Positions 1 through 64,000 are shown, counted from the stretch's first letter. The stretch: DNA of 64,000 nt from Macrostomum lignano (GCA_002269645.1 NIVC01002396.1:1-64000); one strand, 5' to 3'. The notes: generated from the sequence alone by a model not told the origin. Numbers and translations are program-made.

Positions 1-3000
1 CCGGACAAGCCTGATCTGGAGTTCATTTATCAGCCGCGACAGAACGACCGCGTTTCTGCGCCATCGGGTACCCCAACAGCAGGCACTTGAGAATTGATAT
101 CCACCGCACAACACAACCAGGTGAAGATGCAGCACCTGTTGGCCGAAGTACAAATGAAGACCAGGAATCTGATAAGAACCCGCGTGCACTGGAACCCGAC
201 CTATGCCCTGCTGCACTATTCGACACTGCGAGACCGGCTGCCATCGATGTACGCTGAAGTAAGCGGCTTTGTGCGATCTCTGCGATTCTCCTGCGTGCGA
301 GACCTACTGGCTAAGCTGAGCAGCGACATCGTGCTTCCTGACCTGAGCAGTGCTGCCGACTTTGCCAGCGAGGAGCTGCGATCCATGCATCGCGATGTGG
401 CCTACATGAATGAGCAGTTTGAGCAGATGTATTCGCGCAACGAGTTCTACAGCCGTGACATCTGTCAGTTTGTTCGCAAAACTGCGGCTACCGTTGGTTT
501 CTACACTACCGCCGCGGCCAGGTACAGCTATGCCCGGACAAGCCAGGTCTACCGGCGCAAATTCACGCCGCACATGAGCGCGGCAGTAGCCGGAGCGCGC
601 TACTATGGCGGACAGCTGCACAGAATGGCCAGGGAGCACTACAGCTGGTGCAAAGGCGGGATAAACCGCGCCTACAGAATGTACCGGATGCATTCGGACC
701 GCGTCTACGCCAGCTTGAACCGCCACACCCTGCGATATGTTAATGCGGCCGTAGACACTATTCGGCCAGCTCTAGATGCTGCGCACAGCGGACTACAGGC
801 AACTCTGAGCGCCTACTCAAGCTTTCACAGCAAAGTTGTTGGCCATCCGATGGTTCAGCAGCTTCACAGGCGAGTTGCCAGGTCGGTACAGTTCGTGACC
901 TACCAGTCATTTGGCCAGCTCCCGTCACAACTGCACTCTGTAGCTCTCACAGCTCACCGGAACATCGAGAGTCGATTCGGCCAGCTGACGGACCACACGG
1001 CCAGCATGATCGGCAGCGCCCAGCTCCACATGCGCCAAAGCCTGAACGGCTTCATGGAGAACCGACATGCACAACTAGCCAGCTCTCTGGTTTCCGGAGC
1101 GTACGAACAGTCAAAGTGGTTCCTAGATCACTTCAACATCGAGCAGAATCTGAAGGATTTTGCGAAGGACAACTACCTGCAGGCTGTGGAGTATCTCCGT
1201 CAAAACTCCATCGACTGGCTACCGACTACCTAGGCTTGTCTAAAAATGTCATCATCGAGAAGGACATCCAGCAAGGCCGATTTGAGGCTCAAGTTTACTC
1301 CCCGATGGCGTGGAACGATCTGCAGTCGCTGCCATCATCCGGTCTGAAGGATGTCCACAGCCGGCTCTCCGCCAGCTACAACTCATTTCGCAACTCCTAC
1401 AACACCGTTCGGCGCAAGCTCGCCGCCGCGAGAGACGTCGTCTACGATGCCATCCCAGACTTTGACATGCCGTCCGGCTCCTGGATTCCAAAGTTCAAGG
1501 GCGTCGCCTCTGTGATTGGCGACCACATCGTCACATTCGACGGCGGCACTTCGACTTCCGCGGCAGCGAGTGCACCTACCTGCTGACTAGGGACTTCCGC
1601 GGCCGCAGCTGGGCGATGACCATGACCTACAGTCGGTCCGGCAAGAGCCTGGATGTCTACGCGTACGGAAAGCGCGTCACGGTGACGCCGAAGCTGCACG
1701 TGCTGGTGGATGGCGTTAAACAGGAGCTTCCGTTGAGCGTTGGAAACCTCAGCATTGTGCGCACCGCCTCTGGACTGCACGCCAAGGATCTTGGACACTT
1801 GTTTACCATCTTTGTAGACCCGAGTCGAACTCGCACACGATCAGCGTGTCCGGCTGGTACCACGCTCGGCTTGGAGGCTTGCTGGGCAACTTCGACAATG
1901 AGGCGTTCAACGATCTGACGGAGAGCAACGGCCAACGAAGCGAAGACCTGCTGCGCTTCACCCGATCTTGGCGACTTGGCCGCTGCCGCCACGCCAACCT
2001 GGCCAGTGGCAGCCGCAGACGCGGAGCCGGTGAGCGGCCTCATCCAGAATGCGAGCGCTTGTTCGTCGCGTCTCGCTCTCCGTTCCGACGCTGCTTCGGC
2101 CTGGTAAATCCGGCGCCGTTTATGGAGATCTGCGCGCACGAGCGTCGCTCCGGAGGCCAGCAGACCTGCTTGGCAGCCGTGGCCTACATGCGCCACTGCG
2201 CCGCCAAGGGTTTCAGGGGGTTGCAGGCGCCCGCCCAGTGCACTCGCTGCGATCTCCGCTCTGGCACTGGCTTTCGTCAGCTCTTGGCCGGCCAGCGAGA
2301 GCGCATCAGCTCCACCGGGACAGCGGCCGACGTTGTGATCGTGCTGGAGGAGCGCGGCTGTCTTGGCCGCGACACCGTGCGCCGCCTGCCGGAACTGGCC
2401 GCCCAGATGCGGAGCAGCCTGGTCGCCGCCGGCGTCTCTGACGTCCGCTTCGGCCTGCTGGGCTTCGGGAACCCGGCGCACACAGGCGCGGATCCAGCGC
2501 CCGGCCGCACTGGCACACCATGGCCGGCGAACTGACCGGCAGCGCCGACCAGCTGGCCGCCGCGCTAGCCGCCGTTGAGACCCATGACATCGCCGACGCT
2601 GGCGCCGAAGCCCGCGCCGACGCTCTCGACGCAGTCCGGCTGGCGGCTCGCTTCCCGGAACTCCGGCCACACGCAGCCCGTCATGTGATCCTCGTGACCT
2701 GCGACGAGTGCCACGAGGGCCGCCGGACGCTGCAGTCGGTACGACGCGCCCTGGACGAGTCCGGAGTCCGGCTGCACCTGCTGGCCGAGCTGCGCCTGCC
2801 CACTTTCGCCTACGGCCGTCGGTCGCAGGCGTTCGGCGTCGACGCCGGGCGCGCCTTCTCGACCGAGGCGCCGGAGGGCAGCGCGGTGCTGCACGGCTTC
2901 ACCCGCCTGCCCACCGGCAAGTGCGCCCGTCTGGCGGCCGGCAGCGGCGGCACCGCCTTTGACCTGCGCTACCTGCGCCGGCGCCAGTACGGCAGCCAGG

Positions 3001-3134
3001 CGACGCTTTTCGCGCGCTCCTTTGCCGACAGACTGGCGCGAGACAGCGCGCACCCAGCCGCGCAGGAGTGCCAGTGCGGCGCCAGCGGCTGCGGCCAGAG
3101 TGCCCGACTACGCTGCCGACGCACTGGCGAATGA
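1..3134 (+). CDS. 3' part of an apolipophorin / large lipid transfer protein-like gene (helical region, VWD, C8, vWA-like C-terminus), broken by frameshifts
   Basis: ORFs 94-1233, 1116-1586, 1616-1918, 1846-2535 and 2520-3134 join by successive -1 shifts. VWD motifs GDHIVTFDG..(R)HFDFRGSECTYLLTRDF and SVSGWYHARLGGLLGNFDNE; C8-like CFGLVNPAPFMEIC...CLAAVAYMRHC; vWA-like DVVIVLEE...VRFGLLGFG. This architecture is known from apolipophorin/LTP proteins. Truncated at the window start. Confidence 0.8.
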
Positions 3135-4986
3135 CGAGACGGATTACTTGACAGACTCTGTCGATCGCAAATGAAAAAACTCACACTGACCGTTCATTGC
3201 AATGCTGATCAATCCAGATTGCCCCTCACTTGAGCTGTGAGCACGATTATAGACGCTAAAAATAGCATCCTTGAAGCAGAGTTTGGCAAGTAAAACAAAT
3301 TTATAATCAATGTCAATGATAAACTATAGCTTAAACTACAGATAAAAGCCAAAAAACAGCTCTAGGCAAGTGCTCAAGCTCAAACGGGTAAAACATTGAA
3401 CAAAAAAATTCGCTTGCTCAAGACCTTCAATAGTACGAGCGTTCGCATCGACATTCATTTAAGTCGATTTTGTTTAAAAAATACATTTCTTAATCCGCAC
3501 TTCTTCATATTAAATCCATTGTTGACGAATTCATTTCGTACTAATCGTTTATAGTCATGCAAAATAAATGACCTATTTTGTTACTGAGTTAGTCATTTTT
3601 CTGCGGCATGAATTTTAGTTCAACTGTTGTGGGGCACTGAATAGAGTTCGGCCATAGACAAAATCGGTTGAGAAATAACCAACCCTCAAGTTGGAATTTT
3701 TAATCGATAATGGAGCTAAAAAATGGCGCACCTCGGTCCAAATTCCATCCAGCATGCCGATTTCTCCTGTTAATCCTAGCAGGGCCCTGGAAATCTTACC
3801 AGCGGCTGTGAGTCAGCTGACTTTGGCTGACTCGGTGCAGATAAATGCTGCAGAACAGTTTTTAGAGGTCAAAATTGCTGCAGCACACCATGCTGCAGTT
3901 CCAGGGGCAGTCATGTGATCGTATTTTACACAACTAAACGATTCACACCTTTAATTGCAACAAAAATCTCATTGTATTTGTAAACAGCAACATTCAGTAT
4001 GCATTTGAATTCGCAATCTGAACAGCTGAATAGAAGATAAACAAAAAACTTTTCAGCCTTCGGGGACAGTCAAGCTTTGGTGAACCCAAACTGACCTGCT
4101 GTAGGTAGATAATAACATCACAGTTTAGCATAAATTTTGCTGATTTAAAATTAACCAATACACCTTTATTGCCCTTCATTTGTGCAATTCCGGTGCTTTT
4201 CGTACGAATTTTCGGTGCAAAACATTCTAAACTCAGATGTTTATCTGCAGTTCATCGTTCAAATTTTCTTCGTCACAAATGGCGGCAGATTTTTACGCCT
4301 ATCGCAAAATTTATTTGCCACACCCGGCGCGCTCTACTGATTTCAGTAGACGAAATCTATATAGCTGAAAAAAATGTCAAAAATCCGAATGAAAACACAA
4401 AGAATTTGAGCGCCTGATTTTTTTCTAGAAAAAACTTTTTCTTTACCAGACGCTTCTCTGAATCAATATATATTATAGTAGCTATTCCTTTTTGCGGCCT
4501 AGTTGGTACTGCAAGCTTTCAATCTAATCATAGATTCGGAAATCAGGCTTGCGAGACTGAAAATTTTCTGTCTATGGTCGATATAATTCGTCCACGGTTA
4601 ATATAAATTAATACACAAACTATAAGTAGCCATTGTGAATTGTTTTTATTTTGAGAGAGTTGGCAAAACACGCAGTCAAGTCGGCGCTCTCTGTTGGCGG
4701 CTCGCTCAGCCACCACCAGAGAGACAATGAATGCACAGCTTCAACTGCAGACTGTCTACCCGCCGCCAACCACTAAAGGCTGGCAGAATGACATTATTTA
4801 ATTATCTTCACCTTTCCAACGTTTCCACACCGAATGGGGTGGGGTGTAGTCTGGCTGCTTTAACGTCATACTCGCATATATAAATATATGAATATGTTTG
4901 TAAACAGCTATTTCTACGAGCTAGCTAGCTGTGAATTTCACAGACTCTTTCCCAGTAACAACTGTTTATACTGAGCCTCTGCCGAA

Positions 4987-7118
4987 ATGCCTGAGTTCAC
5001 TTCAGATCCGGCTCTGCAGAGTCACGTCTCATACACGGTGAGATTGACTGCTCTTCTCGAGTCTACCCGCTCTAATCTCTTCTCGAGTCTACCTGATCTC
5101 TTCTCGAGTCTACCCGCTCTAATCTCTTCTCGAGTCTACCTGCTCTCTTCTCGAGTCTACCTGATCTCTTCTCGAGTCTACCCGCTCTAATCTCTTCTCG
5201 AGTCTACCTGATCTCTTCTCGAGTCTACCCGCTCTGATCTCTTCTCGAGTCTACCTGCTCTCTTCTCGAGTCTACCTGATCTCTTCTCGAGTCTACCCGC
5301 TCTAATCTCTTCTCGAGTCTACCTGCTCTCTTCTCGAGTCTACCTGATCTCTTCTCGAGTCTACCCGATCTCTTCTCGAGTCTACCCGCTCTCTTCTCGA
5401 TTCTAACCGCTCTGATCTCTTCTCGAGTCTACCCGCTCTGACCTCTTGCACCACAGGCTCAGCCACTGAGTCGTCAAGAAGCGTCGCGCCTCGGTGACGG
5501 CCTTCGCCTCGGCGGATCTGCCGCTGCCGCCGCAGTCCGCGAGCTGCTGCAGCTGCTGCCCGCCTCCTCGTTAGCTGAGTGCCGCGGCGACAACGGCTGG
5601 ACGCCGCTGCACTACTGCGCCCTTGGCGGTGACGCCTCCGCCGATGCCGCCGCCGAGCTGCTGGCAGCCGGCGCCGATCCCGACGTTTTTGACGACTCCG
5701 GCTGGACGCCGCTGCACCAGTCGGCGGACAAGAACTCCTTGCGGGTGGCCGCGGAGCTGCTGTCCCACCCGTCCTGTCAGCCGGACAGACGGTCGGCTGA
5801 AGGCCGGACGCCGATGTCGCTGGCCGCGGAGTCCTGGCGCGGCAGCATCCGGATCGTGCGGCTGCTGCTGACGGCCGGGTCGACTGCCGAGGCGGCTGCC
5901 GAAGCTGCCAAGGTGGCCGAGCTGACCGCGGCCGCGCTGCCTTCGTCCTGCGGAAAGTCGGGCATGGCACGGCTGTTGCGGGCGGCGGCCAGAAGCTGGA
6001 AGCCGGCGGAGGACAGGTGAGCCCCTTGCAGGCTTTTTTACAGACTCTTACAGACAATTTTACAGACTTTTACAAACTCACCCGATCTGACAGACACTGC
6101 CCCGATCTGACAGGCACTGCCCCGATCTGACAGACCCTGCCCCGATCTGACAGACCCTGCCCCGATCTGACAGACCCTGCCCCGATCTGACAGACCCTGC
6201 CCCGATCTGACAGACACTGCCACGATCTGACAGACACTGTCCCGATCTGACAGACACTGCCCTGATCTGACAGACACTGCTCCAATCTGAGAGACCCTGC
6301 CCCAATCTGACAGACCCTGCCCCAATCTGAGAGACACTGCCCCGATCTGAGAGACACTGCCCCGATCTGACAGACACTGCCCCGATCTGACAGACACTGC
6401 TCCAATCTGAGAGACACTGCCCCGATCTGAGAGACCCTGCCCCGATCTGAGAGACACTGCCCCGATCTGACAGACACTGCCCCGATCTGACAGACACTGC
6501 CCCGATCTGAGTTTCAGCACTCAAGCGCGAGTCGCTCGCATGTCACCAAGGAAACGTGCACCAACAGCCCCGTTGCGCAGTCCGTTCGGTTGCGGCTGTC
6601 GCGGCGAGACAAACTGCACTACTGGCAGTAGTGCGCAAAACAAATTAAAAGACGACAGCAAAAAAGACGATGCCAGCAGCGTTGGCAGTGGCGGCAGCGG
6701 CAGCTTCGAGTGCGGCTGCACCAATGCCGTGGTCAGCCTCAGCTGCCGTCAGTGCGCAGCTCACCTGCTCATTCGACGTCTGACTGCGGCGTCGGCGGTG
6801 GCGAACTGCCCGACTGTGGGCGACTGGTGCCGGGAGCTGACGGAGGCCAGCCCGAAGCTGCCCGGACCTCGGAAGCTCGTGGCGCAGCACCTCAAGAGGT
6901 GCCGCAGCAGCCGGCGGCTCCTGGCCGAGGAGGAGGAAAACGGCGTTGATGACGAAGCGAAGGCGAGCAGCAGGACCTGGCGGGTGCGCATTCTGGCGCG
7001 CTCGGAGTCGCCCGATGAGCTCGAGCTGATGGAGAAGATTCTGGCCGGCCGGTTTGCAGCGTTGGTGTCAGCCAGGGGTTCGATTTTTCAACGGGGCGAC
7101 GCTTGGATGGACAAGTAG
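4987..7118 (+). CDS. Three-exon ankyrin-repeat protein with a Cys-rich, GIY-YIG-like C-terminal domain
   Basis: Exons 4987-5037 (donor GTGAGA, phase 0), 5457-6016 (acceptor CACAG, donor GTGAGC, phase 2) and 6518-7118 (acceptor TTTCAG); phases are consistent. Ankyrin motifs NGWTPLHYCA, SGWTPLHQSA, EGRTPMSLAA. Confidence 0.8.
5050..5440 (+). repeat. Intronic minisatellite, 21-26 bp unit (CTCT[A/G]ATCTCTTCTCGAGTCTACCCG)
   Basis: Tandem copies fill intron 1 of the ankyrin gene. Confidence 0.9.
6085..6510 (+). repeat. Intronic minisatellite, 20 bp unit (CAGACACTGCCCCGATCTGA)
   Basis: About 21 tandem copies in intron 2, ending 7 nt before the end of the intron. Confidence 0.92.
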
Positions 7119-7134
7119 TAGAAATGAGATGCCA

Positions 7135-8240
7135 ATGACCGATACATGTTCTATCTGGCTATGACCGATACATGACCTGTCTATATGACCGATACATGAC
7201 CTGTCTATATGACCGATACATGACCTGTCTATATGACCGATACATGACCTGTCTATATGACCGATACATGACCTGTCTATATGACCGATACATGACCTGT
7301 CTATATGACCGATACATGACCTGTCTATATGACCGATACATGACCTGTCTATATGACCGATACATGACCTGTCTATATGACCGATACATGACCTGTCTAT
7401 ATGACCGATACATGACCTGTCTATATGACCGATACATGACCTGTCTATATGACCGATACATGACCTGTCTATATGACCGATACATGACCTGTCTATATGA
7501 CCGATACATGACCTGTCTATATGACCGATACATGACCTGTCTATATGACCGATACATGACCTGTCTATATGACCGATACATGACCTGTCTATATGACGAT
7601 ACATGACCTGTCTATATGACCGATACATGACCTGTCTATATGAACGATACATGACCTGTCTATATGACCGATACATGACCTGTCTATATGACCGATACAT
7701 GACCTGTCTATATGACCGATACATGACCTGTCTATATGACCGATACATGACCTGTCTATATGACCGATACATGACCTGTCTATATGACCGATACATGACC
7801 TGTCTATATGACCGATACATGACCTGTCTATATGACCGATACATGACCTGTCTATATGACCGATACATGACCTGTCTATATGACCGATACATGACCTGTC
7901 TATATGGCCGATACATGACCTGTCTATATGACCGATACATGACCTGTCTATATGACCGATACATGACCTGTCTATATGACCGATACATGACCTGTCTATA
8001 TGACCGATACATGACCTGTCTATATGACCGATACATGACCTGTCTATATGACCGATACATGACCTGTCTATATGACCGATACATGACCTGTCTATATGGC
8101 CGATACATGACCTATCTATATGACCGATACATGACCTATCTATATGACCGATACATGACCTGTCTATGACCGATATCTGAACTGTCTATATGACCGATAC
8201 ATGACCTGTTTATATGACCGATACATGTCCTATCTATATG
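7135..8240 (+). repeat. Minisatellite, 24 bp unit (ATGACCGATACATGACCTGTCTAT)
   Basis: About 44 near-identical tandem copies directly after the ankyrin gene stop. Confidence 0.95.
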
Positions 8241-8797
8241 ATGACCGATGCATGATCGGTATATTACTATAGCGTGATCTAACTGATGCAAGACCTAATG
8301 AGCGACACAATACTCATTTAAGAAAAATATAAATGAAATGAAGCAGAAAAAACCCAAAAGGCTTAAGAGGAATCGAGCGCAGAGCTTCAGTCCGGTGAAA
8401 AACAACATTTTGATAAGACCTGTGAAACACATTTCTACGCTTAGCAGGACATCCGGTGTGTCATTTGTCTTTTTGTTGTTTTTCGTCAGACTTTCTGTGC
8501 TCGAAGAGGTGCCCCAGCTATGCTGCTATCTTGAACCCGCGGCCTGAACGCATTCGATTTCTAAAGTTTTTTTCGAGCAGTTGTAAAATTTTTGCCGACA
8601 GAAGCTCAGCTATGAGAAGCAAAAGCTTGCACAGAGCAGTTCTTATCTCAAATCCTTGCCGAATTCTTTCAACTTTCGACTCACCAAACAGATAAGACGA
8701 AATCGGGTCTCCATGGCAACCGCGAAAGCCGAGAGCTCAAAAGGGCAGAAAAATTGCCAAACCCGAGAGCAGGTTGACTTAGTTGAATTTTTTTAGA

Positions 8798-11407
8798 ATG
8801 CAATTTCTTTCAGTTTCTGTGCCGCTGCTGTTGCTGCTTCTATGGGCAGCCTCGGCAGCCAGCAAGAACAGGTGCGACAGCTTGGGCAGCAACAGCGAAG
8901 GCTGGATTCTCCACTCGGGCAGCTGCTACCGCTGGACCGAGTCGCCAGACTACTGGTACACCGCCGAGCAGGCCTGCAAAGCCGAGGACGGCCACCTGGT
9001 GTCCATCGGCAGCCAGACGGAGAACACCTTGGTCGGCAGGCTCACCTACTGCCGGACAGCCTGGCTCGGCCGCTACGGCACCCACGCCGACCGCCTCAAC
9101 GACTCGGCCAGCTACCGGTGGACGGACGGCAGTTCTGCCGTGGCGTTCCAGCGACACGACTTCGCCAAGCTCTACTCGCCGCACCAGCCGCTGGTGACTG
9201 CTGAAAATCTGGTTTGGCTGAACAATCTCTATCACGACAGGCAGGGCTATGTCTGCAAGGCCCCGGTTGCCAGGCAGGCTAAGACCGATTCGAACCCCCC
9301 ACCGCCAGGGCCTGCGTGCCCGAGTGGCTGGTACAGTTTTGGTGACTATTGCTACCAGCAACCCGGCTTCAAGGCCACTTATATTGAGGCCGATTTCTTC
9401 TGTGCTGGAAGACAGGTCAGCCACTGACTGAGTACTGACCTCCTGACTCCCTGACCCCCTGACCTCCCGACTCCCTGGCCTCCTGACTCCCTGACCTCCT
9501 GACTCCCTGACCTCCTGACCTCCTGACTCCCTGACTCCCTGACCTCCTGACTCCCTGACTCCCTGACCCCCTGACCTCCTGACTCCCTAACCTCCTGACC
9601 TCCTGACTCCCTGACCTCCTGACTCCCTGACCCTCTGACCTCCTGACTCCCTGACCTCCTGACTCCCTGACCTCCTGACTCCCTGACCTCCTGACTCCCT
9701 GACCTCCTGACTCCCTGACCTGACTCCTTGACCTCCTGACTCCTTGACCTCCTGACTACCTGACCTCCTGACTCCCTGACCTCCTGACTCCCTGACCTCC
9801 TGACTCTCCACAATGACATCCTGACCCACTACCTACCCTTCTGACCCTCCATCATCGTCGCTGATCCAAACTCGACCCCCGCAGGCCCACGTGGTCTCTG
9901 TCCACACCGAGTCGGAGCTCCGCCTGCTCAGTCTGCTGGACCTCAGCGAGCCCATCTGCTCAGTGGAGCTCTGGCTGGGCCTGGTAAAGCTCAATCCCTG
10001 CCGAGTCGACTATTTCAACGGCCGCAAGCAGCAGATCTGCTACCACTGGGCCGACAGATCCGGCGATCATCGGGGCTTCCCAGTCTGGGCAGCCGGCCAC
10101 CCGAAGACCGACTTGGTAACCAACTGCGTGCTGCTGCGCGACCGGAACCTGCTCTCTGCACCCTGCCATCTGAGGCGGAACTTCATCTGCAAGCGGCCGA
10201 GGTCCGGCCTGCCGCCCACGCAGCCGCCGACGCAGCCACCGACGCAGCCACCGACGCAGCCACCGACGCAGCCACCGACGCAGCCACCGACGCAGCCGCC
10301 GACGCAGCCACCGACGCAGCCACCGACGCAGCCACCGACGCAGCCGCCCACGCAACCACCGACGCAGCCGCCCACGCAACTACCGACACAGCCGCCGACG
10401 CAGCGACCGACGCAGCCGCCCACGCAACCACCGACGCAGCCGCCCACGCAGCCGCCCACACCCCCGGAATGGCCAATTCCGGCCGCCTACGATTTCCGCC
10501 GTCAGGATTCGCCCGGAGGCAACCTGGCCAGGCCCGGCCACTACCGGGTGCTGAGCTGGGGCGACGCTGTCCTGGTCGGAGGCGCGCGAGGCGCCGTGCT
10601 GAATGGGTCGAGGGGCATTCAGATTGATACCGAGGGCGGCGCACTGACAAGGTGAGAGAGTGCAGGGAAAGAAGTTTCCACTTACATGTCCCTCGAGCCT
10701 CTGTATTAAGGAGTTCTAAAATTAGCAATCAAAGAACATAGTTGCTAATTAAAGAACTCCTTGCTCTGTAGGAACAGCGTCGTTACGTGTGTATGTAATT
10801 AATTTGGTTCAGCGCCTGAGGATGAAACGACTTTGGATGTCTATGGCCATAAAGGGTATTGATGCTAGGCAATCCGCGTCATGCAACTTCCAGCTCCCCT
10901 TGGCAAACACTGCTCCTGCTCTCCATCCTCCATAGGCAGCTGAAGCAGAACCGTGACTGGTCGCTGTTCTACTACGTTCAGCGGCCAGCAGAGTACGACT
11001 CGCTCCTGGCCGACGTCAGCGGCCCAGCCGGGGAGCCCGGCCTCGCCCTCGTGGAGAACCCCCGCAGCACGGACCTGTCCATGTACAGCAGCGCCGGCTA
11101 CTTCCGAGACGAGTCCGACCCGGCCAAGGACTCCGCCGGCTCGCCCGATCCAGCCGGCTTGCGCGGCGCCGTCGTGATGTCGTCAACTGGACGAGCCACC
11201 TTCTATCGGAACAGCGTCGACGCGTCGTCCCATTCGCCGGCTACGTCGAACCATCGCTACCCGGACCGCGACAGCCTGCTGGTGCTGGGCAACGCCTTCC
11301 AGTCCGCGCTGCCCGGCTACCGCGGCTGGCTCGCCTGCTTCGGCGTGGCCCACGTCGCCCTCACCAAGCCGGAACTGGACGAGGCTTTTAAGAAGTACTG
11401 CCCGTGA
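8798..11407 (+). CDS. Secreted protein: signal peptide, two C-type lectin domains, PTQP-repeat stalk, LamG/concanavalin-like C-terminal domain
   Basis: Exons 8798-9415, 9885-10651 and 10936-11407 with consistent phases (0, 2). Hydrophobic leader MQFLSVSVPLLLLLLWAASA; CTLD motifs CY.W...W..AEQAC...GHLVSIGS..EN and WYSFGDYCY...C...AHVVSVHTESE...LWLGL...W....C..RRNFICKR; about 18 PTQP repeats. The LamG call is tentative. Confidence 0.82.
9436..9806 (+). repeat. Intronic minisatellite, about 17 bp unit (CTGACCTCCTGACTCC)
   Basis: Fills intron 1 of the lectin gene. Confidence 0.9.
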
Positions 11408-11899
11408 CCTGAACTGATAGATTAGTGATGGACAGACCGACTACTCAAGTGGAAGGACGCTGTACTCGCAGATTGTGCCAAAATGCAAGTGAAATTGACA
11501 CGTAGCTCAGTGCAAAGCAGAGTAGATCAGATTGTAAATGTCTGACGATTAGAAGACCCAGGGCCCCTGTGTTGACATGTCGTGTGCGAATGGAATTAGA
11601 CTGTTCGGATTGACAGAATGGGATGAGAGATAGCCTACTTCATTTTTCTCCAATTAGCACTTAGCAACGTGAGCCAGTCTTGAGTAATAATTCGCACGAT
11701 TCGCGAGTGCATCAAGCGCTATTCTGCAATTTTATCTGTCCATGTATTTAAGCGGTCTTTACAAGCAACTTGAATTGTTATCGGGAAATTGTGTAGCAGA
11801 CATCCCGCTTTAATTGACGATAGGACTTCCTGGTAAATCTTAATGATACATATACGAGATTTAGCATTACTGATTTGTACTTTACATTTTAATAACGGC

Positions 11900-12932
11900 A
11901 ATTACCTGTTCAACCCTGGGTCATAGTGACACCTGTTCAACCCTGGGTCATAGTGACACCTGTTCAACCCTGGGTCATAGTGACACCTGTTCTACCCTGG
12001 GTCATAGTGACACCTGTTCAACCCTGGGTCATAGTGACACCTCTTCAACCCTGGGTCATAGTGACACCTGTTCTACCCTGGGTCATAGTGACACCTGTTC
12101 AACCCTGGGTCATAGTGACACCTGTTCAACCCTGGGTCATAGTGACACCTGTTCTACCCTGGGTCATAGTGACACCTGTTCAACCCTGGGTCATAGTGAC
12201 ACCTCTTCAACCCTGGGTCATAGTGACACCTGTTCTACCCTGGGTCATAGTGACACCTGTTCTACCCTGGGTCATAGTGACACCTCTTCAACCCTGGGTC
12301 ATAGTGACACCTGTTCTACCCTGGGTCATAGTGACACCTGTTCTACCCTGGGTCATAGTGACACCTGTTCTACCCTGGGTCATAGTGACACCTGTTCTAC
12401 CTGGGTCATAGTGACACCTGTTCTACCTGGGTCATAGTGACACCTGTTCTACCTGGGTCATAGTGACACCTGTTCAACCCTGGGTCATAGTGACACCTGT
12501 TCTACCCTGGGTCATAGTGACACCTGTTCTACCTGGGTCATAGTGACACCTGTTCTACCTGGGTCATAGTGACACCTGTTCTACCTGGGTCATAGTGGCA
12601 CCTGTTCAACCCTGGGTCATAGTGACACCTGTTCAACCCTGGGTCATAGTGACACCTGTTCAACCCTGGGTCATAGTGGCACCTGTCCAACCCTGGGTCA
12701 TAGTGACACCTGTTCAACCCTGGGTCATAGTGGCACCTGTTCAACCCTGGGTCATAGTGACACCTGTTCAACCCTGGGTCATAGTGGCACCTGTTCAACC
12801 CTGGGTCATAGTGGCACCTGTTCAACCCTGGGTCATAGTGACACCTGTTCAACCCAGGGTCATAGTGGCACCTGTTCAACCCTGGGTCATAGTGACACCT
12901 GTTCAACCCAGGGTCATAGTGGCACCTGTTTA
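11900..12932 (+). repeat. Minisatellite, 27 bp unit (GTCATAGTGACACCTGTTCAACCCTGG)
   Basis: About 38 tandem copies with a few recurring variants. Confidence 0.95.
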
Positions 12933-13428
12933 ACACCGGTTTAAATAAAAAAACATCCTGATTTTAAATCGAATATAAATAAAGAACTCCATTGCTCTCA
13001 AGTGTTACTGAATTATTAGTTAAAGCCATCAATAGCGCCATATCAGTAATTGTATTCCGGTTATGCAAAATACAAATTAATTTCTTTTATTATATTTTAC
13101 TGTTAATGCTTCAATAAACATAAATTTAGCATGGCATAGTGTAATAGAGGTTATAACACAACCAGGGGCCACTGCTATTTAGCAAAGAGCAGAAATATAA
13201 TTATATAACACCCAAGCAAGAGTCAGAAGCAACGCATCCAATCAAAGTTTGAACAGAGAAGAACAAAGGAAATAACAGATAAACAGCTACGCAAGGACAG
13301 AGTATCAGCACTATGATGAAGAAGCTATGCAAACCGGACAGCATCTGCTTTAGAGAAGAAATGAAACAGATCGTAAAAAATATATGCTTGACGACAAGAT
13401 AAAAAGAATAACTTAGGAAACAAAACTA

Positions 13429-14586
13429 TTGGAACTGGGATGCTGAAGCTATGGAATTGGGATGGTGAAGTTGTGGAACTGGGATGCTGAAGCTATGGAA
13501 TTGGGATGGTGAAGTTGTGGAACTGGGATGCTGAAGCTATGGAATTGGGATGGTGAAGTTGTGGAACTGGGATGCTGAAGCTATGGAATTGGGATGGTGA
13601 AGTTGTGGAACTGGGATGCTGAAGCTATGGAATTGGGATGGTGAAGTTGTGGAACTGGGATGCTGAAGCTATGGAATTGGGATGGTGAAGTTGTGGAACT
13701 GGGATGCTGAAGCTATGGAATTGGGATGGTGAAGATGTGGAACTGGGATGCTGAAGCTATGGAATTGGGATGGTGAAGTTGTGGAACTGGGATGCTGAAG
13801 CTATGGAATTGGGATGGTGAAGATGTGGAACTGGGATGCTGAAGCTATGGAATTGGGATGGTGAAGATGTGGAACTGGGATGCTGAAGCTATGGAATTGG
13901 GATGGTGAAGTTGTGGAACTGGGATGCTGAAGCTATGGAATTGGGATGGTGAAGATGTGGAACTGGGATGCTGAAGCTATGGAACTGGGATGGTGAAGTT
14001 GTGGAACCGGGATGCTGAAGCTATGGAATTGGGATGGTGAAGTTGTGGAACTGGGATGTTGAAGTTATGGAACTGGGATGCTGGGTTTATGGAACTGGGA
14101 TGCTGGGTTTATGGAACTGGGATGCTGGGTTTATGGAACTGGGATGTTGAAGTTATGGAACTGGGATGCTGGGTTTATGGAACTGGGATGCTGGGTTTAT
14201 GGAACTGGGATGCTGGGTTTATGGAACTGGGATTCTGAAGTTATGGAACTGGGATTCTGAGATTATGGAAATGGGATTCTGAAGTTATGGAACTGGGATG
14301 CTGGGGTTATGGAACTGGGATTCTGAGATTATGGAACTGGGATTTTGAAGTTATGGAACTGGGATTCTGAAGTTATGGAACTGGGATTCTGAGATTATGG
14401 AACTGGGATTCTGAAGTTATGGAACTGGGGTGCTGAAGCTATAGAACTGGGATTCTGAAGCTATGGAACTGGGATGCTGAAGCTATGGAACTGGGATTCT
14501 GAAGTTATGGAACTGGGGTGCTGAAGCTATAGAACTGGGATTCTGAAGCTATGGAACTGGGATGCTGAAGCTATGGAACTGGGATT
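13429..14586 (+). repeat. Minisatellite, 22 bp monomer / 44 bp dimer (GGAACTGGGATGCTGAAGCTAT)
   Basis: The first half alternates two monomer variants; the second half has drifted variants. Confidence 0.93.
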
Positions 14587-15000
14587 CCTAAAGTTTTAAA
14601 TAAAAATCTAGTTTAACAGCACAGCAGGGGTAAAGCATAGAAGTGAGAAAAACACAAGCAGCTCTCAATTGTATAAGCATTAACAGCAGAGTCTGACTAG
14701 CCAAATATAGTGACGGCTTTAAAAGATTAAAAAAAGAAGTGGTTAATTAATAGAAGATCATAGCCGGCAATAGATAGGAATGCGCTCTTTCACTAATAGT
14801 GCATCGCCAATAAAATTTGTTCTAGAATGTCAGACACATGAGAGCTCTAGGCCACATTGCCCTAAGATTGTGAATTAAAATTATATATAATTAATAAACA
14901 GTTTATGATATGACTATTAATTTAGTTTATGTTAGAAAAGTATTTTTATCATAATTTAGAAACTAGGCTTTTTCTTAACCTTGGAGACATTATTTAAACT

Positions 15001-16235
15001 AATTGAACTGGACCGCACATTGTGTCTCTCTCTGAATTGAACTCATTGGACTGGACCGCATCATTGTGTCTCTCTGAATTGAACTAATTGAACTGGACCG
15101 CACATTGTGTCTCTCTCTGAATTGAACTAATTGAACTGGACCGCATCATTGTGTCTCTCTCTGAATTGAACTAATTGAACTGGACCGCATCATTGTGTCT
15201 CTCTCTGAATTGAACTAATTGGACTGGACCGCATCATTGTGTCTCTCTGAATTGAACTAATTGGACTGGACCGCATCATTGTGTCTCTCTGAATTGAACT
15301 AATTGAACTGGACCGCATCATTGTGTCTCTCTCTGAATTGAACTAATTGAACTGGACCGCATCATTGTGTCTCTCTCTGAATTGAACTAATTGAACTGGA
15401 CCGCATCATTGTGTCTCTCTCTGAATTGAACTAATTGGACTGGACCGCATCATTGTGTCTCTCTCTGAATTGAACTAATTGAACTGGACCGCATCATTGT
15501 GTCTCTCTGAATTGAACTAATTGAACTGGACCGCACATTGTGTCTCTCTCTGAATTGAACTAATTGAACTGGACCGCATCATTGTGTCTCTCTCTGAATT
15601 GAACTAATTGAACTGGACCGCATCATTGTGTCTCTCTCTGAATTGAACTAATTGGACTGGACCGCATCATTGTGTCTCTCTGAATTGAACTAATTGGACT
15701 GGACCGCATCATTGTGTCTCTCTGAATTGAACTAATTGAACTGGACCGCATCATTGTGTCTCTCTCTGAATTGAACTAATTGAACTGGACCGCATCATTG
15801 TGTCTCTCTCTGAATTGAACTAATTGAACTGGACCGCATCATTGTGTCTCTCTCTGAATTGAACTAATTGGACTGGACCGCATCATTGTGTCTCTCTCTG
15901 AATTGAACTAATTGAACTGGACCGCATCATTGTGTCTCTCTCTGAATTGAACTAATTGGACTGGACCGCATCATTGTGTCTCTCTGAATTGAACTAATTG
16001 AACTGGACCGCATCATTGTGTCTCTCTCTGAATTGAACTAATTGGACTGGACCGCATCATTGTGTCTCTCTGAATTGAACTAATTGAACTGGACCGCACA
16101 TTGTGTCTCTCTCTGAATTGAACTAATTGAACTGGACCGCATCATTGTGTCTCTCTGAATTGAACTAATTGAACTGGACCGCATCATTGTGTCTCTCTGA
16201 ATTGAACTAATTGAACTGGACCGCATCATTGTGTC
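15001..16235 (+). repeat. Minisatellite, 44-46 bp unit (GAATTGAACTAATTGAACTGGACCGCATCATTGTGTCTCTCTCT)
   Basis: About 27 tandem copies just downstream of the ALG5 stop. Confidence 0.94.
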
Positions 16236-16321
16236 TGGTGCAACCCAAGCCATTAGCAAATGAGCAGAATATCCCCTACTTACGCAATAAGCACAGAGTC
16301 TCAAAGAACCCAAAGCTCCCG

Positions 16322-18944
<2,623 letters not shown>

Positions 18945-19559
18945 CGCGTGCACTGACAGGGGTCAATGAATTGAAACTTGAAAATGTAAATTCACAGTTA
19001 GTGCGTAATTTTGTCAAGCTGGATGAACTGAAAATATTAACCATTGAATTTTTTCACTTTTGGCTTGTCAACACAATTGGCCATTTTGTTAGCATTGAAG
19101 ATAAAATTAATGTATATCTAGATTGTCACAATATTTATCAATCCATCTCTCTAAACTTAATGCTTGGTATTCCTAGGAAAAATAGTGATAATCGGTCTGG
19201 TGCTACAAGCTACCAATAATATACAAGGGATGCTGATAAAGTTTCCAGACTTGCTATATTGGCACTTTATGGCTAGCTGAAAATTTATTCATTTGGAGTT
19301 TGACCATAAACAAGTAGCTTGCTTCAATTTTGTGAGATTTGTGAGAAATGGGTGTCTTGTGAATTGATATCGGAACACAACTGATCTGCTTTTAAGAGCC
19401 ATATGCCATTGTCTGTATAGTCACACTGTGTCCCATCTCAATTCAAAGCCAATGTAGCTAGCCCAATCTAGCCATATTTCTCTTTTTCTCTTCAGCCATT
19501 CTAGTGTGTAGCAAAAGTGGCTTTGATCTTTGTAGCCATTGGGATAATGGACTAGTGTT

Positions 19560-20600
19560 GGCCTTGCAAGAGTGCAACAATTGCATATTTTGCAAACTTT
19601 TTTGTGCATTTGTTGATATTGGCAACAAAAATCTCAAAGAGCATCTATACTATGGGTCTGCGAATGCCAAGTACATCAGCTAGCTGATCTAGAATGAGTT
19701 GATTGAGTGCCTTGGTGAAGTTGTGCTGGATCAGCTACATGAGAAAATCAACAATTTAGAGTTTGTGTCTATTCTTGCTAACAAGACAATAAATTTGTCT
19801 AGGCAGGTGCAGATGACAATTTGTATTTACTATGTCCATAATTATTCATTTTTAGACTTTCTGCAGTTTTCTTATGCAGAAGATACGAGTGGTAAAGGAC
19901 TTGCCAATCAGATTTTAAGTGACAAGTAGTCAGCAATTTGACTAGCTCTGGGACAAAATAGAGACAATTTTAGCCAATCTAGAAGTAGACATTGTGCCTC
20001 TACAACATACTGCAAAATAGTGTCATTGAGCTAATACTATAGCATCCACTTTAAAGGACAATTGGCAATTGAATGTCTAAATTCCATTTTGGACTTAATA
20101 CTTTTATGAACTTTAATGACTGCTTTAAAGATTTTAATTCAATTGCCAAAGGTTTCTTTGCTCTTTTACTAAATGAGTCGTAAGAAATATAACTTTTCTT
20201 ATTTAGCTAATGCATTGGCTCATTTCCTGCTATACCTGTCTACCAACAAGATGGAGTTTGTAGAAGCCAAGTTTTGTTTGTGGCAATGCATGTGGCAGAA
20301 TAAGAATGAAGGAATGCCTTGGCCAAGTACTATCACAGATTGTTTACACAGTTGTGACAAGATGTGTTTCCCAAATACACATTATTTTCTTTTAATTTAT
20401 GCAATGCTGCTAGTATTGACTGCCAAAGGAGAGCAATCTTTTTTGACATTTAAGTTCATAAAGAACTACTTATGCAGGAAAATGGGTAAAGAGCTGCAGA
20501 GCAATTAGATGGGCTTGCATTAGTATTTGTGCACTAATAGCTACTTTCAAATGTACTCAAAGTTATCCAGTCAATAATAAAAAAGTTTCTAGAAAAAGGC
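19560..20600 (+). pseudogene. Decayed hAT transposase (ZMYM1/Tip100-like) remnant
   Basis: LIECLGEVVLDQL...FVSILANKTINLSRQVQMTICIYYV...FLDF...EDTSGKGLANQIL resembles the hAT SILADETTD region. FPNTHYFLLIYAML.V.TAKGEQSFLTFKFIKNYL...MG resembles the hATC dimerisation domain. Many stops and shifts. Confidence 0.8.
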
Positions 20601-22269
20601 CAATCTTGACAAGCAAAATTCTAAATGAGAACAGCATGTTTCTTTGCTTTTTAACTATTGTACAGCATATTGCTTGATCAGTGACTTGACAATTCAAATA
20701 TAGCATTTTGTATAGTGACAATATACAATATTGTGTTTGAGTGCTACAGGGTTAGGATTTTGATTCTATTCATATCTGCTTTAAGAATGGAGATCACAGA
20801 CAATAGTTAGGCAATAGTATAGTGATAATAGGTATATATTAGCTTAGTACGTTGTCTATGTTAATATCTCTAGTTTAAAGCTTCTTTCTATGTCATATCA
20901 TATGACTATATTAGCTTGTATATATTGGCTAATTGGCTAGTAGAGCAGCTTTATTATCATATAGTTTTAATATTATATTTATCCCCAATTCTCTAATAGT
21001 CTGCCCTTTGAAAAACCCTAGTTGTACCACTAAAATCACCTTTTGTACCCATCATTTATGTTAAATTTCTGTGAGTGTACCCTAGAAATCTCTGGCCTAT
21101 ATATGGTATATGCTTTCTTCCTATGGACTTAATAAGAATTCTTAGAATGACTATAAATTTTTACAATTAACTGAAATGTTATGAAGGTTTATAAACTGAC
21201 TAAATAGGTTATTGTTTCTTTGTTTTAACTTTCAACCAAAGTAGATAAAAATTGCAAAAATGGTAAGCTACAGTCTAGAAAATTTTGCTATATACTTTCT
21301 ATGATTTAATAATAATAATATATGTTTTTATTATTAGAATAGAAATATTTTAAGTGCTACTAAACAATATGCTATAAGATATGAACCCTAATATAACTTC
21401 AATGGGGTTATATCTAACAATAGCTATAAGATAATTTGTAATATGAGTTAAAGATAAAGTCAAGACATTTCTTGTGATTTTATGATTTTTTACAATTTTA
21501 CAATTTAACAATTATAAATTTTATGATTTTATAATAAATAAGATTAAAAAAATATATTTCCTCAAAGAGCTTTATAATAATTTCCATAGTTGTTTACTCT
21601 ACTAGACACTGGAAGGTTACATGTATACTGGAAAATTCTGGCGTACAAATGACCTCTTTCAAAGTTGGTATACAAATTTTAGCATACAAATTCATGCAAT
21701 TTTTTGACATGCAAATTTTGGCACACAAATTGATGCCAATTTTTTGGTGAACCAATTTGGGTGAATAAATTCATGCTGTGCATGAAAATTGTAATGTAAA
21801 TTAAGGTTTTTATGTAAAATAATGGAAAATTTACAGTCTAAAAAGTTAGAAATAAACTTTTTGCTTTTTTAAAATTATGCATAAATAAAATTAGTATAAA
21901 TTATGACTAAGAATATAAATTTTGCATTATTATTTCTGTAGGTTTAATTTAAGTTCTTAAAGACACTCTACTTGTGAAAACTGAATGACCTTTTTAGGTG
22001 GAATTTTAGGCATATATTTTAGGGAAATTTTTTGCTTTTAGCATACACTGGCATACATTTAGCTGAGATAGGATTCTTGTTCCAGTATACACTACTACAT
22101 GATCCAGACCCTGACTACTCTAATGCTTATGGCTATATTTTCAGTGACTACTAGTACATTTGGCAATTTTCTACTTTACTGCATTGAAATATTTTCATAT
22201 GAAAAGTAATAAAATATGAAGTCATTAGTCATTAGTATCAATAATAGTGACATTACCTAATACAAAAAG

Positions 22270-22506
22270 TTCCCAAACACTTTTGGTAATGGGAAAAGGC
22301 AGCACCATAGGCACAAGTACTCATTGAGATAGGTGTCAAACAGGGCATCACTAGTGCTATGTACTAGAGTGAATTTGGCCTTGATGCCTGCCCATGACCC
22401 CTCAATGGTGTTCATATGGACAGTCAAGTTGTCATGTGGGTCCAGAAAATAGAGTTGGTGATTGATATCTATGTGATTCTACAAGCCATTATAGGCCTAC
22501 CATTTG
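22270..22506 (-). pseudogene. Fossil Merlin (IS1016/ISXO2-like) transposase fragment
   Basis: Reverse translation KW*AYNGL*NHIDINHQLYFLDP..LTVHMNTIEGSWAGIKAK....HSTSDALFDTYLNEYL..WCC.F...FGNFLY is colinear with the Merlin ORF at 28047-28577. Confidence 0.75.
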
Positions 22507-23206
22507 TTCCAGGGTTTTTTTTGTGCGCAGAATGTGCATATGTACCCTAAATTTTAAAATCGCACCATGAAATTAAAAAAGTAGGTGCAGTTTAGGTGCA
22601 GTCTTATAACCATTTTTCTTTAAACACTTAACTATGCTTAAGTTATTTTTCATGCACTGCCTTAAAATATGAAACAAAATATCTCTTTAAATCCTATTAA
22701 GTCATATAGCCTATGGCTATAGCCTTGTGTAAGATATTAAAATATATGAAAAATTATATAAAAATAAAATGATCTTTCATCACATTAAATTTGGCCTTTT
22801 TGATCAATGATGAATGATGATAAATTATCTAGTATATTAGTATAAACTTCAACTTTTTTAATTTTGACATCTTCACTCTTGACTCTTTGGAGTCTTCACT
22901 CTTTCTTAGAATGTTAAGTATTAAGCGGTAGCCTTGTGTTTATTTAGTTGTATATATAATCTATAGATATAATACAAATGCAAATTATAAGAATCTAAAG
23001 GTCTATCTAATCATAAGCTCTACTGAAGTAAAGTATTTAATTCAAGTTCATAAATTTATCATATTCATAATCTAATAGCCTAAGGCTTATATCCACAATT
23101 AAATCATAGATAATCAATAGGCCTAGAATAGATAAATAAAATCAATAGATAGACTATCTATAAGGACTAATGCCAATTTCTATTGTTTGTGTAGTAGTTA
23201 GTTATA

Positions 23207-24526
23207 CGAGGGCTGCTTAATAAGTTCGCGGAAAACCAAACTTATCTTCAAGCGAATCAAACAAAATTTTATGAACTTTTTCCTTCAGATATTGGCACCT
23301 TTCACACAAATTTTCAGCCAGTTTGGCCAAAATGTTGCGACACAGTGGCCGAATAAGTGATGAAACCCCCGCTCCAGTGCTGCGCCTGACTGAGCGCGAC
23401 AGGCGAGTCGCAATTCTGGTCCAATTCCGGCTTGGCCTGTCTGCCTCCGAATGCTTGCAGACACTTCAAAAGGCCCTTGAGAGTGAAGCCCCATCCCAGA
23501 CGATGGTGTACAAGTGGTTCGGTCGATTCCGCTCTGGCTGTCTGGAGCTGGACGATGATGAACATGAAGGCCGTCCAAATTCGTCCATCTCGGACACGAC
23601 TGTGGCCAGTGTCCGAAAGCTGCTCGATGCAGACCGCCGAGTGACGATTCGGGAAATTGAAAAACATGTCGGGATTTCGGATTCAAGCGTCATTACTATC
23701 TTGCACGATCACCTCGGCATGAGGAAGGTGTCAGCTCGCTGGGTCCCTCATCAACTGAAGCCGGCTCAGATGCAGGCCCGCGTGGATTTTGCGAATTTCA
23801 TGCTCGACAAGTTCGACGCAGGCGCCTTAAATTTGGTGGACGGCATCCTCACAGGTGATGAAACGTGGGTGTACTTTTATGATCCCGAGACAAAAGTACA
23901 GAGCAAGCAGTGGGTCGCCTTTGAGGAGGATTCGCCCTTGAAATTTCGTCGCGAGCGAAGCGTCGGCAAAGTGATGGCTGCGGTGTTTTTCCGTCGGTGC
24001 GGAATTCTGCCTCCCTTTTTGCTCGAGGAGGGAGCCACAGTGACTGGCAGCTGGTACTCCAGTGTCTGCCTGCCGCAGGAGCTGGAATTCCTGCGTCGAG
24101 AGCGGCCAAAGACCAGAGATCGCGGCATTTTCCTGCACCACGACAACGCGCCCGCTCACAGAGCCAGTGTCACGCAGCAGTTCTTGGCATCAACTGAGCT
24201 GACTCTGCTGCCGCATCCGGCCTACTCGCCCGACCTCGCGCCTGCAGACTTCTTTCTCTTTCCGAAGATCAAGAAAAATCTGAAGGGGAAGCGCTTCGAC
24301 ACTCGTGAGGAGCTGGAACAGGCGTTGAATGCGGAGCTGAAAGCCGTCACAAAGGCGGAATTGAGGGACTGCTTTGCGGCGTGGTTTCATCGGATGAAGA
24401 AATGCGTTGATCTGGCTGGGGACTATGTTGAGAAGTGCCATTAGGTTGGGCTAAGTGTGTGCAAAATACTACGACTGTGCGATAACTATAAGTATGTTTT
24501 TCCACGAACTTATTAAGCAGCCCTCG
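23207..24526 (+). mobile_element. Complete mariner (Tc1/mariner DD34D) element, 1320 bp
   Basis: TIRs CGAGGGCTGCTTAATAAGTTCG[C/T]GGAAAA at both ends (one mismatch); TA at 23205-23206 and 24527-24528. Confidence 0.95.
23332..24444 (+). CDS. Mariner transposase, intact
   Basis: HTH region, WVPHQL, TGDETW, HDNAPAH, YSPDLAPAD. Counted 34 residues between the second and third D. First ATG at 23332. Confidence 0.93.
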   Translation: MLRHSGRISDETPAPVLRLTERDRRVAILVQFRLGLSASECLQTLQKALESEAPSQTMVYKWFGRFRSGCLELDDDEHEGRPNSSISDTTVASVRKLLDADRRVTIREIEKHVGISDSSVITILHDHLGMRKVSARWVPHQLKPAQMQARVDFANFMLDKFDAGALNLVDGILTGDETWVYFYDPETKVQSKQWVAFEEDSPLKFRRERSVGKVMAAVFFRRCGILPPFLLEEGATVTGSWYSSVCLPQELEFLRRERPKTRDRGIFLHHDNAPAHRASVTQQFLASTELTLLPHPAYSPDLAPADFFLFPKIKKNLKGKRFDTREELEQALNAELKAVTKAELRDCFAAWFHRMKKCVDLAGDYVEKCH

Positions 24527-27433
24527 TAAGTTAAAGTTATCAATCATAAATTATAAGTCAAAAAGACTGTTAGAGTCTGGATATAACATAATCAGTGAGC
24601 TTCTATTGCAAAAATGTTTGAGTAGGCAGTAGGCCCAAATTACATTTACTTTATTTTTTTATTTTTAGTATATTTAGATTATTTACAATTATTATAAAAT
24701 TATTGTAAAATAATTGTAACAGTAAAATTATAAAATTATATTTAAATTACTACTTAACTGTACTATATGATGTCTATGCTAGGCATATGTATGTACAATA
24801 ATATTATAATATTAATAGTATACATACAATACTAATATTTATACTATTATTAATTTATTATATATTATTTACTTTGAGTCTATATATAGTTATGGCTAAT
24901 AGTAAATTAAAGTAGACTTAGACTAAATAGTATTAGTATTTTTAGTATATTTTAATATAATAATATAACAAATCAACTACAAACTAATCTATCTTATATT
25001 GTTATAATCTAAAAACCTTTTATTAAACTAGACATATAGAATGTCTTTATGTTATATGTATTAATAATAATATGTCTTTAACTGTTTTAATGCCAGATTT
25101 GATATATATATATAGCCTTGTTTAGTCTATAATACTTTTATTTTATAATACTTTTACTACAAGAGTTTCCTGTATGATCAAGCCTTTGCATTGTGGGAGC
25201 ACAGTGCCCAACAAAAGCGCTACCAGCTATTGGAACTCGATGTCAACGAGTTTGTCAATGCCATGGCCCATGACATGAAGGAATAAGCATTTAACTCAGG
25301 CTCAATGAGCATTTTACTCAATTAGCTTGCTGGGGAGATTGCTAAGATGTTAAGGCTTGTGGGGAATCGTGTAGATGTCAAGGATTGCTATGGTTATTGA
25401 TGAGATGTCAAGGCTTTTGGGAGAATTGCATTGGAGTCAAGGCAAATAGGATTTACATAAATTATTTTGTCCCTTACTTATTGGGTGCACCGAAGTGGGC
25501 ACTAGATTGCTAGTGTCTTCCTAATTGTCTATGCAGTGAGTCAGTGACTCTGCTCAATGATCATGTATTCCTTGAAAAGTAGTCTTTTTGCTTCGATTTC
25601 TTTGATTATCTTCAGGAGTTCTAACTCCAACTCAAGGTTTGCAAATTAAAGCATTATCAATCTCTTGAATGCTTTGAATTTTTACCTTTAACTTTCATTT
25701 TTATCCTAGTTGTCACAGTGTTGGTAGTTGGATTGGAACTATCTATCATCTACGACTACATATTTACTCTATAGCTAGCTAGAGTTTTGCTGTGTACATA
25801 ATTTACTAGCGCCTTAAACTGCATAGACGTATAGTAGAATTTTTATTAAATTCAACATCCAGTAGGTAAATAAAAAGGTAGAATAGCAAGGAAAAATATT
25901 GACTGTTAAAGTTGTTAGACGGTAAATTCTACATTTTTTATTTCTTTTCCTCTGCAAATATAGCTGGAAAACATTCTTTTAATGTGTAAGAGTATATTTT
26001 CAATAGTGTACTATGCACACAGCATTGCATGTAAAATGTAACAGTGGAGCTGCCACTCAATCAGCTTGAGCTGTGTCAATCCAATTGATAATGATATGCT
26101 GTTTATCTATGCTATGCTGAATCCAATTCTAGTCCCACCAGGCCCACTTCCATGTTATCCAAGAGGAATGGATGTAGGTAAGCCAGCCTGTTGAAGCCTG
26201 TCTCCAGAACTCTTGAACACGAAGCCTTATAAGTGTGCAGGGCCCCTCCTGATTTCTTTATAAAATAGTCACTGTTTAGTCAATTTGAATTCATGCCAAA
26301 ACTAAGAAACATATTTTGTTTTAATACTCATATTTTTCATAATATTTTACACAAACTAATTTTTGTTTTAACTAGCAGTAAATTTTAGTATAAACAGAGC
26401 ATTTTTGGTGGAGGAGAGACCAATCTTGCGCATCGCAGTTCAATAACAAAACAGTCATATCGAAGAATAATAGTTCCAAGAAAATAAGAATTGAAGAAGT
26501 GTTTTCTATGTTAATTCTTTTTAAGAAGTAAGAGTGAAATAGACTGAAGTGTATACAGTACATACTATTAAGAAGCAGCAGTATTAAATAGTGAGAGAAT
26601 ACGAAGTAGATCTGAAGTGATACATGTAAGAATAACCGGAGGCTGTGACCCTCTGATCTCAGTAACGCCCAAGGACTTGCAAAGTACATGGAATACATAT
26701 ACCAGTATAGCCAATAGACCACTCAGGCCAAAAGTTCAGTAAACGCTACCGGAATCAGAATAAACGCTACCAGAATAACAGAGGAGTAAAATCTTTCAGG
26801 GCTAATAGTTTTCTAGGAATAATACTAAGACTAAATACTCAGACTAAATACTCAGACCTATTCTAAGAAATATTCTCAGACTTATTCTAAGATTAATAAA
26901 ATCATAATTTATTAATAGAATAGTCTTGGTGGCAGCTACCAACATTAATAAAAACAGGAATTTAGCCCTTTGACAACTTTAGTGATGGCTGTGAAATCAT
27001 TTGAAGAGACAGAAGAATCAGCCCTTTGACAACTTGGTTGCAGCAGTAGGATAATTTCAGTGAGAGCAATTACGCCTTCGACAACTTGGTGGCAGCGGTG
27101 GGATTGTTCATAAAGACAGAGGAAAACCCACTGTAACACAAGCTGAAGGCTTATTCTAAAATGAAAAAACGGGAGAATAGATACAAAGTAGCAACTTCTT
27201 TGTTTTAGTATTTTTTATCATGTTACTATTTATCAAAGCAGCGATCTGAAGACGAGATAACAGACAAGAGGTCAAGGCATTCTTTGTACAAAGATGTATA
27301 GACATAAGACATGTCTATATATTCCCAGTTGTCTGAAACAAGACTCAAGAGAAATTGCACTCTGAGCCTTAAAATCGCAACTTGAAATTTGGCACAAGGT
27401 GCAATTTTGCACCTTGTCTCTGGCAAAAAAAAC

Positions 27434-27828
27434 TAGAGGTCGGACAAGCAGAAAATTTTGGTCGGGCGTGAAATTTCGTGAAATTTTCAAAGTCGGGCGT
27501 GATTGTGAATTTATATTTGCATACAGGTATTTTTAGCTTGTAAGTTACAAGTGTTGAAAAAAACAAAACAAGAAAAGAAATATTTATAAATTCATAAAAG
27601 CTACTTAGTAATGCTGTCAAGTCAACAAATTTAAAATTTATTACTCTTTTACATATTTGTGTTCACATATTTTGGTAAACCAAGTAGAAAAGTATACTTC
27701 TAATAAAAATGTAATAAAGTGGAAATTCACAACTGTCGTGAATGGGTTTCAAGGAAATCATAATCGTAAAAAAAATAGTTGTGAATTCACAAAATCGTGA
27801 TCACGATTGTGATCACGTCTGACCCCTA
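27434..27828. mobile_element. Putative hAT-type MITE, about 395 bp
   Basis: Ends TAGAGGTCGGAC / GTCTGACCCCTA (10/12 inverted match), flanked by near-identical A-rich 8-mers (AAAAAAAC / AAAAAACC); internal GTGA-rich short repeats. Confidence 0.5.
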
Positions 27829-27981
27829 AAAAAACCTAGCATTTGTCAATTAGTATAGGATGAAAAATTTGTAAAAACATGTAAATAATTTAGTGCAGTA
27901 AACTAGAATATTGCATACATTTAAGCTTCTATAGTAAAATTTTAAAAAAAAAACTAATAAATATATAAAATAACCAACATT

Positions 27982-28746
27982 GGACTATCCTGCATTTTCG
28001 TTCGTTAAATTATTTTTTCATTTTTTCAGCCACACTGCACATCCACATGGCGGGTCATCCAGCTGCTCCCACTACTATTATCCCACCAGCTGAGATAAGA
28101 CCTACTGCGGAACTATGCAACCTGCCGCTCATAAGGATGCGGGACCATGTCAGCAACTATCGTGAAGGCCACTGGGTGCTTGGAATGGTAGAGCGTGGCA
28201 GTAACAAATGCATGATGGTGGTGGTTGAGAATCGACATGCCGAAACACTGCTGCCTATTCTGCAGCAGTATATCCTGCCCAGTTCCCGAGTCATCACTGA
28301 CAGATGGCAGTCGTACAACGGCCTTGCTGCCATGGGCTTCAACCATGCGAGTGTCAACCATCGACTCAATTTCGTGGACCCACAGGACCCGACAGTGCAC
28401 ACCAACACAATCAAGGGCAGCTGGGCGCACTGCAAGGCCAAGCTGCATCAGGGGCATGGTACCAGCGATGGGCTCTTTGAGTCGCACCTGCAGGAGTTCC
28501 TGTGGCGCCGGCTCTACCCAAATGAGCATCATTTTGGCAACTTTCTGTACTGGGTGACCCATTACTACCCACTGTAATCCGGAGACTAACATTTAAACTG
28601 ACTTGACTATAACAAACTTTCTTAAACTTTTTGGGTGTTCTGTATGTCCCATAATATTTTTTATTGCCTGTGCTGAACTCGTGAGATCATGTAAAATTAA
28701 TTCCACGTGAAAAAATAATTTAACGAACGAAAATGCAGGATAGCCC
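27982..28746 (+). mobile_element. Internally deleted Merlin DNA transposon
   Basis: 39-bp TIRs GG[A/G]CTATCCTGCATTTTCGTTCGTTAAATTATTTTTTCA; flanking direct repeat (C)AACATT. ORF 28047-28577 has WVLGMVER, ITDRWQSYNGL, VNH..NFVDP, HTNTIKGSW but lacks the N-terminal VEIDES region. Confidence 0.88.
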
Positions 28747-30574
28747 AACATTGACATTGACATTTGCTTAGATCAGTAGATCACTAAGTATATAATAAAT
28801 ATATAGGCCTAATAATAATAATATTATTCATTACAAAATTAATCATTAAATATGACAATTAGACAGTAATAAAATGTTGCTAGGGGCCTAAATTTGATTT
28901 TGACCATGGAGTTGTAGAGAATCAGTTGAGTCTGGCTAATATATAAAATAATTCATTAAAAATTACTAGGTTAGGAAATCCGCGAGGGGCATATAGCTAA
29001 GTATAGACCATAGTTTTTTATTAAAAAATAAGAATAAATGAACGGTGATTGATAAAAGAAAAAAATTAACTAATATATATATATGATAATTCGTATGACT
29101 TGATTTCTATGGCACGCATTTTTAAAGAACGAAAAATGACGTGTTTGTTTCGCAGAAAGCAGTCTTCAAATTTCCGTTTCGTGAGGAAAATTTTCAAACC
29201 TTTATTTTTTGTAAATTATAACATTTCGTGCCTGTACTAGACAACTAGTATAAATCAGAAACTTATAATTGACGGATATTAGAATCCTATAGGTATGGTT
29301 ATACATTAAAATTATGTTTTTGTTTGGAGCAGTAAAAATAAGAGACTATCACAATTTATACACGCAAATTTTGCAGTAATCATCAGCAGAAAACTGACTT
29401 TAAACTGATTAAAAATTATAGGGCATTACATGCACATAAAATTTCAAACCAATTGAGTTTTCAATCCGCATGGGAAAATTATTTAATAAAGCAAAAAACA
29501 AGTCAGCCGTAACAATGCACAAAATGCAGAACATGAGCAGCTCTCTGATCTTGGATTCTATAGTTTTAGAAGGCCTTACCTTTCCTACATTTAGATGTAT
29601 AGTTTTACGTGTACATCGCATTACCTGCTACGCTTTCATATGTTATATTATAGAGATATATGATGTGTAAAAGCATGGTGCAACAAAATGAAATAAGAAT
29701 GGCGTTTACATGAGCAACAGCGCTTGTTTCTTTTGGTAAAATGGTGTAATATCGATTCGCTAGTTCATGCATCTAAGGTGCTACTTTTAGTAGGAAGTGA
29801 AAGTATTTTTTAATTAAAGTTTTACTCAATTGCTGCAACTATGCAGAAGCTGCTGTAGTAGAACATGATTAGAGAATACCCAGAATTGCTTTTGTTTATT
29901 GTGCAATCGTATCTTGAAAAGATTCAGAAATCGAACGGTAGAATAAAATTAGCGTACAGTGAACCCCATTCTATGGGATTCCGGATTAGATCACCCCCAT
30001 GTTTACTCATAGTTATTTTTTTAAACTACTTTTTTAGTCGAAAACTCCATTACTGCGTGGCTGTGTTATAACAACAGATCTGATATATTCTGCGGTTTTA
30101 CAAGTCCCGGCCAGCTATTCCGTGCAGCACTGCATGATCTCGTGCAATGTTTTATTCTACCCTACTCTCCTTGCATGGATAAATCATGGATGAAGCATCC
30201 ATGATGCCATGTATGGATCATACCTGAACATGTATGGAGCCATACCTGATCATACATGGTTCCACGTAAACTTCATCCATGGTTACTTTCCATCCATGTA
30301 CATTGATGTATGATTTTAAATATAATTTTCCTTACTACACTACTGTTAGTAGAACGCAATGTTTGCGTAGGTTCATTTTAAAGCTGAAATTTTCTAAACA
30401 AATTCGGCAGCATCTTTAGTGCTGCTGAGAAATATGTTTCCATTCCCTTATAAATCACTTTCAAAACAAAAAAGTATCAGAACAAATACTTATGCAATTA
30501 AATGTAGAAGTAATTGAAAACTCGTATGATGACCATTTCGAGACTTATATTATTAATGATAATTAGGCATAATT

Positions 30575-31123
30575 CATTTCAAAGTACTGTAAGAAAAAAT
30601 AAGACAGCTCAGTCTCAGAGAGCTTTAAAATACAGAATGGACAGAATTTGACGCATTTCAAGGTACTGTAAGAAAAAATAAGACAGCTCAGAGAGCTTTA
30701 AAATACAGAATAGACAGAATTTGACGCATTTCAAGGTACTGTAAGAAAAAATAAAACAGCTCAGAGAGCTTTAAAATACAGAATAGACAGAATTTGACGC
30801 ATTTCAAGGTACTGTAAGAAAAAATAAAACAGCTCAGAGAGCTTTAAAATACAGAATAGACAGAATTTGACGCATTTCAAGGTACTGTAAGAAAAAATAA
30901 AACAGCTCAGAGAGCTTTAAAATACAGAATAGACAGAATTTGACGCATTTCAAGGTACTGTAAGAAAAATAAAACAGCTCAGAGAGCTTTAAGATACAGA
31001 ATAGACAGAATTTGACGCATTTCAAGGTACTGTAAGAAAAAATAAAACAGCTCAGAGAGCTTTAAGATACAGAATAGACAGAATTTGACGCATTTCAAGG
31101 TACTGTAAGAAAAAATAAAACAG
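30575..31123. repeat. 73-bp tandem array inside the EnSpm-like element
   Basis: About 7.5 copies of AGGTACTGTAAGAAAAAATAAAACAGCTCAGAGAGCTTTAAAATACAGAATAGACAGAATTTGACGCATTTCA. Confidence 0.92.
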
Positions 31124-31452
31124 TAAATTTTACTGAACAGTCAATAAATAGAATTAGCCGAATTCGGTACGCATTAAGGGCAAGGGCCGACTAATCCTTT
31201 ACGAAACGAAGTTAATGCTGCATTAGTCAATTATTTGCGCACAGAAACTTGGAGATTTTGAATATGGAGAGATCGGACAAAGAGAGGTAACGGTGGGAGT
31301 CTGAGAGGGAGGAAGTTGGGCATCTGGAAAGTTATTCTGATTCCCTGATGGTTTTATCTTGGTCATGGAGCATAATTTTATTTTCTGCCAGACTTTGCAG
31401 CATTAATAATAAAATAATCGGATCTAAGGTACGGACACATACTCGTACCTTT

Positions 31453-33753
31453 TTAATCATGTTCAAACTCTTTGAACAATGGCACAGCGCAATAACAGTC
31501 TTTGCTGAACGATTCTACTGGAACAGCGATGCAGGGTCGATCGACCTCTGAAAAATTAACTATACGTTCGCGTCTGGCCGATCTGGGCGCATTAGACAGG
31601 GATATCAATACAAAATTGAATGTCGAAGACTTTTTGAACATGGATTCCAGCAATGCTTTCCAATTAAGTAAATCGATGGGGAAAGTTGCTGCTGGTACTC
31701 GTAAAACAAAATCAAACAGCGAACCAATGGGATCCAAAATTTGCACTCGAATAGTATTAGGCTCGAGGAACTCTGCAATAGTGCAGATTTCGCCGGACTT
31801 CAATTGGCAAAGATGGTTAGAATTTTTCGACGCACAAGCTGAGCTTGTCGAGAAAAAATGTCCATTAAAATAAGCAAGTGAGTTTCGAAGAATACCATGT
31901 GGCCTGGATGGCTCTAAAGATATAGAGTTAACTGCATCCACTACAATAGAGTCCTTAACACAAGAAAAGTAGTGATGTAGCAACTTTTGAAACAAAAACT
32001 TGCGAACAAGCTGTGGGCCAAATGACACAGTTCCGCATAAGAACTTTTTGAACATGCCAATGGAGCTCTCAAATGCGAACATAGAATAATTAAATACAGG
32101 TCCGTACAATTCGTACTGTTCAGCCATATGCAAAAGCAGGTGGAAATTAAGGCGGAGTACTTTCGGTCCGAATATTTGCTGAGCATTGGAGATAAAAGCT
32201 TTGCATAGCTTTTCGATATCAGTCTTATTTGATTGGGGGCTATACAACATGTGATAAATAAGAACTAAATTAGTTAACAGCAGTTTCAATGGAAAATGCG
32301 AAATTCTCTGCAAAAACGTAGGAAGAAGAAAGTATAGCGCAAAGTTTTTAAAATGCTTTGCTTTCCAATCTGAAAAGCCTTTAAAATTTGTGTTGATTGT
32401 GATGCTAGAAGGAGTTATAGATTGACGAATACAATTAGATATGAAATCCATGCAATTAGCTGAGCAAAAATACAACTCGCGCCTGTTTGCAGGTAATGAC
32501 AGCTCTTCTAGTAGATACTTGGTGTGGCCTTCGAAAAAGCAGTGTAAACTGTCAATAGGATTGCAGCTGGGAAACGGAACATAGTCTAACAAGCAACTGC
32601 GCATCTTTACGCCAAAAACAGGCCGATTTCGAATTTGTGCGAGCCGACAGTGTTCAAGATGGGAAGATGGGTTTCTCAAAGGAAACAAGTAGCCTTCACC
32701 ATAGCGGAAGATCCAGTTTTTACCTTTCTCGGATACTTTAAAGCTCTCACCTGGGTGCAAGCACCTAGGACAGCTAAACGCACCATTGTACTGGTGAATG
32801 CAGAAGAGCTTAGCAAGAGCGGGCAAGTCACAAACAAAGAGTGTGTAATGGACATGAACGGTGTATTCCGAGAATATAAACTGTTTTGGCAAATTGTTCA
32901 TAATTTCAGACAGAAAAGACTGGAAATGCGGGACTGCCTTCGATGAAACAAGAGCAATTAGAATTAAATTTGCAAAGCGTTGACGGATGTAAACAGGAAG
33001 GTTTAGAAGTTGAGCCTGAAATGGCCAAAAGCTACTCTGAACAGATTCAAAAAAATTGGCGCCATCAGCTGAGATTAGAAGATGCAAGTGAAGCGACTTG
33101 CCAGAAGATAGGCTTAAGCCTTGTTCTTTAACTATTTTGGAATTCAAAACGTCTGTGTTTTTATCCTTTTGCAATTCTTGCTCATACTGCAGAATAGTTG
33201 AAGTGTGGCTGCTTAAGATAGTCCGCAGCTGTGGAACAATATTGAGCTGTGTCACAGCAACCTTTGACTTTGGGGAATGAACCTGACACTGGCTTTTGCA
33301 TTCTGGGCAAAAGCCAAATTCAGACACGTCACTATCATCAAGAGGGCAAGTATCTTGAATCAATGATTTGAGCAACTTGACGCTATTTGGAAGAGCTAGA
33401 GAATCTCTACTAAAAATAGAAAGTAGCTTCAGGAGTCTATCAAGAGCAGCCTCTGAAACTCCGGAAGTAATTGCCCACTGAAAAATCAGAGCCGCCTGCA
33501 CACTGGGATCTGAGATGGAAGCCAAATTCGCTAAGCTATCTGAACTCTCCTCAAGCACAGGCACAGCATTGTTTTCACCAATAAAAGTTTCCACAGCGTC
33601 AGGACAGCTGTGCGAGTGCGTTACACCGGCTTCGCTTGAAATTGAACTCCTATTACTTGTAGAAAAACTATTTGAGGGAGAAGAAATCGCCTGACAAGAG
33701 TAGGCTGAGTAATTAGTAGAAAGAGAGTGCTCAGATTCTGATTTACTAGACAT
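31453..33753 (-). CDS. EnSpm/CACTA-family (Tnp2-like) transposase, intact 766 aa
   Basis: LLISADGANFF (D1), FVCDLPALAK (D2), QYNGAFSCPRC, PIDSLHCFFEG (DxxH), LRLNFHLLLHM, SMFAFES (E). Single uninterrupted ORF. Confidence 0.9.
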   Translation of the reverse strand: MSSKSESEHSLSTNYSAYSCQAISSPSNSFSTSNRSSISSEAGVTHSHSCPDAVETFIGENNAVPVLEESSDSLANLASISDPSVQAALIFQWAITSGVSEAALDRLLKLLSIFSRDSLALPNSVKLLKSLIQDTCPLDDSDVSEFGFCPECKSQCQVHSPKSKVAVTQLNIVPQLRTILSSHTSTILQYEQELQKDKNTDVLNSKIVKEQGLSLSSGKSLHLHLLISADGANFFESVQSSFWPFQAQLLNLPVYIRQRFANLILIALVSSKAVPHFQSFLSEIMNNLPKQFIFSEYTVHVHYTLFVCDLPALAKLFCIHQYNGAFSCPRCLHPGESFKVSEKGKNWIFRYGEGYLFPLRNPSSHLEHCRLAQIRNRPVFGVKMRSCLLDYVPFPSCNPIDSLHCFFEGHTKYLLEELSLPANRRELYFCSANCMDFISNCIRQSITPSSITINTNFKGFSDWKAKHFKNFALYFLLPTFLQRISHFPLKLLLTNLVLIYHMLYSPQSNKTDIEKLCKAFISNAQQIFGPKVLRLNFHLLLHMAEQYELYGPVFNYSMFAFESSIGMFKKFLCGTVSFGPQLVRKFLFQKLLHHYFSCVKDSIVVDAVNSISLEPSRPHGILRNSLAYFNGHFFSTSSACASKNSNHLCQLKSGEICTIAEFLEPNTIRVQILDPIGSLFDFVLRVPAATFPIDLLNWKALLESMFKKSSTFNFVLISLSNAPRSARRERIVNFSEVDRPCIAVPVESFSKDCYCAVPLFKEFEHD

Positions 33754-33802
33754 AAAAATAGCAATTCAAATATTCAAAAGTTACTAGAATTTTTTCCGCA
33801 AT

Positions 33803-35753
33803 TCACGGTCCCATTCGCCTTGAGCGGGAAATGGAATCCCCTGACTCGGGTCCAGAAGCAGCAGTTGAAGTTCGCTTTCTCGCCCGTGTCTCCTCCCTGG
33901 CCAGCTGATTGAGATGGTCTCGTACAGACTTCCAGATTTCGTGGAAGTCGTAGCCAGATGTTCGATAGCACAATTGAAGCAAACCTGAAAATTCACGAGT
34001 ATAGTAAAATATTTTTACAATAGACATTGTGTACTGTGTTTATAGTAGAAATAGGCTAAATTTAAAAGGAAGTTGATTTATGATGCTAATCATTAAATAG
34101 GTCAATGGGATGTATTGAACTTTAGAACTATTTTTCCTCAATTTCTTTTATCTCAGACCTAAATGTGTTTTTTTAGAAAATATCCCAAGTATTGGATTCA
34201 GATCATTTAGCATTAATTAGCCTAAATTGCTTTATAATAAAAAAATTGCACAAAACTGTGAAAAAATTATATATATATATTTACGTTGAAACTCTGTCAC
34301 ATGCTCAGATGGAGCAGGCCTTCGGGAACTGCGAGCACCACAGGATGAATCGATTATATGCTCAAGCAAGTAGCCTTCGCCAAATCGCAGCTTGATATAC
34401 CTTCGGAGGAACACCTTAGGATCGTTGCAAAGAATTGAAGACAGCTCAGCTAGGGAACCATCAATGCACCTAAATTCCTAAAAAATGTTATTATATAGTA
34501 GAACTTTTATACTACAGACGTGATGCTGCTGATGCTAAGAAAAAACTGACATACCTCATTTTGGTATTCTTTAATTGTTAGCATTCCACCAAAGTTGTCA
34601 TCCTTTTTTAAAAGTCGGCATATCCTTGCAGCAAGACGCTTCTCAAGAGAAAGCAACTCGGATTGAATGAACAGTTTTAGATCTAGAGTAAGATATATGC
34701 TCATATATAAAAATATGGTGATTTTGATTTTTAATAATGTGATTGTATCATATTAAAAAAATAAAATTATACCTTTCATTGTTGCATCCGATTCACTGTT
34801 TACTATCTGTACCCCTCGGAGGGGTTGCACTTCTTGAATTGCACCTAGTGATAAAAAAGGCTTATTGCTACAAAAATATTGACTCATTTGGTATTTGGTT
34901 TTCAATTAGGTGTAATAGAATATACAAACTTGATTCCAAGAGGCCTGTGGCACGAGCTTGCTCATTTTCAACCAAAGATGCCTCTCTCTCAAATGCAGAA
35001 ATGGCTTTTTCTAAAAAATAATAATTAATCAAATAATACAACAAAAAAAACAAATTGCAAACAATTAATAGTTCATATATATTGCAGTTTTACCCATTGA
35101 TTGAGTAGCTGGTATCGCCAAATTTGGTTCGCCACTTTCACTATCCACTTCATAAAGCTCGTCAAGTAGTCCATGCTGATGACAACTAGAACTTGAAGCA
35201 ACCTGCTTTGAACTAGATGACCTTATTGTCCTTACATTTGCAATGCCAGCTTGGGGATCTTTCATTGCAAAAAGCTCAATAGCTTGGCTAATCAATGAAT
35301 CAGTATTTTCAGCCTCACTAACCAAGTTGGAAAGTTGGTTCATAGTTGAAGCCATTTGCCTTTCACTACCTTTTGCCACAAGTGTAGCAGAAAATAGTTT
35401 GCCATACATGCGTAAAAAGACTTTAGTCCCCTAAAATATAATTTAATAAAGTAATATTACATTTGTAGTTGGAATAATTTGTTTTAGAAACCATGTACTC
35501 AATAACAAAATATTATGCATATAAATCCAACTTAAAATCTTACTTGTGCAAGTTCCAACTTTTCATCATTAGTTATTGTACTTGGCCAATAGGGAGACCC
35601 AAATGCAATGGTCACATATTGCTCATCATGGCCAACATTGTGAAGAATAAAGCAGAAAAACAATGCTGAATTGTCATTTCCAAATTTAGAAGTACTTTTT
35701 GTCTGCTTTCGAAGAGGCCTAGAATTAGATGCACTTAATCCAATATCATCCAT
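33803..35753 (-). CDS. Seven-exon accessory gene of the EnSpm-like element; about 400 aa with a C-terminal BEN-like domain
   Basis: Exons 35753-35544, 35430-35094, 35010-34930, 34844-34773, 34682-34555, 34477-34285 and 33984-33803, all GT-AG, phases 0,1,1,1,0,1, total 1203 nt with no internal stop. The C-terminus FLRRYIKLRFGEGYLLEH...RRPAP...LLQLCY...EIWKSVRDHLNQLAREETRARKR follows the BEN helix pattern. Confidence 0.72.
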
Positions 35754-37189
35754 AACAATTTGTTCTGAAAAAGTTTCACAAGGAGATAAGGTTTGAAGAA
35801 TCAATCAAGAGGCCAATGACAAACCAATTAGAATTGTATATAAAAAAAATTTAATGTAGGGACCCTAGGCCCCTATGATTTTAAATAAAAATTATAATAT
35901 AAGGCCTAGGCCCTATATATAGGCCTATAATTATAAAGTTGTGCCATTGTGGATTTTCTGATACAAAGTAGACAATATTAGGCCTAATTGGGCCTAGTCT
36001 AGTCTAGTTTTGATTATAGACTGTATATTAGATACAAAGGACATGAAAGGTCTCGAAATTAAGTACCAATTACCATAATATACTATTATTTTTTATTATT
36101 TTGAAACTGTCAGCCTACCATGTGATTTTTATCATTAGGCTATGGCCTAGGTCTAGGATGCCACTTTAGACTAGGCCTTTGGCTTTGGTTAGGCCAACCT
36201 ATCATTATAAAAATGCAGCAAAATATCATTCAAAAATATACATCTAACCCCTATAGGTTATCTTTGCATCCCAAATATAATATATAATAGGGTTTCTATT
36301 TTCTAATATATCTACAAATACAATTTTCACTGAAGGAGTGAAGATCAAAATTAGCATGTCAAAAAACCTTACAAGCCACCGAATTTTAAAACTAGCTACC
36401 AAAAGTGGAACTGGAAGTATATAGCTAAGAAAAAACATAAACATAAACATAGCACATAGTGACACATAATGAAATGATGACAACATGCAAGAGTGACAGA
36501 GTCCTCTTAGAAAGGAAAAATAGGCCTAGTAATTTATGTTTATGGGAAGTTAAGTCCGTAATTAACTAAACCGAAACAAAATGGCCAACAAAATTGCTGG
36601 TAATATATTCAAAGCAATTTGTAGGTGAAGATTTTAACAAATTTATTAAACTATTTTTTGTATTTACAATTTCGCTTTTATTAAATATATTTAAAACTTT
36701 ATTAGATATACATAAAATAGCCTGAAATTTTTTATAAGCTTAGTTATTTATTTTCCCGTATGAACTCCCTGACATGGATGATTTTACCATGGAAAGTTTT
36801 AAAAATCCATGCATGAAAATACCATGAACATGCATGATTTATCAATGGATCATGGATCATAGATGATTTATCCATGATAAGAGAGTAGGGTAATTGCGTT
36901 TTACAATGAATCTGACGTGCAATTTTATCCGTGATTAAATGATCATGACATTCGTAGCCAAGACATTTACGCACTCAAAACTAAATTGATTAATAAGCGA
37001 TGCGATCCAGATATGTTTTTGCAGGTGGTATGACATTTTTATAGTTGCTACGGTATATTAGATACAAGCATCTCTGATTGTTTACTCATTGTTCTGCCCT
37101 GAGAGGCGTTTTTAAAACCAAAATTTTCACAAGTTTTAAGAAAATTTTACCACTTAAAAACTTCACAAATTTTGGGAGAGTGAAATTTT

Positions 37190-38180
37190 GGACTTTTGAA
37201 ATTTAAGGCTTGTGAAGTTTCGAGATCGTGAAGTTTCGGGATCGTGAAGTTTCGGGATTGTGAAGTTTCGGGATTGTGAAGTTTCGGGATGGTGAAGTTT
37301 CAGGATTGTGAAGTTTCGGACTTGTGAAGTTTCGGGATGGTGAAGTTTCGGGGTTTTGAAGTTACGGGCTTGTGAAGTTTCGAACTCGTAAAGTTTTGGG
37401 ATTGTGAAGTTTCGGGATTGTGACTTTCGGGATTGTGAAGTTTCGGGATCGTGAAGTTTCGGGATGGTGAAGTTTCGGGATTGTGAAGTTTCGGGATGGT
37501 GAAGTTTCGGGATTGTGAAGTTTCGGACTTGTGAAGTTTCGGGATGGTGAAGTTTCGGGGTTTTGAAGTTACGGGCTTGTGAAGTTTCGAACTTGTAAAG
37601 TTTTGGGATTGTGAAGTTTCGGGATTGTGACTTTCGGGATTGTGAAGTTTCGGGATCGTGAAGTTTCGGGATGGTGAAGTTTCGGGATTGTGAAGTTTCG
37701 GGATGGTGAAGTTTCGGTATTGTGAAGTTTCGGACTTGTGAAGTTTCGGGATGGTGAAGTTTCGGGATTTTGAAGTTACGGGCTTGTGAAGTTTCGAACT
37801 TGTAAAGTTTTGGGATTGTGAAGTTTCGGGATTGTGAAGTTTCGGGATGGTGAAGTTTCAGGATTGTGAAGTTTCAGGATTGTGAAGTTTCGGGATTGTG
37901 AAGTTTCGGCATTGTGAAGTTTCAGGATTGTGAAGTTTCGGACTTGTGAAGTTTCGGGATGGTGAAGTTTCGGACTTGTGAAGTTTCGGGATTTTGAAGT
38001 TACGGGCTTGTTAAGTTTCGAACTTGTAAAGTTTTGGGATCGTGAAGTTTCGGGATTGTGAAGTTTCGGGATTGTGAAGTTTCGGGATTGTGAAGTTTCA
38101 GGATTGTGAAGTTTCGGGATTGTGAAGTTTCAGGATTGTGAAGTTTCGGGATTGTGAAGTTTCGGGATGGTGAAATTTCA
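37190..38180. repeat. 16-bp satellite (GTGAAGTTTCGGGATT) with a higher-order repeat of about 207 bp
   Basis: The diagnostic variant block GG(G/A)TTTTGAAGTTACGG recurs at about 37351, 37558, 37765 and 37988. Confidence 0.9.
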
Positions 38181-39256
38181 GAACGGTGACAAATAGGTTT
38201 GTGAAATTTAGGGATTGCGCACGAGTCGCCCTGTCACTACAGAGCACAATAGCGACTGAAATTCAGTAACATTTTTTCGAATTAAAAATGAGAAGAAGTC
38301 ACTAAGGGCAATTTTTTGCGGGTGATATACTAATGCATGATAACGATATTGAGACTAACTATCGGCCTGCTGAGTTCAGTAGTGGTTAATAAGCATTGGA
38401 GAGAGTACCAGCTGCATGCATAGATTAGAGTATTAAGTGAGAGTTTTTAAACATGAGCTTATGCATGCGACCGAGCGTGATATGCGTGCCCGATTTTCCC
38501 AGGGCTGATAGCCGCAGTGGCTAAACTATACAAACCAGATCGGATAGTATGTTCCGAGGAGGGGGGGCACAGGGACTGCGCTAACCTTCAACTGACAGTA
38601 AAAGCAACGGCACAAGTTTCAGAAACAGAGAGTGAGAATCACCGCAGAAGCATAAGCAGCAGAAAAAGTAGTTATAATATATGGTTTTTGGTTACAGCTC
38701 CTGCGAGCCTACAGTGCTAAAGAATAATCTTCACGATATGCTCATGCAAAACTTACACACACAGGGGCGCCCATGCGCAGGCAGCCACTTGACTGGGAGG
38801 CCTGCATGATTGCAGTTAGAGGAGGGGCAGAGAGATTCATTGCGTTCCACTATTTTTTCTTGGTCTCGCCAATGCTAATGGCGCAAGTTTACGCTGCTGC
38901 TGCTGCTGCTGGTGCTCCAGCTATAGCCTCTCTTCCGTCTGCCTTCGCCCTCGTGCGCAACTCCCCCCACCCCCTCCCTCCCCACCCCGACTGCAGGCCC
39001 CTGATTACGCCAGAGTCGCGTATAGCGGGGTCTAAATAGCGTATTAAGTTTTTAAATAGACAGGACTCAGATAGACTAATTAGATATAATAATGCGTATA
39101 AAAATACACTGCGCAACAGGTTGTACGTGTTTGTATCCCGCCTGCGTGTTTTATTAAATATCCACCGTCGGAGCCCTGCTCAGCCCCTTCACCACTGTTG
39201 ACTGTTGGCTGCTTTATCCCGTTTAAATTTGTTTTCTTCGGCTTGTTGAACTGTAG

Positions 39257-39415
39257 GCACAGCAACACTGGGCGACAGAGGAGCAGGTGCAGCGGCGGCG
39301 GCAGCGGCGTCTGACGATGAGGTTGACGATGAGACGGCGCAAAACTGGACGACTCAGCAGTCACAACAGCAGCTACTGTTGCCAGAATGGCGAGAAGGAC
39401 CAGCCGCTACATCCG
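39257..39415 (+). CDS. Candidate isolated exon (poly-Ala, acidic, Q-rich), possibly an upstream exon of the ataxin-1-like gene
   Basis: Flanked by a pyrimidine tract plus TAG and by GTAAGT. 159 nt, open in phase 1-1 (TATLGDRGAGAAAAAAASDDEVDDETAQNWTTQQSQQQLLLPEWREGPAATS), phase-compatible with the acceptor before 56299. Confidence 0.4.
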
Positions 39416-42400
39416 GTAAGTCAATAGCTTAAATTTTCCTCATGGTTCCCATTGCTGGATCCGTTAAAAATATATTAAAAAGGCAATTAATTATTAGAAA
39501 ATTCCCCGCGGTCAAATTAACGTCACGATAATTGAAAGTTTCAAAGCACAACAAAAGCTACACGAACGCGTAGTTTGGAGCCCGACTGCGCAGATGCGGT
39601 TCAAAGCAATAATAATGGCCGCTCCGCAGTACTGTAGTAGGTTATTGGATACAGCTCCGGCCTATACACTGTTGCAGTTAGCTTTTTTTAAGTTTGCAGT
39701 TTATTTTTTATTTGAATACACAAGAGTTTTTGGCCACTATAGAGTTGAATATAATTAGAGTGTATAATTGATATTGCCAATAGCTTAATTGCAACGACGC
39801 AGCTCGGTAAACGCTAAATTCGGAGTTATTATTCCTTTCTCTATAAAGTAGCCCCTATTAGTCGGATGACGTGCTTTGTGTATGTGTGTGTATATATATA
39901 TTTATATATAGTGGGACCCCGGACTTGCGCAAATGAGCTGAATTCGCCTTTCATTCTGATTGAGACCAGCTATTAACTCGGGTCGTTTAACCCCCGCGCC
40001 AGCAGCAGCTATAGTATCCTTGCTTAGGGTAAGTTTTAATTAAAGCTATTAAAATCTATTGAGCTTTGGCTCATTGATGTTTTCTACAGCTCAGCAATGT
40101 AGGCATCTGTTGATAAGCTGGATTTCTTCTTGTTCACAAGATAGAGAGAGAGAGTGAGAGTGTGAACTAATCTTCAGTAAGCTAACAGGCAGCACTGTGA
40201 ACGACTTTAAATGCTACATTCAGAAGCAAATGATATAGCTAGCTAGCAACCAAGACCTCGCATGAAGAGAAATCAACACTATAGGAAAGAAGCGAATCTG
40301 CAAAATGTCACCCAAGCCCGAAAATGCCTAATTTGTATCCATGCCTTGTAGCGCTTTGACAAAAGGAACAACTCGGCTACACAGCTATATCTCTCTGTAA
40401 GATCAACAAGAAAAATGCACAGCAATTATAAAAATGTTATTCCTCGTGCTAAGTGTATAGTATTTAGCCACAAGATCCCGGCGGGTCCTTATCTATGAAT
40501 AGTTCTGTCGAGTTGCGACCGGAAGTGCTTGAGCATGGAGTCTGACTGGGGCTGTTCAACATCATTTTCTCCTCAAATTTAAATTGATTTTTTCGAGCAC
40601 AGGTTTGAGACTAATGAGGCGGCCACCTGCTGTGGATTCAGCCTCAATTGCAGCCTCTTCGCTTTGCATCGTCAAAGTGTCAAAAAAAAATTTGTTGAGA
40701 AATCGACAACATCAAAGCGGTGAAATTCCGTTGCTGAAGAGAGGCATTGAATCGATACAGCTGGGCCCCGGCAGTAGACGCGTGGGCCCTCTTTACTTTT
40801 GGTGACGCAACCGAAATCGTGGATGAATATTCGGTTACCCGCATGTCGCAATGAGAAGTTGAAAAAATAGCACAGTAAATCTCCTCTTCCCAAGCCCGTC
40901 GTGGATTCCCTGCTTCCGCGCTCTGGCATAACAATAAATCTAACCATTTTTTATATCGATTTTTTGATCATTGCGTCTCATAAAAAGCAACAATAATTTG
41001 GCACTTCAGCACAGATAATTGGCAGTTTCCAACTGGAGAGCTGCTCTATGGAATGTTACTTTGCATAGCAGAGAGCGGTATGCGGTTGAGTTTATTGATG
41101 AGGTTTTGAATTCATTAACAGATGGGAATCTGCAGGTCTGAGAGCGGAGAGAATTGGGGGAAAAGACATGCTGGGGCGAGGGGCATAATTATGTTGCAAA
41201 CTATCAGTTCACGCATGATCTGTGTATCCAGGGCGCCTGGCAACCAGCACGGCGTTCGGCTCACTTTCCAGTTCCTTGAAGTGGTCTCACAGATCTTGCA
41301 ACCACGTCTGGGATAATCTCTTTCGGCCTTTTTCTCCCTATAGCGCTATTCCGCTGGTTCCGCCCAACGCTCCGCCCCTTGTGGCGCTTTCCCTTGGCTG
41401 CTGCTGAGCATTGGAGTATTTGCTATTCGATAGATTTGTCTCAATATTTGCCCCAGGGCGTCTAAGGGTGTCTGAGCTGCGATGCTGAACGGTGCTTGAT
41501 GCGATATTGATGCGGAATATCATGCCAGGCAAGAGGGCGCATTGCCATGATAGACGCATTAGAAACTAAAGCAATCTTTCTATGGCAAAACCCTCTGTCT
41601 ATGCAAAGAAGCTCGATCAACTTGCGAGTGCAGCTCAACCTAAACGCTCGCACTTGCTTCATCAAGAAGTCTGAAGTCCAGAAAGTAAGATTTTTAGGGA
41701 ATTTGGTGCTAAAAAATCTTTTAATAACTGCATAAAAATGAAACGTCATGTTCTTTCACTATCAGTGGTAATTCCAATTTTCTTATTTATAATTTTTTGA
41801 GCTAGAAGTCGGTGCCTTAGCTTGAGTTTTACAATACCAAGGGTAGTAGATCTTCCTTGTCCTCTTGAACATCGAGTGACATTTGATGCTGACCGCTTAG
41901 TTCTTGCAGACTCTTGAAGAATCAGCAACTTTGTTAGTAGAAAATGTTCACTACTTGCACAATAAAAATTCACCTGCTATGGAAAGCGCTGGCCAAACTA
42001 ACAGGTGACAGCCTTGGCTCTCTATAAAAACATCGACGCCACCAAGCTCTCGCCATTGATGACGACAGCTTTGGTCAAATTCGCCCGGACGCCAAGTGTT
42101 CCCGAACTGTCACATCCGCATGGGCGAGTCCCCACCCCCACCCCTGTGTCAACAGAGTGCCGCCGACCGTCCGGGATATTACAATAATTTTTGCTCGATA
42201 TGTAGGCCACACCGGACAATGCGTGCCAGAGAAGCTGTTTGGCATGCACGGACTTCTCTCTGGGCGAGTGGGTCAGAAAAATAAACTGACATTTCTGCGA
42301 CACGCGGTTGTCGGTCAGCTGCTTTCAGAAATTCCTCAGCCAGTGTTGCCTTTTTTACTCGGCACATATCCGACCGTAATGTTTTCGTTTGACATTTTGT

Positions 42401-42701
42401 TCTCCGCTCAATTTCATGTTATTATTTTTCTACCGAATCCCAGCGTTGCAAAAAAATATGCTGGTATATCTGGACTGGGGAATCTGCTTTACTTGAACTG
42501 ACCACTTGCGAAACCGTTCCGTAGCTTCGGCTGCATTGAAATAACATAAGGAAATTCGACTGAAAGTGATAGCTTTTCTCCCAGCTTAGGGGTATCGGCA
42601 TAGTGATGAGTCTTTTCTGTAATGACGCCAAATTAACGCCAGTTCTGAGTCATTTCCTTGAAATTTGCGTGAAAGTTAAGTTGGCTAGTGAGTTCGCATC
42701 A

Positions 42702-43245
42702 AGGCACATCAAGACACAACAAAGCACATCAAGACACATCAAGACACATTAAGACACATCAAGACACATCAAGGCACATCAAGGCACATCAAGGCACATC
42801 AAGCACATCAAGGCACATCAAGGCACATCAAGGCACATCAAGGCACATCAAGACACATCAAGGCACATCAAGAAACATCAAGGCACATCAAGACACATCA
42901 AGACACAACAAAGCACATCAAGACACATCAAGACACATTAAGACACATCAAGACACATCAAGGCACATCAAGGCACATCAAGGCACATCAAGACACATCA
43001 AGACACAACAAAGCACATCAAGACACATCAAGACACATTAAGACACATCAAGACACATCAAGGCACATCAAGGCACATCAAGGCACATCAAGACACATCA
43101 AGGCACATCAAGGCACATCAAGGCACATCAAGGCACATCAAGGCACATCAAGACACATTAAGACACATCAAGGCACATCAAGGCACATCAAGGCACATCA
43201 AGGCACATCAAGGCACATCAAGACACATCCATCAAGGCACATCAA
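42702..43245. repeat. 10-bp minisatellite (AG[G/A]CACATCA)
   Basis: About 54 tandem copies. Confidence 0.92.
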
Positions 43246-44402
43246 GTTGTCACGTAGCAGCGAAGAGGCAAGCAAACAGGCTCATTCCGATGTACACAGG
43301 GTGTACATCGGTCCTGACTTTCTCATTGAAGATTCCACATCCAGCCTCATTGATTTCTTAGTCACCAACAGCCCCTTGGCTTGGCGATCTTCAAAACACG
43401 ACGCAAAATGTGAATTGTTGAAGGATTGTTGAATTTCACGCTCAGCATCGCAGACTAATCTAAGCCCCCGATCAAGGGGGTTGGCAAAGACTCGCAAGGA
43501 CCCGGCTGCTATGGGGGAAGTCGTTGGCATTGGGAGGTCTGGTGGGCGCTGGTCCGGAAAGGCGAGACGGCCAATTTCGGGACCGAAATGAGCGGGAAGA
43601 TCAAATCCCCACTGACGCTTGGCCCCCACTGCTCCCCCCTTGTCCATCTCGTCTTTCCACCCCCCCCCTTAAAGTAGCCTAGCGTTGGCGCCCTAGCAAA
43701 GCAGATGCAAATCAAAGTACTCAGAATTGCAATTTAGTTAGGGATTTTGCTTCAAAAATTTGATCCATCTAGGTGGACAAACTCTCATCAGGTTGTGGAT
43801 CTCAGGATAATCTCATGACGAGGAAATTGGATGACCCTTGAGCTCCCACTGGGGAAGGGGAGAAAGAAAGAAATTTGTTAGAAAGAAAGGCGAGAGGCCA
43901 ACAGAGTCTGAGCACAGTGGCAGGGAGCCCCCGGCTTCCCCGCCTCCGCAGCGGGGCCTGGTCACCCGAGACCCAACCTGGCAATTGACGCCATCAGGCG
44001 GCCAGCAGCCCCCGCCCCCGGTCCCACACAGCCAAGGAAGGAGTTACTCGCGAGTCCGAGACTCATTAGGAAGTTTAGGAGGGGAAAGGTTAGCCAAAGA
44101 GGGCCTGAGCAGGCATTAATGATCCAGCGAGAGAGAGGGGCAGCCGCTTTTTGGCTTCCAACGGGCCTGGGCAAGGGGATTTTTGATTGGGTCAATTTTA
44201 TTACCCGAGTGCGCCCGAGCCGTCTCTTCCTCAGGCAAACTGGCCAGGCAGCCAACCCCCATGGAGTAGGCGCTGCTTCCATATTCAAATTGCCTGATTT
44301 CGAGGGCTGCTACAGTCCAGAGTTGTTTAATGCAACTAGAATTGTGTTTTTGTAGATATTGAGTTTATTTAACTCGGAGCGATTGGAGATTATCACTAGG
44401 AA

Positions 44403-44592
44403 CTGCGTCGGGGTGTCAGGGATTGCATCGGGGTGTCAGAGATCGCATCGGGGTGTCAGAGACTGCATCGGGGTGTCAGACACTGCATCGAAGTGTCAGT
44501 GATCGCATCGGGTGTCAAGCTCTGCATCGGAGTGTCAGGGACTGCATCGGGGTGTCAGGGATCGCATCGGGGTGTCAGAGACTGCATCGGGT
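44403..44592. repeat. Degenerate 20-bp minisatellite (GACTGCATCGGGGTGTCAGA)
   Basis: About 9-10 copies. Confidence 0.8.
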
Positions 44593-45248
44593 GCTAGGAA
44601 TTGTAGCGGATTCTAGGAAATTTGAGACAGGATCCAAGTGAGCAAATCGTGCCAGCAAAAAAACGCGAGCTCTAACAAATTTAAGCCTCACTAAGAAAGA
44701 GATTCTCACCTGCTTCTTCCTGTGTAGTGCGTTCGATGAAGTGTGATTTCGTGAGAGTGGCGCAAGTGTTCGACAGCCTCTAACCAGTTAGTGCTTGTGG
44801 AGAGGGACGGGAAAGTGGAGGGAAAGGCGAGAGTGGAGGTTGAGTTTGCGGTAATTTCGACTCACCTGGGAGCTCGGAGAGCCGGTTGAATAAGGCTGCA
44901 GAGAAGGGATTAGATTGTGGGGGAGGGGTCGAAAATGGGATCTACAGGCCAAGGAGATCTATAGAAGCAGAAGCAGACTTGGACTAGCCCCTATTACAAG
45001 ACACCATAACTTGGTAGGGCTGACCCTAGGGCCCAGCTCGACCCTCAAAAATGCGACATAGAAAAGCCCAAGAAAGCCTATTTGAGCCCGAACTTCTATG
45101 CCAAATTGAAATGTTCTGTCAAGACCAAGGCGCTTGACTTACTTGACTTAGCTGCAGGGGGCGTCCGGCGGATGCAGCGAGGAGGCGGAGGAGACCGCCC
45201 ATTCCGCTAGCCCCTGGCGACCAACGACTTCCGTTGAAGTGGTGTCGC

Positions 45249-48200
45249 TCAGGGGGACCCGTCGGTCTCGCCTGCAGCGCGGTCCTCCTCACCGACGGTG
45301 GGGAAGAAATCAGCTCGTCCGGTGTCCCTGAGGTACCGGGCGAGCAGTGGGATGCTCTCGGGCCTGCAAACGTCGGAGAGAACCGGGTTTGGCCCGAGGT
45401 GAGTAAGCCTGGCCCTGGTGAAAACCGGGCAGTGGCAGATAAAATGCTCGGCGTTTTCACTGCCTGAGCGGCAGAAGGGGCACCGCTCCTCGGGTACTTG
45501 GCCCTGAAGGAAGCGGTGGCGAGAGAAGCAGCCATGCCCGGAGAGGGCCATGCTAACTGCTCTGAGGTCTCTGCGGTTGAGCCTGAGGAGGGCTCTACGC
45601 AGGAGAGGAGAGGGACAGGGGACGGCAGCACGGGATTGCCTACAATTCCGGGTGTCGTGCCACCTGCGGAGATGCTCGGAGTCAGCCCAGCGCTTAACGC
45701 GGGAATTGATCACCGAGGCGGGGATGGGGGCACCCGGGCCCGGCCCCAATAGCGCGCCGGCGGAGCCAGCCTTGGCCAGCAGGTCAGCGCGCTCGTTGCC
45801 GAGGAAGCCGGCGTGGCCCGGGATCCATCTGAGCTCCACCTGGTTGCCTAGCGCAAGCCCGTTGAGCTGGGTGTTGCAGTCCAGGACGGACCTGGAGCTG
45901 GCGGTGCTGCGGCAGAGGGCCCGAAGGGCTGCTTGGCTGTCAGAGTGAAAAATAAATTTCCGGCCGCTAAGCTGCCTTCGGCGCAGCTCTGCCGCGCAGG
46001 AGCTGATGGCAAGCACCTCGCTCTGAAAAACACTGGAGTTGAGCCCAGTGTGCTGGGAGTAGCTCCACACCACTTCTCCCTTGAAGAAGACGCAAGCTCC
46101 GAAGCCTGAAAGACCATGCCTCATAGAGCCGTCAGTGTAACAGTGGACTTCAGAGTCGCTCCAGCTGTCACTCGCCTCGTGTCGAGGCTGAATGGTGACC
46201 TTATACCTTTGGCTCAGGAGAAGGGTGGCTGGGATCGAGTCCGTGAGGATGTTGAGCCCGCCACACTCCTCGAGAGCCTTGAGGCAGAGGTCAGAGTGCG
46301 GGATAAGCGACCGCTTCTTAAAGGCCCGCACTTTCTTGAAGGCCACCCCAGCATCCAGAAGACGCCGGGTGCTCTTCGCCGCCTCTCCTTTGATATAAAT
46401 ATCCAAAGGAGGGGCGCAGAGGAAGGCATTCATGCCTTCAAAAGGAGTAGAGGGTGGAGCGCCCATAGTCATGCGGCAGGCTCTGCCCTGGATTTTGTAG
46501 AGAGCGTCGAGGTTGCTCTTGACGCTCAGGCCGCTAGCCCACACGAGGCTGGCGTAACTGATCGAGGGGCGGATGATGGCAGTGTAAATCCACCACAGCT
46601 TCCTGGGGGTGAGCCCCCAGGTGGTGCCCACGGCGCGCCTGATCTGAGCCAGTACAGCCAGGGCTTTTTTGGCTTTAGTTTGAATGTGCGGAGTCCAGTT
46701 AAGCCTGTGGTCCAGAGTGAGGCCCAGGCAGCGGACCTGCTTCTCCATGGAAATATTCTTTCCATAGAGGGTGAGGGGCTTAATGGTCCAGAGCAGTTTG
46801 TTGGTAAACATGACTGCTGTGGTTTTCGACTCTGAGAGTCTAAGGCCACATTGGTCTGCCCAACGCTCCGCTCGTCCCAGAAAGCCCTGCAGAAGGTCTC
46901 TGATGGTATCAACCGAGGGGCCCGCGCATATCGCGGTCACATCATCGGCATAGCCCACCTTGAGAATGGGGTCGTGGAGATCACTGCAAAGCAACTCATC
47001 CATGACCATGTTCCAGAGAACGGGGGTGAGAACGCCGCCCTGGGGGCCCCCTTTCAGGACAGGCACCGAAAGAGAGCTGCCGCTCAGGTGGGCCACAACA
47101 GTGCGGTTTCGGATCATGAACATGATCCACCGGACAAGGTGAGGGTGCGTGGCCCTGGATTCCAGGGCTCTGCAAAAGGCCTCGAAGATGACGTTGTCGA
47201 AGGCCCCCTCAATGTCCAGGAAAAGCGAGAGGGCAAAGCCGCTGCCAAGAACGGCCCTCTCCAGGAAGTCAACAATGACATGGAGAGCACTCTCGGTTGA
47301 CCTGCCCGCGCGGAAGGCGTGCTGGTTCTGCGAGAGTGGGAAGCGCTTCAGCTCGACCGAAAGTAGGCGCCAAAGCACCAGTCTCTCGAGGAGCTTGAGG
47401 CAGAAAGAAGTGAGGCTGATAGGCCTGAAGGCCTTCACCGATTGGTAGTCGCTCTTTCCAGGCTTGGGGATAAAGACCACCCGGGCCTCTCTCCATGCAA
47501 CTGGTACATAGCCCAGCTCCATACAAGCTCGAAGGAGACGACAGAGCAGGTCCAGGAAGCGGTGGTTTTTCACCGCCTCGTGCAAGAACGCTGGGTAGAT
47601 GCCGTCGGGCCCAGGCGCCTTGAACGGGTTAAAGGACCTTGCCGCTCTAATAATGCGGTCTTTGGTGATCATAGACTTTGCTAGGCCTTGCCCTCCCACT
47701 GTGTGGTCGGGCGGGCCCTGCTGAGTCGGAGATTTAGGGAAAAAACTGTTGAGCATGAGCTCTAGAGTCTCTTCCGAACTCTCTGTGACCGAGCCGTCAG
47801 GTCTCTTCACAACAGAGAGTTTAGAAAAACGGTCATTAGTGAGTGCCTTAACCACGCGGGCTACGGGGCGAGAGCCCTCAAGCCCTTCGCAATATTGGCG
47901 CCACTTGGCCGTCTTGGCCCTTCTGACTTGGCCCTTAAACTCGTGGATCGCACGGGTATAGGCCTCTCTGTCAGATGGGTCTTTGGTTTTGAGCGCTCGC
48001 CTTTGGAGGGTCCTGGCTCGGCGCCGAAGGGCCCCGAGCTCTGGGTTCCACCAGGGAGCAGATTTCTTGCCTTTATAGGCCTTTAGGGGGCAGGCTGCTT
48101 CAAAGGCAGTGGTGATCGCCCCGCCCAGGGAGGAGGCGAGATCGTCCACCACCTGGCAGTCAGAGAGGTCACTGGGGGGGTCAAGATCCCGAAGGCCGCG

Positions 48201-48953
48201 GCTCAGCTTCGAGCCAAAGGCGGCCCAATCGGTGTTTCTGACGTTCCGACTCCAAGTGACCTTAGGCTTTTGCTTGGTCGGCCCAATGCAAAAGCGGATA
48301 AAGCGGTGGTCCGAGAGCGAGTCCTCGTCCCACACTCGCCAGCCCGTAACTGCGGAAAGCAGTCCGGGTGAGGCGATGGTGGTGTCGATGACTTCGGCCC
48401 ACCGCCCATTATTGAACGTTGGTGCATTGCCCACGTTACAGAAGTTGAGGTTAGTGCTGCTGACATAGGCCAGCAGCTCCTCGCCTCTGCTATTGATGTT
48501 CTTGCTGCCCCAATGCAGGTGGTGTGCGTTCACATCCCCTGCAATGAGCAGCTCGAACCGATGGGACGCAGCATAGTCAGTAAGGTTGACTAACGCGTCG
48601 CAGACAACTGGGGCATCGCCCGGGAAATAGGCAGAAGCTACCAGCACAGGTTTATTGGGAATGAGGTTATTGATTTGAACAACACAGATGTCCCCAGTCG
48701 AGAGATCAGGTCTCATCCATGCCTCAAAAGCTTTTGCAGCAAAGACCAGAGATCTTGGGCGAGGCTGAGAGCCCGCCATGCAAAAACAGTGGTAGCCAGA
48801 TGGCACATTATTTGGCTTACCTTTAGTCATCCAGGGCTCCTGTACGAAGACCAGGCCCGGAAGCTGTTGCTCTGCCGTGCGCATCAGGTTGACCGACGCC
48901 GCCACGCAGTGCTGGGTGTTGATCTGCAGACACCAGGTAGTCGTTGGCATCAT
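45249..48953 (-). CDS. ORF2: APE endonuclease - reverse transcriptase - RNase H - CCHC finger, 1234 aa
   Basis: APE (LQINTQH, VFVQEPW, GDVNAHH, IDTT, LSDHRFI); RT (FRPISLTS, QHAFR, FLDIEGAFD, PQGGVLTP, GYADD); RNase H (YTDGS, VFQSEVLAI, SDSQAAL, WIPGH..GNERAD); CPFC...ENAEHFICHC. Confidence 0.95.
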   Translation of the reverse strand: MMPTTTWCLQINTQHCVAASVNLMRTAEQQLPGLVFVQEPWMTKGKPNNVPSGYHCFCMAGSQPRPRSLVFAAKAFEAWMRPDLSTGDICVVQINNLIPNKPVLVASAYFPGDAPVVCDALVNLTDYAASHRFELLIAGDVNAHHLHWGSKNINSRGEELLAYVSSTNLNFCNVGNAPTFNNGRWAEVIDTTIASPGLLSAVTGWRVWDEDSLSDHRFIRFCIGPTKQKPKVTWSRNVRNTDWAAFGSKLSRGLRDLDPPSDLSDCQVVDDLASSLGGAITTAFEAACPLKAYKGKKSAPWWNPELGALRRRARTLQRRALKTKDPSDREAYTRAIHEFKGQVRRAKTAKWRQYCEGLEGSRPVARVVKALTNDRFSKLSVVKRPDGSVTESSEETLELMLNSFFPKSPTQQGPPDHTVGGQGLAKSMITKDRIIRAARSFNPFKAPGPDGIYPAFLHEAVKNHRFLDLLCRLLRACMELGYVPVAWREARVVFIPKPGKSDYQSVKAFRPISLTSFCLKLLERLVLWRLLSVELKRFPLSQNQHAFRAGRSTESALHVIVDFLERAVLGSGFALSLFLDIEGAFDNVIFEAFCRALESRATHPHLVRWIMFMIRNRTVVAHLSGSSLSVPVLKGGPQGGVLTPVLWNMVMDELLCSDLHDPILKVGYADDVTAICAGPSVDTIRDLLQGFLGRAERWADQCGLRLSESKTTAVMFTNKLLWTIKPLTLYGKNISMEKQVRCLGLTLDHRLNWTPHIQTKAKKALAVLAQIRRAVGTTWGLTPRKLWWIYTAIIRPSISYASLVWASGLSVKSNLDALYKIQGRACRMTMGAPPSTPFEGMNAFLCAPPLDIYIKGEAAKSTRRLLDAGVAFKKVRAFKKRSLIPHSDLCLKALEECGGLNILTDSIPATLLLSQRYKVTIQPRHEASDSWSDSEVHCYTDGSMRHGLSGFGACVFFKGEVVWSYSQHTGLNSSVFQSEVLAISSCAAELRRRQLSGRKFIFHSDSQAALRALCRSTASSRSVLDCNTQLNGLALGNQVELRWIPGHAGFLGNERADLLAKAGSAGALLGPGPGAPIPASVINSRVKRWADSEHLRRWHDTRNCRQSRAAVPCPSPLLRRALLRLNRRDLRAVSMALSGHGCFSRHRFLQGQVPEERCPFCRSGSENAEHFICHCPVFTRARLTHLGPNPVLSDVCRPESIPLLARYLRDTGRADFFPTVGEEDRAAGETDGSP

Positions 48954-50665
48954 TGCAGATCGGATGTTGCAGCCGCCAGGAGTTCCTCCTCCTCCTCGGC
49001 GCTCACCGGCTTCGGGTCGGGGTCGCCGGTGTCCATGGGCTCTTCTTCAGCAAAAGGCCCCCGATTGGCCGGAAGGCAGTAGGCAGCGTTCGCCGCCCTT
49101 TGCCCACCATCCATGGGGTCCTCCGCCTCAGATTGGCCCAATGCCCTGGAGCAGCCAGCCGCCTGGGCAGGCGGGTCCGTCTCCAGTCGGCCCTGCCCCG
49201 AGGGGTTGGGCCCAGCTGGGACGTCCCCACCCTCCCTGGACGAACTGGTGCGCCTAGGCGTCCCGGCGACCTCTCGCCTCAGCTGGGAGATTTTGGCGGT
49301 ACGGACTGCCTCAGCTGCACGCTGGTACAGGCCGCGCCGCTTGGTGCTACGCGCCGGGCGTCGGTCGCCTCCGCCCTCAGCAGCGCGCTCAGCTTTGCCC
49401 GCGCGGCCGTGCTGCCGGGCAGGGCGGTTTGCTTTGGCAGTCTGAGCAGAGGCTTGCGCCTCGGCCCCGGCCGCCTCCGCATCCCGCCCGCCCTGCTCAC
49501 TGCCACGGGGAGGGTCGGCCTCGTAGGAGCGGATGCGCAGCTTCCAAAGGCCGACGTTGATGAAGCTGCCGTGTGGATAACGCCTCATCCAGGCGTCCGA
49601 CAGCCCCAGGATGGCTGTGAAGCCAGTGCCGTCGGTGCGCTTAAGGGTGTCATGCACCACTAGGCCCGCGGCGGGAAGCTCCCGGTTGACTGCTAGCAGT
49701 CCTTTCCGGAGCTCGTCAGCAGAGGTAACAACGCTCCTGGCCGGGACCCAGATTCGATGCCTCTTGGTCCGGGGGCGCTCGTCCTCTCTGCAGAAGGCTA
49801 GGTTGAGGTCCCAGCTCTGCTCGGGCAGCAGCTCAAGGAGCCGCCGACCCGAGTCAGCATCACTGGGCCAAATGAGAAGGCACGAGTCCCTCGTCGCATT
49901 CGAATGAATGTTCAGAGGCGTGCCCTTCAGAGTAAGCTTCCACAGGAGGCCATCAACGGCACTTCTCACCTGCTTCAGCTGATCGGGAGACAGGCGCGCG
50001 TCCTTTCCCAGGATGACAACCGCCGGTTGCCTCTTTGCCGCATCAGCGTAGGAGGCCCGGGGGTCAGTGGAGCTTTCTTCAGGTGGGCTGTCCACCCTCC
50101 CGGCTGCATCGGCCTCCCTATCCTGGGCAGGGGCTTCCGTGGGCTCGAGGCCCTCTTCCGCCACCGCCCCAGACTGGGAAGCTTCCGCTGCCGCGGGCCG
50201 TTGGCCCCTGGCACCGGTTTGGCTTCCGCCCTCCTTGGCCCGCCTCGCCTTGTTAAGTCGACGGCGGGCAGCTCCAGAGGTGGTGCTGCGTTTCTTAGCA
50301 GCTGGAGTAGCAGGTGTCTTCTCGGAGGCACCGCTCAGAGTTGGCTCCACGGGTCTCGCCGAGGCGTCCCCGATGGTAGCAGGTGGTATGGCCGAGGAGT
50401 CCACGGCCCCAGCCGAGGCCGGAGGCACTGTGTCATCCACAGCCGGTTTGTTACTTCGGTTAGAAGCCATTGGCTGGAAGTAAAAAGGTGGGACTTCCTG
50501 CAGAACACAGGCAAAGAGCCGCAAGGCCGCAACCCCAAACCAAGCGGCAGGCCCCCAAAAAGCAAAATACCACCCTGCGGGGGACCCAAAAGCGCAAGGG
50601 GAACCGTTAGCGACCAGACTACTCCCTGGCCAAGCGTCCATCAGCACGGAGTTACACTGGGACAT
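48950..50665 (-). CDS. ORF1 of the LOA-like element, 571 aa (DUF4780-like central domain)
   Basis: Long ORF 5' of ORF2. The central segment (LSPDQLKQVR...RIWVP...LLAVNREL...NVGLWKLRIR) resembles the ORF1 domain of LOA/R1 elements, with low-complexity flanks. Confidence 0.8.
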   Translation of the reverse strand: MSQCNSVLMDAWPGSSLVANGSPCAFGSPAGWYFAFWGPAAWFGVAALRLFACVLQEVPPFYFQPMASNRSNKPAVDDTVPPASAGAVDSSAIPPATIGDASARPVEPTLSGASEKTPATPAAKKRSTTSGAARRRLNKARRAKEGGSQTGARGQRPAAAEASQSGAVAEEGLEPTEAPAQDREADAAGRVDSPPEESSTDPRASYADAAKRQPAVVILGKDARLSPDQLKQVRSAVDGLLWKLTLKGTPLNIHSNATRDSCLLIWPSDADSGRRLLELLPEQSWDLNLAFCREDERPRTKRHRIWVPARSVVTSADELRKGLLAVNRELPAAGLVVHDTLKRTDGTGFTAILGLSDAWMRRYPHGSFINVGLWKLRIRSYEADPPRGSEQGGRDAEAAGAEAQASAQTAKANRPARQHGRAGKAERAAEGGGDRRPARSTKRRGLYQRAAEAVRTAKISQLRREVAGTPRRTSSSREGGDVPAGPNPSGQGRLETDPPAQAAGCSRALGQSEAEDPMDGGQRAANAAYCLPANRGPFAEEEPMDTGDPDPKPVSAEEEEELLAAATSDLQ

Positions 50666-52609
50666 TAGAGGGTGCGTTTATGGTCACACCAGGACCCGGC
50701 GCCAACGAATCAGCTCGGCAGGGCCCAAGGGGGCCTGCCTTAACACCCACGGGACGAGTACCCTTCGAAGTGCGCCTTGCAAGGTGAAAATCAGGAGACA
50801 GAGTCTCTTGAGCTATCAGCCCGCCAGGGGAGGCAGGTGTGAGCATCGCTGGCTGGGATAAAGGCCATACCAGTCTCATACTGCACAGATAGTTCACCAC
50901 GCCATTACGTGCAGGACCCGGGGTCCTGGGGGCAACAGCCCCGGCAGACCAAGGCGCATTTGAGTATTGCTCAGAATCCTAAACTGATATCATACAGTCA
51001 GACTCTCCAGTTTCTAGATCAGGATGTCCCTGTACAGGCCCGGGGATTCCGTGACAGCTGGCCACGGCCAAGTGGGCGCTGGGGCCACGGTAGCTGAAAA
51101 ATAATAAGTTTCCCCTGTGCAGCGCGAGGCCGGCCCTGTCTGTCTTGTTCTGCCGAGCGAAACGATTAAGGAAAGGGGGAACGGCTGGCCAAATGGATTA
51201 AAACATCACGCAAATGGCCGAGCGAGCGCGGCTGTCCCAGCGCCTCGCCCGACTCTCGCCCTGTGTCTCTCGAATTCCAATAATAATAAAAGAGTTGGCC
51301 AAGTGCTTGACAAGGGGCCCGGGGGCTGTGTGTCGCGCGCAGAGTTATCGCGTGATAGGTGCAACGCGAGTAGAAACGGGTCTGCAGAATTGAGCGCCCA
51401 ATCCGCTGGCGTGTCTCTCCAGAACAGGCTTATCAGTTTCCCTTTCGAGTTCTCTACCTTGAGCAGAGATGAATGACTGCATTAACAGAATATACAAAGC
51501 AAAATTGTGTGCTGTGTGTGTGCGTGTGGATAAGCGGTTTCGACTCATTGTTCTCGTATACACAGTTGTCCCCGAGGCTCTTTGGCTACTGAGTGAGGCA
51601 GGCAGGCGGGAGGGAGCGGTCACTTTTGCTTTGAGAACGGCAAATAAAAGAGTTTCTGTGCTCAAGACGGCCCGGCCCCGGCCAGCCTCATTTCTTCAAT
51701 CCTCATCGTCCAGATCGATAGCTTCGGGCATTCAGTTGAGCCGTTTCCTCCCTGGCCCACATTGGGATATTTATCCCATTCACATCTGTCCCGCTCACTA
51801 CTGGGATGCCGGGCGCAGAACTGTTTGATGCAACCCAACCCGACCTGTTGTGGCAATTAGAGACCCCACACCACTGGGCTGGGTTAGTGGCTTCGATCCA
51901 CTTTTTCTCACACTGTCGCTCGCATTCCGTGCTCTCTCTCTCTGTTCCTTAATTCCCCATTCACTCACTCACTCGGCTCACTCACTCCAAGCACTCTCAA
52001 TGGAAGCTGCATGTTGGTAAAACAATCCCGGATGCTGTTCACTCGACTGAGCAAAACAACAAGCAAAGTGGGAGGAGCTGCCGGAGCAGTCATTAAAGCT
52101 CAGATTAGATTTCCATCATTCGTACCTGCCCCCGACAGTCGGAAGTTATCCCTAATGAGAAGTGGGAGGAGGGCAGATTGATGCAGAGCCGAGCGGCTTC
52201 TGAGCTGCCACGGCGGTGTGAAGAGGCATTGCCGTAGATTAGCTTGCTCTCCAAACCGACAAAGAGATTAAGGATTTTAGCAAGTCCGCTTTAATCCGCC
52301 AATATCGTTCCCATTTCCTGTGGATCTGTTCTTCTATCTTTGAGGCATTTTTCTTAGCTTAAATCGCACGCAAAATCCGTAAAGGGATTTTCATCATTTG
52401 TCTCTCAGCTGGGCCGCCTAATATTCAGGCCTGTCTGGAAGCAACACAGAGTCACGCCACAATACCATTCACGTCTTGGCCATGTCCTTTGCCGATGGTT
52501 TCCTTAATAATGCACCTACTTTTTGCGACCCACTTTCCCTTATGCCTACCACTTCTGCCCCTCTCCGGTTTCTGGCATCTTGTAACTACCGTTAATCACT
52601 AGTCTGCCT

Positions 52610-53095
52610 ATGGTCTACTTCTCTCCCCCTGTCTACTTCTCTCCCCCGTCTGCTTCCCTCTCCGTTGTTTACTTCTCTCCCCCTGTCTGCTTCGCTCCCC
52701 TGTCTACTTCTCTCCCCTGTCTGCTTCGCTCCCCCTGTCTACTTCCCTCTCCACTGTCTACTTCTCTCCCCTGTCTGCTTCGCTCCCCTGTCTACTTCTC
52801 TCCCCTGTCTGCTTCGCTCCCCCTGTCTACTTCCCTCTCTACTGTCTACTTCTCTCCCCTGTCTGCTTCGCTCCCCCTGTCTACTTCTCTCCCCTGTCTG
52901 CTTCGCTCCCCTGTCTACTTCTCTCCCCTGTCTGCTTCCCTCTCCGTTGTTTACTTCTCTTCCCCTGTCTACTTCTCCCCCCTGCCTGCTTCGCTCCCCT
53001 TGTCTACTTCTCTCACCACTGTCTACTTCTCTCACCATTGTCTACTTCTCTTTTCCCTGTCTACTTCTCTACCCCCTGTCTACTTCCCTCCCAGC
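52610..53095. repeat. CT-rich minisatellite (CCCCTGTCTACTTCTCT)
   Basis: Imperfect 17-19 bp units. Confidence 0.85.
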
Positions 53096-53761
53096 TGACT
53101 ACTTGTCTCATTATACTTCCTTCAGTTTGTCAGGGCTCAGTATTTCTCTGTTTGTTTTCCAGGTTCAACTTTGACAGTTCCCTGTCTACTCCCTACCTAC
53201 TCCCATGTCTCCTTCTCACACAGTCTTAAAAAGGCAATTAACTTAAACAAAACCACCTATCCCATAAGAGGCAGCGCTTTGAATTCGTAGACGGCTACCA
53301 ATGCAATAGAAAAAATCGGCACACCAAGATACCAGCAAGTGACATTTCCGATTGCCAGACAAGGCGCGCTAGATCGTAAAAAATGCTATTAATGGAAATC
53401 GGAAAATATTTCACTTTGAAAACCCAGTCAGCAACGAGAGAGCCTCTACAAAATATAGTTGAGGTCAGGCTCGGGAAAATTAAAAGACAATAAATGCCCC
53501 CTCCCCCACCACCAACCTTTCACCGCCGCCGCGCTTGTAGTTTTCCTTGTCGTGATGCGCCCGAGCGCGGGCCTGTCAGTCAGTTGCACAGAATAATCAA
53601 GAGAGGGGGAGGGGAGGGGTGGGAGAGTAAAGGCCCAACTTTTACCCGCCCAGGCATTCCGTCACGCCTCCGCGCATTAAAGCTCTCGTGGCAGAACTAA
53701 GACAAACAAAATACAGATGCATGAAAGAACTTGAGGATGGCCCTGTTCCGTCAGAGGGTGC

Positions 53762-53797
<36 letters not shown>

Positions 53798-54061
53798 CTG
53801 CTGCCGCAATCTTAAGAAGCGACACATGACGTTGAGGGAGGGGGGAATTGCTTTTAATCACTAGACAATCAGCGAGTGAGGAAGAGGATGCCATGCAGAT
53901 GTGTATAGTATATGGGGGTTTAAGGGAGGCGGAACAGCTGCGAATGCTGATTCTCACGCTGCATTGCGGCCGACTGGGTACCAGCTTAATTAATAGTCAG
54001 AATCAAATGGAACTGGAGATAGTTGGCCAAGGTTGAGTTGATAGACATAGATGACCATTGG

Positions 54062-55265
54062 GAAGGAGAGAGACAGAATTAGACACTGGGAGGGAGGGAG
54101 AGAAGTAGACACTGAGAGGGAGAGATAAGTAGACCCTGGAAACGAGAGAGAAGTAGACACCGAAGGAGAGAAGTAGACACTGGGAGAAAGAGAGAGAAGT
54201 AGACACTGGGAGAAAGAGAGAGAAGTAGGCACTGGGAGAAAGAGAGAGAAGTAGACACTGGGAGAAAGAGAGAGAAGGAGACACTGGGGAGAGAGATAGA
54301 AGTAGACACTGAGAGGGAGAGATAAGTAGACCCTGGAAAGGAGAGAGGAGTAGACACTGGAAAGGAGAGAGGAGTAGACACTGGAAAGGAGAGAGGAGTA
54401 GACACTGGAAAGGAGAGAGGAGTAGACACTGGAAAGGAGAGAGGAGTAGACACTGGAAAGGAGAGAGGAGTAGACACTGGGGGAGAGAGGAGTAGACACT
54501 GGGAGAAAGAGAGAGAAGGAGACACTGGGGAGAGAGATAGAAGTAGACACTGAGAGGGAGAGATAAGTAGACCCTGGAAAGGAGAGAGGAGTAGACACTG
54601 GAAAGGAGAGAGGAGTAGACACTGGAAAGGAGAGAGGAGTAGACACTGGAAAGGAGAGAGGAGTAGACACTGGAAAGGAGAGAGGAGTAGACACTGGAAA
54701 GGAGAGAGGAGTAGACACTGGAAAGGAGAGAGAAGTAGACACTGGGAGAAAGAGAGAGAAGGAGACACTGGGGAGAGAGATAGAAGTAGACACTGAGAGG
54801 GAGAGATAAGTAGACCCTGGAAAGGAGAGATAAGTAGACCCTGGAAAGGAGAGAGGAGTAGACACTGGAAAGGAGAGAGGAGTAGACACTGGAAAGGAGA
54901 GAGGAGTAGAAACTGGAAAGGAGAGAGGAGTAGACACTGGAAAGGAGAGAGGAGTAGACACTGGGGGAGAGAAGTAGACACTGGGGGGAGAGAGAAGTAG
55001 ACACTGGGGAGAGAGAGAAGTAGACACGGGGAAGGAGAGAGAGAAGTAGACACTGGGAGAGAGAGAAGTAGACACGGGGAAGGAGAGAGAGAAGTAGACA
55101 CTGGGAGAGAGAGAAGTAGACACTGGAGAGAGAGAAGTAGACACTGGGAGAGAGAGAAGTAGACACTGGGAGAGAGAGAAGTAGACACTGGGAGAGAGAG
55201 AAGTAGACACTGGGAGAGAGCGAAGTAGACACTGGGAGAGAAGTAGACACTGGAAGAGAGAGAAG
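54062..55265. repeat. GA-rich minisatellite (AGTAGACACTGGAAAGGAGAGAG[G/A])
   Basis: 20-26 bp units with internal block duplications. Confidence 0.9.
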
Positions 55266-56298
55266 TGGCTGCCCGTAGGAAAATAGGGTTACTGAGAGAA
55301 TCAGTGGGGATTAAAACCGACTTGAAGCGTGGCAGACAGAGCAGTGAAATCACAACCGGACAATGGCCCAGGTGGAAAATCGTGAATCAGGCTAATGGAT
55401 GCCTCATATAATAACAAGGTTCGCACCGTATAATCCAACGGCAACAATCGAGCATGACGAGTCTCAAATTTGGGGCAGATTTTTTGTCTTTTTCTCTGTT
55501 GTCTCTCAACAAAACAGCTGGCGGCGGTTGTGAAGTATTGCTGCATGGGTGCTGCAGTGGCAGCAGGAGCTGACGGTCATAGAGGATCCCGCATGCCTTC
55601 AGTTTGATAACAGGGATCGAGAATAGGCGTGCCACGTGTGCCCTGTTGATGAGGCTCTAACTAATATGCTCATTTCCCACTCTAATACAATCTGTATAAT
55701 TAAACCGCGTCCCGGATCATCAATAGGGTCAATAGGGTGGGGGTGGAGCGCTAAAATTGGGACTCAAAGCTTGTCTGTCTCTCTCTCTCTCGACAAAATC
55801 CCCCGGCAATTTGAGGGAAATAATAGAGCTGAGAAGATTCAAATTTGGAAAAAAAAACAAAAATATACGGCTAACCGGTGGCAAATCTGCTTAACCTTGT
55901 AGTAGGCGCTGGTCATTTGAGATCAGAGATTAATATAAATAGTCATTATGAGCTATAAGGAGCAGCTGATCCTTGATTTTCTGCATAATTCCTTGCCCAG
56001 CTTCGGTGTCGGGGCGCGAGTTTCCTCCTATTGAAAATTCCAGATCCCCAATTGGCTGTCCAGACTCCCCTGTCCCAGCCAGTAAGGCTCCATCTGGTTC
56101 ATCCACGAATCCTGACCCCCTCTCTCCCGGGCATCCCCGTTCCCCATCACTCTGCCGTTACCCCCCAACCCCCTACTATTACGCTAGAGAGTGGCTGGGT
56201 AGTAAAGGCAACTCAGACGCCTCCCGCCCGCTTGCTGCGAATTTCCTGAAAAAAGCAAAGACAGTCACTCAGTTAGCGAGCGATTTGTTGAATTGCAG

Positions 56299-58629
56299 GG
56301 CCTCCAGCGAAACTCCAGTTTGTCACTCTGTCAGCAGCCAACTCAGCCTCAATGTCCACCTCGGCAGAGAAGTCCATCTGGCGACCCCAGCCGCTGCCGT
56401 TTCAGCCGCTACCGCCGCCGCCGCCGCCGCCGCCGATGCCGCCTCAACTGTCATTGCCGCCATCATCGTCACATTTAGAGGGCGGCGGCGGCAGCGCAGG
56501 CAGCGGCGGCAGCGGCGGTGGCGGCGGTGCGGCAGCCGCGACCAGCCCTGCAGCGGCGGCGGCGGCAGCGGCTGCAGCAGCGGCAGCATTTCAATCATCA
56601 GCCTACAACTTCTACCCGCACTTCCCCGGGCCGCCGCCGCCGCCGCCGCCTCCGCTGCCTCCGCACTCGGCGCAAGGATTCCACTCTATTCTGCCCGATA
56701 TGATGAAGCCGCCGAGATTTCCGGCCAGCTTCTCGCCTTTCCCATTGTCGCCAATTTATCCCAGATTGCCGCCGCTGGACTCGGTGGCCGCCTTGTCAGC
56801 TGCCGCCGCCAGCTATCAGTTCGGGCCTCCGATCAGCGTGGCCGGCGGCGGCCTCGGAGGCGGCGGGGGCGGCGGCAGTCGGAAAAGCCAGAGCTCCAGC
56901 GCCAAGCAGCAGCAGCACCAACTGCTTTTCCCGCTCTCCCGCCCGCCGGAAGTGTTTCCGCCAGCTCTGCGTCCAGCAGCCGCGGCTGCCGCAGCTGCTG
57001 CAGCTGCAGCCGCCGCCGCCGCTGCCTCCACAGCTTCCAAGGCTGACCCGGTGCACTCGGAGCGGCACCCGCACCAACAGTCGTCGCAGTCGCTGCCTCT
57101 GCTGCCGCCTCCTCCTCCGCCGCCGCCGACGCAGGCGCCGCTGCTGCCGCAGCCTCGCTACGAGGACGGGGTGCGCCAACAACCCGAGACGGCTTCTTCG
57201 AACTCGGCGCTGTTCCGACGCGGCACCCTGGTGACCACCGGCGCTGGGGCGATCAAGCGAGTTGAGGATTTGTCGCTGGCCGACTTCGACGGCGGCGGTA
57301 ACTCGCGCTACCGGCTGGAGCGGTGCCGGGTGGCCCGAGCAGAGGACAACCCGCCGGAGGGCACCGTGCGGCTGGAGTTCACCCTGGGCCAGGATCGGAG
57401 ACAGGTGAGCGCAACATGTGTGCAAAAACTTGGCAGCTATTTAGGCACCAATCAACAGGTAGGGAGGGGCAGGGGGCAGCTGACCCCTTGGCATAGAGAT
57501 CGAGGGCAGTTGACCCCTTGACATAGAGATCGGGGGGGGGGCAGTTGACCCCCTGGCATCGAGACCGGGGACAACTGACCCCTGGCATAGAAATGGGGAC
57601 TCGGTCTCCCCACTGAAATTTTAGATAATTGCTTTACTGCTATAGAAAAGCCATCCAGCGGAGGTCAAGGGGGTCAGGTGCTCCCTAATAAAAAATTGGG
57701 GGGGGGGTCATTAAAATCACAACAAGATTATATTGTAACAAGTTGTCATTCAGACTGCCATTGCAGCTGCACAGTATTCCCCAGGTGTTAATAGGGGCAT
57801 AATCCAACACACCAGTCAGTTTAGTCAAGGATTAAGTAAATAAGCAGTAATAAAGTCTCGATAGCCCGGTGCTTGTTGGCGATTGCTAAGCTGATGGGGC
57901 GGAGGCAGGGGGACAGAGCGAGCGGCCGCCCTGTCGCCGCGGGAGGCGCCCAAATGCGCCATTATTTCTTGGCCACTTTAATTACAGGCAACCAGAAAAG
58001 GTTTGTAATGATAATAACAGATCATCTGAAACCTGCGGCTGTGTATGGGGAGCCTTCGTAATCTTCATTCTTATTCTTGATGTTATTCGCTTTCAAATTA
58101 AAGGCTGAACCGCCACTCGGTCTGATGGCCCTGCAAAGGAGTGAAACCGAGACGGCGAGATGGCGGGGGTGGGGGCGGATTAAGTCGGGGTCGGGGAGGC
58201 CATTGCCGGGTGTCGGGAACAAGTATCTTAGTGTTTATCCCAGCTCGGATCCTCATTTTCTCTTGATATCCCCCAGCTAGTCGCTAGCCGGCGAGTGTCG
58301 GATCTCCGGCCTTAATCACCCGGCAGCAGGAGACGGGAGAAACCAAATGCTCTGCTGCAGCGAAAGCGGATCGAGCCAGACAGGGCTCGGGCCTTAACCC
58401 CCCCTTTTCTATGGAGCTGAAACCCTGTCCACTCCAGTATCGGAGCCCCATCACTCGGCCCCTTAGGGCGATTTCGGCATCACAGACCCCCTGCAGCAGC
58501 GCGGGTAATCGGGTCAAACACAACAAAGTTTCTCATCGCATCGCATTCGCATCCCAGCTGACTGTCTGTCCTCATTCAAGGAACCGCGGCCACTGCGGTT
58601 GTGTGAGCTGTCGGTGCGCTCAAGTGAGC

Positions 58630-58664
<35 letters not shown>

Positions 58665-61600
58665 GGCGTGTGAGCAGGACTTCTCTGCTCTCTCCCGCTC
58701 TCTTCAGATTTTCTTCAACTTGATCCCGGGGCGCGGAACCAGGGCGGGCAGATTTGAGCCCGCAGGGCTGGCCGGCCTGATCGCCCCCCCCCTTCCCGAC
58801 TCATTTTCCTCCGCTGCGGATCGCACAGCACAATCCCCTGCTGCTGTTTCTGCTGCGCGTTTAATCCAGATGGGATCGGACAGGCGGGGCAAAGACGGTT
58901 GGGTGCGGTGGGGGGCAAGGGCGTAATCCTTTGAGGAGGGGTCCCCGCCTGCTGGTTTGGTTTCGTGATTTTTGCCTTCAGGCGGGGGCATGGGATCGAG
59001 TCCGAGGCCACCCCCCCCCCTAGCCCTGCTCCTGCGGCTCCAGAGCTCGCGGAGTTTTGCTGCGCAGCCGCGGCTGAAAGTCGTAACTATTAAATAATTA
59101 TTGAAATAATTGGATTGCGGCAATGGGAGGAGGAAGAGACGCGGGAGCAGAAGAAACGGGGGAGTGATTTAATTCAATCAGTCCCATCCCATCAGAGTAA
59201 ATTTCTGTGTTATATCTTTGGCCTTCTCGACTTCTGAGATTTCCTGCACAAGGATGTGATGGCAAAACAGGGCTTAAATCAATGCACGGTTTGTAACAAT
59301 GACAGATTCTCTTGACCGGAGATTTTCTTAGCACCAGGGGCGCCAGCACCAGGGGCGTCAGCACCAGGGGCGCCAGCACCAGGGGCGCCAGCACCAGGGG
59401 CGCCAGCACCAGGGGCGCCAGCACCAGGGGCGCCAGCACCAGGGGCGCCAGCACCAGGGGCGCCAGCACCAGGGGCGCCAGCACCAGGGGCGCCAGCACC
59501 AGGGGCGCCAGCACCAGGGGCGCCAGCACCAGGGGCGCCAGCACCAGGGGCGCCAGCACCAGGGGCGCCAGCACCAGGGGCGCCAGCACCAGGGGCGCCA
59601 GCACCAGGGGCGCCAGCACCAGGGGCGCCAGCACCAGGGGCGCCAGCACCAGGGGCTTTAGCACCAGGGGCTTTAGCACCAGGGGCGCCAGCACCAGGGG
59701 CTTTAGCACCAGGGGCTTTAGCACCAGGGGCTTTAGCACCAGGGGCTTTAGCACCAGGGGCTTTAGCACCAGGGGCGCCAGCACCAGGGGCGCCAGCACC
59801 AGGGGCGCCAGCACCAGGGGCTTTAGCACCAGGGGCTTTAGCACCAGGGGCGCCAGCACCAGGGGCGCCAGCACCAGGGGCGCCAGCACCAGGGGCGCCA
59901 GCACCAGGGGCTTTAGCACCAGGGGCTTTAGCACCAGGGGCTTTAGCACCAGGGGCTTTAGCACCAGGGGCTTTAGCACCAGGGGCGCCAGCACCAGGGG
60001 CTTTAGCACCAGGGGCGCCAGCACCAGGGCTTTAGCACCAGGGGCTTTAGCACCAGGGGCTTTAGCACCAGGGGCTTTAGCACCAGGGGCTTTAGCACCA
60101 GGGGCTTTAGCACCAGGGGCTTTAGCACCAGGGGCTTTAGCACCAGGGGCTTTAGCACCAGGGGCTTTAGCACCAGGGGCTTTAGCACCAGGGGCTTTAG
60201 CACCAGGGGCGCCAGCACCAGGGGCTTTAGCACCAGGGGCTTTAGCACCAGGGGCTTTAGCACCAGGGGCTTTAGCACCAGGGCTTTAGCACCAGGGGCG
60301 CCAGCACCAGGGGCGCCAGCACCAGGGGCGCCAGCACCAGGGGCGCCAGCACCAGGGGCGCCAGCACCAGGGGCGCCAGCACCAGGGGCGCCAGCACCAG
60401 GGGCTTTAGCACCAGGGGCGCCAGCACCAGGGGCGCCAGCACCAGGGGCGCCAGCACCAGGGGCGCCAGCACCAGGGGCTTTAGCACCAGGGGCGCCAGC
60501 ACCAGGGGCGCCAGCACCAGGGGCGCCAGCACCAGGGGCGCCAGCACCAGGGGCGCCAGCACCAGGGGCGCCAGCACCAGGGGCGCCAGCACCAGGGGCG
60601 CCAGCACCAGGGGCTTTAGCACCAGGGCGCCAGCACCAGGGGCGCCAGCACCAGGGGCGCCAGCACCAGGGGCGCCAGCACCAGGGGCGCCAGCACCAGG
60701 GGCGCCAGCACCAGGGGCGCCAGCACCAGGGGCTTTAGCACCAGGGGCTTTAGCACCAGGGGCTTTAGCACCAGGGGCTTTAGCACCAGGGGCTTTAGCA
60801 CCAGGGGCTTTAGCACCAGGGGCTTTAGCACCAGGGGCTTTAGCACCAGGGGCTTTAGCACCAGGGGCTTTAGCACCAGGGGCGCCAGCACCAGGGGCGC
60901 CAGCACCAGGGCTTTAGCACCAGGGGCTTTAGCACCAGGGGCGCCAGCACCAGGGGCGCCAGCACCAGGGGCGCCAGCACCAGGGGCGCCAGCACCAGGG
61001 GCGCCAGCACCAGGGGCGCCAGCACCAGGGGCGCCAGCACCAGGACGCCAGCACCAGGGGCGCCAGCACCAGGGGCGCCAGCACCAGGGGCGCCAGCACC
61101 AGGGGCGCCAGCACCAGGGGCGCCAGCACCAGGGGCTTTAGCACCAGGGGCTTTAGCACCAGGGGCTTTAGCACCAGGGGCTTTAGCACCAGGGGCTTTA
61201 GCACCAGGGGCTTTAGCACCAGGGGCTTTAGCACCAGGGGCTTTAGCACCAGGGGCTTTAGCACCAGGGGCTTTAGCACCAGGGGCTTTAGCACCAGGGG
61301 CTTTAGCACCAGGGGCTTTAGCACCAGGGGCTTTAGCACCAGGGGCGCCAGCACCAGGGGCGCCAGCACCAGGGGCTTTAGCACCAGGGGCTTTAGCACC
61401 AGGGGCTTTAGCACCAGGGGCTTTAGCACCAGGGCTTTAGCACCAGGGGCTTTAGCACCAGGGGCTTTAGCACCAGGGGCGCCAGCACCAGGGGCTTTAG
61501 CACCAGGGGCGCCAGCACCAGGGGCGCCAGCACCAGGGGCGCCAGCACCAGGGGCGCCAGCACCAGGGGCTTTAGCACCAGGGGCTTTAGCACCAGGGGC

Positions 61601-63322
61601 GCCAGCACCAGGGGCTTTAGCACCAGGGGCTTTAGCACCAGGGGCTTTAGCACCAGGGGCTTTAGCACCAGGGGCTTTAGCACCAGGGGCTTTAGCACCA
61701 GGGGCGCCAGCACCAGGGGCTTTAGCACCAGGGGCGCCAGCACCAGGGGCGCCAGCACCAGGGGCGCCAGCACCAGGGGCGCCAGCACCAGGGGCGCCAG
61801 CACCAGGGGCGCCAGCACCAGGGGCGCCAGCACCAGGGCGCCAGCACCAGGGGCGCCAGCACCAGGGGCGCCAGCACCAGGGGCGCCAGCACCAGGGGCG
61901 CCAGCACCAGGGGCGCCAGCACCAGGGGCGCCAGCACCAGGGGCGCCAGCACCAGGGGCGCCAGCACCAGGGGCGCCAGCACCAGGGGCGCCAGCAGGAA
62001 ACTGCAGACTGACAATCCTTAATCAACCATTTGCATTAAACATGCGCTGATGACACACGCAATTCTAGAAGGCGCAGAACATGCAATGCGTGCCTTCGAA
62101 CTCTTTAAAATAATTCCGCAGATTCATCAGAATTCCGCTCTTATTCGTCAGTCTGCTCCCAAGAGGCTGGGATGGGGATGATGGAACTGTAAGTGAGAAG
62201 GTTGTGACCGGAGTTGTCAAGAGGGGTAATGAGGCAAATTCTTGTTAATGCAAGGCGCGCCCGGCTTAAATCGAATTTGTATTCTTGAGCACGACTTTGC
62301 AAATCCCCAGAAAGCATGGCAGCTCTTTCTCTCTATACACCACTACAATGCAACAATCAGGGTCCTTGATCACGGCCTGAGAGTTTACCCAAGAGGCCCC
62401 AAGGGAGACAGATCACTCACTCACACTCCCAATTTTACTAATTGGTTTTGTTTTCAGAGCACTGAAAGCAGGAAACACACATAGCTGAAGTATTCCTGCT
62501 AAACTGGTGTTGCAGCTTCATCAACTAGCTATATTTGATGCAGAACGGTATCTACAGTAAGACCTTGACAAACTCTTGGCTAAAGGCCCTCTCTGCTGGA
62601 AACTGGAGCTGACAACCTGACCTTAAAACACTGACCTAAATCAGATAAAAACTGACCTAAATCTGAGTGTAAATCAGAGTAAACACTGACCTAAATCCAG
62701 ATAAAACACTGACCTAAATCAGAGTATACACTGACCTAAATCAGAGTAAACACTGATCTAAATCCAGATAAAACACTAACCTAAATCAGAGTAAACACTA
62801 ACCTAAATCAGATAAACGCTGACCTGAATCAGATAAAAAAGTGATCAGATAAAGCACTGACCTTAACGGTAGCTAAAACACTGACATAAAGATTGACCTA
62901 AGTTAGTCAATTCTATAACAGAGTTAGATTAAACAAATAGCAAAGCCTGTCAAACTAACATCAGTAAAACAAGCAATCAAGCCACTAATAAGCAATATTT
63001 ATCAATTCCACAGGTGCGCAAAATCGAACTGCCAATCAGTCAGCCGTTCTACGTAGCGGACAAAGGCTGGGCCTCGCACAGTCCGACTAAAACCATGGAG
63101 CGTCACGGACTGCCCTGTCAGCGGCTGGAGATTGGCGACTCTGTAGTGTCCCTGATCCCCAGGCGCAAGAAGCCGGCGGCATCCTCCGAAGTGCTCGACA
63201 TGTCAACTAGCGGGGCGGCGTCGTCTTCAACGGTGTCTAAAAAATCCAGGCCGATCCCGGGGTCCCCCGCTGGCTCAGCCAATCAGAGGAAGCGGCCGAG
63301 GTCGCCCGACCCGAGATGCTGA
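56299..63322 (+). CDS. ATXN1: Ataxin-1-like AXH-domain protein
   Basis: Exon 56299-57404 (first ATG 56352; donor GTGAGC, phase 0) and exon 63014-63322. AXH: FRRGTLVTTGAGAIKRVEDLSLADF...VRLEFTLGQDRRQ|VRKIELPISQPFYVADKGWASHSP..T.ERHGLPCQRLEIGDSVVSL; C-terminal RKRPRSP resembles ATXN1 RKRRWSAP. N-terminus rich in poly-P/A/G. Symbol denotes family membership, not proven orthology. Confidence 0.88.
57470..57590. repeat. Short tandem repeat of about 31 bp (GGGCAG[C/T]TGACCCCTTGGCATAGAGATC)
   Basis: About 4 degenerate copies just inside the AXH intron. Confidence 0.7.
59328..61996. repeat. 15-bp two-variant minisatellite (AGCACCAGGGGC[GCC/TTT])
   Basis: About 178 copies within the AXH intron; occasional 14-bp units. 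Confidence 0.96.
62620..62890. repeat. Degenerate minisatellite of about 22 bp (ACACTGACCTAAATCAGAGTAA)
   Basis: About 12 copies ending roughly 120 nt before the AXH exon-2 acceptor. Confidence 0.8.
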
Positions 63323-64000
63323 GAGGGCACGACATTCTGTAACAATAACAATAACAAGTTTCCACATTCAATATAACAGCCATAAACAGCCTGCTTACGA
63401 TTCTCATTAACAACAGAATAATAGCGAAAAGCGCAATTAATACTACTTATACAAACTGCGCGACTTGGCTGCGAATCTAAAAATATTTTCTTTTGTATTT
63501 TGTGCATTAACTACCTCGTCCGCTCAGATGAATAGATAGGTGTCGTTACAGTGCAATTTGACACAGATATTTGCCATGACTGACGCACTGATGCAGACAG
63601 CAATATTATTAAGCAATGTGCTTCAATATCTGATCATTTTTTCCGTTCTATTATCTAACGGTTTTCAATCTCTGTAATACTACTATATTATTACTGTCAC
63701 TATTACTAGCAATACTGCTGTAACTATATATAAGCAGCGTACAAATGTGCGGTACACAATTCAATTGAAACTCAAAAGTGCAAAATTTGAAAACACTCAC
63801 TGATCTCTCTCTCTCCACTGTCTGTTGTTTTACTGTTGTTTCTGTTGTTAACCTGCAGCAAAGTGCAAAGATGAAGGACACCGACGTTTACAATACCCCC
63901 ATCTGTGTCCTTATTGTCCAATCAATCAATAAATGTAGATATTAACTGCCGAATTTGCTTTCTCTACTAGCAAGAGGTCACCCTCTACCTGTAGCAGTAT

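Follow-up and report, generated by a model that had tools for sequence, protein, structure and literature searches.

The transposon and its copies

The window analysed here, a 64,000-nucleotide stretch of the Macrostomum lignano genome, contains a CMC-type (CACTA/Mirage/Chapaev) DNA transposon of 6,731 bp at positions 30160–36890. An intronless transposase ORF of 766 aa (31453–33753) lies on its minus strand. Upstream (5′) of this ORF, on the same strand, is a second gene of seven predicted exons, which we call the accessory gene. The element has imperfect inverted ends, CCC...GGG, and a 2-bp target-site duplication, TA (left flank 30158–30159, right flank 36891–36892). With these flanks counted in, the inverted arms (30158–30198 and 36852–36892) are 41 nt long and 83% complementary. 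The terminal inverted repeats (TIRs) themselves occupy 30160–30198 and 36852–36890; with respect to the genes, the former is the 3′ end of the element and the latter its 5′ end. They begin with CCCTACTCTC, which the 64-kb window contains just twice, once per element end. The terminus is kept as CCCTAGACTC in two diverged subfamilies, L009 and L010. Downstream of the transposase is an internal array of 7.5 copies of a 73-bp tandem repeat (30575–31123), the copy number of which varies among insertions. The 5′ region of about 1.1 kb (35754–36851, minus strand) is non-coding, contains no ORF and shows no alignment with L009 or L010; presumably it comprises promoter and leader.

To which branch of the CMC superfamily does this element belong? 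The duplication falls within the short range of CMC elements (2–5 bp), being 2 bp for the copy in the window and likewise for each of the six other insertions that show both ends. The termini of CMC elements are 5′-CA...TG-3′ ‘in most cases’ (PMC12730594). Such termini were not found at the ends of this element; its CCC...GGG ends agree instead with the exception described for animal TRC elements, which combine a CCC core at the TIR ends with a 2-bp duplication, as does the element in the window (PMC1636069). We conclude that it is a structurally complete CMC-superfamily transposon of that animal branch whose termini are CCC...GGG and whose duplications measure 2 bp, and that it fits the CCC-ended, TRC/Mirage-like part of that superfamily (PMC1636069). 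Assignment to plant En/Spm (CACTA sensu stricto) was considered and rejected; the termini are CCCTA with a 2-bp duplication, not CACTA with 3 bp. An earlier note, made from the sequence of the window, had described a complete ‘EnSpm/CMC-like’ animal transposon. TIRs, TA duplication and intact transposase are all borne out and the CMC assignment stands, but the EnSpm label is too specific, because the element has neither CACTA ends nor a 3-bp duplication.

How many copies are there, and in what condition? The search for genomic copies that the earlier note had called for was run and returned eight further near-identical insertions. An identical transposase is present on eight contigs of GCA_002269645.1, the window being the ninth site. 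The eight further copies are 99.7–100% identical and have unrelated flanks; in the six with both ends in view the 2-bp direct duplications are TA, TA, TA, TG, TG and TC. Such near-identical copies at other sites, with their duplications, indicate that the family is young and that it is probably active. Not every copy is competent for both genes. Copy L007 carries a frameshift in accessory exon 3 and copy L004 is without accessory exons 1–3, so that six of the eight other copies retain an intact accessory coding sequence. These six, like the window, have both ORFs intact. Judged from at least nine insertions of this near identity, with duplications in six and both ORFs so largely preserved, the element is very likely autonomous, as had been proposed. 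If the M. lignano family is still active, it could also give this regeneration model a transposon tool of its own.

The two genes

The transposase matches the Pfam family DUF1258 at 1.2e-14, with 54.9 bits, above the cut-off of 33.1. Its matches to DUF4218 (22.9 bits, cut-off 27) and Transposase_21 (17.7 bits, cut-off 28.6) fall below theirs. Across six transposases 28–64% identical to that of the window, D230, D309 and E562 do not vary, in keeping with the D/D/E motifs reported earlier, and neither do C328-x2-C331 and H538-x3-H542. The relative L014 gives weak matches to Plavaka and DUF1258. We take DUF1258, a nematode family, to consist of Mirage-type transposase relics; as the best Pfam match of the transposase, it is what likens the element to the Mirage (C. 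elegans) branch of CMC, a tentative placement to which that match alone points. Mirage reportedly has 2-bp duplications according to Repbase, and we know of no second gene in it.

The accessory gene, read on the minus strand, is predicted to consist of exon 1 (35544–35753, counted from the ATG), exon 2 (35094–35430), exon 3 (34930–35010), exon 4 (34773–34844), exon 5 (34555–34682), exon 6 (34285–34477) and exon 7 (33803–33984, including the TGA stop at 33803–33805). All six introns are GT...AG, have pyrimidine tracts and measure 77–300 nt. The predicted spliced product is exactly 400 aa long with no internal stop, which matches the earlier claim of a hidden seven-exon gene of about 400 aa. This gene model rests on comparative evidence, namely splice sites and conserved exons and phases. 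The seven exons and their intron phases (0,1,1,1,0,1) are intact in L009 and L010, the transposases of which are about 63% identical to that of the window and the accessory proteins 60–61% identical. Exons 1–3 and 5 are kept in both subfamilies; the short exon 4 has diverged in sequence yet keeps its position and phase; exons 6 and 7 share 72–75% and 75–84% protein identity, respectively, with those of the subfamilies. At the nucleotide level the subfamilies resemble one another only at their ends, in the exons and in the transposase ORF. In the subfamily comparison pN for the accessory gene is 0.24–0.26 against a pS of about 0.70. For its C-terminal domain pN falls to 0.13–0.16 (0.14 against a pS of 0.75 over the span resembling a BEN domain). 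These comparisons show that the accessory gene is genuine, element-borne and under strong purifying selection.

Domains of the accessory protein

Two domains can be distinguished in the accessory protein. The N-terminal domain (residues ~30–125; 35266–35666, minus strand) is predicted as beta strands followed by two helices, with pLDDT about 90. It is conserved in the distant homologues P0007, P0008 and P0010, and a fold search with it gave weak Tudor-like matches only. The C-terminal domain (residues ~288–378; 33872–34444, minus strand) is encoded by exons 6 and 7, with intron 6 between. The AlphaFold model, built on an 8-sequence alignment, has a mean pLDDT of 65; over residues 271–380 the values are mostly 77–93, with one 10-residue block at 66. 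We conclude that a conserved beta-rich N-terminal domain and a strongly conserved helical C-terminal domain flank a variable middle, which is probably disordered or coiled.

Is the C-terminal domain a BEN domain, as the earlier note had read the last two exons? When the AlphaFold model was compared with 350,542 chains by Foldseek, the best seven PDB matches were all BEN domains (BANP, Insv and NACC1), with probabilities of 0.80–0.96, E-values of 0.28–0.6 and target TM-scores of 0.48–0.57; the best rmsd was 3.3–3.4 Å over 86 columns. The output of this search does not give the aligned query residues. A sequence profile of the domain, searched against 177,635 sequences, has the BEN domain of BEND6 as its best PDB match, at E=0.018 over the full domain. 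As a yardstick, two bona fide BEN domains, BEND6 and Insv, match one another at E=0.009 in the same search. By hhalign the probabilities against BEN are 66% and 58%. On the other hand, Pfam BEN (PF10523) matched neither the accessory protein, nor six homologues, nor the family consensus at E-values up to 10, whereas a BEND6 fragment used as control matches it at 5e-16. The label ‘BEN-like’ is supported in part, by remote similarity: the fold and profile searches both rank BEN first, and the former returned the BEN folds whose absence would have told against the label, but PF10523 was never matched.

Might the domain be an unrelated small helical one, its BEN matches reflecting generic helical-bundle similarity? 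The silence of Pfam, Foldseek E-values above 0.1, the middling hhalign probabilities and the shallow alignment behind the model all lend this something. We nevertheless consider it somewhat unlikely. Two independent methods, one of fold and one of sequence profile, each place BEN domains first; the matches come from four different BEN proteins, with alignment over the full domain; and the profile E-value is near that of the BEND6–Insv pair. A BEN-type fold is moderately supported by these predictions. The accessory protein would resemble Insensitive, BANP, NACC1 and BEND6 in the predicted fold of residues ~288–378 and in the full-length profile alignment to BEND6. It differs from them in being transposon-encoded, in a domain too divergent for PF10523 and in an additional N-terminal domain that those proteins lack.

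A possible role at the element ends

What might such a protein bind? The motif ATCCATG/CATGGAT occurs five times in a subterminal cluster at 30174–30298 and four times in a second one, at the 5′ end of the element, at 36773–36876. Nine of its 16 matches in the window thus lie within ~140 bp of the element ends (binomial P = 6.5e-18), and the same motif clusters at the ends of L009 and L010. By their position these repeats are candidate binding sites.

We propose a two-gene CMC transposon in which the accessory protein, a putative BEN-like binder of the CATGGAT repeats, recruits the transposase, and give this whole explanation a probability of about 0.6. Transcription of both genes would start at the 5′ end of the element and might yield a single operon-like unit. 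Through its BEN-like domain the accessory protein would recognize the repeats under both ends and then recruit or position the transposase, which would cut at the CCC termini and reinsert the element via a 2-bp staggered cut. The accessory protein would be a functional analogue, not a homologue, of TnpA of maize En/Spm and of the Myb-like protein of PIF/Harbinger. A TnpA-like cofactor role is plausible.

Alternatively, the transposase may recognize the ends by itself and the accessory protein may regulate the element, as a transcriptional repressor, a copy-number controller, or an anti-silencing or chromatin-targeting factor. Such a part would suit a relative of BANP, Insv, NACC1 and BEND6, the characterized BEN proteins among the PDB matches, which are transcription or chromatin factors; the Tudor-like matches of the N-terminal domain, weak as they are, suggest a chromatin reader; and maize TnpA also regulates the promoter of its element (PMC1636069). 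However, the motif clusters are symmetric, at both ends and not at the promoter end alone, and the accessory gene stays beside the transposase across deep lineages despite changes in gene order, so that we regard this alternative as rather unlikely. The roles of regulator and cofactor are not mutually exclusive. It is also conceivable that the two ORFs are one gene, alternative splicing yielding a BEN–transposase fusion much as a single En/Spm transcript gives rise to TnpA and TnpD. The spacer from the accessory stop to the transposase ATG (33754–33802, minus strand) is just 49 nt long and has no poly(A) signal, and SmTRC1 and En/Spm both give multiple alternatively spliced products (PMC1636069). 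But in-frame stops separate exon 7 from the transposase ATG, each ORF has its own ATG and stop, conserved in three subfamilies, and in distant lineages the two are separate ORFs in the reverse order, transposase then accessory. An obligatory N-terminal fusion is therefore unlikely, and the single-gene alternative as a whole improbable. The short spacer fits the intergenic distances of M. lignano operons, which are around 100 bp (PMC8629364), and we infer that both ORFs may be carried on one bicistronic transcript.

Could the accessory gene have been captured from the host (transduplication) and do nothing for the element? Capture of host fragments by DNA transposons does occur, and a single weak BEN-like match was seen beyond the L009 element (L009 1551–1769, E 0.028). 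Against this, three subfamilies have the gene intact, its introns conserved and its sequence under strong purifying selection. Among 1.84 billion representative proteins, searched exhaustively, only seven relatives were found; the three that are full-length have no recognizable host-gene context, the other four being fragments with context absent or uninspected. In distant organisms the homologues have a homologous transposase as neighbour. For P0010 this enzyme, encoded 2 kb upstream, is 29% identical to that of the window (E 3e-55); P0007 starts 10 nt past the stop of an upstream ORF, read by eye as the C-terminal tail of a transposase; and in L016–18 accessory-like exons come after the transposase. 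Wherever the context of a relative is long enough, a homologous transposase adjoins it, and among these relatives the accessory gene without a transposase, which the earlier note had named as a sign of capture, was not encountered. Capture is thus most improbable; these genomic neighbourhoods show that in several deep lineages the accessory gene and this transposase clade have stayed together.

PIF/Harbinger is the best-studied animal and plant case of such a partnership, in which the transposase is recruited by a DNA-binding protein that has a gene of its own and attaches to subterminal sites. The same two-protein mechanism is proposed here, but the transposase of PIF/Harbinger belongs to an unrelated superfamily, its partner is Myb/SANT-like rather than BEN-like, and its duplication is the 3-bp TAA/TTA. 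Maize En/Spm (TnpA, TnpD) shares with the element the CMC superfamily, by transposase motifs, two element-encoded proteins, an intron-rich second gene, short repeated motifs in both subterminal regions and the proposed division into a DNA-binding partner and a DDE enzyme. It differs in having CACTA rather than CCC termini and a duplication of 3 rather than 2 bp, and in the proven alternative splicing of one transcript where two separate ORFs are predicted here. The accessory protein matches none of the plant transposase-associated families of Pfam, TnpA included.

The type of element is known, while the family of its partner protein appears undescribed. We put forward, tentatively and as less probable than not, a broader idea: that animal CCC-ended CMC transposons are obligate two-protein systems, the second component being a widely conserved, unrecognized family with a beta-rich N-terminal domain and a divergent BEN-type domain reading CATGGAT. 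If so, transposons would serve as a reservoir for BEN-type DNA-binding modules and might also be one of their sources.

The closest precedent is SmTRC1 and the other animal TRC elements (Schistosoma mansoni, Tribolium, Aedes) of DeMarco et al. (2006), which are CCC-ended, duplicate 2 bp and have spliced second proteins; their authors hypothesized that the extra spliced proteins act like TnpA (PMC1636069). Those elements, too, are of animals, flatworms included; their transposase is CACTA-related, their termini have a CCC core and their insertions a 2-bp duplication, and SmTRC1 makes additional spliced products lacking a transposase domain, the spliced accessory gene here being predicted. The extra exons of SmTRC1 lie 3′ of the transposase ORF, whereas the accessory gene in the window lies 5′ of it. 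Its products PrA and PrB, as described, had no detectable relatives or assigned domain, whereas the accessory protein belongs to a family that is conserved across lineages and has a BEN-like domain. Like the element in the window, SmTRC1 contains an internal block of tandem repeats (PMC1636069), and the TIR of the Tribolium element starts CCCTAG, the same as the terminus of L009 and L010.

An intact element in near-identical copies

Both strands of the region were read. The element is bounded by an imperfect inverted repeat, 30158–30198 paired with 36852–36892 (41 nt, 83% complementary). The repeat starts CCCTACTCTC and has TA on both flanks; the window contains this 10-mer just two times, once at each end of the element. 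An internal tandem array of a 73-bp unit occupies 30575–31123; its copy number varies between insertions. The inverted repeats, TA flanks, transposase ORF and spliced accessory frame described in the earlier note are all present where the note placed them.

Is the transposase intact? The ORF (31453–33753, minus strand) encodes 766 aa. Against Pfam, DUF1258 scores above its cut-off (1.2e-14), DUF4218 and Transposase_21 below theirs. Alignment of the protein with five relatives (28–64% identity to it) showed D230, D309, C328-x2-C331, H538-x3-H542 and E562 to be among the invariant residues. By these matches and residues, the enzyme is a CMC transposase whose active site is apparently intact. Its nearest named relatives are Macrostomum lignano proteins, 62–63% identical.

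The earlier note had proposed a genome search for further copies, and eight more were found. An identical transposase is encoded on eight contigs of GCA_002269645.1 (NIVC01...), and the element is present at all eight of these loci with 99.7–100% identity. Their flanks are unrelated among themselves and to those of the window, which is thus a ninth insertion. Where both ends could be seen, in six copies, the insertion is flanked by a 2-bp direct duplication, which is TA in three, TG in two and TC in one. At one of these loci (L008) the target repeat also occurs uninterrupted just upstream, there with a single TC, and acts as an internal empty site. Five of the other copies have an identical accessory coding sequence, and a sixth differs by a single substitution; exon 3 of L007 carries a 1-nt indel, and L004 is without exons 1–3. 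Near-identical copies, unrelated flanks, 2-bp duplications and mostly intact accessory coding sequences point to a very recent burst, probably ongoing. The element is a candidate active DNA transposon for Macrostomum lignano, a regeneration model.

The copies differ in some further respects. At L005 (1532–3829) an insertion of ~2.3 kb separates the 5' inverted repeat from exon 1, at element position about 965–970. Within the fetched stretches, L001 is without the first ~490 bp of the element and L004 without the first ~1,950 bp.

The accessory gene and its pairing with transposases

The accessory gene lies on the minus strand, with exons 1–7 at 35753–35544, 35430–35094, 35010–34930, 34844–34773, 34682–34555, 34477–34285 and 33984–33803. 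The six introns are all GT...AG, 77–300 nt long, each with a pyrimidine tract, and the predicted spliced frame is stop-free. The proposal that scattered upstream ORFs splice into one gene of about 400 aa is borne out: the product is exactly 400 aa, and the architecture is kept in two diverged subfamilies of the same genome, L009 and L010, whose transposases are 62–63% identical to that of the window. When both gene models were rebuilt, the accessory gene was found just upstream of the transposase in each, with seven of seven exons intact, canonical splice sites and the intron phases of the window gene (0,1,1,1,0,1). The accessory proteins are 60–61% identical to that of the window. At the nucleotide level pS is about 0.70 (saturated) against a pN of 0.24–0.26, falling to 0.13–0.16 in the C-terminal third. 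In nucleotide sequence the subfamilies align at the ends, in the exons and along the transposase ORF, and nowhere else; alignment blocks end at the exon 6 donor and resume at the exon 7 acceptor. From the conserved exons and phases, pN far below pS and similarity confined to these parts, we infer that the accessory gene is genuine and under purifying selection.

The gene is otherwise unannotated, save for a public M. lignano 'Transposase' of 78 aa (P0006, UniProt A0A1I8G9A9). This is a mis-spliced fragment of an L009-type accessory gene, in which the end of exon 5 is joined to the inside of exon 6 and the frame then runs into intron 6.

How might the two genes be expressed together? The distance from the accessory stop to the transposase ATG is 49 nt in the window; in L009 it is 176 nt, in L010 194 nt. 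The 49-nt spacer is without a poly(A) signal, the first AATAAA coming after the transposase stop codon. SL-resolved operons contain about 15% of M. lignano genes, and the spacing within them has its mode near 100 bp (PMC8629364). The short spacer without a poly(A) signal and this operon spacing make a single operon-like transcription unit plausible. In-frame stops upstream of the window transposase ATG argue against simple read-through.

Is the accessory gene a captured host gene, or one part of an obligatory fusion protein? Its distant relatives bear on both. A word-indexed search of 5.8 billion proteins with the accessory protein as query returned no relative; with the family profile, the same search found P0008 alone. 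Exhaustive phmmer against 1.84 billion representative proteins gave seven matches. P0007, P0008 and P0010 are full-length intronless homologues (20–23% identity) with both the N- and C-terminal conserved domains. An 855-aa transposase with 29% identity to that of the window (E 3e-55) is encoded 2 kb upstream of P0010. P0007 starts 10 nt past the stop of an upstream ORF ending ...ELEHN, where the window transposase ends ...EFEHD; read by eye, that ORF would be a transposase C-terminal tail, but BLAST showed no similarity between it and the transposase. The contig of P0008 (L011) is too short to show any neighbouring transposase. A further transposase relative, P0004 (L016–18), is followed by accessory-like exons, one of which is BEN-like and stops at an intron whose position matches that of window intron 6.

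In the three Macrostomum subfamilies the accessory gene precedes the transposase; in the distant relatives it follows it (L014 3412–9130, L012 52–1780, L016 1272–6280; two of these relatives are intronless). Because P0010 and L016–18, and P0007 by eye, also pair an accessory gene with a transposase, the association evidently long predates the Macrostomum subfamilies. An ancient pairing in changed gene order argues strongly against an obligatory fusion. It argues as strongly against capture of a host gene, which the earlier note would have recognized by an accessory gene standing apart from transposases: P0010 and L016–18 are found with transposases, as is P0007 by eye.

Three short metagenome contigs (P0009, P0011 and P0012) are single-exon fragments of additional relatives. 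P0011 and P0009 extend beyond the intron 1 and intron 6 donor positions into non-homologous sequence. Since homology ends at the donor-site positions of the window gene, this suggests that intron positions are conserved beyond Macrostomum. A pattern scan of metagenome loci gave 576 matches, none of them confirmed. At L009 1551–1769 (minus strand), ~2.4 kb outside the L009 element, there is a weak match to the BEN-like domain (E 0.028, 27% over 81 aa) that lies beneath a 53-aa gene call; this may be what remains of another element, or a BEN-like gene in its own right.

The C-terminal domain and the subterminal motif

Do the last exons encode a BEN domain, as the earlier note proposed? The Pfam BEN profile (PF10523) matched neither the window protein nor six homologues nor the family consensus. 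A sub-threshold Pfam match of the window protein to Peptidase_C7, and a still weaker one of the fragment P0006, were regarded as noise. Single-sequence AlphaFold of the 400-aa protein was unusable (pLDDT 37). With an eight-sequence alignment, residues 30–125 reached a pLDDT of about 90 and residues 275–380 mostly 77–93, with one block at 66. Among 350,542 PDB chains, the top seven Foldseek matches are BEN domains (BANP with three entries, Insensitive and NACC1), with probabilities of 0.80–0.96, target-normalised TM of 0.48–0.57 and a best rmsd of 3.3–3.4 Å over 86 columns, though E is only 0.28–0.6. An HMM of the C-terminal domain, run against 177,635 PDB sequences, gave one credible match, the BEN domain of BEND6 (E=0.018, whole domain aligned). 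For comparison, a search of the same set with BEND6 reaches the BEN domain of Insensitive at just E=0.009. The matched BEND6 fragment is a clear member of Pfam BEN (5e-16). The hhalign probability for the C-terminal domain is 66% with BEND6 as target and 58% when Insv is added to it. The BEN-like reading stands on fold and on the BEND6 profile, but not on PF10523, and support overall is moderate; we put the probability that the domain is a divergent BEN-type fold at roughly 0.7. The N-terminal domain has weak Tudor-like fold matches in Foldseek; its profile found no credible relative among PDB sequences. Searching a viral structure library gave nothing meaningful.

What might such a domain bind? 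The heptamer ATCCATG/CATGGAT occurs 16 times in the 64 kb, nine of them no more than about 140 bp from one or other terminus (binomial P = 6.5e-18). Termini CCCTAGACTC and this subterminal motif are also seen in the L009 element (4132–11388) and at the 3' end of L010 (11194); the 5' end of L010 and the inverted repeat of the L014 element were looked for and not found. The BEN-like domains of L009 and L010 are 77–83% identical to that of the window. Conservation of both the motif and a DNA-binding-like domain fits a proposed recognition of the one by the other, with CATGGAT as a candidate binding site.

On either side of the only L009 copy available, at 4124–4131 and 11389–11396, there are 8 identical bases (CATGTACA) rather than 2 alone. 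They represent an 8-bp duplication, or else a CA duplication of 2 bp within a local CATGTA repeat.

Animal relatives and neighbouring features

SmTRC1 is an element from Schistosoma mansoni that DeMarco et al. described together with relatives from Tribolium and Aedes (PMC1636069). Like the window element, SmTRC1-type elements have a CACTA-related transposase, CCC core termini, 2-bp duplications and an internal tandem-repeat block, and the Tribolium relative has termini CCCTAG... (PMC1636069). Plant En/Spm proper ends in CACTA, duplicates 3 bp of its target and encodes a TnpA-family protein; the window element has none of these features. It clearly belongs to the animal SmTRC1-type branch of CMC. 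The label 'EnSpm/CMC-like' is right in that this is an animal CMC transposon, but the features that define plant En/Spm are missing.

Several spliced SmTRC1 transcripts encode the non-transposase proteins PrA and PrB, which DeMarco et al. proposed as TnpA analogues and which then had no recognisable relatives. In 2006 SmTRC1 prompted the question of whether a TnpA-like partner is required by animal CACTA-like elements (PMC1636069). We found no later paper that resolves it. A TnpA-like role for the accessory protein is plausible. What seems new here is that the partner is a conserved protein family, spanning subfamilies and distant organisms, with two foldable domains, one of them BEN-like. The locus points to a possible connection of BEN-type domains with mobile elements. 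Full-text literature searches with BEN domain and transposon terms gave no such report, an absence that is no proof of novelty. The locus is a clean, intact, multi-copy example, and it makes the question directly testable because it offers a conserved partner gene, two confident domains, one of them akin to a sequence-specific DNA-binding fold, and a candidate motif at the ends.

The window holds other mobile sequences. At 45249–50665 (minus strand) lies a non-LTR (LINE-type) retrotransposon. Its ORF2 is intact, 1,234 aa long, and encodes endonuclease, reverse transcriptase and RNase H domains; a 571-aa ORF upstream, without a Pfam match, overlaps ORF2 by 4 nt. The 373-aa ORF at 23323–24444 (plus strand), with Mos1-type HTH and Tc1/mariner DDE transposase domains, is a second DNA transposon, unrelated to the CMC element. 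An Rfam search of the window found nothing. Unrelated minisatellite arrays with periods of 10–54 bp lie at 5051–18593, 37210–38179, 42697–43229, 52613–55266 and 59330–61996, among them 24 bp x 46 copies at 7135–8241 and 15 bp x 178 at 59330–61996. Across 2-kb bins the GC content ranges from 28% to 70%.
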